Shown: positions 1 through 64,000 of the stretch, piece by piece
How positions within the stretch are numbered: the first letter of the stretch is position 1
Layout: each line of letters opens with the position of its first letter
NCBI GenBank assembly: GCA_030704615.1
Contig: CM060732.1
Coordinates: forward strand, 78,120,001 to 78,184,000
Reading direction: 5' to 3'
DNA from: Takakia lepidozioides
Lineage: Eukaryota > Plantae > Bryophyta
Length of the DNA: 64,000 nucleotides
The notes under the pieces: generated by a model
Told to the model about the DNA's origin: nothing
Database searches by the model: none
Seen by the model: the letters and a program-made list of their open reading frames with translations, nothing else
Program-made: the position numbers and the translations under genes

Positions 1-2134
1 CAAATATCTTTGCTTTTATGACTGTTAAAAAGCAAGTAGGGTTCTTCGTAAAGAGGGAGGTGCTGACAGAGTTCTTGGAAACAAGCAGTAGATGGGAGGG
101 AGTTCCACAACTTGCAAACCGACTTAAAGCGGGCAAGACTTCGATATGGCAAACAGGCCAACACTACCATCACTAACTCCAAAGGGAGCCTGCACCAAGT
201 CTCCTCCTCCGTGTTGCCCCCAGGTCGATTCGGTGACAAAACCTCTCCCATAGTCCTCTTGTGATTCTGACCTTAACCGAGCTATGTGGGGAAGAAAAGA
301 AGGGAAAGAAAGACAGAGTCTTGGGCCTCTGAGATTTATACCCATGAGCCAGACGTTGGTATCATTTCTGTGCTATCAAAAGCCTTCGCTCTTGCTTTTG
401 CTATTCTGTACTGCAACCTTCATTGCTAGCCATCCGATTTGCGGTCTGTACATAGAAACCCTAAAATCCTTGGAAATCCATCCGTGTGCGAGAAAACGGG
501 AGGGCAAGAGCGGGCACAAGCATGAACGTAGGGTTCAGAAAAAGAATCCAGTGATTTCCTAAATTTGTCCCATGAAATCAGTGGACTCTGTCCCTGAACC
601 CCGCACAGATTTTGCGATGCAGGATGTGCTCGATATGCAGAACTCATGTGACATTGGCAAGCTCCAGGGCTTGTGAAGGTGGTGGAAGTTGTTTGTGTCA
701 TGATTGTGGTTGCAGGTTGATTGGATTTTATCGTGCAAGTATTGCATAGGACATTTTTAAGTTGTATAAAGTTGCAGTGATCCAACGCAAGTGTGCAACG
801 TCAGAGGACTTCAGGAAAGTTAACAGACTTAGTGTGAGTCGCACGGGGATTTCTATAAAGGAGACTTACACTAGGGCCCCCGTTCCTTCCACCTGCACAA
901 CACCATACCACACTTTCAGTAATTAGAGCCAGAGAATTTCATTCCTGGCACCATGTGATAGAGATCACCTCGCTCCTTCATACATAGAAAACATACACTT
1001 CACACAGATTCACAAAGCCACTTGACTTTGTAATCTTAGGGTTCCACATGCTATATAAATGGCACCGCTTCCACATTCCGAAGGCATACAGCCGTGCTCC
1101 CAAGTAATTATGCAGCTTGTTCATTACGTTGCAAGTACATCAAAGCGAGCAAAGCTGACGGTACCTCCTCAGCTGTGGCATCAAATAGAGCAACATAGGT
1201 GCTGCACTCTTTGATTAATCCGCTTATGCGATGGCATCTTTGCTCAAGGTCCTCTGTGTGCACTATCCCTCTTTGAATTCAACTTTCTAAGCTTCAATTC
1301 AGTTACAGCGAAAAAAGAGTGCACACAGATCAATCACAATACATATTGTGATGGAGACCACTACTGCAGTTGAAGATGGAAGGGGTTAGGCAATACGATT
1401 TTATTTTTTTTGTTCTATATATATGGTGCCCTTAGTTGTATTAGTAATTATCTGAACCAGTTTTTTCGGGGCTTATCCTTTACCCATTGGGCATGTTTTT
1501 ATACATAACATCTTTGAATTTTTATTTTCCCCCCTTATCAATATAACTTCAACTATGTGTTGTGAGATAGTACCTGAAAACTTAAGTTAGTTTGAGCTTT
1601 AAAAAAGTAAACAAGTATACAGAGAGAAAAAATGAATTGGGGGAAGGATGTAGGAGGTTGGGCTCCGCATTTTGCGGTGAGAGGAACAAGGACTTAGCCG
1701 TTTCAAGGCTAGGCCTTCTTCTGTCTTCTCTCAGACTGCGATCCTTCCCTTCATCCCCTCTAAGGTTCTTCCTACACTTCTCCATCGCCCTCCGCCTTCT
1801 GGGCAATCTCATCGGGCTTTCTTCATCGACCTCTTAAAATAGAAAGAAGAGGTCATGGCTAGGCCTGCTTCCGGATGATTGCGTGCTCAGCATGCTGTTC
1901 CTTCTCTTGCTAGCCATTCATTCCTACCTCTGCCACCTCTTGATGCAGGCGCGCTCAGCAGGGTGTTCTCATCTCAAGCGCTCGACATTTGATGCACTTG
2001 CGGCGCTATTCATTCTTCTCTGCAACTAAGATTAATGCCTACGGCAGAGTTTCGCGCCACTGTCTCTGGATGGGCCCTCGGATGTAACTGTCTGGCACCT
2101 TACCTGCATTGCTTCTCTCTCTTTTTCTCTCCTC

Positions 2135-3711
2135 TTGGCTCTCCTGTCTGTTTCGGCATTTTCGCAGCTTGGAAGGGTTACAATAGTGCTGCTGCTCCTT
2201 CTTCTGTGGTGCCGTTCTCTCCGAACCCAAGTATCTATGGCTTACATTCAGGCTGCTGCCCAGGGATTTGGCCCTAGGAGGGATAACAGGAGACATGAAA
2301 GGGGCAGGCACCCAGGGAAAAGACCTGCGCCCGGGCCAGGCCTGCTCGGAGTGGGCCCAAGGCCTCATTTTTCCCCGCCTAGACCGCCAACCCAATGGAG
2401 CGAGGCGGCGGCCCCCGTCGATGAATCTCAACCCATTCTGCAGTTGAACATGGGCATCATAAAAGAGCAATCGCAGATGATGTCTGAGCAAGGGATTCTT
2501 CTCTACTTCCCTGGAAGAGTGCGAGACAGAGCCTTTGTAAGGAAATGGGCTTATGAAAACCTGGGAGCGGGAGGAGGCCTTATCTCGCATTTTTGTGTGG
2601 CCCTGGGTAGAAGGTTTTCTCTCTAATGTTCAGCTCTCACAATCAGGTGGAGAAAGCCTTGAGTTTCAACGTCTCCCCATCTCCTCGCCGGGTGGAAGTC
2701 AGAGTCTGACCGCCTTCTGCCTCCAGCTCAGGTCTTTCGCGGGCGTGGAATTACAGGACGCTTCACACCTTCTGGGAGGACAGTCGGTGGCCATTAAAAT
2801 CTCCCCAATCATTTTTGGGTTCCCTGAAGGATCCCCGTCCATTTTGCTCTCAGGAATAAACAAAATTGCCTCAACATGGATCACAAAGAAGGATGCTCTC
2901 TCAGTGACCCCGGGGATGGAGCTTGAGCTAATTCTTAGCAAGATTTGCGAGATATTTGCTTCCTCTCTTCCATTGTTTGATCTTTCATCTGACTCTGCTG
3001 TTTATTTTGGCTCAAGGATCCACCAATCAGATTCCAATAAGAAATTGTTTTTCGTGCAAGTTCTTCCTCTTCTAAGGTTCTCTGATGTGTCCAACTTGCA
3101 GCCAGGAGAGGTGGCACAAAAGTGGTTATATGGAAGCTCGGTTCCTCCGGAGCTCGGAAGTGCATCAGGCAGGCCCTTTATGGAGGCAACCTATGAAGCG
3201 GGCAGAGCCCTGGTAGAGGTTTTCCGCTCATCGTAGAAATACGCTCGCAATAGCGAAAAATCGGCCCCATCGGGATGCCTGGCTATAGACCCTATTCCAT
3301 ACTTCCTTCTGCTTGGCTCCCTTGGATCTTGCTATCCCGTCCCCCCCAGTGGTGAGCTCTGGCTTTCTTCTTATGCCTTTGTTTATTTTTCTAGAAGGCT
3401 GCTCTTCTTCCAAGGGTTGGGTTCTTTCTGCAGAGTCTGCCCCGGAGGTGATTCTTCCAGCTCTTAAATTCCCCCGCTTCTGTACAGCACCTAGGGCTTT
3501 GGGATTCATCTCGCATTTTCTCAACATATCTTTGCAGTCGCTCTTTAAAAGCTCTTCAATTAAAGTTGTAGCCAACCCCTCGTCCGACCCAGGAGCGGAG
3601 ACAGTGAAAGTCACGATCTGGTTTGTGGGTTCTCCGGAAGTCCCCCCCCCCCCCCCCGGGCTTTGCTTGGATACCTTCGAAGCTCTCCCCAAATCCAGGT
3701 TTACAGTTTGA
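2135..3711 (+). pseudogene. LINE ORF1 (DUF4283-like), frameshifted
   Basis: GILLYFPGRVRDRAFVRKWAYENLG...ALGR, then FSLMFSSHNQVEKAL in a shifted frame, resembles the plant L1 ORF1 N-terminal domain. It lies directly upstream of ORF2. No CCHC knuckle was seen. Confidence 0.55.
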
Positions 3712-3771
3712 GGTCACCCATCTTCAGCCATCAAATCATGACAAGCTCACGGGCTTCAAAGTGCTTCTTAC

Positions 3772-6700
3772 ATGAGCTGGGACCTGCATTCTTGGAATAT
3801 TAGGGGTATCGGATCAGAGGCATCCGTCCCCAAGGAGCTAGGATTAGGCAATGGGCCTCGATTTATCTCTCTTCTAATTCTATCATTTTCCTTCAGGAGC
3901 ATAAGTTGGATGCAAGGAAGATTGCATCGCTTGGGCCATCAATTTGGCCGGCAGCCTCGTCTTGGTGGAATCCCACCGTGATAGACTCCAGATGGGGCAC
4001 GGCCATATTGATTGCCCCGTCCTTATTGTCTAAATTTATCAAGGTGGAGTCTTGGATTTTAGGTAGAGTGCAATGTGCCTTCACCTCTCAAGATTCTATA
4101 TTTCCTTCTACAACCTTTATAAATATTTACGCTCCTAATTCTACCTCTGACCGCTCCCAGTTATGGTTAGACATCCATGCTAGGATATTAAGCAACTTCC
4201 AGGTGACCAACTGGATTTTGGTTGGTGATTTCAACATGGTGGAACAAATGGTGGACAGGCTGGGCTCCTCTGCGCAATCGCTTTCTCCGGAAGAGCAGTC
4301 AGCCTGGGACAGGCTTACCTTTTCAGTAGGTCTCTCAGACAGCTTCATCCCTACCAGATCCTCTCTCAGATTCACATGGAGTAACAATAGAGCCCCCCCG
4401 GACTTGTCTATGGTCAGATTGGATAGGTCTTACTGCTCTCCGCTGGTTGCCTCTTGGATTAAAGAGGGTCCACTCATATTGCCAGATTTTGACCATGCTC
4501 TCTTGTTCCTAAAGCTTACTCCCCCAAGGACCCATCAAAGGGGAAGAGGTTTCTTTAAACTGAATCCGAGTCTCCTTCGATCCCCAGAAGTGATTCAGCA
4601 ACTTGCTGCAGTATGGAAAGATGCGGGTAACCAATTCACTTCTCCATCCGTTAGATTTCTTCATAAGTTGGCTGGCACAATGAAGGTAGCTCAATCTTTG
4701 GCCAGGCAAGCAGCCATGGATAGGGATCGTAAGGAAAAGGCCCTTATCAAAACCATCTCTCACTGTCAATGGCTGATATAGTCTAAGTTGGTGGGGCCCT
4801 TGACCCATCAATCTCTCGCTACGGCAAAACGAGACTTGGCAGAGCTGCGTGCAATCAAAGAAGACAATATCTGTAGGAAAGCTAGTATAAATTGGTCTCT
4901 AAAAGGTGAAAAAATGTCGGCCTATTTTTTCCATAAATCTAGGCAGCGTCAGGCTTCTACATCTATTTCCTCATTACGAGATCAATCCAACGAGCTTCAT
5001 GTTAATCCAAAGGCAATGGCTGGGGTGGCAGCACAGTATTTCTCAAATCTCTTTGCTCGTCCTCCAGCCTCTGAACTCCCTCATCAGCAGATGTGCTGTT
5101 CTGGATTTTGTCCCCTCTATCCTCACTCACCAGGACAATGCCAAGCTTAATGATCCCTTCTCAGAAATGGAGCTCATGCTAGCCTTAGAAAATCTGGCTT
5201 CTCTCAAATCCCCGGGTTTGGACGGCCTTCCGGTTGAATTCTTCAAACACCTCTGGTCTACAGTCTCGAAAGATTTCCTTCTTATGGCTAATGGCAAGCT
5301 GGCCAAGGGCATTATGCCTTCCCAGCTATCTCAAAGGGTAATTGCTTTGATTTTCAAAAAAAAAAATCGTGACTTGATTACCAACTACAGGCCCATTACG
5401 TTGCTTAATTCTTCTTACAAGATCATAGCCAAGGCTCTCGCCATGAGGCTTCAGCCCTTTTTGCCCAGGCTGGTTCGCAGATTGGGGTTATGCAAAATAG
5501 AACGATCCTAGACAATGTTCTTCTGGCGATTGAAGCTCTTCATTTGGCCCACATTTCGGACCGGCCTCTAGCAGTTCTAATGTTGGATTTTGAAAAGCCT
5601 TCGACAACATTGATTGGGCTCTTCTCCTAGGGGTCATTTAGAAGCTAGGATTCGAAGGGAATTTCGTGTCCTGGATAAAAATCCTTCTCTACTCGGCCTC
5701 TAGTAAAGTTCAAGTCAATGGAGTTCTATCCAAATCATTTCAATTACACAGGTCAGTAAGGCAGGGGTGCCCTCTATCCCCCTTCCTCTTTCTCATCGCA
5801 GCGGATGCCCTCGGTCACTTGCTTGCTGCCAACACCTCCTTGCAATGGTTAAAAATCCCAAGATCTTTACCCTCTCATGCCTCTGTCAAGAACTCCTTAT
5901 ACGCTGACGACACTGTCTTATTTATTGACAACTCTACGCAAGCGAACGTCTCAGCCATCCTTCTGGCTCTAAAGACCTTCTGCCTTGCATCAGGGTTACG
6001 GATAAATTGGTCCAAGACAGTAGCTATTCTCTCCAAGCTTTCCATCCAGGCGGGGGCATCGCATATCGCGCCTTGGGGGGAGGATCTGGGTCTTCGTTGG
6101 CTTCAAGATGGAGAAGCCCATAATCTTTTGGGGCACCTAGTGGGTCATGATCTCACAGATCTGCAGAGATGCGAGGCGGTTCTGGCCAAAATCAAGACGA
6201 AAATGGGCCATTGGTGCTCCATTCATTTGTCTATAGCTGGGTGGGCTTTGGTGGCTAACCAGGTAATCCAATCCTCCTCATGGTTTTCCTCGGCTGTCTG
6301 GTCCCCTGGCTCAAAGATTATCTCGCAGATTAAATCCATGACTCGCAACTTCATATGGGGGGCCCCGGGCCCGGCTATGCCAAACAGAAGAAGCTTAGTG
6401 AGCTGGGCCCAGATCTCTCAAAAGAAATAAAACGGGGGCTTGGGGGTTCTGGACTCTCAATCTCATATCCTTGCCTTATTGGCTAAATGGGTGCCTAGGG
6501 TTTTGACTCATCTTTCATCTCCGTGGAGCCTTGTTGTAAGATGTCATATTCTGGACTCGGGGCTTCTAGCGGCTTACTGGCCAAAGTCTTTGAGATGGAT
6601 AACCCAGGGTAACCGTTCCTCCCGTGCCTTCTTCAAAGGCGTGGCAGTCAATCTGGGCTACCTGGATTAAAATGAGGCCCAATCTTTACCAGTCCACCCC

Positions 6701-7920
6701 TAAGACAAGGGAAGAAGCCATGAGGCAGCCTCTTTTTGGAAATCTCAATGCTGACTCTGACTCCTTAATTACCTGCTCTAAAAAATGGGCATCCTGGGAG
6801 AAGGCAGGGATTGTCAGCTTCCTCCACATTTGGGAATCAGGGTCCATTCTTCCTAGAGCCATAGCCACCAGCAATCTTTCACCTAGGAAGGCTGCATGCT
6901 GGGATCAGGTTATCAATAACATTGCTCAATTGTGGATTTCGCTTTGTTCTTTTCCTTCCAATATCAGGGCTCTGCCAGTTTGGCTGGGGGGGGGACAGTG
7001 GCACTGCTTCTAAGTTTGCACTTTATGCAATCCACAAAATAGGGAATCAGATCTCTGGTTGGCAATTTCAAGTTCAACCTGATGGTACCCTGACTTCCCC
7101 AGTGTGGTCTCACTTACTAGAATCGGATATGTACGTCATTAGAGTTTACTGCAAAGACTCTGGGAAATGTGATCCAATTCCTCCTTTGAATATGCAACAT
7201 TATTTCGGATCTTTCTACTGGTTTCTTACTGCCTCTTTGCATTTGCTGCAATTCAACCCGGCAGAATGGAACTGGATGTCTAAAAAACATGATCCTTTCC
7301 TGGGATACAGGGTCAAGCTGGGCTACTCTTTATTAAGACCTCCGGTTACTTTTGAGGCCAAATGGAATGCCAAGTGGGGACATCTACCCACTCTCCCCCT
7401 TAATTGGCAACAAAACTGAAAGGATGTTTGGAGAAAGGATAGACAGGCCAAAATCTCGGGATTTCTCTAGAAGCTAGTCAACAGAATTTTGCCGGTCCTT
7501 CAAGTCATTCCAGATGCTCCTGACCAATGTCATGTGTGCAACCTGGGTCTCTCGGAATCACTGGACCACTGTTTGGTTGAATGCCCCTTCGCCGGTTTGA
7601 TCTGGAACCGTATCAGATTGTTTTACTTGGCCTGGGTCCCGTCCATTCCCATGCAGTCTTCCTTAATCTTGCTAAACCTTCACGAAGGATCAATCTGGTC
7701 TAATTGCCCGGTATGGGCCTGTCTTCGAGCGCACTCGCTCTGGAATGTATGGAAAAGCAGATGTTTTTGAGTGTTGGGGGGGTCTCAGCCCAGTGTGCAG
7801 AAGGTTTTCTTCTTGATCCACTCAAATTTAATGACAGAAGTGAGAAAGGCCTAGAATGTTCTCTGTGTAGCTACTTCTTGATGTGCGCAATGAAGGAGAC
7901 AACAGCTTTTCACTGGCTTT
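3772..7920 (+). pseudogene. LINE ORF2 (APE endonuclease - reverse transcriptase - zf-RVT), multiple frameshifts and stops
   Basis: Endonuclease motifs SWNIRG, IIFLQEHK, INIYAPN, LVGDFN, FTW, RLDR. RT motifs KSPGLDG, YRPITLLN, RQGCPLSP, YADD. Zinc finger CHVC...ESLDHCLVEC. Confidence 0.93.
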
Positions 7921-9028
7921 GATAACACTTGGGGGAAAGGGAACATCATCTGCACAAGGACATCAGACTCATCGATTGTTTGGAACGACAGCATCCCGCC
8001 ATGTTGGCAGCTCCACTAGCGCCCAACTATCTATGGAGCAGGAAGAATCAGATAGGAATTGGAGGCATAAGAGAACCTCTAGAAAGGGCAAATCCAAAGC
8101 CCACCTCTCGTTTGAATCCTCTGGATGCAGAATCAATGAGCCTCTGTAGTCTTGTCTCGCTGCTATGGACCTACTCATCCCTAGTCTCCTGCAGCCTCTT
8201 TCAGATTTGACCACGGGGCAGTGTCTCCTTTATCATCCTTATGGTTGTTTTTCTTGAGGTTATTTTTTCCTCAGTTTTATTAATAAAATTTGTCAGGGCT
8301 CCCCTGTTCAATAAATAATAATAATAATAATAATAATGTCTAATATTAATATGTAATAAATATATTATTATATTGGCCCGATTTTATTTACTGGAACCAA
8401 TCTTTATGCTTGCAATCTTTTGCTTGGTTTTTCTTCCTCTTTCCAATGCCGTATGATGCATGTGGGGCTCAAACACACCCGTATACATACCACCAGGCTA
8501 GTACGTGAATTCAATTTCAGACCTGCTCCTACCTAGAATCCGGGTATGTCCCACATGGCAATACTCCTAACCAGTCACAAGCCCTACCCACGCCATTGTG
8601 GATCTACACTGGCTTGGCCTTAGAGGTCCATTGGGCTTACTAGGACCAGTCTGGTATGTCCGTTTCTAGTACAACACTAGCTACAACCAAATTTTCCAAC
8701 TGCATTTACATTTCTAACAACATGGCGCACCTTCTCACATTGAAACTAGTAAATTTTCTCAAATTCTCCTACACGTAGATTTTTTAGAAAACTCATGTGT
8801 AATGCAATGGGAGCACGGGGCCATGTAGAGTTGACTGTCTACGTGATGAGACATAATTGGTCCATAGTTGGGCTTACTCGGTTGATAACATTTGTAAATT
8901 CAACATTGGATCTAGGATTTGTTTTGACCAGGCTCATTATTGAAGTGCATTCCACACCCTCACAAGAGGGATTGAGTAAATATCTCATTATCAATCGGTC
9001 AATTTTTGGGGCCTAGAGTTTTTGGGGC

Positions 9029-9265
9029 CTAGAGTTCCCGCAAAGCGGGGACGGGCCTTCCTATGGTTAATCATACCTCGGATCACCTTGAATCGCCAAG
9101 CTATGGAAATCATTTAATTTTATTTCTAATAATAATAATAATAATTAAAAAAAACATTCTAACCTCCCCTCAAATATATATAAATATATTTAGCCGGAGC
9201 TAGCGTAAATAAGAGCGTCTTACTTTTGTAGGTACTGCCCCCTTTCGGGAGTGGGCTCTATCAGA
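9029..9265 (-). repeat. Short dispersed structured repeat (Helentron/HINE-like or SINE-like), homologous to 59287-59380
   Basis: The minus strand begins ATAGAGCCCACTCCCGAAAGGGGGCAGTA..., aligning over ~60 nt with 59287-59350. It continues with an (ATT)n tract and ends in hairpin CCCGC-TTT-GCGGG followed by CTAG. Confidence 0.5.
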
Positions 9266-9831
9266 ACTAGAACCAATTACGTAGTGACAAGCGAGGGTTG
9301 ATATCGCGTGAGCACAACCCACGGTCATGGGAGTTTTATGATTTTTTAACCTCGGTCATAGGAGTTATATGTTTTCAGAATGGAATAAAACCATAAGCGG
9401 ATATAGAGGACTGGTGCATTTATACGGTACATCTGCACCAATAAGGCGAAACCTTCAATAGTGTAGCTAGAAACCCTCTATAGCGGCGACGATGAGTTTC
9501 GCATTGAGAAATACTTGGTGTGGGCACAAACCTAATCAGCGGTGGGTTTCGCATTGAGGAAAGAGAACCTCAAAATATCAATATGCAAAAATTCTAATGC
9601 TATCGAAATGTAATGCTAAGTAGAACTCGAAAAATGTATTTGTTTCCTTGTCCGAAAATAACATCAAACAGATAGGCTTCTCATTGGGTCTTGAATGCGG
9701 GCACGTGCGGTTGTGGGGGCCCGCGGGTGGCACAGGTGGGCGGACCCTACCTGGCGGGTGTCAGTCTGCTCGGGTGAGCCGCCCCGGGACGTGCGCAGGG
9801 GAAGCCAGAGGGGGAGTGAGTCTGTTGGGCT

Positions 9832-11550
9832 TCTAACGGTGTTTTTGTTCAAAAACCTACATGCATTTGGAACAATAAGGAGAGATACTAACTGATGAAT
9901 TTGAACTCTTTCGCCTTGACAAAAGACTTTCTCAACACAAAAGTCTCGTCTAACATTGTTTTTGTTCAAAAGTATGCAAAATAGACTGCATGCTTTTGAA
10001 CCAATATGGAGGGATATGAGTTGAGGGATGTGAATTTATTCGTCTGCACAAGAGTTTCTCAACACGAAACTCTTCTTTGACAATGTTTTTGTTCAAAAAT
10101 CTGCATGCTTTTAAACCAATATGGAGGCATATGGAATGAAGAATTTGAATTGCTTCGCCATAACAAAAGAGTTTCTCAACACGAAACTATTCTGTGACAG
10201 TGTTTTTGTTAAAAAATCTGCATGCTTTTGAACCAATATGGAGGGATATGGACTGAATTGCTTTGCCATAACAAAAGAGTTTCTCAACACGAAACTTTAG
10301 TGTGACAATGATTGTGTTCAAAATCCTGCACCCTTTTGAAGCAATACTGAGGGAGATAAACTGAGGCATTTGAATTTCTTCACCGTGACAAAAGAGTTTT
10401 TCAACATGATACTCTTCTGTGATAGTGTTTTTGTTAAAAAACTTGCATGTTTGTTTAACAAATATGGAGGGATGAGAACTGAGGGATGTGAACTTATTCA
10501 CCTGTACAAGAGTTCCTCAACACGAAACTCTTCTCTGATAATGTTTTTGTTCAAAAATCTACATGCTTTTGAACCAATATGGAGGGATATAGACTGAGGG
10601 ATTTAAATTGCTTCGCCATAACAAAAGAGTTTCTCAACATGAAACTCTTCGTTGACAGTGTTTTTGTTCGAAAACCTACATGCTTTTGAACCAATATGGA
10701 GGGATATGGACTTAGGGATTTGAATTGCTTTGCCATAATAAAAGAGTTTCTCAACACGAAACTTTCTCTGACAGTGTTTTACGAAACTTTTGTTTAACAG
10801 TGTTCATATTCAAAAACCTGCATACATTTGAACTAATGTGGAGGAATATGAACTGGGGGATATAAACTGCTCGCTATAACAAAAGAATTTTTCAACACGA
10901 AATTCTAGTCTGACAATGATTTGTTCAAAAAAACTTCATCCTCTTGAACAAATTTGGAGAGATATAAACTGAGAGATTTGAACTTTTTGCCGTGACAAAA
11001 GAGTTTTTCAACATGAAACACTTGTCATATTTGTTAGAAAACCCTCCAGGCTTTTGAAACAATATGGAGGGATATGAACTAAGGGATTTGAACTCCTTTG
11101 CCGTAACACAAGAGTTTTTCAACACAAAACTCTTGTCTGACAGGGATTTTGTTCGAAAATCTGCATTATTTCCTCAACACGGAACTCTTGTATAAAAGTG
11201 TTTTTGAGGGATATGAACTGAGGGATTTGAACTGAGGGATTTGAACTGTTTGGCCATAACAAAAGAGTATTTCAACATAAAACTCTTGTTTGACAGTGTA
11301 TTTGTTCAAAAACCAACATGCTTTTGAGACAATATGGAGGATATGAATCGAGGGAATTGAACTGCTTTCCTGTAATAAAAGAGTTTCTCAACAAGAAACT
11401 CATATGTGACATTGTTTTTGTTCAAAAACTTGCATGTTGTTGAAGCAATATTGAGCGATATCAACTTAGGGATTTGAACTGCTTCGTTGTAACAAATGAG
11501 TTTTTCAACACGAAACTCTTGTCTGACAGTGTATTTGTTAAAAAACATGT
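9832..11550. repeat. Tandem repeat array, ~117-bp unit, ~15 diverged copies
   Basis: The unit AACACGAAACTCTT...GTGTTTTTGTTCAAAAA...GAACCAATATGGAGGGATATG...ACAAAAGAGTTTCTC recurs near 10061, 10178, 10285, 10403, 10519, 10635, 10753 ... 11508. Confidence 0.92.
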
Positions 11551-11951
11551 GCGATTTTCTCTAGGCATCTCAAGAATATTTTTTGTATTTTTTCATGTTG
11601 TGAGTATCCTAAGTGCACGCTACCCAACCTCTCTTCAGGGACCAGAGTTTCGCACTGCAAACGCATATCTCAATATGTATAATTGTTAGGGGAGAGGGTT
11701 TCGCTCTGCAAAAATATACATGGGTAGGGCCTTTGAAAGTGACATATTCATCATTTCAGCTACAATGTGATTTCTTTTCAGGCTGGTTGGTACAGAGTTT
11801 CGCCGTGCAAAATTATCCATGGGTGATGATTTTAAATTTAATGTTAGGCCTCAACGCCCACTCTCATGTCTGTTATAAAAAGGGCATGATATCGTGTGAA
11901 CATAACATGGAAAAACCACACTTATAGGGTAACATGTTCATCAGGTATAGG

Positions 11952-12565
11952 TGTTACGGACATAGCCTAGAAGATACCAGGAGTAAATACCAGAAGTTAT
12001 CAAGTTACTATGTTACTGGAAGTTACTATGACTTACCGTGATTTACCATGATCTACCACTACTTACCAAGTTACCGGGAGTTTACCAGATTACCAAGAGT
12101 AACTTGGGAAACTACTCAGGAAGCTTCCTTTGGAATAAACTTCTCCATCAAGATACCTCATTTGTTTAAGGAAGCTTCTCCATCAAGAAACCTTTGTTTA
12201 ATCTTGGAAACTTCTCCAGCAAGTAAGCTTCCTTGAATAACTTCTCCCAGTATAAGGAATCCATAGGAGGCAGAGATCTCCTAGGGACACTCTTCAGTCT
12301 TCAGCCCAACACAGTTCATGCTACTCTTGTTTCCGGTTCCAGTACTCTAGCCCAGTTTCCAGTATCTGGTACTCCAGTCCAGTTTCCAGCATTCCAGTAT
12401 TCAAGTCGTGTTCCAATATCTTGTACTCTTGTTCATTGTTATAAAGATCGTTTTGATTCATATTTACTCATCGTGCATTCGGCCACGCCGACCTTGACTT
12501 CTTGTCTAGCTTTGTACCTCTAGTTTTATGTCTTGTTGTGTTAAGTCATGTTATCGTCCTTGACA
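11952..12565 (+). repeat. 5' LTR of Gypsy element
   Basis: TGTTACGGACATAGCC...CCTTGACA, a direct repeat of 17738-18337. Confidence 0.95.
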
Positions 12566-12603
12566 GTTTGACGAGACTAAAGTTTGTTCTTTAGTTAGTT
12601 AAG

Positions 12604-13645
12604 ATGGAAGACACATTTGCGGAAATGGTCACTACATTGCAGAGTCTTCAGCTCCAGATGCAAGAACTTCGTACATCTACCGCCCAATTGTAAGCTGATC
12701 AGTCTCAAGATCTTGACAATGCTCTCCACAATTTGCAACAACAAATTTCAGAGTTAAAGGAGTCGAACAATGGATCTTCAACCATACGAGTCTCTACTGC
12801 AACAACTCCTACTGCAACGGTTCATCTTTCACAGATTAAGAGAGAACCAAAGATCAGCATGCTCGAGAAATTTGATGGAACGAAATCAAGATTTCGCGGT
12901 TTTGTTCAACAAGTACGACCGTTCCTTCGACTACATTCACAACGTTACCCCGATGAAGGTATTCAAGTGGGATTCGTGGGCACCCTTCTATGAGGCACTG
13001 CCATATCTTGGTTTGCACCGCTATTAGAAAAAAATTCGCATTTACTATATAATTTTGAAGCATTCATGTCCGAGTTCACTGCAACGTTTGGAGAGAATGA
13101 TAGAGAGAGAGTTGCAGAAACAAAGATGCGAAATCTTCGACAAAGAACACGTTCTGCTTCATTTTATGTTGCCAAATTTCGACAACTTGCGTGCGACCTC
13201 GACTGGAATGAGAAGAGCCTCATTAGTCAGTTTCGATGTGGACTAAAAGATGATGTAAAAAGATTTGTTGCTGACAATGCCAAACGTGAGCACACTGAGT
13301 GAATTCATCACCCAAGTCATTGCATGCGATAATCGTTTGTTCGAAAGACGTCAAGAGAAGCGATTTGGATGGTCGACGACGCATCATGCCACTGCTACTA
13401 CGATATCAAATACAACGATCCATCAGACATCCAGTAGTGATCCTATGCAGATTGATGCTGTCCGATTCAAGCCATTGACGCCACAGAAAAAACAAAGACG
13501 ACACTCGAATGAATTATGCCTTTATTGTGGAGAAGAAGATCACATAACATTAAACTGCCCCAACAAGAGAAGATTCAAAGCTCGGGGCATAACTCAAGTG
13601 TTCGATACGAGGAGGTCGGAAAACGAAGATGTCCAGTCACAGTAG
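12604..13645 (+). pseudogene. Gypsy gag (retrotrans gag domain plus CCHC knuckle), with stops and a frameshift
   Basis: REPKISMLEKFDG, LRQRTRSAS.YVAKFRQLA, GLKDDVK, DPMQID, CLYCGEEDHITLNC. Confidence 0.9.
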
Positions 13646-13663
13646 GGACCATGCGGCTGGACA
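13618..13663 (+). promoter_or_regulatory. Putative -1 ribosomal frameshift signal (gag-pol)
   Basis: GGAAAAC at 13618-13624, a 5-nt spacer, then stem TGTCCAGTC (13630-13638) pairing with GGCTGGACA (13655-13663). pol is in the -1 frame relative to gag. Confidence 0.65.
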
Positions 13664-16600
13664 CCACAAATTCATTACCGAAAAAAAGTCTTTTTCTACC
13701 TCCAGACCCTGCACCTTGCTTCACAGTTCCGGTAAAAATCAGAGTGCAAAATCGAGATATTGCTGTAGAAGCACTTTTGGACTCAGGAGCTTCAGCTTGT
13801 TTTATGGACAAAAACTTTGCGAAGCACCACAATTTAATGCTTGTAAAGAAGAAAATTTTGGCCCCCGTTGAAGTCATCGATGGACAACCGTTAACATCAG
13901 GAAATGTGGACCATGAAACTCGACCACTTGAAGTGAAGCTTAAAGAACAAGCATCACATATTGTTTTCAATGTCATCCAGTCTCCAACGAATCATGTGAT
14001 CTTTGGACTTCCTTGGTTCGTACTTCATAATCCCGACATCGACTGGCGATCGCGAAAAAACTCTGCAAGACAAAAATGTAGAAATATCAAAGGTATTCAA
14101 CCCATATTCCTTGGAGCTAGAGCTTTCATGAGAGCTACCAAAAAGGAGGCGACATTTGCACTTTATGCAATTCCGATCAAGACCACAATAAACAAATGTA
14201 CTTCAACATTACCCGCTCAATATCAAGATTTTAAAGATATATTCGAGAAGAAAAATGCAGACATGTTGCCAGAACATCGACCTTATGACTGTGCAATTGA
14301 GTTACAAGAAGAAGCCCAACCACCATTTGGCCCAATCTATAACTTATCCCAGACGGAGTTGGCTGCATTACGTGAATACATTGATGAAAATTTGTCGAAG
14401 CACTTATTCAAAATCACCCGCAGGGGCGCCTATCTTGTTTGTGAAAAAAAAAGACGGATCATTACGCATGTGTGTCGACTATCGCGGTTTCAACAAAGTC
14501 ACAATCAAGAATCGTTATCCGTTGCCGCTGATTTTTGGGCTTCTCGACCAGCTGAGACGAGCGAAGATTTTCACCAAAATCGACTTGAGAGGAACCTATA
14601 ACTTTGTATGGATAAAAGAAGGAGACGAATGGAAAACAACTTTTCGATCAAGGTATGGACATTTTGAATACAGTGTTATGCCTTTCAGTCTTACCAATGC
14701 TTCAGCAATTTTCCAACATATGATGAATGATATATTTCGAGAATTTTTAGATGACTTTGTAGTCATCTATTTGGACGACATTTTGATATTTTCACAGAAT
14801 GAAGAAGAACATCGCCGCCATATACGCCTTGTCCTTGATAAATTAAGAGAAATATGACTATATGTCAAGTTGGAGAAATGTCTTTTCCATCAATCTGAGG
14901 TCGAATTTCTGGGCTACATTATTTCCGACAAATGCGTCTTTATGGATCAGAAGAAAATACAAACCATCATCGAGTGGATTAAACCAACTTCGGTCCGAGA
15001 TGTACAATGTTTTTTGGGCTTTGCAAATTTCTATAGAATCTTCATCAATGACTACTCCAAAGTTGTTGCACCATTGACACGACTCACATGGAAGGACAAA
15101 TTTGTATGGGACGAGAAGGCTGACCAGACATTTGAAAGGCTGAAGCAGACATTTACAACGGTTCTAATACTAGTACATGCAGACCCATCTAAATCATCCT
15201 TCTTAGAAGCAGATGCATCGGACTTTGCACTTGACGCGGTACTCTCTCAATACGGTACAGATGACCGACTTCACCCTGTTGGTTTTCGTTCTCGCAAATT
15301 TTCCGCTGCAGAGATCAATTATGAAATCCATGACAAAGAACTTCTAGCAATTATCGATGCTTTTGAGGAGTGACGACATCTATTGGAGGGAGCTAAACAT
15401 CAGGTCATTGTCTATACCGATCACAAAAACCTCGAATATTGTATGAGTTCTCGTGTTTTGAATCGACGTCAAGCGAGATGGAGTATGTCACTAGCAAGGT
15501 TTGAATTTGTTATTACCTACCGTCCCGGACATCTTCAAGGAAAACCAGATGCTCTTTCTCGACGATTGTATCTTGCGCCAAAAGAAGGGGATGCCGTTTT
15601 TGACCAACAAAAATCCATTATCTTGAAACCAGCAAATCTCCAATTGAATATGTTATCCATGTCCACCTATGACGATGCAGAGATCATAAAGGAGATTCAA
15701 GAAGCACTGAAGAGCGACCATTTTGCTACGACACTACGAAGTCAACTAAATCAACCTCGAGACAACCCACATGTTATAAACGACTTCGAATTCAAAGATA
15801 ATTTACTTTATTTCAAGGGACTTCTCTATGTACCTCCAGGACCTACACGACTTCGAATTCTTCAAACATGTCATGATCTTCCGGCTGCAGGATATTTCGG
15901 CTTCAACAAAACATTGGAGTTGATATCCAGAGACTATTGGTGGTTGCAGATGTGGAAACTCGTGAAAGAATTTATAAAATCTTATGACACGTGTGCTAGA
16001 GCGAAGGGATCACGACATCGATCTTACGGCCTTCTTCAACCATTACCCATTCCCGAGGGTCAATGGTCGTCGTGTCTATGGACTTTATTACGGATCTCCA
16101 ATCTCCAAGACCACCAATTCAATCCTTATTATTGTAGATCGTTTTACGAAGATGACACATTTCATTTCATGTAATAAGATGGTTACCGGTGAGGAAACTG
16201 CAAGACTCTTCCTCAATAATATCTACCACATTCATGGACTCCCCAAGGACATCGTATCTGATCGAGGACCACAGTTCATATCAAATTTCTGGAAGGGATT
16301 ATTTCACATATTGGATACTAAGATCAACCTCTCTACATCTAATCATCCACAGACTGATGGTCAAACCGAACGTGTAAACCAGATTTTGGAGCAGTATCTT
16401 CGCTGTACGATAAATTATCACCAAGATAATTGGACGGACCTTCTGTCATTGGCTGAGTTTGCCTACAACAACACTATACATTCGTCGACCAAACAAACTC
16501 CATTTTTCTCCAATTATGGTCATCATCCTCGAGCAAACCCTTTCCACATGAAAACTGTTGGAAGCCCTGCTATAGAAAACCTTGCTGCTCATCTTGCTAC

Positions 16601-17134
16601 AATTCACAAGAAGCTTCATCCCACCTCGCAGAAGCTCAAAAACAATACAAAGAGTATGCAGATCAACGTCGCCAACTCCAACCCCAGTTCAAGGTTGGAG
16701 ATCGTGTGTGGCTTCTTCGACGAGACATACAAATCTCGCGACCATCAAGGAAGTTGGATTATCAACGTCTGGGACCATTCAAAATTATTCGACAAATAAA
16801 TCCGGTCACTTTTCGGCTTGAACTCCCACGAAGTATGCGCATCCATCCAGTCTTTCATGTTTCATTATTGGAGTTGTATCATCCATCGAATATTCCAGGG
16901 AGAGTCTCCATACCACCTCCACCAGTCGAAGTCAATCAGGAAATTGAGTATGAAGTCGACGAAGTCCTAGACTATCACATCAAGTATAAACGTCTTGAGT
17001 ATTTCGTACATTGGAAAGGCTACGACATCAGCGAACGAACGTGAGAACCTTCATCCAACCTCGCCAATGCATCTGACAAAGTCCAAGAGTTTCCTCAACG
17101 ATATCCAGCTAAGCCTCGAGCTACACGTCAATAA
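13618..17134 (+). pseudogene. Gypsy pol (protease, RT, RNase H, integrase, chromodomain), disrupted
   Basis: Protease [18 protein letters not shown] and YLDDILI. RNase H EADASDF, DKELLAI, YTDHKNL. Integrase IVSDRGPQF, HPQTDGQTERVNQ, GPF. Chromodomain EYEVDEVLD...EYFVHWKGY. Confidence 0.95.
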
Positions 17135-17280
17135 GACGTCACAACGATGATGTCAGCCAAGTTAGCTTCAAGGTGAAGACTCCACATTCAATGTACCTGA
17201 TACACAGTAAGGAGGGAGGAGCACCACACATCAGTATATATAGCTACACTTCCAGCACTCTTGCATTTTGTATTGACGGT

Positions 17281-17676
17281 ATGAAGTCACAGGAACCAGA
17301 TACATTCGAGTTATCGCTTACCCAGCTACCAGATCAGCCATTCCAACTCTCACGACCTGCAACATCACGTCGACGCTCTCGAGACTTTGGGCCACCAATG
17401 CGACGCGTACTTCCTCGTCTGAACCCCGTACGACGGCAAGTGGAGCCTACTCGAAGTCTGATAATTTTGTTGGAGGTTGAGGCTTCGGACACAGAGGGCA
17501 ACGAAATCATGTTTGAAGGCAGCTTCGAAAATCAGAATGCTCAAATCACTGCGTGGTCCCAAGTTCAAGTTGTTGGACACTATCGATGGTTGCAGGGACC
17601 TATAAAGCATTTGAGTCAAGAACGAAGAGCCGAATACTTGGCAAGTACCATTCGCCGGATTTTGGATTTTCTCTAA
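17281..17676 (+). CDS. Extra ORF (131 aa, unknown function) between pol and 3' LTR
   Basis: Stop-free ORF from ATG 17281 with TATATATA at 17235-17242 upstream. No recognisable motif. Confidence 0.35.
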   Translation: MKSQEPDTFELSLTQLPDQPFQLSRPATSRRRSRDFGPPMRRVLPRLNPVRRQVEPTRSLIILLEVEASDTEGNEIMFEGSFENQNAQITAWSQVQVVGHYRWLQGPIKHLSQERRAEYLASTIRRILDFL

Positions 17677-17737
17677 CTTTAAGCAAGTCCAAGATTTTAC
17701 CGCTCCTCGCGGAACTCGACGCTAGAGGAGGGGGTGA

Positions 17738-18337
17738 TGTCACGGACATAGCCTAGAAGAACTTACCAGGAATAAATACCAGAAGTTATCAAGTTACCAT
17801 GACTTACCGTGATTTACCATGATCTATCATGATTTACCACTACTTACCAAGTTATCGGGAGTTTACCAAATTACCAAGAGTAACTTGGGAAACTACTTAG
17901 GAATCTTCCTTTGGAAGAAACTTCTCCATCAAGATACTTCCTTTGTTTAAGGAAGCTTCTCCATCAAGAAACCTTTGTTTAATCTTGAAAACTTCTCCAG
18001 CAAGAAATCTCCATAGGGGAAGCTTCTTAGTATCCAGTATATATAAGAGGCGAGACTGGACACTCTTCAGTCTCGCCAACACCAGTTCAAGCTACTCTTG
18101 TTTCCAGTTCCCAGTACTCTAGCCCAGTTTCCAGTATCTGGTATTCCAGTCCAGTTTCCAGCATTCCAGCATTCAAGTTGTGTTCCAATATCTTGTACTC
18201 TTGTTCATTGTTATAAAGATCGTCTTGATTCCTATTTACTCATCGTGCATTCGGCCACGCCGACCTTGACTTCTTGTCTAGCTTTGTACCTCTAGTTTTA
18301 TCTCTTGTTGTGTTAAGTCATGTTATCGTTCTTGACA
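17738..18337 (+). repeat. 3' LTR of Gypsy element
   Basis: TGTCACGGACATAGCC...CTTGACA, with a TATA-like TATATATAAG at ~18038-18047. Confidence 0.95.
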
Positions 18338-19560
18338 ATAGGGGCTACTTGTTCTTTATGTGTTAATTTCGCAAAATTGTTAGTTTCGCTAAATCCGTTT
18401 CGCTGTGGAAATTTCGTGGAAATTCGGGGAATGTGCCATTGTGCTCACGTGATCATGCCTACACGCTACCTAACCTCGTGGCAAGCTGGCCACTTTCAAT
18501 CTTTCTTTTGTTGAGGATTAAGGCTGTAAGTGACGTAATTGCTATGAAGTGTAGGGGGGGTAGAAGTGGGGTGGTGTATTTTAATGAAAGTTTGAGGTTT
18601 TTGTTTTAGAATTTGAGTGTTGTGACAACGTGCTCCCCCTCCGACACCAGCGGTAATGATAGTGAAAGGGGCATCCCTGGTGACGGGCTCGAATTTCATA
18701 CTTTGCAAAATCCAAAAACAAGAAAATCCTATTAAAACATTAAATCTCTCTAGTCATATGGTGAACAAGGTAAGTGTGTAGCCTCATTAACTCGCCATAT
18801 GTCACTTTTTAGGGGATAAAATTTGCCCAACGGCGGCCCTTAAGGGTTAAGGCACATGTTTAATTTGTGGATAAAGCCTGAGACCTTGTCTCTTTGTCTT
18901 TTTGGTTGCATTACCGTCATTCAGGTAACACAATAATATCGACTCCTCACGCATGACTGGATGGACGGATTCTGTTTCCTCCACTGGTAACTGAACACTA
19001 TTCATCACAAGGAACCTGATCCACAGCACCAGTGGCACGTCCATAACTACTTACACACGTGTTGAGGACGGATAAGATGGTGTGGGACAGGTGGCGGTTT
19101 TGGAGATCTCATGGCTCTCGTCGTGTCGATCCACGCTGTAGACGGTGGGCTGCGACGAGTGTACATGCAACGCGTCACATGCACACTTGACTTGTCCATC
19201 TGTTTCCCAACCACTTCGACTTCTGTCTTCGTCTGATATGTTCGCTCAGGATCAGTGTCGGAGCAGTAGAGTATTTGGAGACTTGTTGTTATAAGCTTTA
19301 GACAGACGTATTGCTCGGATGCTGTGAAAGCTGTGACTTTGCATTTGACAGCAATTTGTGGTAGAGGAGAAGCAAGTGCGCAGTGTGATCAAAGATCTGG
19401 CAATTGTGTTTCGGAAACCGGTGACTGAAGCAGCTTTGGTTGGAGTAAAGATCTGCAAGCTTTTTGTTAAATTGTGCCATTTCTCTCTCTCATCGAGTCG
19501 TCTCTTGAAGCAGGTTGGAATTAAATTTAAGAGAGAGGAACCAGCGTAGAGGTCGTTAAA

Positions 19561-21603
19561 ATGGAAGAGGAAGGACCGTCAATGTACCTGACGTGCAAGG
19601 AGATAAGCTCTGAAGGTCGCATTCCGCGCCAGTTCACCCAGGATGCTCAAGGTGCTGTGAACGACATATCTCCTCCTCTCGAGTGGCATAGCGTGCCCGA
19701 AGACACCGAGAGCTTGGCTCTCATCCTGGAAGATCCCGATGCTCCTGATCCCGCAGACCCCATGCCGAATCCTTTTGTTCACTGGTATAATCTTTTAGTC
19801 CTCTACTAATTCCAATGGGCTGTTCGAGGCCCTCCTCTCTCTCTCAGAGCTATCTATCTTCCCTCCTCTATAAGTGTGTTGGGGAGGTTCAGGGTGGGCT
19901 CCCACAGTCTGATGATCGTGACTGTAGGTCGGACAATTTGCAACGTGAGGACCATCTATGCCCAGCTTGCGCTGAGAACAACATGGAAATCGGATGTGCC
20001 TTCAGAATTTTTTCTTTCACTGGCCTCTCTTCTATGGGATCCGTCGGAGATGTAGATTCAATTTCTACGAAGGTCTTTCTTTATAAGGATCGGAAATTCT
20101 TCATGAGACGTTGACTCTTAGACAATCCCTTGAGCAATAGTTGCTTTTGAGCTGCTTGTGGAGGGCCCCTCTGTTTTCTTGTTTTTTGGGACGTTTACCA
20201 TTTCTTGTCATTTGTCTTGAGTTTCTAGCGGACGTTATAAAGTACCATGGCATTTCGTTTCTTTCTTTGTCAGGACTTATCCCAGTGAGACATGTTCGAA
20301 AGTAACATTCCATCTCATTTGTCTTATGCAATCCCTCTTGAAAGTTCACGAGCATTTAGTTGTTTTTGGGCTGCTTGTGGAGCGCTCCTCTTTCTTTCTT
20401 GTTTCTTGCTTTCTCTTGTCTCATAATCTCTTTAAGCTTTACGCGGACTTTATGAACTAGGTCGACTTGAACATTCATGTTTAATTGACAAGTCGTGACA
20501 TAAGGGAATCTGTGTGGATGGGTGAAATGCGCAGGGTCGTAGTCAATATTCCACCCACCTTGAAAGGTACGGTTCATGTGCATGCTCTTACGAACTATTA
20601 TGAAGCAATTATCCTGAGCATTCTTGAAAGCGGTCCCTGAATGTGGTAGAATTTCAGTCTTGAAATGTCGCTCCCTGATTCTGCTCATAAATATCATAAA
20701 GATGAGAAACGTAACCGAGCGACAAATTAACTGGCATTTGTATAGTTCTTCAGTTGAAAATGTGCACTAGAGCATGGTTTGTGTCAGTCAAGAAGAACAC
20801 TGGAAGTAATTCTGAAAGAATCTCCGGAAGTTAATGATAGAGAAGACCAATAGGTTGAATTACTCCCCTCATTTTCACTGAATTACACATTGAAAGCCAG
20901 TGATCGAATAGGGTGCTTCAATTTTGAGGGATTGGATTTGTCGGATTCAGCAAGGAAAAAATCGAGGGATAGCAGTGATATCGTGTTATCTGCCCTATGG
21001 CAGGTTTGCCGGCTGGATTTAACTCCAAGGATGTGGAAGAGAAGTCCGAGTACGCGGGGATTCACGAAGGTCACAATGATTACAAGGTGCCTGGCTATCG
21101 TGGACCAAACCCTCCAATCGGACTACATCGTTACGAGTTCCGGCTTTTCGCTCTTGACACTACTCTGAAAGTTGGTCGCAAGGTAGGTCTCTATCCCTCT
21201 CGATCGTTTTGTATCGATGCTTTCTATCGTCTGTATGATGTTCTTACCTTTCTTACACCCCTATGATTCTGTCGAAACTATGGGAGGTTTCTGAGACAAA
21301 TCAGAGTTCTGAGAATGGGAGATCAATTGGCAAGGAGTATGGTCCTTATTTTCTCACTTACCGGTCCGTGAACTGTAGGACATCGGAACACATGTTAGGC
21401 TTACTTCCTGTTGAGTATTGATCATGCAGGCTACGAGGGACAAAGTCCTGGAGGCGATGGAGGGTCATATCCTGGCAGAAACGGTTTTGGTGGGCACCTA
21501 TGGCAAGGATAACTTCAAAACAGGACGACAGCTACATGGCGCCTGGGGCACCTCATACACCAATAAAGGCACAGGCAACGTGATGGCACAGATGCATCGT
21601 TAG
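19561..21603 (+). CDS. YbhB/YbcL-type phosphatidylethanolamine-binding protein (PEBP/RKIP-like), 202 aa
   Basis: Exons 19561-19784, 20535-20566, 21004-21182, 21430-21603 (GT-AG, 609 nt, in frame). Motifs ISPPLEW, LALILEDPDAP, FVHWVVVNIP, YRGPNPP.G.HRYEFRLFALD. Confidence 0.92.
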
Positions 21604-23086
21604 AGCATGATGGAGGAGACTGTGCCATTCTGAAAAGTTTCTTCGCTCGATCGATTCTGATTTCTTGAAAACACAAATGGTGTGACCTCTTTTCATAGTG
21701 GTTACTTCAGCGCTTGATGTAAAGAGAGCATTTGAGAGCTGTCAAACACATGTTTTTCATCAGATTGCGTGCAAAACAGGGACGGTCAGTAATGTATGCT
21801 TGTCACCAAGATTTGGTAAACACGATGCAAAAGCAGTGAATGATGAATGTATTCCAAAACATCCGTGGAGTCTGCCAACCTGATCGTCATGTTGTTACAC
21901 TAGCCGGCCGCATCGACAAAAGATCTCGAAAGCGAATAAAAGATCTCGAAAGAACGTAGTATCTGATTTTTCTATTGTTGATGCGTATCATATATCATCG
22001 AGATTTTCGCAACTGTTCGATCTAATAGTTTACTTCAAAAATCTTATTCATCTACTCTCCAAGGGAATGATTGTATTCCATTTCAGCGCCGTTCCACCGC
22101 CTTGCATTGTTCTTCCTGCACCTCTTCTATTCTCACTACCAGTTGACTGTTCATATTCGCTTGATGCTGGGTTTCCAGCTACACCAGCAGTCCAGGCTGC
22201 TTGATTGTATTGAATGTGAATACATCTCCCTGAACAGGGCTAGAATTTGACATATACAATGAGGAGGGAACAATTAGTGGATTGATTTGCTGATTATATC
22301 AATCGTCTGCACTCATAACTGTTTGAGTTAGACCCAGTCAATGTCATAACATACTCTCATGTGTTGAATTAACTTGGAAAACAGGTTGCTACAGTCACAT
22401 TTCATACACTGACAGGAAAAGTTCTGTGAGTGTAGCAAACTACCAATCTCTTGCAGAAGATGTGGCACCCATGTCAATCTATAAACCTTTCTTGGAAATG
22501 TTTCAATACCTTGTTGCTTAAATATCACTCCAGTGGCTGTTTTATGCACGATTGCAGGCCAATTCCAGTGAAACCTTGCACTTTTTATGTGCAGTAGTGA
22601 CAGTCCGCAGCAATGTCTTGAAAGTGTTGTTGCAAACTGGTAAAGTGGGAAACTCTCAATGCACAACAATGTAGCCAGCCAAGCATTCATATCTCAACAG
22701 TGACACTAACTGCTGTACTTTAGCTTGCACATATTTATTTGACATTTGAAATTCCTCGCATGCACTTTCGAAACACAAACTGAAACTTCTCACTTCTCTT
22801 CAAACTAGTTTCTGTCCAATTCGGCAGGGGATCACAGGATCTTAGCAAGCAAAAAGTACCTAGTATATTCTCCCAATCTGGACAATATTATTCCAAGCAA
22901 ATTGCAAACTTCTGCTCCTACTAAATTCCCAACCATTCTGCCAGTTCCTTTCCTACCTGTTTCACTGTATGAAGTGCATGCAGCATACTATACATTGGAG
23001 GAACTGACCTAAAAAATGCATAATTTTTTGCATATTGCATTGATACACTCCATCACTGGACTGTTTGCAAATTAGTGAACTTTGGG

Positions 23087-26000
23087 TTACCTACCTTGGA
23101 CAAGTCCACTAAAGACCTGACTGTTGCCAGCAAGTGTGGCTTCCCATTCAACGGATGACAGCAAGATTTGGGACAGGTTGAAGACTATCTGCTTCATGTC
23201 AGGCCGCAACACTGGGTCTTCATCGACGCATTGCTTGCCTAGAGTTGCCATCTGCAATAACAGTAGGGAGGATTAGCCAACAACACTGGATGAAGATATA
23301 GGAAATGAGACAAAATGAAATGAAATGGTACGTTATAATGTCCGCGGACAGCTCAAAGAGGTTATGGGTCAAAATGGAAAAAACAAGAGAGGAAACAAAA
23401 CCAGAGCCAAAAAACAGCCCAAAAGTAAATTACCACCTCGGAAGCCCAGACAGCCTTTAGGAGGCACAGAAGCAAGGCAAAGAAAATACTTCGTACCATT
23501 AATGGGATGCAAATGCAAGCACTAGGAAACCAGGCCTACATAAGACAGTGCCTAGTAAGCAGCTATATACACCAAACGATTGTCTTTGCCAGTGTCCAGC
23601 AACCTTTCCTCTGATCTCGTAAAAAAGACAGTTGACCGCAAAAGTTCCCTAGTATAGAGTCATCCTGGAGCTGATTCCAAGATTCCGCCACAAGGTATAC
23701 AAACTAAGTCTAGACTTTCCATGGCACCCATAACAATTCTGATAGGTTGAGTGTTGATTTCAGTCATATTGACTAAGACTGGGGAAAGCGAAACCAGCTC
23801 TTTCATTAATTACAGCCCTCCGTTCAAACAGATGTGACACGTTCATCAGTAAAGTAAAGTAAAGTAAAGTAAAGTCTGTTTAACGTCCAGTCAAAGGTTG
23901 TTTGGGGGAAGAGAAACGGACTGCCATACTTTTACCTTGTAATATAACACAATGATTCACTGATCAACTGGCTAATTCTATTGCATTCGCCTGTAGATCT
24001 GTTTATATCAAAGTAGAAGAGGGCACACCTTATATACCGAATCGTTGGGGTACATATCCTCAAGGTTTTCATCAACACAAGACTTGAGTTTGTTCATATT
24101 AATTGGTGTGCACTCTTGCAGTGCTGACAACATCTGCAATTCCACAAGAAGCAACCATTAGTAAAACCTGCCCCAGAGCCGAGTCTAATTGACTCAGTGA
24201 GAGACCCTCAGAAGATACAATCCAATCCTGGAGTTTGGCCGAGGGCTATAGTGTAATCTTTGGGAATTTGCTGGGAAATCTGGATATGAGAACTTCAACC
24301 CAGTCAAGACTAGAACTTCCATGAACTGTAGCATGCAGGTTCTCAAGCTGTTAGACTTCCTTTGTGCCATTGATAAAGTTCGTGTTCCCTAGCTGCTGAC
24401 AGACGATCCTTTCTGTCTTTTCACAGAAGGAAGGAAGACACAGTTCAAGAGAATCAAATCAGCAATACATCCTACTAGGAACATTTGCCTCAGCTTTGGT
24501 TTCTGTCTGTAGACCATCTCCCTGTTTCAATCCACAGCCTGTGAGAACTAACTTGGAGAGAGTATCCTAAGTGTTCCCATTGTTGATATAGCTCAAAGCA
24601 CTGGGGAATAGGCGGGTGGATTACTATATTCACTCACTGGCAATGTTGATGAGGTCTGGGTTCAGACAAATCCACCAGTTTATGGCTCCATACTAGGCAA
24701 TTGATGGCACTGTGTATGCCCACATGGTAATTAATAAAAACATTGGTGTTGGGGGAGCCACATCACACAATGGATACTTGCTGGTTATGGGTTTCCATCC
24801 AGTCACGCTCACATCTTCCTGACTAAAACCAAGGAGAGAAAAAACGCGCAAAACCAAAGGGAAATAGGAAGGAACTTCAATACATCCACAGAAAGCCCCA
24901 AGAGTGACGGAGAAGAAGATTAAAATCTATAATGGAAGTCAGCGTTTGCTTACAATGGCAATGATGGAGCGACATTCAATTGCATCTGCTGATGGTTTGG
25001 TCCTTGAGATGGCCTCTTGCCCAGTGATCAATTCAAATACAACAACCCCAAAGGCGTACACGTCACTTTTTGATGTGGCTTGACCATCTCGCAGATACCT
25101 AATTTGTCAGTTACAAATGGTGAGTGTTGTGCTTGACTTTTGCTTCAAAAAGCATGACAGCTACGAGGATCCACAGGAGGCCCAAAGGCTTTTGGACTGA
25201 CTCCAGAGAGAACCAGAAGCATAGCCACGGACTCAAAATGTTACTAAAGACAGAGCACCTCATTCAGACAAGTTGCTAAGCATCCTCATCGCCCTCTGGG
25301 AAGGAGGGGGATCTGGGATCTCAAAAAGACAGATTCACCTGATCCCATATTATTTCGGGCTAGTGAAAAAGAATCATTTATATTGGCAGTTCCCTGGAGC
25401 ATTGCCTGTAACCTACCCTAGTCCCTGCTTGCTACTAGCCCTCCTGGGGGCAGTTGAGGGTTTTCTGCCTACCCAGGGTATGTGAGACATACCGAAATTG
25501 CCTTACTCTCTCAAAGGACGACTGTCTCCGATCTTGTAGGGCAGGTGAAATGAAACAAACTGCACAAATCCTAGCCTGAATGGCAAATGTGGTGGTCATC
25601 GCCATATCCATTCCAGATGTAGCTTTTGGCATTCAATCGATTCCTGACTTGCATGACAGCTAATGGATCCAAAGGTGGAAGCTGCTCAGTACATAAAATG
25701 TGTAGCAGAGAGAAGTCTTCCACTTTTCTCAATCCCTGGCTGCTCGAAAATCCCTTTACATGCAACCCATGTGGTGATAAGAGTGAAATGAGCTTCAGAG
25801 GAGACAAATTGACAATTCCCTGTTACCGTTGGCTAAGGCTTAGCTTGCTGGCATAGTCCTCGTCGCATCCCAGTCCCAGAGCTGATCAGAGGTTCTCAAC
25901 AAAGTGCTGATCTATGGACCTAACACCGACCTCATGCATTCTGTAGCTATGCGGCTATCGACAGCATGCCTGCCTTGGCAAGAGTGTAGACACAAGAAAA

Positions 26001-29000
26001 GAGAGAAGCAGAGAGAGACTTACTCGGGAGCAAGATAGCCTAAAGTGCCGACGACATGTGTTGTGGTGGCTTCCCCCTCTCCTCTCTGTTCCACTAACTT
26101 TGCCAATCCAAAATCTGCTATCTGAGGAAATCACGAAATGTTACAGAGAAAGAAAGAAGGAAACAAAGAGATTTTATAACATCCATGGGAAGCTCAAAGA
26201 GATTATGGTCCACAGGAGCCCATTGACAAGGTAGAACAAATCAGGGAATATCTCAGAGTACACCATTGACTGACATTGACCAGATCCAATTTAAAGCATC
26301 TGCAAAATACATAGAAGTATACTTGATAACGTCCACAGGTCCCCTGAGGATCCATGGGAGATGGCAAATAGCACGAAACTACTTCGAAAACATAAAATGT
26401 CACCCCAGGACAAAGTGTGTCATGCAGGTAAGCTGCCAGATACTTCAGGTCTTCAAAGCTGGAGGCCTTTTCAAAGACTGGGAGTCTCTGAAGACAGAGA
26501 AACAAGGAAAGAAAGTAGGGCATGGGGGCCATGGGACAAAGTAGACAAACATCTAGCTACTTTGAAACCCTAGGTTTGATATTGCTAACATGATATAGCC
26601 AATACCATTGACTGGCTGGATACCCTTGTGAAGCCCTTGTAAGGCTCTAAAAATTGCAGTCTCCAGCTACCATCGGGCTCATGCATATCCAAACAGGTAA
26701 GAGAAAGCAGTGATTTCCTCACACCTTAGCGCGGAAGTAGCCATCAAGCAAAATGTTGGATGTTTTCACATCACGGTGCACATAGTGGGTCTTGGTGTGC
26801 TCATGGATATATTCCAGACCCCGCGCTGAATCCAGTGCTATTTGCACTCTAGCATTCCATGAAAGGGGAGTAAACCCTGTCATGGGAGAAAAACGAACAC
26901 AGAGGACATTCAAGACATCCACTGGAAGTTGTAAGTGCTTATGGACAAATATACTGAGCGAAGACAAGGAAAACAACGAAAGAGGGGAAGAAGCTGGTTG
27001 CACCCACGCAGGTAGGACATTGCCTAAGAACTAAATCCTGCTTAGTCACTAGGCTGCCAGACACTCAGGACGACACTGTGTCACCAGAGCATTCAGACAT
27101 ACATCCAGTTCTCTTTTTTCCTTGGGCTTCCTGTGTTAAGCTTCTTTCTTTCATTTCATTTCTTGCCTTCTCTGTATGAGGCACTTCCTCTTAGTACTAG
27201 GCTGCCAGACACTCAGGACGACACTGTGTCACTGGAGCATTCAGACATACATCCAGTTCTCTTTTTTCCTTGGGCTTCCTGTGTTAAGCTTCTTTCTTTC
27301 ATTTCATTTCTTGCCTTCTCTGTATGAGGCACTTCCTCTTCGTCGACTTTTGGAATCTTAATATGTGGTTGTCTTGTCATTCTACGAAGATCCATCATCC
27401 ATCAGGATGCCCTGGACGATTCAGCTTTCTGTGCTCAAAGAGAGCATGTCATGTGCTCTCGAACAGCTAATGTGCCTGTTCAGAGCGAGTTTGGCATACT
27501 GTCCTTAAAGCTCTCAACTGAGTTCAAGGTCAGATGGTGGGGTCAGTTGAATCACATGCCTAATACTGTCTTCCCTGAGATGATCAACTCTTCTTGGAAG
27601 CAATACTGTTCTGTTGAACAGGCATAGTCCTGGTGGAAAAGGGTCAAGGAGATTTTCAAGTACCTATCTATTAGGCAGGAAGAACTGACCCTGCTAGATG
27701 GAACTGAATTGGAGGCTGAATTGTCTAAGACCAGCACAAAGAATGTCCAAACATAAAATTTCCCTAATGGGTAAGGACTTTAAGGATGATCTGAAGGGCC
27801 CACCCTCGGCACTAGACTGAAATTTAGACTGAGGGGGGGAGAATAAAGGAGAGGGAAGGGAGATTGCCAATGCCCAATGTGCGAGCAGCCTGAAGACAAT
27901 ATCCACTTTCTGATATAATGTCTGGGGTATCCTCATCAGGGCGACCCTCTTCAGGACCATCAAGAACATAGTCCCTGCACCTCTGTTCACCAACTTCCAA
28001 AATCTCAAGGCTGAACCTAAAGCCCTGGCCCTGTTGGGGTCTAGTTGCTGGGCAGCTCACACACGGCAGATTTTGCTTGTGTCAAGAGCTTCGAGAGGAA
28101 ATCTGGAAAGCCCGAACTAATTGTTTATATCAAGGTAAGTTCCACTACTGGAGTCAGCCCCTCGCAAAGACTGGGCATGGGTCAGGCTACAGCAAACATC
28201 ATCTAATGAGTCTCTTGGCAGACATGATAAAGTTCTTTCTTTCTTCTTTCCTGCCACACCCCTGCAATATAGGCTGTAAATGCACATTTACCTTTGGAAA
28301 CTGGATCATGAAGGCGGTCACTCACAGCTCGGTTCTCTGCATACTCGTACACTAAGAAAAGTTCGTCCTCACTCGCAGAATAGCCTATCAACTCTACCTG
28401 CACACAAGAGACCCAGAATTGTAGAACCAGATCATGACCTAGAAGTATGTGAATTTGACAGGATGAAAACTGTGTGACCTTTGTGCCCCTGCGACTGGAA
28501 GAAGAGATGTACTTGTTGACCACCCTATGATTTTTTTGTCTATGACGTACCCTTCAGGGTTTATCCATTATTGGCATATAGTAAGGTTTCCACTTGGCCA
28601 CAACTGCTACAGCCCTTGCCTACAGCAACCCACTTACAGGGTTCATTGACTGTTGATTTAGGGGTAGGCTTGAATAACATTTTCAGCAGAGCAAAGTAGA
28701 GTCCAGGCTAACATTCAAGTATAAGAGAACAAGAAGACCATATCCAAATGTAAAGAAAGAAGCTGTCAAGAGAGCAAAGATAGAGAAAATATGAGACTAC
28801 CTGGAATTTTAAAATCTAGTATCGATCTCTGTACTACAGAGGAACTATGGCCACAAGGCTATGGCAAACACCTTATGAGTACATTCTGTATGTACAATAG
28901 AGTTGGCAAAAAGAGTTGGAATCTCAAAGACCATGTTCAATATGAAAACCTGTAAGTGAGTTTTTAAGCCATAAATCAGGTAGGTCATCAGGCCAGAGGG

Positions 29001-32000
29001 GAGGAAATAGGAAACTACTCCATCTTGAGTCAAGAAATTGGAATTTTTTAAACAATAGTGATTCCCTGTCAATCTCCATAGCTTTGTAGTCAAACACGGC
29101 ATTCTTTGGCCAAGGTCAGTGAGGACCTTGTATTAACCATGGGATCATTCCTCAAAGAGGCGACTATCGATCACTCCCAGTCACGTCCATACAAAAGACA
29201 AGCAGAGAGCTACCTATGCCTACATGCGTTAACCCCAGAGGCACACATGCAACAATAGCAAGCAACAGTTCAGAAGCCTACCAAATTGGTGTGGTGAACT
29301 TTGCATAGCACTTTTAGCTCCGCCAGAAACTCATTTGTCTTGGTGTCCTTCATTCTCTTTATTGCTACTTCCTGCAGCATGACTCATGCTTTAACATACA
29401 GGAAAAGGAGGTCAAGGCAGATAGAAACAAAACTGATGCAAGGCTATTCTAAGGTCTGGACTTTTAAATTTTTGCCTCTGCTGTTAGGTGAGACATGCAG
29501 GGTCCCTCCAAGGTTTGAAAACTTTTCACAAGGAGACAGAATGAGACAACAAAGGCTATGAAATGAAATAAAATGACACTTCATAATCGCAGGAAGCTCA
29601 AAGATATAATGGGACAAGAGAGCATGGAACAAGAAAAGAAAAGAAAAGAAATGAAATGAAATGAAATGAAATGGTGCTTTATAACGTCCAACTAGCTGAA
29701 ATGAAAGTGGGGCCCCCAACTAGCTGAAGGAAAGAAAAAACTTCATAACATCCACAGGGGGCCCAATGGGACAAAGTAGAACAACAAGAAACCACGTCAG
29801 ACAACACATGCAGACAAAGTGGCTAATGCAGAAAAACAAAAATTGACTATTTTGGATACATTGCCTGGGACGCACCCTGAGGGTAGTTTTGCACGACTAA
29901 TCCTAGCAGATCCAGTGGTAGGGTCTCAACCCACCAGGGAAGGTCCAGAATTGCCACGGTTTTCACACATACCAAACAAATGTAACTTTATAGACAGAAT
30001 TGAAATGAAATGACACCTTATAATGTCGACAGAAAGCTCAAAGTGCTTATGGGACAAAGAGAAAGCATGAAGCAAGCCCAAAACGACTATTGTTCAAGGG
30101 ATTGTCCAAGAGTCAACGCCTCATGCAGAAAGAAAAGACATGAAAGGACGTCTGAGACAGTAAACAGTTTGGGGTTGGCATCCAGTCTAACTTACAGAGG
30201 CTTTCTGCATATTTAAGCACTTCCGCCAGTTTTCCTTTCAGTTTCCTTTGTCCTCCCTCCATCATGCTGGAAGTGAAGAGATTCAATGAGACATCATCCA
30301 ACAAAATGAAATGCAAAGAAGGGAACCTGATTCTGTAGAGCCCCCAAGTAAACGGATCCATAGGCACCCTGCCCCAGTAAATTTGTGTCCTTGAAGTTTT
30401 CAGTTGCCACCAGAATGTCATCGTAAGAAAATATGACTGGCTTCTCCATGTCAAATAGCCCAACAATCATTTCTGCAGCCACTGCAATCTAAGTTGGCAA
30501 TATAATTGCATAAAGATTTTAACTCGTAAATTAGAAGAACTCGATCAACACCAACTGGGTAGCCTGTCCTAAGTTTCCTGTGAACTTTGTGAAGATTTTT
30601 CTCTCACCCTCTCTTGGGCCCCTGACGGGCGTAAAACAATCCTATTTCTCTACAGCATTCTTTCCTATTTAAAAATAGTTATACCATTCAAGCCCCAGAT
30701 ATAGCCCAAATTGTCTGAGCAGTTATATTGTCTTCCTATGCTTAAGGACAGTAATTGAACTCCTCCGACAGTTCAATCCAAATCTTCTATGTGTCCAGCC
30801 TTCATTTATATCCGAACTGTCATCAATCTGGAAGGAGAAGCGGAAATTGGTTCCAGTATCTTATATTGAAAATGGAAAATGCCAGATTACTAAAGCTTAA
30901 CAAGTGATTCTGTTAGACATGCTGCATGGTCATCCTTGCTGAAAAGGCCAGTTGTTTGTTGCTGTTTTTATTGTTGGTCACATGGGTCCTCTAGGGACCC
31001 CTGGACATTACAAGGTTTATTTCTTGCTTCCTTGCTAAGGTACTACAGCTGTGCTTCAGTGACCTCCAGTGGAGGTTATTTCTTTCTTCCTTTCTTTCCT
31101 CGGATGTTATAGAGTACCATTTCATTTCATTTCTTTCCTCTTTCATGAGGCCCACAGTCGTTGTGCAATTTAGCTCTGGTGCTTTCATGTGTGTTCCATG
31201 CTCCTGTCCCATATTGCTTGGGGCTTTTCTTGGACATTATAAAGTTTCTGTCTTTCTCCTCTGCCCCCGTTCCCATTTCTTCGAATTCCTCTCCCTCTTT
31301 CAGATGCACAGATCTTGGATCTACCTTGTTCCTTTACATCTCCCACAGGGCTTCATCTTCCTGGGGAATAATTACATATAGCATCTTTCTTTCTGTACGT
31401 CTTTCCCAGCTCCACTCCCTCACTGTATTTGAGTTCATGCAATCCATACCTTTCGAGAGGGTGTGCAAGCTGTCAGGGTTTGACATCCGAAAAACTGGCG
31501 GTTTTTGGATCAAGCAAGAGCAGCTTTGGAATAGGCTTGTGGTATCCAGGTCACCTTCCCCTGCTTGCCCAAAGGATTTATGTCTCCAAGCAAGGGCGGA
31601 CTTCTTCCACCCCATACAAAGCATCACCACGAAGATTGCAGCAATTAAAATGAGAGCACTGACCACCGCGCCTACGATCTCACCCACTGGAGCTTTGCTT
31701 TTGCCACCTGATCTATTTGATGCTGAACAGAAGAGGAAAGAACTTGACAGTCAAATTTAGAGACACCATTCATGGCAATTGATTTGACTTGTATCACAAG
31801 ACCCATCCAGTTCCCAGGTTGGTTTTTACCTTTCAAAAACCAGGGCCATTTATGACCTGCAATATCTCTCTCTTTTCTTCTTTTACATAATTCTCACCAC
31901 GACAACAGCTGTGATGACCAAACAAATATAGGGTCCTACCAGTAAATACAAACATATTTTTAGCAAAAGGTGTTGCAGTAATGTCTGGTATGTTGACAAG

Positions 32001-33017
32001 GTAGCTGCGACACAAACTATCTGAATGGAACCTGCATTTGCTAGTCACAACATGTTTCCTACTTTGACTATTAACCGCAAAGATGTTTTTTAGGGGGAAG
32101 AAGAGTGCACCTTGTGTTGTGCGTGAAGTGATAGCTGGGGTGGCTATTATTGATCCATTGTTGGAGAAACCCAAAACTGGAGGAGAATAAAACCATAGGA
32201 TGAGCACATATCCCTCTCTCCAATTACTCTGTACTTTCTGTTGGTGCTCAAAGGGGCCAAAAAACCATCACTTCTTTCAGTACATCCAAATACAGCTTTA
32301 GATAGACAGGCCAATCAAAAAGAGCCCTCCAAGCAGACAGGAAGTACACTCACCTTGTGAACTCAATGGGATGTAGTATAGTTGCTTGTTAGCAAGATTG
32401 TTTGTATGGCTGATGTTGTTGAGTGCCATGAATTCAGTCTCATTGATCGATTCAAACCGTTTTGACAGGCGGGTGAAGCTGTCTGAATCTTGAAGAAAAT
32501 AGCTCAAGACAGATATGTCGGCATTCATGGAGCACCCACACAAGAGATCGATGACAATATGTTGGCCTATGATCAATTGAGTATCCTGGTCTGAAGATGG
32601 TTGCCATGCTAAGCCCTGGTAACTGCCAGTTGTGACAATACCGTGGGTGGCATTTTGTGCCTCCACAGTATACTGGGAAACTGCAAAATAGTGGGGGCTA
32701 TTTGTAACACCGGATGTGCAAGCGCAGTTCACTTCTACAAACATAGATGTCTGACCAGCAGGGGCTGTAACGAAAGGATGCAATGGGGACTCCACATTCA
32801 CATTGTGAGGGTCTACACCAAACAGCCCAGAAATAGTTGACAAGGACTCATTGTCAGATAGGTAGTGTAAAAACGCTTTGCACGAAGCCCTGTTGCCTTG
32901 GCAACTAAGAGGAGTGTTCAACGCCCACCTTGCTGGCGCATTCACCAGCGAAAGAAAGAGGACAAACAGAAGGGGGGGGCGGGGCAGGGGAGGCCGAAAC
33001 AGCGAAGGGCATTCCAT
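23087..33017 (-). CDS. LYK3: LysM-domain receptor-like kinase, LYK3-type (active kinase motifs)
   Basis: Exons 33017-32354, 32176-32111 (probable), 31722-31450, 30481-30327, 29371-29282, 28397-28292, 26876-26725, 26121-26024, 25098-24954, 24133-24029, 23251-23087. Signal peptide, CxC spacers (CAC, CGC) between LysM-like repeats, a TM helix, kinase motifs [30 protein letters not shown], and the LYK3-like C-terminus [20 protein letters not shown]. Confidence 0.93.
25160..25960 (-). mobile_element. Degenerate non-LTR retroelement 3' remnant in a LYK3 intron
   Basis: Minus-strand [12 protein letters not shown] resembles the C-terminal R..SH.L.E.GR / zinc-finger region of RTE/RTEX-like LINEs. It is heavily decayed and the boundaries are approximate. 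Confidence 0.35.
27041..27340. repeat. Near-perfect tandem duplication, 148-bp unit x2
   Basis: ACTAGGCTGCCAGACACTCAGG... occurs at 27048 and 27196, and both copies end ...GAGGCACTTCCTCTT. Confidence 0.92.
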
Positions 33018-34660
33018 TGCAGCAGCCCAGCTGCAGCTATGTTTGAATTCTCACTCTAATCTCAGTCGCTTCCTCACTCACAAATACGCCCCTCTCCGCT
33101 TCAACCTGCCAACACTGCGCATTTCAGTTTGTCTGTCGCCTCCCTCTTTATTTCGCATCTGGGTGAGCCCACCAATCCGAGCCTGTAGAGCTCTCTTGCC
33201 CAAGCTACCATATTCCAAAACATATATGTTTGCAAGATAAACAATACAGGGGTGAAGCAAAAGTAGGTGAAATTTCAGTTTTTCACCGGCCCTCAGATAT
33301 ACATTTGAAGAAAAGAGGCTAACACGATCTTAAACTTCTGAACGTAGGCCTCTCAATCTTCTGAGGCACTCATCGAAGTAAAATGTGGATAGGACATAAA
33401 TCCTATACTCCCCTGTCTGTCCTTTGCTCTCGTACAGAACTTGAACCTAAAAATCCCGAAGTAAAATCACACTGATACTCCCGGGATAAGTCCAAGCCGC
33501 TTTCCCAGACAACCATGTGATCTTCGTTGTGGACAGATTGATTTTGAGCTGGTGAATTGCCGTCAATTTCAGCCCTTTGTCTGGTTGCTGCCAAGATCCA
33601 ACCCAGCTCCATCATCTCAGCCATCCCCGCTGCTGCCAATGAAACATCCAGCTCCAGAAGCTTGGGGAAAACTCTCAAGCATTGACATACAAGCAGGGCC
33701 CAGCTGCTGAAGCCATGGCTCTGATTTGAGCGCGAACCCGAGCGAGCAGATCAACACTGCGCTAGAAACTCGGCAAAGAAAGAGGAGGAGAATGACTAGC
33801 AGCCCTGTACGTACATACACTGTATCTATACCGTATTGTACTCCCTTATTCATCCATCCTCCCATCATTATTGATCCATCGCCGTCTTCATTCCTTCCCT
33901 GTTAGAGGGAACGATGAAGGCATATTCCTCTTGCACATATTCCTGGACCAAGATCAGAACTATTCCTGGTTGTCCTGGAGAGCTGAGAGATGGTGGTGTC
34001 TATGTTACAGGCAAGAGGAGGGAGAGATGGTGGAGTCTATGTTCCTGGGGGCACGGGATAGAACAAGAGGTTGATGAAAGGGCACAGTTAAGAATGAAAA
34101 GACAAGATCAGTGAAAGGGCACAATTAGTGATGAAAAGATATGATCTGTGAAAGGGTGTGATCACATGTTAAGCAAAAGGTTATAAATGTTGAGGAGAGA
34201 AAAGAGAAGGTTGCAGTTTCGACAAGCAAAACCCACCATCACCGAGCCATCACCCAGCTGGGGGAGGTGAAGAGAGTACCTGAGATAACAAAGGAGAGCG
34301 GAGGAGCTGCATGACAGCGTACACATACAGTGATGTAATGGATTACGAGATGAGTACAGTGAAAACTCTTAAAGGGAAACTAGTATTCGGTTGAATGAAT
34401 GTCTGAAGTCATTAGTGATGACGATTAACACTTGTGTGGAGTTGCATTTTCTTCCAGGGGCCCAAGCGAAGAAGATCATACTGATGTCATCTCTTTCACT
34501 GCAGATGCTAACACCTGCTGCACTAGCGCCAAACCAAGTAGTAATTACAAAATGGGTCACCTCTTAAGGATCTCACTGCGAGTTACTTATTACCGGTAGC
34601 TGGGATGTCTGTTAGCGATATAGAAGAATAATATGAGATAATACATTCCATAGAATAATA

Positions 34661-37600
34661 ATGTCGTCATATATCACGCCAGATTTGTCGACACTGTCTA
34701 AAGCACAGATCCGACAAAAAATCTCGGATGTAGGAAGGCAAATTGATGCAGAATTCAGTGGTGATCTTTCGCTCATAGCAGCGTCCCCGGAGGTGAATGA
34801 AGCAATGTTGAAAATCATGTGCGTTTGCCAGTATGATGGGAGGAAAAAAGAAAATAGAAAGAAAGTTGGAGGAAAGTGTATGTATGATTGCCATTGCAGT
34901 AAGAATCAAAGAACTTGCAGCCAAAGTTGCTCTTGTCATGGAATCTGCATATACAACACCTTTGTACAGCTTCCAAAGCTTGAGATTGTGAGCCATCCAA
35001 ATTTAGGAAGAGAAGTTGTGACCACAGAATATCTTGAACCGTCCAGGGTAACTCATATTTTCACTGGACGTGTCTTGAATGAAGCTGATCATGAGAGGGA
35101 AGACGCGCAACTGGCTCCAGGCAGCGCAAGATATGTAATCACCGGGCAGTGGGCAGGCAGACCAGAGTTGGTTGGCGATCCTGGTCCGAAGTTCTGTGTG
35201 GATCCAAAGCAGAGCGATGGGAAGGTAACAATCGGAGGGTTGCTGAATCACAGCTGCGCTTACAATGTTGAAGTGATTGAACTGTGAGGGCCCAACCCAG
35301 TCAGTCATAGTACAAGACTGTGTTTTTCCATTTTTTTCTTTTCTATGGGAAGGAAAAAATAAATTAATACATTATAATTATAATCAGAATTATAAAAGAA
35401 TAAGGTTTCTACGAAAAAATCATTGCTAAGAAAAAATTCCACATTTATCAACTTTCTCTGGTAGTGTCATATTATCAATCCTCAGTTCCAATTCATGACC
35501 TTCAAGTGTGCAGTGAAGCAACATATTTGATCCAATTTCTTGTTATAGTTTCTAAAACATTTGTTTTAAAAAAACAAGACCTTCTTTTTACTTAAATTAA
35601 ATTAAAATCAAATTAAACATTTTTAAATTAATGGCTGTGCCTAGTCACACAGTAGCCTTTTTTTCTTTTTTTCCGGAATAAGTCATAAAATTTATGGCAT
35701 GGCACAAGGGAAAAATAACCTTGCGAAACAGCTTACAACAGAGTAGCTTGAAAGTCACAGAGACTGGATCTGAAATATATTAACATAGCCAACCCAATTT
35801 TTGAGAAAGAGGCACTCCATTCTTGCGGCATGCATTTTGTTGTTTTATAGTTTAATGTATGTTTTTTCTTAGATTCTGTTTCCCCAAGGAAACCCAAGCC
35901 ACAGCCACTGGGCCTTGAGGGGGGAAATTCCCCTTTTGAGGACAGAGCCCAAAGGGCAGCACAGGGGATTGAACCCCAGACGCGTGTATTTTTAAATGAC
36001 TAGCATGGGTTCTTAACACTATGTAAGAACGCGATCATTATATATATCTCTAATTTTCTTTTAATAAATCTAAACCTAAATTTTGAAAAATAATAAATAT
36101 CTTTGCCTTTCATCTTTCCTGACCTTTCGGTTTGGTGGCTAGGCCCCTAGCATGGTCTTTTCTGGGGGTTTTAACTTTTTTTCCCTCCTTCTTAATAAAA
36201 CTTTTCATTTCCCCAGAAATATAATAATAAAATGTAGTAATCTAATATAGAATAATATATTTCTAGAATCGATATTAAAAACCAGAATAAATCCATGTCA
36301 CACTCTACTCATACTTGCTAGTAAGCCCCAAAATATGATGTTCTAAAATTATATTTTACCGGATGAATTTCAGGTGGCAAAACAAGAGGATATATATGGT
36401 TGGAAAATCTCTGTCCCATCTTCATATTAAGAGCGGGACTCCGCTCACTTTTCATTATGTGTAATAACCGCACCACATTTTCATTCATGACCATTTAAAT
36501 CTCAAAAATTAGTTAGAACAACTGTCATATCCCATATTACATTTCAGTATGTCTTTCTTACTTAAGCTTGGGCAAACCTTTGGTTAGAGTCTGAGTCTCT
36601 TCTCTTAGTCTAACCTCCTCCTTTCAGTAGTCTGCAGCACTTCTTATCATCAAGGGGCTACTCACTTGGGCAACAATTCCTTGACATTGTAGAGGTCCAG
36701 CTCCACACAAAGCATACATCTGCAGAGTTGTCGTCCTGCTTGCATGTCCAACTGAAACATCGCACCTTCAATGAGAATTAGTGTGTGATGTACTGATTCC
36801 ATTTCGTTCCATATTTGAAGTGAGTTGAGTAGGTGAGGAGGGTCACTAACCAAGATCTATATTTAAGTAATACCATGACCAGTGGACATGTCAGTAATAT
36901 CATGATCAGAGATAAAAACTAAATCTCATTGAAGGTGCAATGTTTCAGTTGGACATGCGGCGAGAACGATAATGATTTTGCGGAGCTATGCTTGTGTGGA
37001 GCTGATCCTGTAATATGTCAAGGAATTGTTGCCGAATTGGGTAGCCCATTGATGAGAAAAAGTATTGAACACTGGTCTAAGGAGGAGGTTAGACTTAGAA
37101 CAGAGATTGTGACTCTGAGTGAACGTTTGACCAAGCTTAAACACAGCAATAATAGAGATGAATCAAAGATTAAGGAGCTGGAAGATGATCTTCAAAAGCA
37201 AATTGAAAGAAAAGATTTTGTTGCAAACAAAGTAAGCCAAGCGAAGCGTGACAATGCAGCTCATCTTCAAAAGGCAAGTAATGATCAAGAAGCAGGACCT
37301 TCTTCGCAGGGTCACAAGGATAGTGACGACACCGCAGTAGTAGGAGTCCCAATGGATGAAGTAGGTTTGCTTCAGGCAGGACTACACACAAAATCAAGGA
37401 GCAAATCCCCTCCAAACAAGAGTCCCAGGCTTGAAAAACCAAAAGAAAGTTCCGTTCGTAGAGGCAGTGGTAGTGAAATAAAACATGGTCACGCAACAAG
37501 GTCTGCAAGTAGGATGAAGATACAGCAATTAGGATCAGAACGGGCTGGGCCTGCTAGAGCTACTGGTACAGATTCTCCCATGCGGGAAAACTCGCCCAAA

Positions 37601-38218
37601 AGACAGCAAAGAGTAAGTTTTGGACACGTTGGCAGAACGTCCCCTAGAAGCGATAATATGCCAAGTGGAAATGTATCAACAAGTAGCACTGCTGGAACCC
37701 GCAGCCCAAAGCGTAAAAACAGTCCTAACAAAGTTCCAGAACACGCTAAAGATTGGGAGGCAGGGCTACTAACAGAGGATGAAATCAAACATATCTTCAG
37801 TTGGATCGAGGGAGTTGAGCACCCAAGAGGTGATTCAAGAACTGTCACAGCTTGGCCTGAAGCTAAAACCTGGGCATTTTGGTTGCATACAACTTTCAAG
37901 CGTCCAACAGCTGAACAGGCAAGAACTTGGCCAGATGAGTGGTCAGGTGTACACTCCTACACACTTCGAAGAGCAGATTCAAACGAAGCTATCACAAACA
38001 TGCTTCACCCTCTTCGTTTTGAACTTCTAGCCATACTGTTAGACCTTTTGACATTTCCTGAACCTGCACGTAAGTTGTCTCGTGGAAGTTTTGTTAAAGA
38101 TAGGGAAGGCACAATGTGGTGTCTTGTTTGGGCCCATACTAACGACCTTCCACACGAGCTTCATATCGAAGAAGCATGGGCACAATCAAGTGGAGGTCAA
38201 CGCAGTATGCGTTTATAA
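34661..38218 (+). CDS. Divergent SET-domain protein (AWS-like - SET - post-SET - coiled coil - disordered - Trp-rich unknown domain), 659 aa
   Basis: Exons 34661-35283, 36374-36460, 36949-38218 (GT-AG, 1980 nt, in frame). Cys-rich AWS-like CVC...CMYDCHC...CSQSCSCHGIC, then LLNHSC. The spliced junctions read IELWQNKRIY...IKSGTPLTFHYVW (ELTFDY equivalent), then post-SET CLCGADPVICQG. The start codon is uncertain. Confidence 0.78.
35875..36030 (-). mobile_element. tRNA-derived SINE-like remnant in SET intron 1
   Basis: Minus strand has an A-box-like TAGTGTTAAG and a B-box GGTTCAATCC at tRNA-like spacing, but no cloverleaf. Confidence 0.4.
36562..37140. repeat. Long imperfect inverted repeat (arms 36562-36782 and 36918-37140, ~135-nt loop)
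   Basis: 36742-36776 is the reverse complement of 36924-36958 with one mismatch in 35 nt. Further complementary blocks are CAGCTCCACACAA/TTGTGTGGAGCTG, GGCAACAATTCCTTGACAT/ATGTCAAGGAATTGTTGCC, AGTCTAACCTCCTCCTT/AAGGAGGAGGTTAGACT and TTAAGCTTGG/CCAAGCTTAA. Confidence 0.93.
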
Positions 38219-38250
38219 ACAAACAATACTATTGCTGGTTCGTAACCTGT

Positions 38251-38468
38251 CAGTAGCTGGGTTGGATAGAGCACTGAGTACTACCCAGGTGATTCTTGGT
38301 TCAAATCCTGCTACCTTGTCAGGTGTGGTATTTATCTTCTCTTGGTTGGTGGTGTCCCATGGGTTGGGTTGTTTTCTCCTCTCACTAGGTACAATTAAGG
38401 GGTCTGATATGTGGGCGGCTCCAGGGTGTGATTCCCCTTTCTATAAGAGAAATACAATAAAAACTAAA
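38251..38468 (+). mobile_element. tRNA-derived SINE-like element
   Basis: A-box-like TAGCTGGGTTGG, B-box GGTTCAAATCC and an A-rich 3' tail. Confidence 0.5.
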
Positions 38469-39445
38469 GTTTGTACTCGTGGGGTGAATATAAAAAATCA
38501 CTTATGAGTCAATCAAACAATTTATCTTCTCACTGAATCAAATTCACATAATTTGCAGCACTCAAAATAAAATATAGATCAATTGAAAATGTAGGATTCT
38601 TAACATTCTTAATTCACAAATAATTATCATAAAGCTAACATAAGGGTATACATCCGGGTCCCGAAATTCTGCCACATCAGGTTATGTATTTGGATAATAC
38701 CCCATGGGTATTTCAGAGTAATAAACTCACCGGCTAACTCCTACAACTTTTTTTTGTTTTTTTTTTTTTTGTTTGAAAGGGAAACACCTGGGAGCGACAG
38801 CTCACAAATCCTGAGGAGTCAATGAAAACTGAGCAGGGAATAAAACAATACAGAATGTGAGAAAGATTTAAAGATATGAGGAATGAGGAAGGCTGGAAAC
38901 TGCCTTGTACATAACTTTACTAGGTAGTCATTGGTCCATGTTGTTGAGGGAAATGACAATGAAGGATGGTGGTTATGCACCCTCAAAGGCAAATACAAAG
39001 AAAAGAAGAAGAAGAAGAAGAAGAAGAGTGCAAAGACTAAGTAAAAGTGAAGTGAAGTGCATGTAGTGAGCTACATTGGTGTTTGGCAGCTTCATGTGGG
39101 CAGGAGACGGTAACGGTTCCAAGGCTTCCCAAGAAGACCCATCTGTTCGTTTGCCATCATTTGGAGGTTTTCCCACACGATTCTTGTTGGAGATTTGAGC
39201 ACTTACCTTCAAGAAAGCAGCAATAAGAGGGGATCTGATGTAATTGTCTCCCAAGAACCAAGAAGCTGAGAAAGAGACAGAGGACAGGACAGTTAGAACA
39301 AAGAAAGACGTTGTTGGGGACATCTTCTCGCAGCTCACAGTTTGAGCAAACTCTCGCCTTATTGACGACCTCCCACAGGGAGTGTACAAATGTCCAGCTG
39401 AATTTTAGCTAGAAACAGTGGGGGGGACAGAGAGTGTTCACTGCA

Positions 39446-42400
39446 ATGAAGGAGCCGAGGAGATTGAGATCATGGGTTGGTGGATGGGACGTAATCTTTG
39501 GGGTGTTGATAGTACAGCTGACAGTAGTGAGTATGGCTATGGGAACCCAGACTGAGAAACAGGTATCATCGGCTGTGTATATTGTGCGCTTGAAGGGGCC
39601 CCCGGTTACTGCCTATGAGGGTTCTGTGGAAGGTCTTGCTGCAACGGCTCAGAAGGAAGGGGGGAAATTACTCCAGAGTTCCAGGTCTCTTCGCAAATAC
39701 CCAACCTCAGACTGCAAACTCTGATCTCAGCCTCTTGTGGCCTTCATATTTTACTTCTTCTTCTTCTTCTCTCGGTAAGCTGATCTTCAAAGAGCTTCCC
39801 ACACGGGATCGACGTTACAAAGTTCCTTTCTTTCTTTCTCTCCGGGCTTGTTTTGCTAGAATTATTGCTCGAGACTGTGCTTTACCTCGTGCGACACTTC
39901 GAGAAACGTGGTGGTTTCTTATATACGCAAACACTTCCACGACTTGGTTTTCTCGTCTTTGTAGTACAGTGGCCTCCAACGAACGTAACCAATTGCTTTC
40001 TGCTTTTGTTATCCCTCTCTTGTGTCATGTAATCATAGACACGATATGTACATCTATCTCTTCTCTCACTCAGGACTTCCACAGTAAATGAGAGCATGAT
40101 GAAAATAAAGGCGTCTAGCTCAAGAGAATTTCGATCCCTGTGTCACCTTGACTTAAGTAGTCTGGCACTGTCTGTGGTGTCTGTGAAGGCAAGCAGTGGA
40201 AGCATATGCGGACTACTTGAGGCAAGCTCACGACAGCGTGTTGGAAGAAGTGATGGAGATAGGCAGCTATGAGAAGCTCTACAGCTACACTGTTGTCCTC
40301 AATGGCTTCGCGGTCAAACTGATCAATTGCGCTAAGCAGGTTTTATCAAACCCACCTTGTTCAAATCTGCCCCTGCCAGTCTACAAAGACCTCTATGCTG
40401 TGAACAATTGGTAAAAATGTGCTCAAAACTGAAGTGCTCAAAACTGAAGATCTTGGCTTCAGTATTGCATTGGGAAGCACTTGCAAATGGTTCTGGCCAA
40501 GTTGAAAAGCCAGGGGTGCTTAAAATCATTGACGCCGGTATCAGCTGAGGGATAAATTGTTGACCAACCCTTAAGTACAGGGCCCAGATGGATAAGACCT
40601 TTTTTTGCTCGTAATGTCTACCTAAAGCTGTGACAAATGATGCAGGCAGAACTACTGGATGCGCACCCACTAGTGATATCAACTGAGCCAGACACACTTT
40701 TTCAAAAGGAAACAACCCACACCCCTAATTTCTTAGGCCTTCCTGCTGGGCCATGGGCGATAAATGGGGGACCTGAATATGCTGGAGAGGGTATTGTGAT
40801 TGGAATGCTTGACACAGGCATTGATCCAACACATCCAAGCTTTACGAAAGAGACTTGGAATCGGCCCTACGGTCCATTGCAGAAATGGAAGGGAGAGTGT
40901 GTTGTCTCAGAGACATTTCCTCTGGGTTCATGCAATGGAAAGATTATTGGTGCACAGTATTTTGACAAAGGGATCATTGCAGCCAACCTGTTCAATGCAA
41001 CCTATGACTTTGACTCAGCTCTGGATGGAGATGGACATGGCACGTAAGTGAAGACAGAACCTCAACTACTCTGTTTTTTAGCCACATATCTTCTGAGAGG
41101 TCACGCAGACAAACCTCAGATAGCCTTTATTTTTTGGACATGCAAAGAGATGTAGTGCTGGCTAATCACACCATGTGAATCAATCAATGATTTGGGTCTT
41201 TTGGCTTTAATTCATGAGGAACAGGCACACAAGCTCAATTGCAGCTGGGAGCAGCAGGATCCCTGTGATTGTCAAGGGATACAACTATGGCCATGCAAGT
41301 GGGATGGCTCCTCGAGCTAGGTAAACATCCAGAACCTGCCTCTACAGGTCAGTCAATTGACTGGGAGTTTAGCATCCTCAGACGGTTTCCTTATACCTTT
41401 GCTTCCCTCCCCAACCTACTCCTAGGATGACATTCTAGCCATAACAAATATTCTCGCCAACTTTGTAGAAACTGTAAAGATTGACGACAAATACCAGGAA
41501 ACAGGACAGGACCTGTAGAAAGGAAAGAGACAGGCCTTGAAAATGAGTTCGCCTTTTCAGTAGCAGATCTCCTAGGTTCTCCAATGCCTTTCAACTACTG
41601 GTACCTGAGCTTGCTCCTTCAATACCCAGAAAGCTGTCTCATGTGAATATTCCGTACAGGGTAGGCATACAGACTATGATGTGGACTGCAACTAGCTGCG
41701 AAAATTCAGAAAGCATGAACGGGGGGAGGGAGGGGGTGCAGGATAGCAGTATACAAAGTGGTCTTCCGTGATGGTGGCTTCCTCTCTGATGTGCTTGCTG
41801 GCATTGATAAGGTCACTACCCCCTTACCCTCCTTCTCTATTGCACCCTTTTTCTTGCTCTCTGTAGGTCAGTGGCCAGCCACAGAAGCTGTGTACACGTA
41901 TATAGCTAGTTTGTTTGTTTGTTTCTCCCTCCCAGCTCTTCAAGCATCTTTGTCTGTATGATCAGTCACTGCATATGATTGGCCAGTGTTTTCAATCTTC
42001 GTGGCCATCTTCTCTTTCTCCTTCTTTGCCCCAGCATGGCATATTAGTCCATCACTCCTCCAACTGAGGAACTACGAACTCATCAATAAGATCCTCATCC
42101 GTGTAGGCAGTACAAGATGGAGTGGACATTCTCAGCATCTCACTGGGTTCAATCAGCAGCGGTACGGGTGTGCCCTGTCTCAATACCTTCGACGTGGCGC
42201 TTCTCTTTGCCGTCAAGGCAGGCATTACAGTTGTGCACGCAGCTGGAAACAATGGGCCATATCCACAGACTATGAAGTCGTTTGGGCCCTGGATTATTTC
42301 AGTTGCGGCAGGTCTCAATGATAGGTCGTATCCAAACTCCATTATTCTGAGAGACAACGAACAATTTCCAGGATCTGGGCTTTCAGGTGTGCATCCTCTC

Positions 42401-44893
42401 TTTCTCTCATTGTCACACACCCAGATATATCCTGTATCCCAGCTTACAAAGGACCTCATCTACAAAATTATGAATTTCTAGGGGATGTCATTTGCATCGT
42501 TTTTTGGCTTCTTGATTCCTGGAAGATCAATCTGTTCGCATCCGTGGCCAGAGAATTCAGGGATGCTAGTTCCACCTTCTTCTCTGTCTTGACTCCCGCC
42601 TCCCTTTCCCACTCAGGCGTTATGTCTGCTCCAACATCAGTCAGGCTCCTTGCAAACCAAGACAACTAATTCTCTCTCTCCCTCTCCGTGTGTTGCTGAA
42701 TTGCAGTCGGAACTCCAGGAGAAGTGTGGCATCCTCTTATCTATTCAGAAGATGCATTCAGTGATTCTACCACCAGTCTCGATTTCGAGTACTTTTCTTA
42801 TTGTCAGGATTCCAGTCCCTTCAATGCAACATTGATCAAAAACAAAATTTTGATTTGCAACTACATTGACTATGGATCGGGTGACTCTATAAACCAGTTT
42901 CAAAACGCTATTGCGACAGCTATGAACATGAGCGCTGCTGGTCTTCTCATTATGAGCAAAGCTTCGGAGGTGAATTTGAAGGAGAAGCCAATAATTCTGG
43001 ATCCATTTCCCTTCCCACTTCCTGGGGTTTTTGTTTCAGATTCCAACGTTTCCAGAGTGAGTTTAACTTCCATTCAGCTAAACATATTTGAAGTCAACGC
43101 TCAACCAAGAGTTTCACTGGTTCTTCGCAGAGGGGGAAGGGAAAGAAAGACAAAAACTTTATAACGTCCATGGGAAGTTCTACGAACGAACTTATGGGAC
43201 ATAGAGTAAATAAGAAACTGGGGCCCTCAACAGGAGAGAAAGAGAAACAGCGAGCCTGCCCAGTGGGACAGGACAAGAGATTGTTGTAAAGTCCTTCGTG
43301 TTTGACAGTATCTTGTTATAATGCACAGAGTATTCTTCGATACTACTATTCAAGGGCGAAAAGAGACAACACGGGCAAGATAACTGAGTTTGGAGCTCGC
43401 GTGAGGTTGAATGATTCTCGACAAGCTTCTTTTGTGACAGAAGCCCCACAAGTCGCACTTTTCTCATCAAGGGGACCAGTCTATGCGAATACCATCAATA
43501 TGGTAATGGCAGACTTGTTGAAGCCCGATCTAGTGGCTCCAGGAAACCAGATATGGGGTGCCTGGACACCTACCGGCATTGATGCCACAGGATATAGTGG
43601 TAGGTAAACTCCTCTCCTCCTCCCATTCCGTAGAGTAGATCAGTGTGTCTGCGTGCCTCCACATCCCATGTCTTGCCCCATAAGCTCTTTTGGCCTGATG
43701 GGCACTTTACAAAGCCCTTCTTTCTTCCTGGTTGGTGGCTGGTTGTCGGAGGCCCCACTTTTCTTCTTGTCTGCTTTCCTTTGCCCCATAGTTTTCTTGA
43801 GCTTCCCTTTTCCCCGGAATCGAAACGAATTCTGTACAATACATACTCCTGAAATAGCTTCGCTGGCTCCAGAACTGGTCTTTCACTCTGTTTGCTGTAA
43901 ATCTTGTACCGTCGCAGAAGCCACAGTGTATTTGTGTACTACGTATATGTGTTGCATGCGCAGGGGAAAGTTTTGCGATGCTGTCAGGAACAAGCATGGC
44001 CACCCCTCACATTGCCGGCATTGTCGCCCTCCTCCAACAACAGCATCCACATTGGAGCCCTGCTGCTATCCAGTCTGCCCTTCTAACCACGGCAAGCCCA
44101 TTTGACTCCTGGCACGCACCCATCCTTGCAGAGCAACCTTCGCAAAATCCCGCATCAACGATGTTGGGATCTGCCTCACCATTTGATCTTGGAAGCGGGG
44201 CAGTCAATGCCACTGCTGCCTTCAATCCAGGGCTGGTGTTTGAAAGAAGTAAGTCTTTCTCTGGCCCAGTGGAAGAGAGAGAGAGAATTTGAAGGGAGCG
44301 TGGGAGGAGAAGAGGACTCATGGTCTAGCTTTCAGCTTAGAGCAAAGTCACGAGGTAGGATATACACGAGAGAACGAGGGCATCTGGTAATTAGTGAAAA
44401 CCCTCTCTGCCTGCATTGACATTGGATGCATGGATCAATGCCAGGTTTCCAAGACTATGTCAACTTCCTCTGCACTCTTCCCGGCCTTGACGCAAACACA
44501 GTGGAGGATGCCACCGGTGTCTCATGCCAAGTACCCGTCGGCGAGAGAGCATCTAACCTGAACATGCCATCAATCACCGTGGCAAATCTGATAGGGACAC
44601 GAGTAGTAAACCGAACAGTAACCAGCTATTACAGTGAGGACGAATCATACGCAGTAATCATAAACCCACCTTCAGGAGTTGATGTTATGGTGGAGCCCGG
44701 CACATTCACCATCAGCTCACAAGAGGCTGTGACTCTCACTGTAACTTTGCGGGCTGTAGCTAACAACCAGGCTTTTACTTTTGGGTCTCTAGCTTTGGTG
44801 GGAAGCAAAGGGCATGTTGTGCGCATGCCTCTTTCGGTATCTGCAAACTCAGACGTAGATATTCATGAACAAGAGAGGGAGCATGCTCACTAG
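39446..44893 (+). CDS. Subtilisin-like serine protease, SBT2 subfamily
   Basis: Exons 39446-39684, 40189-40339, 40646-41043, 41225-41320, 41742-41811, 42107-42386, 42707-43056, 43329-43599, 43964-44248, 44445-44893. Signal peptide, I9 prodomain (YIVRL, LYSY..NGFAV), TTHTP maturation site, triad DTG / HGTH / [10 protein letters not shown] and Fn3-like domains. Confidence 0.94.
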
Positions 44894-46450
44894 ACCTTGA
44901 CAGCTTGGTGCGATGCTTCATAAAGAAAGAGAGATCTGGGTGTACAATCCTTTTTGAAGTTAAGACTTCACTTGAAACAAACTGTCTACATCTTCCACAA
45001 GTCATTAGATGGAAGGCAGGCATGATGATTGTGCATTGACCACAACTCCAACTCTGATCCCTTTGGAATTGAGTGCAAAGGTGTCTCATTCCATCCCTCC
45101 CAAATTACCCTGCAACTGCAAAATATATGTTGTCACAACCACTCCTACCTCTCCTGTTTCTGTCAACAAACCAGCATACTTAAGGTGACTATCCAGATGC
45201 AAGCATCTGCACCTCTCTTTTCCGCGCATTGGGATGTTCAAGGTGGGCTCACATAGACTGAGGATGAGACTGGCAGATGGGATATCTAAGCTGCAGCGTC
45301 CCGAACAGTACATTTGTCCTGCTCGCCCCATACTATGTGCATTAATGGAGGGAAAATACAAGCACAAGGAGCATGAAGGTCTTACACAAGCTTCCAGGAC
45401 GGGTAAACAGTGAAGAGGTTCAGTTCCGCTCACAGGTTCCCCGGAATTGAGAACCCTGGCCCCAGATATTTTGTTAAACGAATGGCTGAGTAAGGCAAGT
45501 TCTGCCAATGCCTTGGGAACATCTGGAATGTGACATTCCATCCTATTCCTGGGGCATTGAGGAATATGTGAAATGGGATTTTCTGGACAGGACGGTACTC
45601 AAATTTGCAAATAAAATCTTCAGCTAGAGATTGTACTCATAAGACGTTGTTTGCCGTAGCCTTGTGGCCTCTTCAGCTAGAGAGTATGCATTTGAGAGTA
45701 TGGTAATAGTGTTTCCATTATAACAGCCTGGGACATACAATGGCATAACCAGATAGACTGAGCAGCAGTTCATGAACAAGCCATTCTAGACGAGGGAAGA
45801 ATCTCTAATGTCCAGAAGGCATATCCTACGATATCACTTGACTAGCTAAGTTGAGGCAGAGCAAATAGCTTAAGTAATGCTTGACCTTACAAATGGGATG
45901 CTGGTGGCTGTGGAACCTGACATTGGAGTCCCACACTCACAAAATGCACCAATTCTAAGTGTTTCTTCAGAAGGTGAAATCCCCCAGTGAAACGACAATT
46001 TTATTTCTATTCCTGCCCAAATAGAACAGAGCACATGACTTCCCACAATGCCATCCCTTCCTATCATTCAAGCGAAGGAAAGTGTGACCAAATGCAAGGA
46101 CTTCCCAACCAAGAAGCTAGACACACAGCACGGCCTCTCTTTGCGAGCTCATTAACATAGAAGACTATTTGACAAGAAGGTATCTTGTGGGCCGCTGTAA
46201 AGAACTTCCCTTAACACCTCATTTGATGTACACCCTCCAGACTCCCACAGAGATTTGGGCCAATTGCCCATTCGCGCTATCTGCAAGTAAATCACTTCAT
46301 ACTGCATAGCAGCCTGACTGGTTCCGTGTGATGATACTAGGGCAGAATCCTGCACATTGCTACATTCATATACATGTTGTTACTCATGAGTGTGTGTGCC
46401 GGTGTTAGTGAGGGAGAGAAGAGCTCTCACAAGGGTGACAGTCCACTGAT

Positions 46451-47348
46451 TCATGACTTTGAAACTTGTGACTGCGTATTGCTACTTTCAGCATTGCTTG
46501 TAGGTGGTGCAGCACATGCCTTCAAAACAGCTTCCACCTGCCACATTGCCAAGAACCACAGCACTTACCCCTTGAAAGCAAGAATGCTAGGGTTTAGGGT
46601 TTAGGGCAAAGTTTGCAAGACATAGGATGCTAGAATCCATTCTCTGTCTTGCGAAAGTACCCCAAAAATAAGTGGGAATGTTTAGGCTAAAGGAGCGGGA
46701 TCATTATGAGATATTCGCTGTACTCACTCTACCTTCAAATCCACCTCTGCATCCTCTGTGTCCTGTTTTCTACTCAAACTCCAGGATAAAGCAACGGCCA
46801 ATGCAGGATGGTCGGTCCCAGTAGTGTTCATATGCACCACCTTCATACGTTTGAGACCAGATCAAGAAAACATCAACCTCAAACTGACAACCAACTGGTT
46901 TTAGCCCGCGGTGGGTTACGCTGATTTCGCACGATGAATTGTCAAACAACCAAAGAGTTACTTAGCGAGACCGCGGCAAGGCTGCGGCATCTGAATGGTG
47001 AAATGAGTACATTCACACCCATAACACGAACGCCAGAAACTGGACGACGAAGACAAGTTGGCATAAATGACTTCGCTGCTAAGGAAAACACTTTTAAGTA
47101 CAAAAATACCCACCAACCCTGCATGCAATGACTGTCTCTTAAGGACAAGGTGATTATGAGTGATTTCATAGCACCACTCGACGGAGACGACGGGAGGCGG
47201 TGGAGAGATGGATGGCTACCTGCTGCAAACGACGGTGCCGCCGCTTGGCATTGGCGCGGCGTGTGTGATTCATGGGCCAGTTCTTCCACACCAGCCCACC
47301 TGACTGCTTGATTACCACCTCCATCACCTTAGTCGCCGCAAATCCCAT
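46451..47348 (-). CDS. Mitochondrial ribosomal protein mL60 (MRPL31-like), 71 aa
   Basis: Exons 47348-47220 and 46537-46451 give MGFAATKVMEVVIKQSGGLVWKNWPMNHTRRANAKRRHRRLQQVEAVLKACAAPP..., resembling the GGLLWK.PWRM...R.RLR.VD.V motif of yeast MrpL31. A GA-repeat lies in the 5' leader. Confidence 0.7.
46588..46606 (-). promoter_or_regulatory. Telo-box / interstitial telomeric motif in the mL60 intron
   Basis: TAGGGTTTAGGGTTTAGGG, i.e. AAACCCTA repeats on the gene strand. Telo-boxes are typical of plant ribosomal-protein genes. Confidence 0.5.
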
Positions 47349-47679
47349 CTCTCCACTCTCTCTCTCTCTCTCTCCCTCTCAATGTGGGTCTTTTTCCCTT
47401 CTTCCTGAATTCTGTGCTGCAGTCAGGAAAGGGAAGGAAGTCGTGTGTGTGTGCTTCTCCAACGCACTGGGTCCTTTCCAATACTGGTCCTCTCCTGCGT
47501 AGGATCGTACACCCTCCAGAATACCACTGTATATACTACTAGCCTAGGAGTATATACTAGCCTAAAACCTTTGGGTCCTCTTGTATACAGAGGACCCAAC
47601 TTCAGCTCCCTAACCTGCATCTAACAAATAAATAGTAATTTTGTGATAATTTAATATTATCAAATCAGCGATCATGATC

Positions 47680-48100
47680 TTTTTTTCTTTTTTTTTCCCA
47701 GAACAGGGGGATTGTAGCCTTGAAAATTTTATTAATGTGGGGTAAGGAAAAAATAACCTTACAATAGCCATGAGGCAGAAAAGAGAGGTTCCACTCCAAA
47801 CCAACAGCCCTAAGGGAGACGGAAGAAAAGCAGGCACTGGTGCTGCACCACCCAAGCAAGCCTGCATCACTATGATACTACAAGCTCCAGAGTAGAACCA
47901 AATGTCTACCACAACAGAGCCAGCCAAAAGGAAATGAGAAGAAAAAATGAGGTGACCTCAAGATGATTCTAAGTCCAAGAGCCAACCTGCAGAGAGACCA
48001 AGTCTAGGCAGAGGGAAAATCTAAGATCCTAACACCTAGGATTTACATATTGCCTCGTTTCCTTTTGGGGGCCTCAAAGGACAGTTGAGCCTTAGATTTC
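47680..48100 (-). mobile_element. 5'-truncated LINE 3' end related to the L1 at 1600-8337
   Basis: Minus strand ATTAATAAAATT..CAAGGCT..CCCCTGTTC plus an A-tail matches the L1 3' end at ~8279-8310. The far boundary is approximate. Confidence 0.5.
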
Positions 48101-48316
48101 CCCTAATATCTACTTGGATACCGAAAATAGTATTAAGCAAACAAATCCTAGTTTCTCCAACAAAAAAATTAGCAATATATTTTTATGCTCTCATGCTTAT
48201 TCAAAACTATCTATGAAACAAATTATTTGATATTTATATTTATTGCCAAAGAAAGGTGAAACCCCAACAGATCAAAGCAACTTATATTTAAAGCAAAAAT
48301 CTCCAAAAACTAACAT

Positions 48317-48920
48317 TCAAAAAACTACTAAAAATTTACATTCATTGAAAAATACAAAGAAAATATAAACGATTCTCCTATGTTTGTTTGTGTATGTTGC
48401 CACCTGCATGGCCAAAAAATAAAATTGAAAATTTGTATTCTTCACAATTATGATCTCGAAAAAGCACAAGAGGTATATATCCTTCACTTGGAGCGATTGC
48501 ATAAGTATTGTGTTCATGATCAAAAATTTGTTTCGCATCAAGAAAATTTTCTATGAACGTGTCTGTAAGAGTATTTTCATATGTTTCTTCAAAACAATCG
48601 TTAAAATTTTGGTCATCAACATCGTCTACGATTGTTTGGAAATCCTTAGACAATTCAAAATATCTTTCTAATTTCTTCTTATCGATACACTAGCAAGTTG
48701 ATATAATGGAGTTCCACATAAATCATGCAATGTTTTTCATAACCATGTTTGGCCGGACGTACCCTAACATGTATGGTGAATAATATTCTCTCTTTTTTTC
48801 AACATTGATGTTATTTATTCATCTTGAGGAAGACGTGGTAAGACAAATTGGATTTTATCAATATTTGTTGGGACATTAATAATGGTACCACGAATGCCAA
48901 ATTGACCAAATCCATACAGT
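48317..48920 (-). pseudogene. Helitron Rep N-terminal region (DUF6570-like) fragment
   Basis: GQFGIRGTIINVP.....LPR, Y.PYMLGYVRP, TPLY and IAPSEGYIPLVLFRD..EEYKF..LF.G. Stops and frameshifts are present. Confidence 0.65.
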
Positions 48921-50259
48921 TGTGACTGGAGCAGGAATGGATCCTGCCCATTTTCCGCCGTTAGGCCCGTCTGGACCGGAGACGAGGGCTTCTAGAACTG
49001 AGCGCCGTCTTTGCACAGCTGGAGTTGCAAATGTTGGAGGTACCTATTCTTTAGGAACGTCTTTCCGGTATAAGGGCTCTTCTTATGGCTATGGCGAAAA
49101 GAAATTTCTCAGTAGAAACGTTTGGTAAGTTTATTGACAGGTATCGTCTGAATATGGGTTGCCGAGACTCCCCATTTACGAAGACTTTTTCTAATAGAAA
49201 GCCGACGCCAACTGACTTGGACTTTAGTTGCATTTGTCCCAGAAGCTCTCACCTTCTGCCGAAGTAATTTACCCCTCCAAACAACTTTGAAAAACTTTTC
49301 TACGGGCTGTCATTCCCCGCCAGTGCTGCTGGATCTTCAAAGCCACAATTCTTAGCAGTAAAAAGTGCTTTATGGAACTGGTGCATTTTTTACCATGCCT
49401 GCAGTCTTCTCTGTGGACTAGCATAAGTTTGAGTTGATTCCTCTGAAACCATCATCGATAGTGGGCTCGAATAACCACTGTCGCATTCTTCTCTTGCCAA
49501 TGAACAATACGAAGGGCTCAACGTACCAGCCACCCTCTGACAACCCCCTAAAATGTTGTGACTGCAATTTTGCGACTTGTGAACAAATTACGTTCTTGTA
49601 ATAGAGGATGACTTGACATCAGATATATACATAATGCTGCAATGACTGACCCCTCAATGCACCAGTCATGGCTCAAATTGACTGTGTGGTTTGACTATCT
49701 ATGTGTCCGAATGGCATGAAAGCTTCCACAAAAGTTTCTAGAGACTTCTTTCACTTGTTAAGTTTGACATGGGATTAGGGCCTGGACAACGTTAAAGTAC
49801 ACCAGTTTTCTGAGCAGATGTACGCAACATAAATGATGACATCTATTGCTGCCATCTGTGTCATCTCCCTATCTCCTGCTAAATCTTTTGTTAGCTATGC
49901 ACATTCAGGGTGTCATTAGCAGTCTGGAACCAAAGCCATTATAGGGTACTTATACCATCCCAACCTAAAAAAATACATGTGTTAATCTCACCCTGGTGAT
50001 GTTTTGACTTCCCCAATTATATGCTCCGAAACTGATCCCAGGAGATCCCCTCAACATACATGCAACTTCGTCAAAAAAATAGTTTAGTTAACGATTTTTG
50101 TTTTCAAAGCAGCATGCCAAAAAAGGGCAGATAATTGAGGAACATCTAGAGATATAGTTAAGAGTTGAAGAGGATGAACCTCTTCCAACTTTAATTAATC
50201 AACCCTGAGAAATTGACAGTGCCACTTGCAGCTTAGATGTTACTCTTTAGGTTAGGCAA

Positions 50260-51300
50260 ACAAATTTTAAATGGCATACTTGTCTAGGACCTATCAGCGG
50301 GTATGTAGACATACTGGCAAAGTTTAAAAAAAAGATAAAATCATTTGGATGACAAACGGTTGGTTCCACCTTTGAATCGATTATGAATGATCCCATACTT
50401 GTCCAGGACTTGTTAGAGGGTATGTAGAACATACTGGCAAAGTTTAAAAAGAGGATAAAATCATTTGGAGGGCAAACGGTTGGTTCCACCTTTGAATCGA
50501 TTTTGATTGATCCCATACTTGTCCATGACTTGTCAGAGGGTATGTATAACACTTTCCAAGTTTGAATATAAGAAGATAAAATCATTTGAATGTGGAACGT
50601 TGCGGTCCACATTTGAAGCAATTTTGATATGGCCCATACTTATCCAGGATCTATGAGAGGGTATGCAGAATATACTGGCCAAGTTTGAAAAGAAGATAAA
50701 ATCGTTAGAATGAAGAACGGATGGTTCCAACTTTGAATCAATTTCCATTGATCCCATACTTGTCTAGGACCTGTCAGAGGGTATGTAGAACATACTGGCA
50801 AAGTTTGAAAAGAAGATAAAATCATTTAAATGGGAAATGGTTAGTTCCATCTTTCAATCAATTTTGATTGAGTCCATACTTATCCAAGACTTGTTAGAGG
50901 GTATGTAGAACATATTTGTCAAGTTTGATAACAAGATAAAATCATTTGGGTGGGCATCAATTTGTTCACCCTTTGAATCAATTTTAATTGATCGCATACT
51001 TGTGCAAGACCCGTCGGAGGGTATGTAGAACATATTGGCCAAGTTTGAAAAGAAGAAAAACCGTTTAAATGAAGATTGGTTCGTTCCACCTGTGAATCAG
51101 TTTGTTTGATCTCATATTTGTCCATAATCTGTCAAAGTTTAAAAAGAACATACCAGCAAAGTTTGAAAAGAAAATAAAAGCATTTAAATAGGGAACGTTT
51201 TGTTCCATCATTTAATTAATTTTGATTTATGTCATATTTATACAACATATGTCAGATGGTATGTAGAGCATACTGGAAAAGTTTGAAAACAAGCATGAAG
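50260..51300. repeat. Tandem repeat array, ~120-bp unit, ~9 copies
   Basis: CATACTTGTCCAGGAC...AGAGGGTATGTAGAACATACTGGCAAAGTTT...GATAAAATCATTT recurs near 50275, 50394, 50514, 50635, 50755, 50875, 50995, 51113, 51232. Confidence 0.92.
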
Positions 51301-51842
51301 GAAAGAGGGAGGCAAGAGGAGAATGAATTGAAGATTTGGTTCTTAACTGATATGCAGCTGATGGCCATTTCATGTTGGTGGTGGCTGATACAAAATTCAC
51401 AATATGGCAGTCTCGGAGGACCTAATGTTATTGGCATGGGAATAGCAAAAAGATTTGTACAGGCAACAACATCATCAAGCACCTTACAATAAATAAATTT
51501 GTTGAGATTGTTTTTTAGAGTTCCAAACGAAAAAGCACTCCAACTAGAGAGATCCCATTAGAGTAATACATTTTACCACAAGTGATTTGACGTGCTTGTA
51601 AACGTGGTTCAAATTTTGATATGTTGTCATAATATCGTGTACATGTAATTGTAAGGTCTTGATAATGATAATGGTAAGATAATACTAATTATAAGTCTTA
51701 TAAATCTTATAGTAAAACTTATAAATCTCATAGATCTTATAGTAAAACTACAAGATCTCATAATATTACTAAGAAACCAAGAAGAAATCGACATTTGTCA
51801 GATACATATAGGACATCTATTTTTTCTTATACTAATGATACC

Positions 51843-52251
51843 TATTGGAGGTAGCTTCAATACACTGTAACATCAACCAAGTTTTGACTTGGTACACGCA
51901 TCCATAATACACGTAGCTCATATGCATAAGGCTTCTTTGCATTAATGGAAATTAGGAACGACGTCCTTATAGTCCTAAGGCTAGGACAGGCTAACATTCC
52001 CTGTCAGGCTACAGAGGTACTTCTTGCTCTACTCTCAGGCGACAGAGTACTAGCTCAGATAGTAAGATGAGAGTATTGTTCCTCTATATGTACTTCCTGC
52101 CCGTTGGGCGGGAAGGTGATTACATGATTAGAGATTATGTTGTCTCTTGGTTTTGAACTAGCAAGTTGGCCCATCGACGTGGAACACTAGGGGCATGGCA
52201 CTCTATCTTGTACCTAGCTAAGTAAGTGGCAATGATAGTTTTCTTCTTACA
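51843..52251 (-). repeat. 3' LTR of Copia element
   Basis: Direct repeat of 56851-57263, with termini TG...TA on the element strand. Confidence 0.95.
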
Positions 52252-53376
52252 CTCCCACTCGGGGTGGAGTGCCATCTTCAATTTCTTCGATGCGAACATT
52301 GGTCTCAGTAAGCCCAAGCATGCCCTTCAGGCGCTCGAAACGGGGACGGGGAAGAGGCTTCGTGAGCACATCAGCAAGCTGATGTTCGTTGTTGATGTAC
52401 TCCAGTCGGATGGTGCCGTGATTGTACTCCTCTCGAATCTTGTGATATTGGACGTCAATATGCTTTGTCCGATGGTGAAACTCTGGGTTCCGCACCAGTC
52501 GAATCGCTGCCTGATTGTCACAAAGCAAAACTGTAGGGGCGTGCTGAACATAGCCAAGATTAGTTAGAAGTCGCCGTAACCAAACAATCTCTTTCATGGC
52601 TGAAAAAGCAGCAATATACTCAGACTCCGTCGTGCTTGTTGTGGTACAGCTCTGCTTCTTGCTTGACCAAGCGATGGGTCCGTTGTTGAGCATAACAACA
52701 TATCCTATCCTGGATTTGCGGTCGTCATGGTCCCCGGCATAGTCGGCGTCGCTATACGCCAAAAGCTGGTTCATGGAGTTATCCATGTTGGCGCTGTATG
52801 TGATATGAACATCTGGGTGGCCTCGGAGGTACTTGAGAATCCTCTTGGCCGCATTGACATGGGGTACTTTTGGGTTACTGACATACTGGGCTACGTTACT
52901 GGTGGCGTAAGTGACATCAACTCTGGTGCCACTGCTGGCAAACAAAATACTACCGATGACATGACGGTATGGAAAAGAGGACACGAGCTCATCACTATGG
53001 GTGGACTGATAATCAAGATAACTACAGGGGTCGGACGGTACTGCTAGAGGGTTTGAATCCGTGAAACCATACTTGAGGAGAAGGCGGGCAATGTAGCGAC
53101 TCTGATCAATCTGCAAGGTGCGAAGAGCTCTGTCACGTGTGATTCGGAGACCGACATAGATTTCAGGGTAACCACTAGTGACCTTGAAGGCTTTACCCAT
53201 GAAGGCAAGGATAGTAATCCCTCCTGAGTTTGACCTGTTACATATAATTCCGTCATCTACGTAGATGATTAGGAATAACCGGGAGTTTGTGGTACTGACA
53301 TACACGCAGGGATCTGCACTAGATTGCTTGAGACTATTTTGGTTCAGAAAGTCATGAAAACGTTGATTCCAGACAC

Positions 53377-54435
53377 CGCCACACTGCTGCCCAAGAGTCG
53401 CAGAGCACAAGTAGTAACGACATTGTACTCCTATCGATCATAGGAGAACCAAGCACCAGCGACCTGTTAGCTCCACCCACACCAGATCCGGTATCAAGTC
53501 CGATTGATCCGCAGTTCCCACTCACACAGTCCACGGAAGGAGAGCCAGGCAGTCAGGAACAAACTGCTTCGCCGGGGGGACTCAACGATATAGTCGGTGA
53601 GCAGCAGGAAAGTGATGAGACCTTAGCATCCTGGGGATATCACGTTGGCCTCCTTAGATGCACCATTCGCACCACTCGATTACCAGCCTCAAAGCCCGAC
53701 CCTGTTTACAACAGTCTCGGCACCAGTGGGAGCAGTGGCATCTGCACTACAACAGTTGGAACGAGTTGGAGATGCAGATTTTTCCCTGCAGCCGTCGGAA
53801 CCAGTGGGAGAAGCAACGCCTATTCTACAGCAGTTGGAAGCAATGGGAGATACCGCACTGCCACCCTATCAAAGACGAGAGAGGAAGCCGACCAACAGAT
53901 ATGGAGATTGGGCCTATATGGCCAGTCAATCACAGGCCCTAAGCGCACATGCTGAGCTGAAGGAGCCAATCACAATCGCTGAAGCCTTAGTGTCTCCAGA
54001 GCACATGGAGTGGAAGAAGGCCATGCAATCTGAATATGACTTGTTTATAGAACGACACATGGACGGTATGTGATCTGCCACCCGGGAGAAATCTCATAAA
54101 AAACAAGTGGGTGTATAAACTCAAGTACGATCTGGATGGCAAAGTGGATCGCTTCAAGGCGAGACTGGTGGCCAAAGGATTCACTCAGCAGGAGGGACTG
54201 GACTACGAGGAAACTTTCAGCCCAGTTGTGAAGTTCGATTCAATTCGGGCGGTACTCTCCATTGCCTGTGCAGAAGACCTGGAGATGACGCATTTTGACA
54301 TCACCACAGCCTTCCTTTATGGCGAGATAACTCAAGATATCTACATGGCGCCCCCAGTAGGTTTTGAGCACATGTTCGAACCCGGCAAAGTCTGTAAGAT
54401 GCAACGAGCTTTATATGGTCTGAAACAGTCCAGCC
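53377..54435 (+). pseudogene. Inverted Copia segment: IN-RT linker and RT N-terminal half
   Basis: EP.TIAEAL...WKKAM, KWVYKLK, RFKARLVAKGFTQ, ETFSPVV and ALYGLKQSS read on + while the rest of the element reads on -. Confidence 0.93.
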
Positions 54436-56850
54436 TTTAAGAGATGAGGTTGTAACAGAAAGAAATGACCATATTTTTGTCGAGTGTAATCATACCCTGC
54501 CTTGCACATTAAAAGTGACTCTTCATCAAACAAAACATCTCTGCTCTCTGTGATGTGTTGAGTGTCATTGTTCCAAATCCTGTAGGCTTTGCTTGTTGTG
54601 CTGTAGCCCATGAAGATGCCTTTCTTCGCTTTGGCATCTAATTTCTTCCTGACTTGCTGTGGGACATGCACGTACGCATCTGCTCCAAAGATACGCATGT
54701 GTCCAACGGATGGGCGTTTCTTGTGCCATAGCTTAAAAGGGGTAGCATCTTGTGTCATGCTATTGCCTATGCGGTTAAGCGTGTAGACTGTGGTGCATAC
54801 GGCCTCTCCCCAGAACCTGAGGTGCACATCGGTGGAGTACAACATGCTGCGATCTGCTTCAAAAACTGTCATGTTCTCCCTTTCAGCAGGACCGTTCTGC
54901 TCGGGAGTGTACGCGCAGGTGAGGTCTGGTTCGATGGAATTCGCTTCTAGGAACTTCTGAAACTTGTTCCCGGTGAATTCTCTGCCACGATCAGAGCGAA
55001 GCTTGTGTAACTTCTGCCATGTTTCACGTTCCATCAATGCTGCATACTTCCTCAAACAAGACAATACATCAGACTTCTTCTTGATGATAAACACCACTCT
55101 ATAGGCAGAGTGATCGTCCTTAAAAAGAACGTAGTATAACGCCCCTGCTATTTGTCGCGACGGACATGGGGCCACACAAATCGGTGTGTACAAGATCTCC
55201 AACCTTTGCTGAGCGTTGGTGATCTGGGTTCGTGTGGAAGGGGTTTCGGTGAATCTTTCCAAAAGCACACCCTGGACAGAAGGAGGGGTGTCCTGTGCTT
55301 AGGATCAACCCGTCAACCATGCCTGTAGACGCCATCCTCCTGATCGTTGCATGGTTGATGTGGCACATGCGGTGGTGCCAGACATCAAGGCTCCGAGTGC
55401 TTGCCTTCTTCGTCTCACTTCCGAAAGAGTTCGCAATGTAGGCGGCGGTGTTCGGAATGACTGTCTGGACTTGGAGCTTGTACATAGTTCCCTCCATCAC
55501 ACCTTCGATTAGGGTCTCTCCTCCTTGCACAAGCCTGCATCCTTTCTTGGAATGCACGGTCTCTATGTTGAGTAGAGCAACCTTCTAGATGGAGAAAAGA
55601 TTTCTTCCGATTCCCGGGACGTGCAAGACACCTCGCAAGATTGCTGGTTCCCATTTGGTCCCATTGTAAGTGCGAATATTAATGTCACCAACTCCATATA
55701 CAAGAAATTGGGTGGCACCAATACCTTCCACCATGCGACGCTGCGAGGTGATGTCTTGGTACTTGGTGAACCAAAAACGCTTGTCGGTCATGTGGTCCGT
55801 GTAGCCGCTGTCTGCAATCCATGAATCTCCGCCAATGCGAAATTTGTCTTCTGCTGCGACGTACGCACGGTGAGTCTTCTTGACGGTTGCAGTGCTTGCG
55901 GTAGGCTTGGTATCAGACTTCTTGGGCTCAACGCACTCACGAGCTCAGTGCCCAAGCTTGCCGCACTTCCAACATTCGGAATTTTGCTTCTTTTCTTCAA
56001 TCTCCTTCTTGCGTTGCTGCCTCTGTGCGTAGGTGAGAGTTGATCGCTCCTTGCCCTTAGCGTTGGCAACATATGCCGCGGACGGAGCGCGCTGCTGCTC
56101 TCGTTCTTGAGCTTCCTTCATCCGCATTTCTTCTCGTACTAAGCGGATCAGAAGGTTGTTCAAGGTACGATCGGCAGCTGCTGTTCTATCCCACGAGGAG
56201 TGAAAATGGCTGTAGGCATCTGGCAAATTTCCTAAGACTTTGGCGATGACATTGGTGTCGCCAATGCTGTTGTCATCGAGATGAATAAGCTGACTCTTTA
56301 GAAGCTCGACTTTGCTAATGAAAGAGGCTATTGTATCGCTACTCTCGAACTTGGCTTGATAAAACTTGACCTGAACATCATGGATGTTGTCGTTAGCTCT
56401 TTGATCATGTATCGTTCTGAGCTTGTCCCAAATCTCTTTGGATGTAACGCACCCACAGACAAGATCAAGCATCGACTCGTCGAGAGCGGCACAAAGCAAA
56501 GATATCCCCTGTCCATCTTTCTTTACCCATTCCTCTAGCTCTGCAACTTGTGCTACCGGGGGTTTGGCGACTGTGCCATCCAACGACCCCCATGAGCTCT
56601 TTTCCCAAGAAAAGAGCACACATCTGAAAACTCCACAAGTGGAAGTTCTGACCATTGAACCGTTTGATTGTGGTGGTGTCCCGCTGCGACTCCATAGCTA
56701 CAGTACAGTACTATTGACACGACTTTGCAAGAAAAGTTAACACGCACGGCCAACAACATTAAAAGCAACTAGAAAACAAGCTATGACACACTTCCTGGAC
56801 CACTCTGACGCAGCTTTGTGAAAAGAAACTGTAGGAGTGGGCCCATAACC

Positions 56851-57263
56851 TATTGGAGGTAGCTTCAATACACTATAACATCAACCAAGTTTTGACTCAC
56901 TTGGTACACGCATCCATAATACACACAGCTCATATGCACAAGGCTTCTTTGCATTAATGGAAATTAGGAACGACGTCCTTACAGTCCTAAGACTAGGACA
57001 TGCTAACATTCCCTGTCAGGCTATAGAGGTACTTCTTGCTCTACTCTCAGGCGACAGAGTACTAGCTCAGATAGTAAGATGAGAGTACTGTTCCCCCATA
57101 TGTACTTCCGGCCCGTTGGGCGGGAAGGTGATTACATGATTGGAGATTATGTTGTCTCTTGGTTTTGAACTAGCAAGCTGGCCCATCGACGTGGAACACT
57201 AGGGGCATGGCACTCTACCTCGTACCTAGCTAAGTAACTGGCAATGATAGTTTTCTTCTTACA
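56851..57263 (-). repeat. 5' LTR of Copia element
   Basis: Followed on the element strand directly by PBS GGTTATGGGCCCA. Confidence 0.95.
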
Positions 57264-58179
57264 ATACCTATGTGACATATCAATTCTCAACATCTTTTAT
57301 TTGGGCTAAATTATGGTACAAAAGGCTTCTTGTAGGTATACAATTTAACAGTTGAATTGCCCCTTTGACAATTCCACATTTTATTTTAGATAGTTTACCA
57401 TACTCCTATTTATGTTAGTTCATGTGATGTAATTCATTGTCAATTTATTTATTAAAGAGAAGTTATAAGGTTGGCATTTTGGGGTTGCTATTTTGATTTG
57501 GATATTGTAGGGTTGTTGTTTTGAGGTGGATAGGATTGCTAAATTTAGATAGGTATTATGGGATTCTAATTTTGAGATGGATTTTTAGGGTTGTTATTTT
57601 GAAATAGATATTTTAATATAGATCATACTTATATTACATCCTTTAACTTGCGATATTGAAAATCGTTATGTTTAAAATATAATATAAATAAAACTACCAT
57701 GCTTACACATTACTATTTAGATATGTCTCAAATCTTGAATAGAATGTGGAATACCTTCAAAGACTATAAAAGGGCGAAGTAATATATTTTTCAATCACAT
57801 ATGTAGTATATAATACCTAGTATCAATTAATACGTGAAAAAAGGATACTATAATAAATCATTTAAAATAAGTAATCTCAATTTAGAAGTGAGATTGTCAA
57901 TTTCAAAATTGGCAGCTTCATTAGATCAATTTCGATATCTGATAATCAATTTCATGATCTCATAAGATGAAATTGTGAACTTCATCACATCAAATTGTCT
58001 GTTTTTGTTGATCTCAATATTATATCATAAAACAAAATCCAATCTACATAGTTTATAAGCATTTTTCAATTTGAAACTCTTAAAATGTAAATATAAATGC
58101 CTACATAGAATTAATTCCCAACTAGTACATAGTTCACTACTACAGCCTTTCACATTTCTATAAAGGAACTATCTCTCAG

Positions 58180-58455
58180 CAGCGTTTTTTTAATTGGCAA
58201 ATTTTCGCCAGATTTTGACCTCAGCAAATACAATGGAATTTTCAGTCGCAAATTCCCTGTTTTTTCATGCATGAAATAGCCAAATTTGTCCAAATAAAAA
58301 ATTATATTATGGATGTCCTCGCCAAATATGGAATATATGAATGGATGAAAGTACATAGGTGGATGAATTTTAGTGGATGAACAGAATTTACCACTATTTT
58401 TGCAGAACTCTGTAGCCACTCGTGTTGTTTTTCAAATTTCTTAGAAAAAACACTG
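58180..58455. mobile_element. hAT-type MITE
   Basis: TIRs CAGCGTTTTTT / AAAAAACACTG and an exact 8-bp TSD TCTCTCAG (58172-58179 and 58456-58463). Confidence 0.85.
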
Positions 58456-59242
58456 TCTCTCAGGTCCCATAACGAGACATGGGGAAAATAATGTATAAAA
58501 GTAATGTATTACTCCCACTAATACTTATAAGCTCTTTGTAAATAGGGATAAGGGACAATTGTAAATATATTTTGATCTCACATTCTAGGAACCTATAAGT
58601 ACATATGTCCTTTCAAGTTTTCTATTGGGTTTCTTTCCACCTAGTATTTCTACACGGTTACAGACAAAACATGCTCACGTTATACACAATTTGATGTTTA
58701 AGTTTAAAGCTCTTCAACATAAAGATAATTCTTTGAAGTCTTATTCTCCCAATGTAAGCTGAATTCTTATTATTTTGTTGGATTTTTATAAATGAAACAC
58801 TAAATATTTTTCCATAGTATCGGAAATTTGAGAGTGAAATTAATAACAAATATGTTAAGATTAGAGAAGTTTGAATGTGTGGAGAAATGCAGTGATTTGG
58901 TACTCAATGTCCCTTCAATGTGGCTAGAAATATTATGAATGAAAAGCTATCATTTTTAGAGAGGTGCATGATTATTTAGCCCTATATTTCGTCTATGTCA
59001 CACACAATTGAAAAATTCAATTGATATGGAAATTATACATTTTACATAACCATCACCAAAAATACGGCCCAGTTGTTGGGGCTGGAAACCCCCAAAAAAT
59101 AGAAAAAAGGAAAAAAACCATCAAAATACTTTGCAAAATTATTTTGTAAATAGCCAAAATAAAACATCATTTTTTTAATAAAAAAAAACATAGTCTATCT
59201 ATCTCACTTTGGTGATTAAATGCTGTAATAACCATTATGTTT

Positions 59243-62058
59243 TCAAACCTCCATTTGCTCCTTGTCTTTTAGTATGGCTAGTATAAATAGGGCCCACCTC
59301 CGAGAAGGGGCAGTAGCCGCAAGGCGAAGTGGCTCTTAGTTACGCCAGTTTAGGCCGGAGTCGTCTTCTTCTTCTTCTTCTGGCTAGTATAAGCCAACGA
59401 TAACATTCTGACTTCATGTGAGCCTGAGTTCCAGGACTGTATTCATTAAGAGTGTCCGATCCATTTGGTCCGCCAATATATTGCCAAAATAGATCTAGAT
59501 CGTTGTTTTCAAGAGCAGAAACTGGAGCATCGAGACACACTGTTGTCAACGCTACGTGGAAGATATACTTGTTCTCGTCAGGTTCAAATGACGAGGAACC
59601 GAGATCGTAGGCAATATCCCGAATGTTTGATATTACCTGCACTTACCCACAACATAACAAATAATCAAATTGCATTTTGATATTATAGATCTGAAAAATT
59701 GACATGCTAGACAAGAAGTTTTTCCCATTATGCTTTGACATGCTGAAGCAGTACATGACTTTCATTGGCAAACTTTCATATTCACAGAACTTGTGGAGAG
59801 GGGGCAGAAAAGGCTAGGGAGCTTCAAAAGAGTGTCGAATGCTACAAAAGGGTACCTGGTGGTTTCCCCATATCCAGTTTATAAATTATAGATTTTGTAG
59901 CGTTAGTCTCTGGGACACCCACTGAAACATATTATACGTGAGAAGAACTCGTTACAGCTAGTTCTAAGTGAATTCATAAGATGAACCCGAGTCCTCTACG
60001 GGTTCTCAAACTTTGCTAGATGATAGGGGCGGATAGTTTTGCTCGCCCATGTAAGATTTTCATAGCTGCAAAATTTTGTACTTGTAGGCCTGATTTAATT
60101 ACTTATAAAAACCAAGCTCATCATCTCTCTATAATCACGTTCGGCTTCTAAGCTTATCTATTAATCCTCAAGTATTGAATACTGACATGTGAGCATGGAT
60201 GCAGGCAGTTAAGTCAGCTGAGACAAGCAACTACAAGCAACAACCTGGTGGCTGCAGGTGATGCTCGACACCAGCTTGGCTTACTACACTCGTGGCTCAA
60301 TCATTCCAAGATATTTCCAAATCCATTTGTAATAATGATTTTTAATATCTTCAATCGTAGGTCATTTATGATGTAATAATTTGAATCAACATGAAATTAC
60401 AATGAGTCTGACCTGATTGTTTTCCGACAGTCGAGGCCTCATTGACAACTCATAATCAGTTCCACCAACCCCTGCTGCTTCCCAAAGATAAGCTTGTGGT
60501 CGAGACATTTCTCTCGATTCCGAAGATATATGACCTTCTGTTAGATCAAAAGGAACTTGGCTTGTAGGGTCGGCCAGATTCGGATTTCGAGATGGGAAAA
60601 ATTCATCCGGTTCACCTAAGTCTTCCTCATCTGTGTCGTCCTCGTCTACAATTTCCTTACACAAAAAAAGTGTGGTTGACTTAGCCATTTATAAACAACA
60701 TGTCAAAGCTCCCTACAAATTATATAATTTGGTAATGGATTATGCGAAATTACTGATTTTTACCTTTTCTATCATTCTTCTGCTCTGAACATTGCAATAG
60801 GAATATGCCCTTCAATATTCCGACCTCTCCCATACACTGAGTGCACACGATGGTAATTCCATGCAAGAACCCATTCGTCCATAGCTTGTTGCATAATTGG
60901 TAGAAAGACGGCTACCAAAGATCCATGGTGAATATCATTAGAAATGTCCAAAAATGCCTCTGTGAGCCATGATCTCAAATAGCCGTTTATAGAACCACAT
61001 GCATTTCTCCCACATAAATCGCCAAAAATTTTCGATTCTCTGCACATTGTTACAATCCGAAATATTATTTCATTTATGTATCTATTGTTGTTCTAGTCAA
61101 ACAACAAATATACACATTGATGAATTGAAGTTCCATCTGGTTCAATTAGGAGTGTCATAAAAAATGTACAGCATAAGGTTTAGTATTGTAGACCTGATTA
61201 TGTACCGAGGGGCCTATAATGAATGGTGTCTATCTTGCTTGAGGCCAAGCACTATCCGAGTCTTGCTTGATTAGACTATGCTCAACTGCAAAATCAGATC
61301 TTATATTCTTTTGATGACCATATCGATCTACAGCTTTCCGGTAGCCTTCGAAAATGGTCTCCGCCCTTTTGTCAATAGCAACTCTTGCCCATAATACAAA
61401 GTGCGATGCACCATCTATGCCACCATGCACACGAAAACCCCACATAGCGAGCTTGTCGTGGGCTGTGATTTATCAGTTACACAAAATTTCATAAATTAAT
61501 GGTGACATTCAGATCTACAAATAGATTAATATCATTACATTCATCGTAATCTTTCCTCCTCTAAATTTCTCACTTGCATTGGTTACATGAGAAGTTCACA
61601 AAAAAAATTCTAAGTATAGATCTATATATGTGATGAGTACTTACAATCAATATGCCATAGGCGCATTGGCTTAACCACGCTGTATTGGCCCCGGGCCATC
61701 CACACCAAACGTCTTCGGTTCAGATGTTGTGGTGCTAAGACATGTAATGCGTTCCGCACTTGTTCTCGTGATACTCGATGATGGTGTGTTCTCAAGACTG
61801 CTTGGACGAGACGGATGCCCCAATTTGCACCACTCTTCTCCATTGGCACATAAGTCTTTATGAGCTCTTGAACTTGTAAATTAGTAAGTTTTGGTTTTAC
61901 CCCGTCCAACCTTCTTTGACTAGTTTGCTCCGCAGGACATTTCTGTGCATGCTCAAGCTTTCAACGATCTGGCTGAAAGTATAACCATATTCAAGTCCTC
62001 GGTCCACTGTTTTCATAAGACTTAACGACGTTGGGCTTTCTGGGATAGACTCCTCCAT
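59243..62058 (-). pseudogene. Intron-containing DDE transposase / integrase-core protein, IS3EU-like
   Basis: Exons approximately 62058-61645, 61462-61194, 61039-60763, 60657-60412, 59637-59243. HTH-like N-terminus, then YSVVKPMRLWHID-SHDKL.WGFRVHGGIDG, IRSD, GPSVHNQ-RIENFWR and AWNYH. Stops and frameshifts are present. Confidence 0.8.
59287..59380 (+). mobile_element. 94-bp insertion with 12-bp TSD and (CTT)n tail
   Basis: Flanked by TGGCTAGTATAA at 59275-59286 and 59381-59392. Removing it restores the minus-strand frame RWLILAILKDKEQMEV*. Confidence 0.8.
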
Positions 62059-64000
62059 GTCTATGCACCTGTACGCATATTTATGGTGTTCAATCTATAC
62101 CATGCAAACAACACTAATAAATAATCTATATAAAATTCTGGATTTAGCCTTAAATTACTACAATTCATGAAATATAAGATATTACCATGAGAGAATATGC
62201 TAGCCAAATGTTGTATACCTTGGATGAACATGGCAAATGTCAGGACCTCTTGATACTTCACCTGTTTCACCAGTCTTGCTCAAACATGAATGATCATATA
62301 ACATAGTTGAGGAGACAATTATATTGGATCATGTATTCATAATTTTTTATATTCGTAAAATAGGGGTAGGCATGACTAGTACTGGGTGTACTTTGAAAGC
62401 AAGCTACATATATCAACAACACCTCAGAGCATGCCAACAACATGCAAGCTTCAAAGTTTCTTCATGGACACCACATAGAATGGCTCCATTAGTGTGCCTG
62501 TCAATGAACATGAGAACATCAGCTTTGTCAATAATTCCCATGTTTGGTGGAAGATTTTGTATTTGAATAAAACTCCCAATTGCCTGTCAAACTGGCGAGA
62601 GAGAAGTGAAGCAGCCAAGTTTACCTGCACCAAGGCCCAAGGTCTGAAGCGGTGCTCCTGCAATAATGGCAGGAGGAACTCAACAACCTGTTTCACAAGT
62701 GAAAGATGCTCACCTATCACAACCAAGAAAAAACACTTTGTAGAAAAGTACTTTTGCTGGAGAGAGCACACATGTGAGAGAGAGATCAATTACCATAGGA
62801 TTCACATCTTTCCCCCATATACCATTCTGACTGATGCTGACCTAATTTCATTGAATGTGAAAGACTTGCCAAAGAATCAACTAACCTCCAAAGCCACAGC
62901 TTCGAAAACCACGAGTTGACCATCAGTTTCTCAACCAGACCTTGGCTTATCCACTGCCACCATATGAGAACATTGAATAGACACTTCTAGAGACAAATGA
63001 GACTCGATTTCGATTTCAAGAAGGGAACGTGCATCGCGTAACCCCTGACTCATTGTCTGAGCTGATTTTGGAGGTAGGTGTACACCCTAATAATAAACTT
63101 AGCATCCAATCGTGCGTGGAATGAAAAGAGGTAGAGAGAAGGGCAAGGAAAATACCACCTTATGCTGTTGGAAGGTAGTAGAGGTATAATTTCGCTCCCA
63201 TATTTCCACGGGGCTAACGCACAACCGATATCAACAGTTTGGCTACAGAGCCATGTGTGTTTCTTCAAAAGTTCGAATCGAGCTGACCTCAACGCGGCTA
63301 CAACAGCCCTCTGCCTACCCTCTCGATCAGAAGCTAACACAGTGCTTGCAAGATCGCCCAATCGCTGATCCAAGCTATGCTTAGGAATAAAAATACCTGG
63401 TTTTCAAGGGAAGCCAAAGTAAGTCAGAATTGAATCCACTCACCTTAGCAGTCTGTGGTATTACAATCAACCCATTGATCCCTGCTGAAATTACTAGATC
63501 CACCACTACATGCGCTTGATTGTGAAACCCTCTAAGCAACTAGAAACTACTACACTAATCATCAAGACATTTCTAAGGTGCTCCAGACTCGCTCCAGAAC
63601 GACAATATCACGTAGTATCGTGTTCTTGAAGATAGATTAATTGAAGACATTCGGATCAGCCGTTTGAATCTGGCCACGTACGATATGGCAGATACGGACA
63701 TATATCAAAGTACAATCAAATTCAAATTGTAGGTGTTTCGCCATTACCTCCATATGTACGTGGCTACAGCGTATTGCCAGGCCTCAGGTACTATACTTAA
63801 CCAAAACTCTGCCCACTTTAGGGCAATACTTAAAATCGTATTTTTCAAAATTTTATGTGCTTTGGGCCTTTGGCTGTCCCAAAAAGAAGTTCCCCTTTAT
63901 TGGCTGGTTTAATAAAGGAAAATAGTGATTTTTATTATACGGGTATGGCTTCCATGTTCCTACAAAAGCGTTATCCTTGGGAGAGGTTTTGTGGTCAATC

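Follow-up and report, generated by a model that had tools for sequence, protein, structure and literature searches.

A diverged inverted copy of the intron 2-exon 3 boundary within intron 2 of a SETD2/ASH1-like gene of Takakia lepidozioides

The window, a 64-kb stretch of DNA analysed as a whole, carries on its forward strand a gene of three exons (34661-38218) with an AWS-SET-postSET-like organization, delimited by open reading frames and homology. Exon 1 (34661-35284), an open reading frame with homologs at 33-39% identity, encodes a Cys-rich AWS-like region and then the SET domain through its first two thirds, to just past the NHSC motif; a GT donor follows at 35285. Intron 1 (35285-36373, 33% GC) contains at about 35874-36007 a high-copy SINE-like repeat, recognized from its sequence and from its depth in DNA contigs (500 vs 55). 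Exon 2 (36374-36460), placed by tblastn of its translation to relatives, completes the SET domain and terminates in ...TFHY, with the conserved Tyr. This translation matches exon 2 of two bryophyte-like relatives, L001 (E 7e-4) and L008 (E 2e-5), and in the Sphagnum gene exon 2 is of equal size and has the same terminal Tyr. Intron 2 (36461-36948; 488 nt, GT...AG, phase 2) is an ancient intron enlarged by an inverted copy of neighbouring sequence. Exon 3 (36949-38218), defined by its open reading frame, comprises the post-SET motif, a coiled-coil-like low-complexity middle, a conserved C-terminal region of ~140 aa and the stop codon, and its BLASTP matches to an open reading frame of L001 cover both the post-SET region (3e-10) and the C-terminus (7e-17).

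Judged by its sequence, the host is a SETD2/ASH1-like SET gene of a bryophyte AWS-SET-postSET-like type. The family profile matches SETD2/ASH1L/NSD (E 3e-5), and N196, H197 and C199 of the NHSC motif are invariant in the family alignment. Exon 1 alone scores 13.7 bits against the SET Pfam model, below the 22.4-bit cut-off, and the homologous Sphagnum protein reaches 39.1 bits (E 1e-9) with the SET profile. These results confirm the gene model, the second intron and the SET identity proposed by an earlier sequence-only reading of this DNA. Two features depart from the relatives. The ...FHY at the end of exon 2 aligns with ...LDY or ...YDY, so that His takes the place of the usual Asp before the catalytic Tyr, and the three post-SET cysteines, although all present, follow a non-canonical C-x-C-x6-C spacing as opposed to C-x-C-x4-C in Sphagnum, L001 and L008. 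A search of 5.8 billion proteins returned no match for exon 3; among 1.84 billion representatives the best match to exon 1 had 39% identity, with no close relative; a metagenome scan by protein confirmed no relative, and a PDB search with exon 1 as a single sequence gave no useful match. The gene lies beside a LysM-receptor-like gene and a subtilase gene. We considered whether it might be cargo of a CACTA transposon, and rejected this on account of these neighbours and of the Sphagnum homolog, which is annotated with three exons and both introns in the same places.

Intron 2 and exon 3 are joined by two collinear inverted pairs, 36562-36710 with 36992-37140 (149 nt, 79%) and 36728-36782 with 36918-36972 (55 nt, 85%), which are the sole inverted repeats of at least 40 nt in the whole 64-kb window. 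Gapped alignment merges the two and extends them to 36562-36802 and 36902-37140, with 189 matches over 244 columns, 8 of them gap columns; the arms are about 77-80% identical, with 5 small indels, at a Jukes-Cantor distance of about 0.26. The left arm (36562-36797) is a reverse-complement pseudo-copy, on the minus strand, of the end of intron 2 and the start of exon 3. The right arm (36905-37140), which is the source, takes in the closing ~45 nt of intron 2, where the polypyrimidine tract and the acceptor AG (36947-36948) lie, and continues over the initial 192 nt of exon 3, the region of the post-SET Cys motif. Between the arms lies a spacer of about 107 nt (36798-36904), or 135 nt when the ungapped arms alone are counted. 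Repeat search and gapped alignment thus bear out the diverged inverted copy first noticed by eye of the letters, at a somewhat larger extent, together with its best-paired block: 36924-36958 pairs with 36742-36776 at 34 of 35 positions (mismatch at 36939/36761) and spans 25 intronic nt including the AG and 10 exonic nt. Perfect runs between the arms measure 19, 19, 17, 15 and 13 bp, a 19-bp run (37015-37033) and the 17-bp run (37079-37095) being exonic.

Inverted duplications are a recognized class of artefact in long-read assemblies, and a chimeric or fold-back read could in principle have produced the arrangement. The arms, however, show mismatches at more than 20% of positions as well as indels. 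A k-mer contig built independently from short reads, probably of the same sample as the assembly, spans 34400-38312 and hence the whole gene with no difference from the assembly, and at a threshold of 85% identity the arms are single-copy in the DNA contigs, with a depth of 55.5 throughout. Arm divergence and short-read contig together rule out an assembly artefact, to which we assign a vanishingly small probability. The repeat was also considered as a MITE or as transposon terminal repeats, which we rejected, since the right arm consists of conserved coding exon and both arms are single-copy.

The history of the repeat can be read from the relatives. Intron 2 interrupts the same codon in the same phase in the Sphagnum gene L007 (192 nt) and L001 (~320 nt) and L008 (~375 nt) have it at the corresponding position. 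In Sphagnum L007, L001-L003 and L008, all of them distant relatives at 33-39% amino-acid identity, intron 2 shares no inverted repeat of 18-20 nt or longer with exon 3. Since an ancient intron without the repeat is found in Sphagnum and two other relatives, the repeat is a lineage-specific insertion of ~240 nt. The sequence-only reading had proposed checking orthologs for the repeat and for compensatory changes; because the repeat is absent from the relatives' intron, neither conservation nor covariation can be demonstrated. Scanning metagenomes for a 32-nt pattern taken from the splice-site block brought up no relative. We also rejected the idea that intron 2 is a new intron made by the insertion, as tblastn places both exon 2 and this intron in L001 and L008.

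The copying ran from exon to intron. The right arm is conserved coding exon, whose protein matches Sphagnum and L001 along this stretch, and the left arm has an exon-like GC of 0.45 within an intron of GC 0.31-0.38 and, over its 64 codons, carries one stop and two frame-breaking indels. Over the same period about 660 host codons have stayed open. The gene therefore seems to have been kept under selection, and on this ground intron 2 is presumably still spliced, with the hairpin tolerated. One may instead suppose that the insertion crippled the gene, that it is now silent and decaying, and that the hairpin is a pseudogene scar. Two small, putative RNA runs, retrieved beside DNA runs, yield no contig over the gene, and the unusual post-SET spacing and the His before the catalytic Tyr would suit a decaying gene. 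Yet the x6 spacing is common to both arms and so predates the duplication, all three exons retain their open frame and the GT/AG sites are intact, conservation of the C-terminal domain remains recognizable (7e-17), and it is the copy, rather than its host, that has gained a stop and frameshifts. We regard a pseudogene as very improbable.

Both arms belong to one gene and one strand, so that the long inverted repeat could fold back in a single transcript. The sense RNA of 36550-37150 folds at -310.1 kcal/mol, compared with -163 +/- 7 for shuffled sequences (z -20.8), and the antisense strand folds less well (-275 vs -310 kcal/mol). In the predicted minimum-energy structure, 36925-36961 pairs with 36738-36775, and the sense hairpin would bury the polypyrimidine tract and the AG at 36947-36948; the acceptor is predicted to remain paired to the left arm in a 1.1-kb folding context. 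The masked acceptor suspected from the letters is therefore reproduced by the model. It had been linked to a splice switch. In such a switch the left arm would pair with the branch-point region, the polypyrimidine tract and the AG, toggling between a full-length enzyme and an intron-retained isoform that stops after the catalytic Tyr and is truncated or degraded by NMD. Besides the near-perfect predicted helix of 35 bp at the acceptor in both folding contexts, this idea can draw on the read-through from the donor at 36461, which does give TAT GTG TAA, and on the left arm, which contributes exon-like GC to the intron along with a number of acceptor-like sites such as 36625-36627. Against it, nearly every retained intron yields an early stop, so the read-through stop is not special; nothing points to an alternative structure, a ligand or a sensor, relatives show no conservation, and the open reading frame survived the insertion, which implies that splicing was efficient enough. 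Judging by the title of a 1995 study by Liu et al. (EMBO J 14:377, cited in PMC6581728), hairpins sequestering a 3' splice site reportedly left intron processing uninhibited in a plant; this lowers the switch idea and does not refute it. Overall we consider such a switch improbable.

The tests for selection on the RNA duplex came out flat or at most borderline. G:U-compatible mismatches outnumber A.C mismatches by 13 to 6, with no significant bias towards kept RNA pairs (p 0.17). Pairing of the acceptor block gives a permutation p of 0.038 for a window chosen post hoc. The claim that the intron matches better than the coding sequence is confined to the core (29/31 vs 147/189, p 0.051) and dissolves over the full arms (42/51 vs 147/193, p 0.45). 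Mismatches are spread evenly across codon positions (16/14/12), and their clustering, a possible trace of error-prone synthesis, was not notable by a hand count (13 adjacent pairs vs about 9 expected). The well-matched blocks coincide with constrained sites of the right arm, namely the splice acceptor and a conserved C-x-G-I/F-I/V-A motif, as would be expected if one arm is neutral and the other constrained. Transitions and transversions number 19:28 in the arms as opposed to 42:22 in two LTR pairs of the same window (Fisher p 0.012), and the low transition share gives no sign of methylation-driven decay.

The same foldback could alternatively be a small-RNA source, a built-in hpRNA or proto-MIRNA: dicing of the unspliced transcript would dampen the gene itself, and antisense small RNAs from the left arm would pair with exon 3 or with paralogs. 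A long, imperfect foldback with a z of -20.8 and perfect runs of up to 19 bp, two of them exonic, speak for such a reading. The siRNA-generating Dicer-like enzymes of plants generically process endogenous fold-back transcripts of inverted repeats, with DCL1/miR838 as a precedent (PMC12825306), and an origin of plant MIRNA genes by inverted duplication of protein-coding genes is accepted (PMC3318440). On the other side, the foldback of 36562-37140 measures ~580 nt, with arms of ~240 nt, far beyond canonical MIRNA hairpins, whose compact plant form is about 300 nt or less, and Rfam returned 0 matches for 35800-38500 with E up to 1. The best duplex straddles the intron-exon junction, so that its antisense small RNAs would match unspliced RNA alone and could target neither the spliced mRNA nor paralogs; the single-copy state of the arms at 85% identity or above leaves no near-identical paralog target evident. 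The low transition share speaks against long-term siRNA-directed methylation, and the repeat is missing in relatives. The two putative RNA runs described above, with no contig over the gene, also count against this reading, which we hold to be unlikely; an indirect hint of expression comes from the intact open reading frame. Neither the switch nor the small-RNA source gains support from the tests made here. A more elaborate form, in which an evolved exon-derived hairpin sets the dose of a chromatin methyltransferase through dicing against splicing at intron 2 while left-arm siRNAs act in trans on related SET genes, appears to us very unlikely.

The explanation we favour, and consider reasonably probable, is a lineage-specific, old, local inverted duplication that has been tolerated and retains latent hairpin potential. 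On this view a stretch of ~240 nt across the intron 2-exon 3 boundary (~45 nt of intron, 192 nt of exon) was copied in inverted orientation into the same ancient intron, roughly 100 nt upstream, probably through a replication template switch or fold-back repair. The copy then decayed as non-coding DNA while the host reading frame was held open in all three exons. Provided the gene is transcribed, some of its pre-mRNA probably folds ahead of splicing, and this folded fraction may splice more slowly or be cut by Dicer-like enzymes into hairpin siRNAs, which would be a by-product and not an evolved device. Neutrality of the duplication is our default. Running counter to it, complementarity over ~240 bp has outlasted a divergence of about 0.26 substitutions per site, indels being few, and some room for function is left by this surviving complementarity, by the stronger fold of the sense strand, by the 13 vs 6 excess of G:U-compatible mismatches and by the position of the acceptor block, each of them weak or post hoc.

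So far the locus gives no evidence for a new mechanism. At present it offers a clean, datable local inverted duplication in an ancient intron, long tolerated by its gene, and a useful test locus. Should the hairpin prove active, this would be a natural case in which a functional exon serves as one arm of the trigger that silences its own gene, and a single mutational step would have led to a self-targeting small-RNA locus or to structure-controlled splicing in an early-diverging land plant.

Several known systems resemble parts of this arrangement. Long inverted-repeat siRNA loci of plants, such as Arabidopsis IR71, and intron-spliced hairpin RNAi transgenes have near-perfect arms, the spacer of the transgenes being an intron. 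The present repeat is similar in having arms of several hundred bp around a ~100-nt spacer, in that it would be one RNA and in offering a generic Dicer-like substrate, but its arms are ~78% identical, and splicing would drop one arm and keep the other in the mRNA. In animal pre-mRNAs, exon-complementary intronic sequences of the GluA2 Q/R-site type form short, conserved, ADAR-dependent editing duplexes. Here too an intronic segment is complementary to a neighbouring exon in a duplex that could exist only before splicing, but this duplex is long, lineage-specific and decaying, and ADAR enzymes are not known in plants. Young plant MIRNA and hairpin loci arise, in the model of Allen et al. 2004, by inverted duplication of a protein-coding gene, and most are believed to be short-lived and functionless (PMC3318440). 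As in those loci, similarity of the arms to a coding gene extends well past 21 nt, and the arms are imperfect and decaying; the known cases are separate loci, whereas here both arms share one transcript, one being the functional exon itself and the other a segment of the intron next to it, in a predicted foldback of ~580 nt. In the hairpin of Arabidopsis DCL1 intron 14 (miR838), dicing and productive splicing compete for the pre-mRNA (PMC12825306). Both hairpins sit within a protein-coding pre-mRNA, where processing would destroy the host transcript and could dampen it; that of DCL1 is short and wholly intronic, with a small RNA detected, whereas the one predicted here is derived from an exon and spans the intron-exon border.

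The gene that hosts the inverted repeat (34661-38218, + strand) comprises three exons that are compatible in frame: exon 1 at 34661-35284, with a GT donor at 35285, exon 2 at 36374-36460, and exon 3 at 36949-38218. Each exon was translated and searched separately. The Pfam SET match of exon 1 alone is weak (E 0.086), and an exhaustive phmmer search with this exon recovered a small family at 33-39% identity, which includes annotated 376-378-aa 'SET domain-containing' proteins from several Sphagnum species. The Sphagnum protein passes Pfam SET with 39.1 bits, and in the PDB the family profile matches SETD2, ASH1L and NSD proteins over their AWS-SET region (E ~3e-5). The Sphagnum alignment runs across the exon 2/exon 3 junction, and exon 3 is homologous to a downstream ORF of the metagenomic relative L001, both in the post-SET region (3e-10) and over a C-terminal domain of ~140 aa (7e-17) that is without a Pfam family. 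The closest relatives, L001-L006 on metagenome and Logan contigs (39% identity in exon 1), adjoin a poly(A)-binding-protein-like gene (RRM, MLLE), and their far longer exon 3 (~650 aa) retains the same C-terminal domain. The neighbours of the host gene are a LysM-domain receptor-like exon on the - strand (32298-33017; NFP/LYK LysM1, E 3e-11) and a subtilase gene on the + strand (~39400-44900; Peptidase_S8 and fn3_6 exons). With such neighbours, it belongs to the host genome and is no SET gene borne by a transposon.

A repeat search of 36000-37600 identified one inverted pair at 36562-36710 / 36992-37140 (149 nt, 79% complementary) and a second, collinear one at 36728-36782 / 36918-36972 (55 nt, 85%); with a 14-nt seed and a 40-nt minimum, the whole window contains no other inverted repeats. 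In a gapped alignment the two pairs merge over one 3-nt and one 1-nt indel, and the arms lengthen towards the loop to ~36562-36802 / 36902-37140 (244 columns, 189 matches, 8 gap columns). The sequence-only reading had described a tight block at 36924-36958 / 36742-36776 with a single mismatch, and we recovered it as described: 25 nt belong to the intron, whose AG (36947-36948) is included, and 10 nt to exon 3. For the fold proposed in that reading, of 36550-37150 as sense RNA, the predicted energy is -310.1 kcal/mol, whereas shuffled sequences give -163 +/- 7 (z -20.8), and the predicted helix is still present when the wider 36300-37400 is folded. Rfam gave zero matches over 35800-38500 at E up to 1.

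An assembly artefact was ruled out, because the arms diverge by >20% and a short-read contig, from a run probably made on the source sample, spans 34400-38312 with zero differences and even depth. A second DNA contig from this source (depth ~66) covers some of the hairpin loop (~36793-36854) and carries a 1-nt deletion at 36837; it may stem from the other allele or from a short, similar sequence at another genomic site.

The Sphagnum protein, mapped on its own locus, has a three-exon structure identical to that of the host gene. Its intron 2 (192 nt) splits the codon that comes next after the conserved Tyr, between the second and third bases, in the same phase. Exon 2 and the start of exon 3 were both located by tblastn in L001 and in L008, another bryophyte-like relative, with introns of ~320 nt and ~375 nt, respectively; in L001 an ORF happens to read through the intron. 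Intron 2 is therefore ancestral. No inverted repeat joining intron 2 to exon 3 is present at the Sphagnum, L001 or L008 loci, and the 488-nt intron of the host gene without its left arm (~240 nt) falls inside the relatives' size range. In the simplest history, the end of the intron and the start of the exon would have been copied in inverted form (~240 nt) into a pre-existing intron, ~100 nt upstream. The proposal that the hairpin acts as a splice switch by masking the acceptor is weakened by these relatives without the repeat, and also by a plant study (cited in PMC6581728) whose title says that splicing is not inhibited when a hairpin sequesters the 3' splice site, in contrast to the 5' splice site; we regard the switch as quite unlikely.

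The right arm is the original copy, because the conserved post-SET stretch is encoded there. The left arm has an exon-like GC content of 0.45, against 0.31-0.38 in the surrounding intron, and over 64 codons its reverse complement has one stop as well as indels that break the frame. Both arms share the post-SET Cys spacing C-x-C-x6-C (right arm 36989-37018), compared with C-x-C-x4-C in Sphagnum, L001 and L008, so the spacing change is older than the duplication. One codon of the right arm (a GAT/AAT repeat, 36966-36975) is additional relative to the left arm and all relatives, an in-frame insertion later than the duplication. The relatives' His-Tyr motif is altered at a different residue in each arm, and both arms have therefore evolved since. 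Exonic divergence of the arms is 42/189 (Jukes-Cantor distance 0.26), and the event is old. Over the same period the host gene has kept ~660 codons open, which argues for continued selection on it and for ongoing removal of intron 2. Overlapping 6-nt palindromes, AAGCTT and CTTAAG, coincide with the duplication's outer end (36561-36571, 37131-37140), speculatively a plausible template-switch point.

Arm mismatches are even across codon positions (16/14/12). Read in sense orientation, there are 13 G:U-compatible mismatches against 6 of the A.C type (binomial p 0.17), so the sense strand folds somewhat better than the antisense, which is predicted to be less stable (-275 vs -310 kcal/mol). Permutation gives p 0.038 for the 34/35 block, but in a window picked post hoc, and a longest perfect run of 19 is not out of the ordinary (p 0.32). 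The earlier claim that intron matches better than exon is borderline for the ungapped core (p 0.051) and disappears over the full arms (p 0.45). The well-matched blocks coincide with otherwise constrained sites of the right arm, namely the acceptor region and the conserved Cys-x-Gly-Ile/Phe-Ile/Val-Ala motif, as is expected for one constrained and one neutral arm. Two direct-repeat pairs in the window (11969-12565 / 17758-18337 and 51840-52186 / 56848-57198), 89-98% identical, spaced ~5.0-5.8 kb apart and with large ORFs in between, are probably LTR retrotransposons. Transitions:transversions are 19:28 in the arms vs 42:22 in these LTR pairs (Fisher p 0.012), and the arm substitutions show no trace of the C-to-T decay expected under long heavy methylation of the arms, an indirect and weak test. 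Tandem arrays occupy 9840-11583, 50311-51270 and 27048-27343, with periods of ~117 nt, 120 nt and 148 nt.

A run search returned four DNA runs from one sample, a plant metagenome with a few exon 3 fragments (~99% identical), and small runs tentatively taken as RNA. Two of these putative RNA runs gave nothing over the host gene within 34400-38400, only the two high-copy repeats being covered, which does not prove silence. One of these repeats, in intron 1 (35874-36007), resembles a tRNA-derived SINE, and the other lies directly past the stop codon (38250-38332); both recur in numerous contigs from the putative RNA runs and reach a DNA-contig depth of 500 to ~12,000, compared with 55 for the gene. 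No close relative of the host gene was found in the protein-set and metagenome searches: exon 3 had zero matches in a set of 5.8 billion proteins, the metagenome protein scan confirmed none, and scanning metagenomes for a 32-nt pattern taken from the splice-site block gave zero matches.

Taken together, the most likely account, and a reasonably probable one, is that the inverted duplication is lineage-specific, has been tolerated and has a latent capacity to form a hairpin. If transcribed, part of the pre-mRNA may fold ahead of splicing, and may then be slowed or diced. Plant Dicer-like enzymes accept fold-back transcripts of endogenous inverted repeats, and DCL1 intron 14, which carries miR838, is a precedent for a hairpin borne by a pre-mRNA (PMC12825306). 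A functional hpRNA or autoregulatory role is unlikely here. Because the best duplex spans the intron-exon border, any small RNAs derived from it could recognise unspliced RNA alone. Targeting of the mRNA could in principle be guided by the perfect runs of 19 and 17 nt within the exon. It is accepted that MIRNA genes, mostly short-lived ones, can arise when coding genes are duplicated in inverted orientation (PMC3318440), and hairpins of this origin are already known as a kind. What is unusual in the Takakia gene is that the functional exon itself is one arm, with the other in the adjacent intron of the same transcript.
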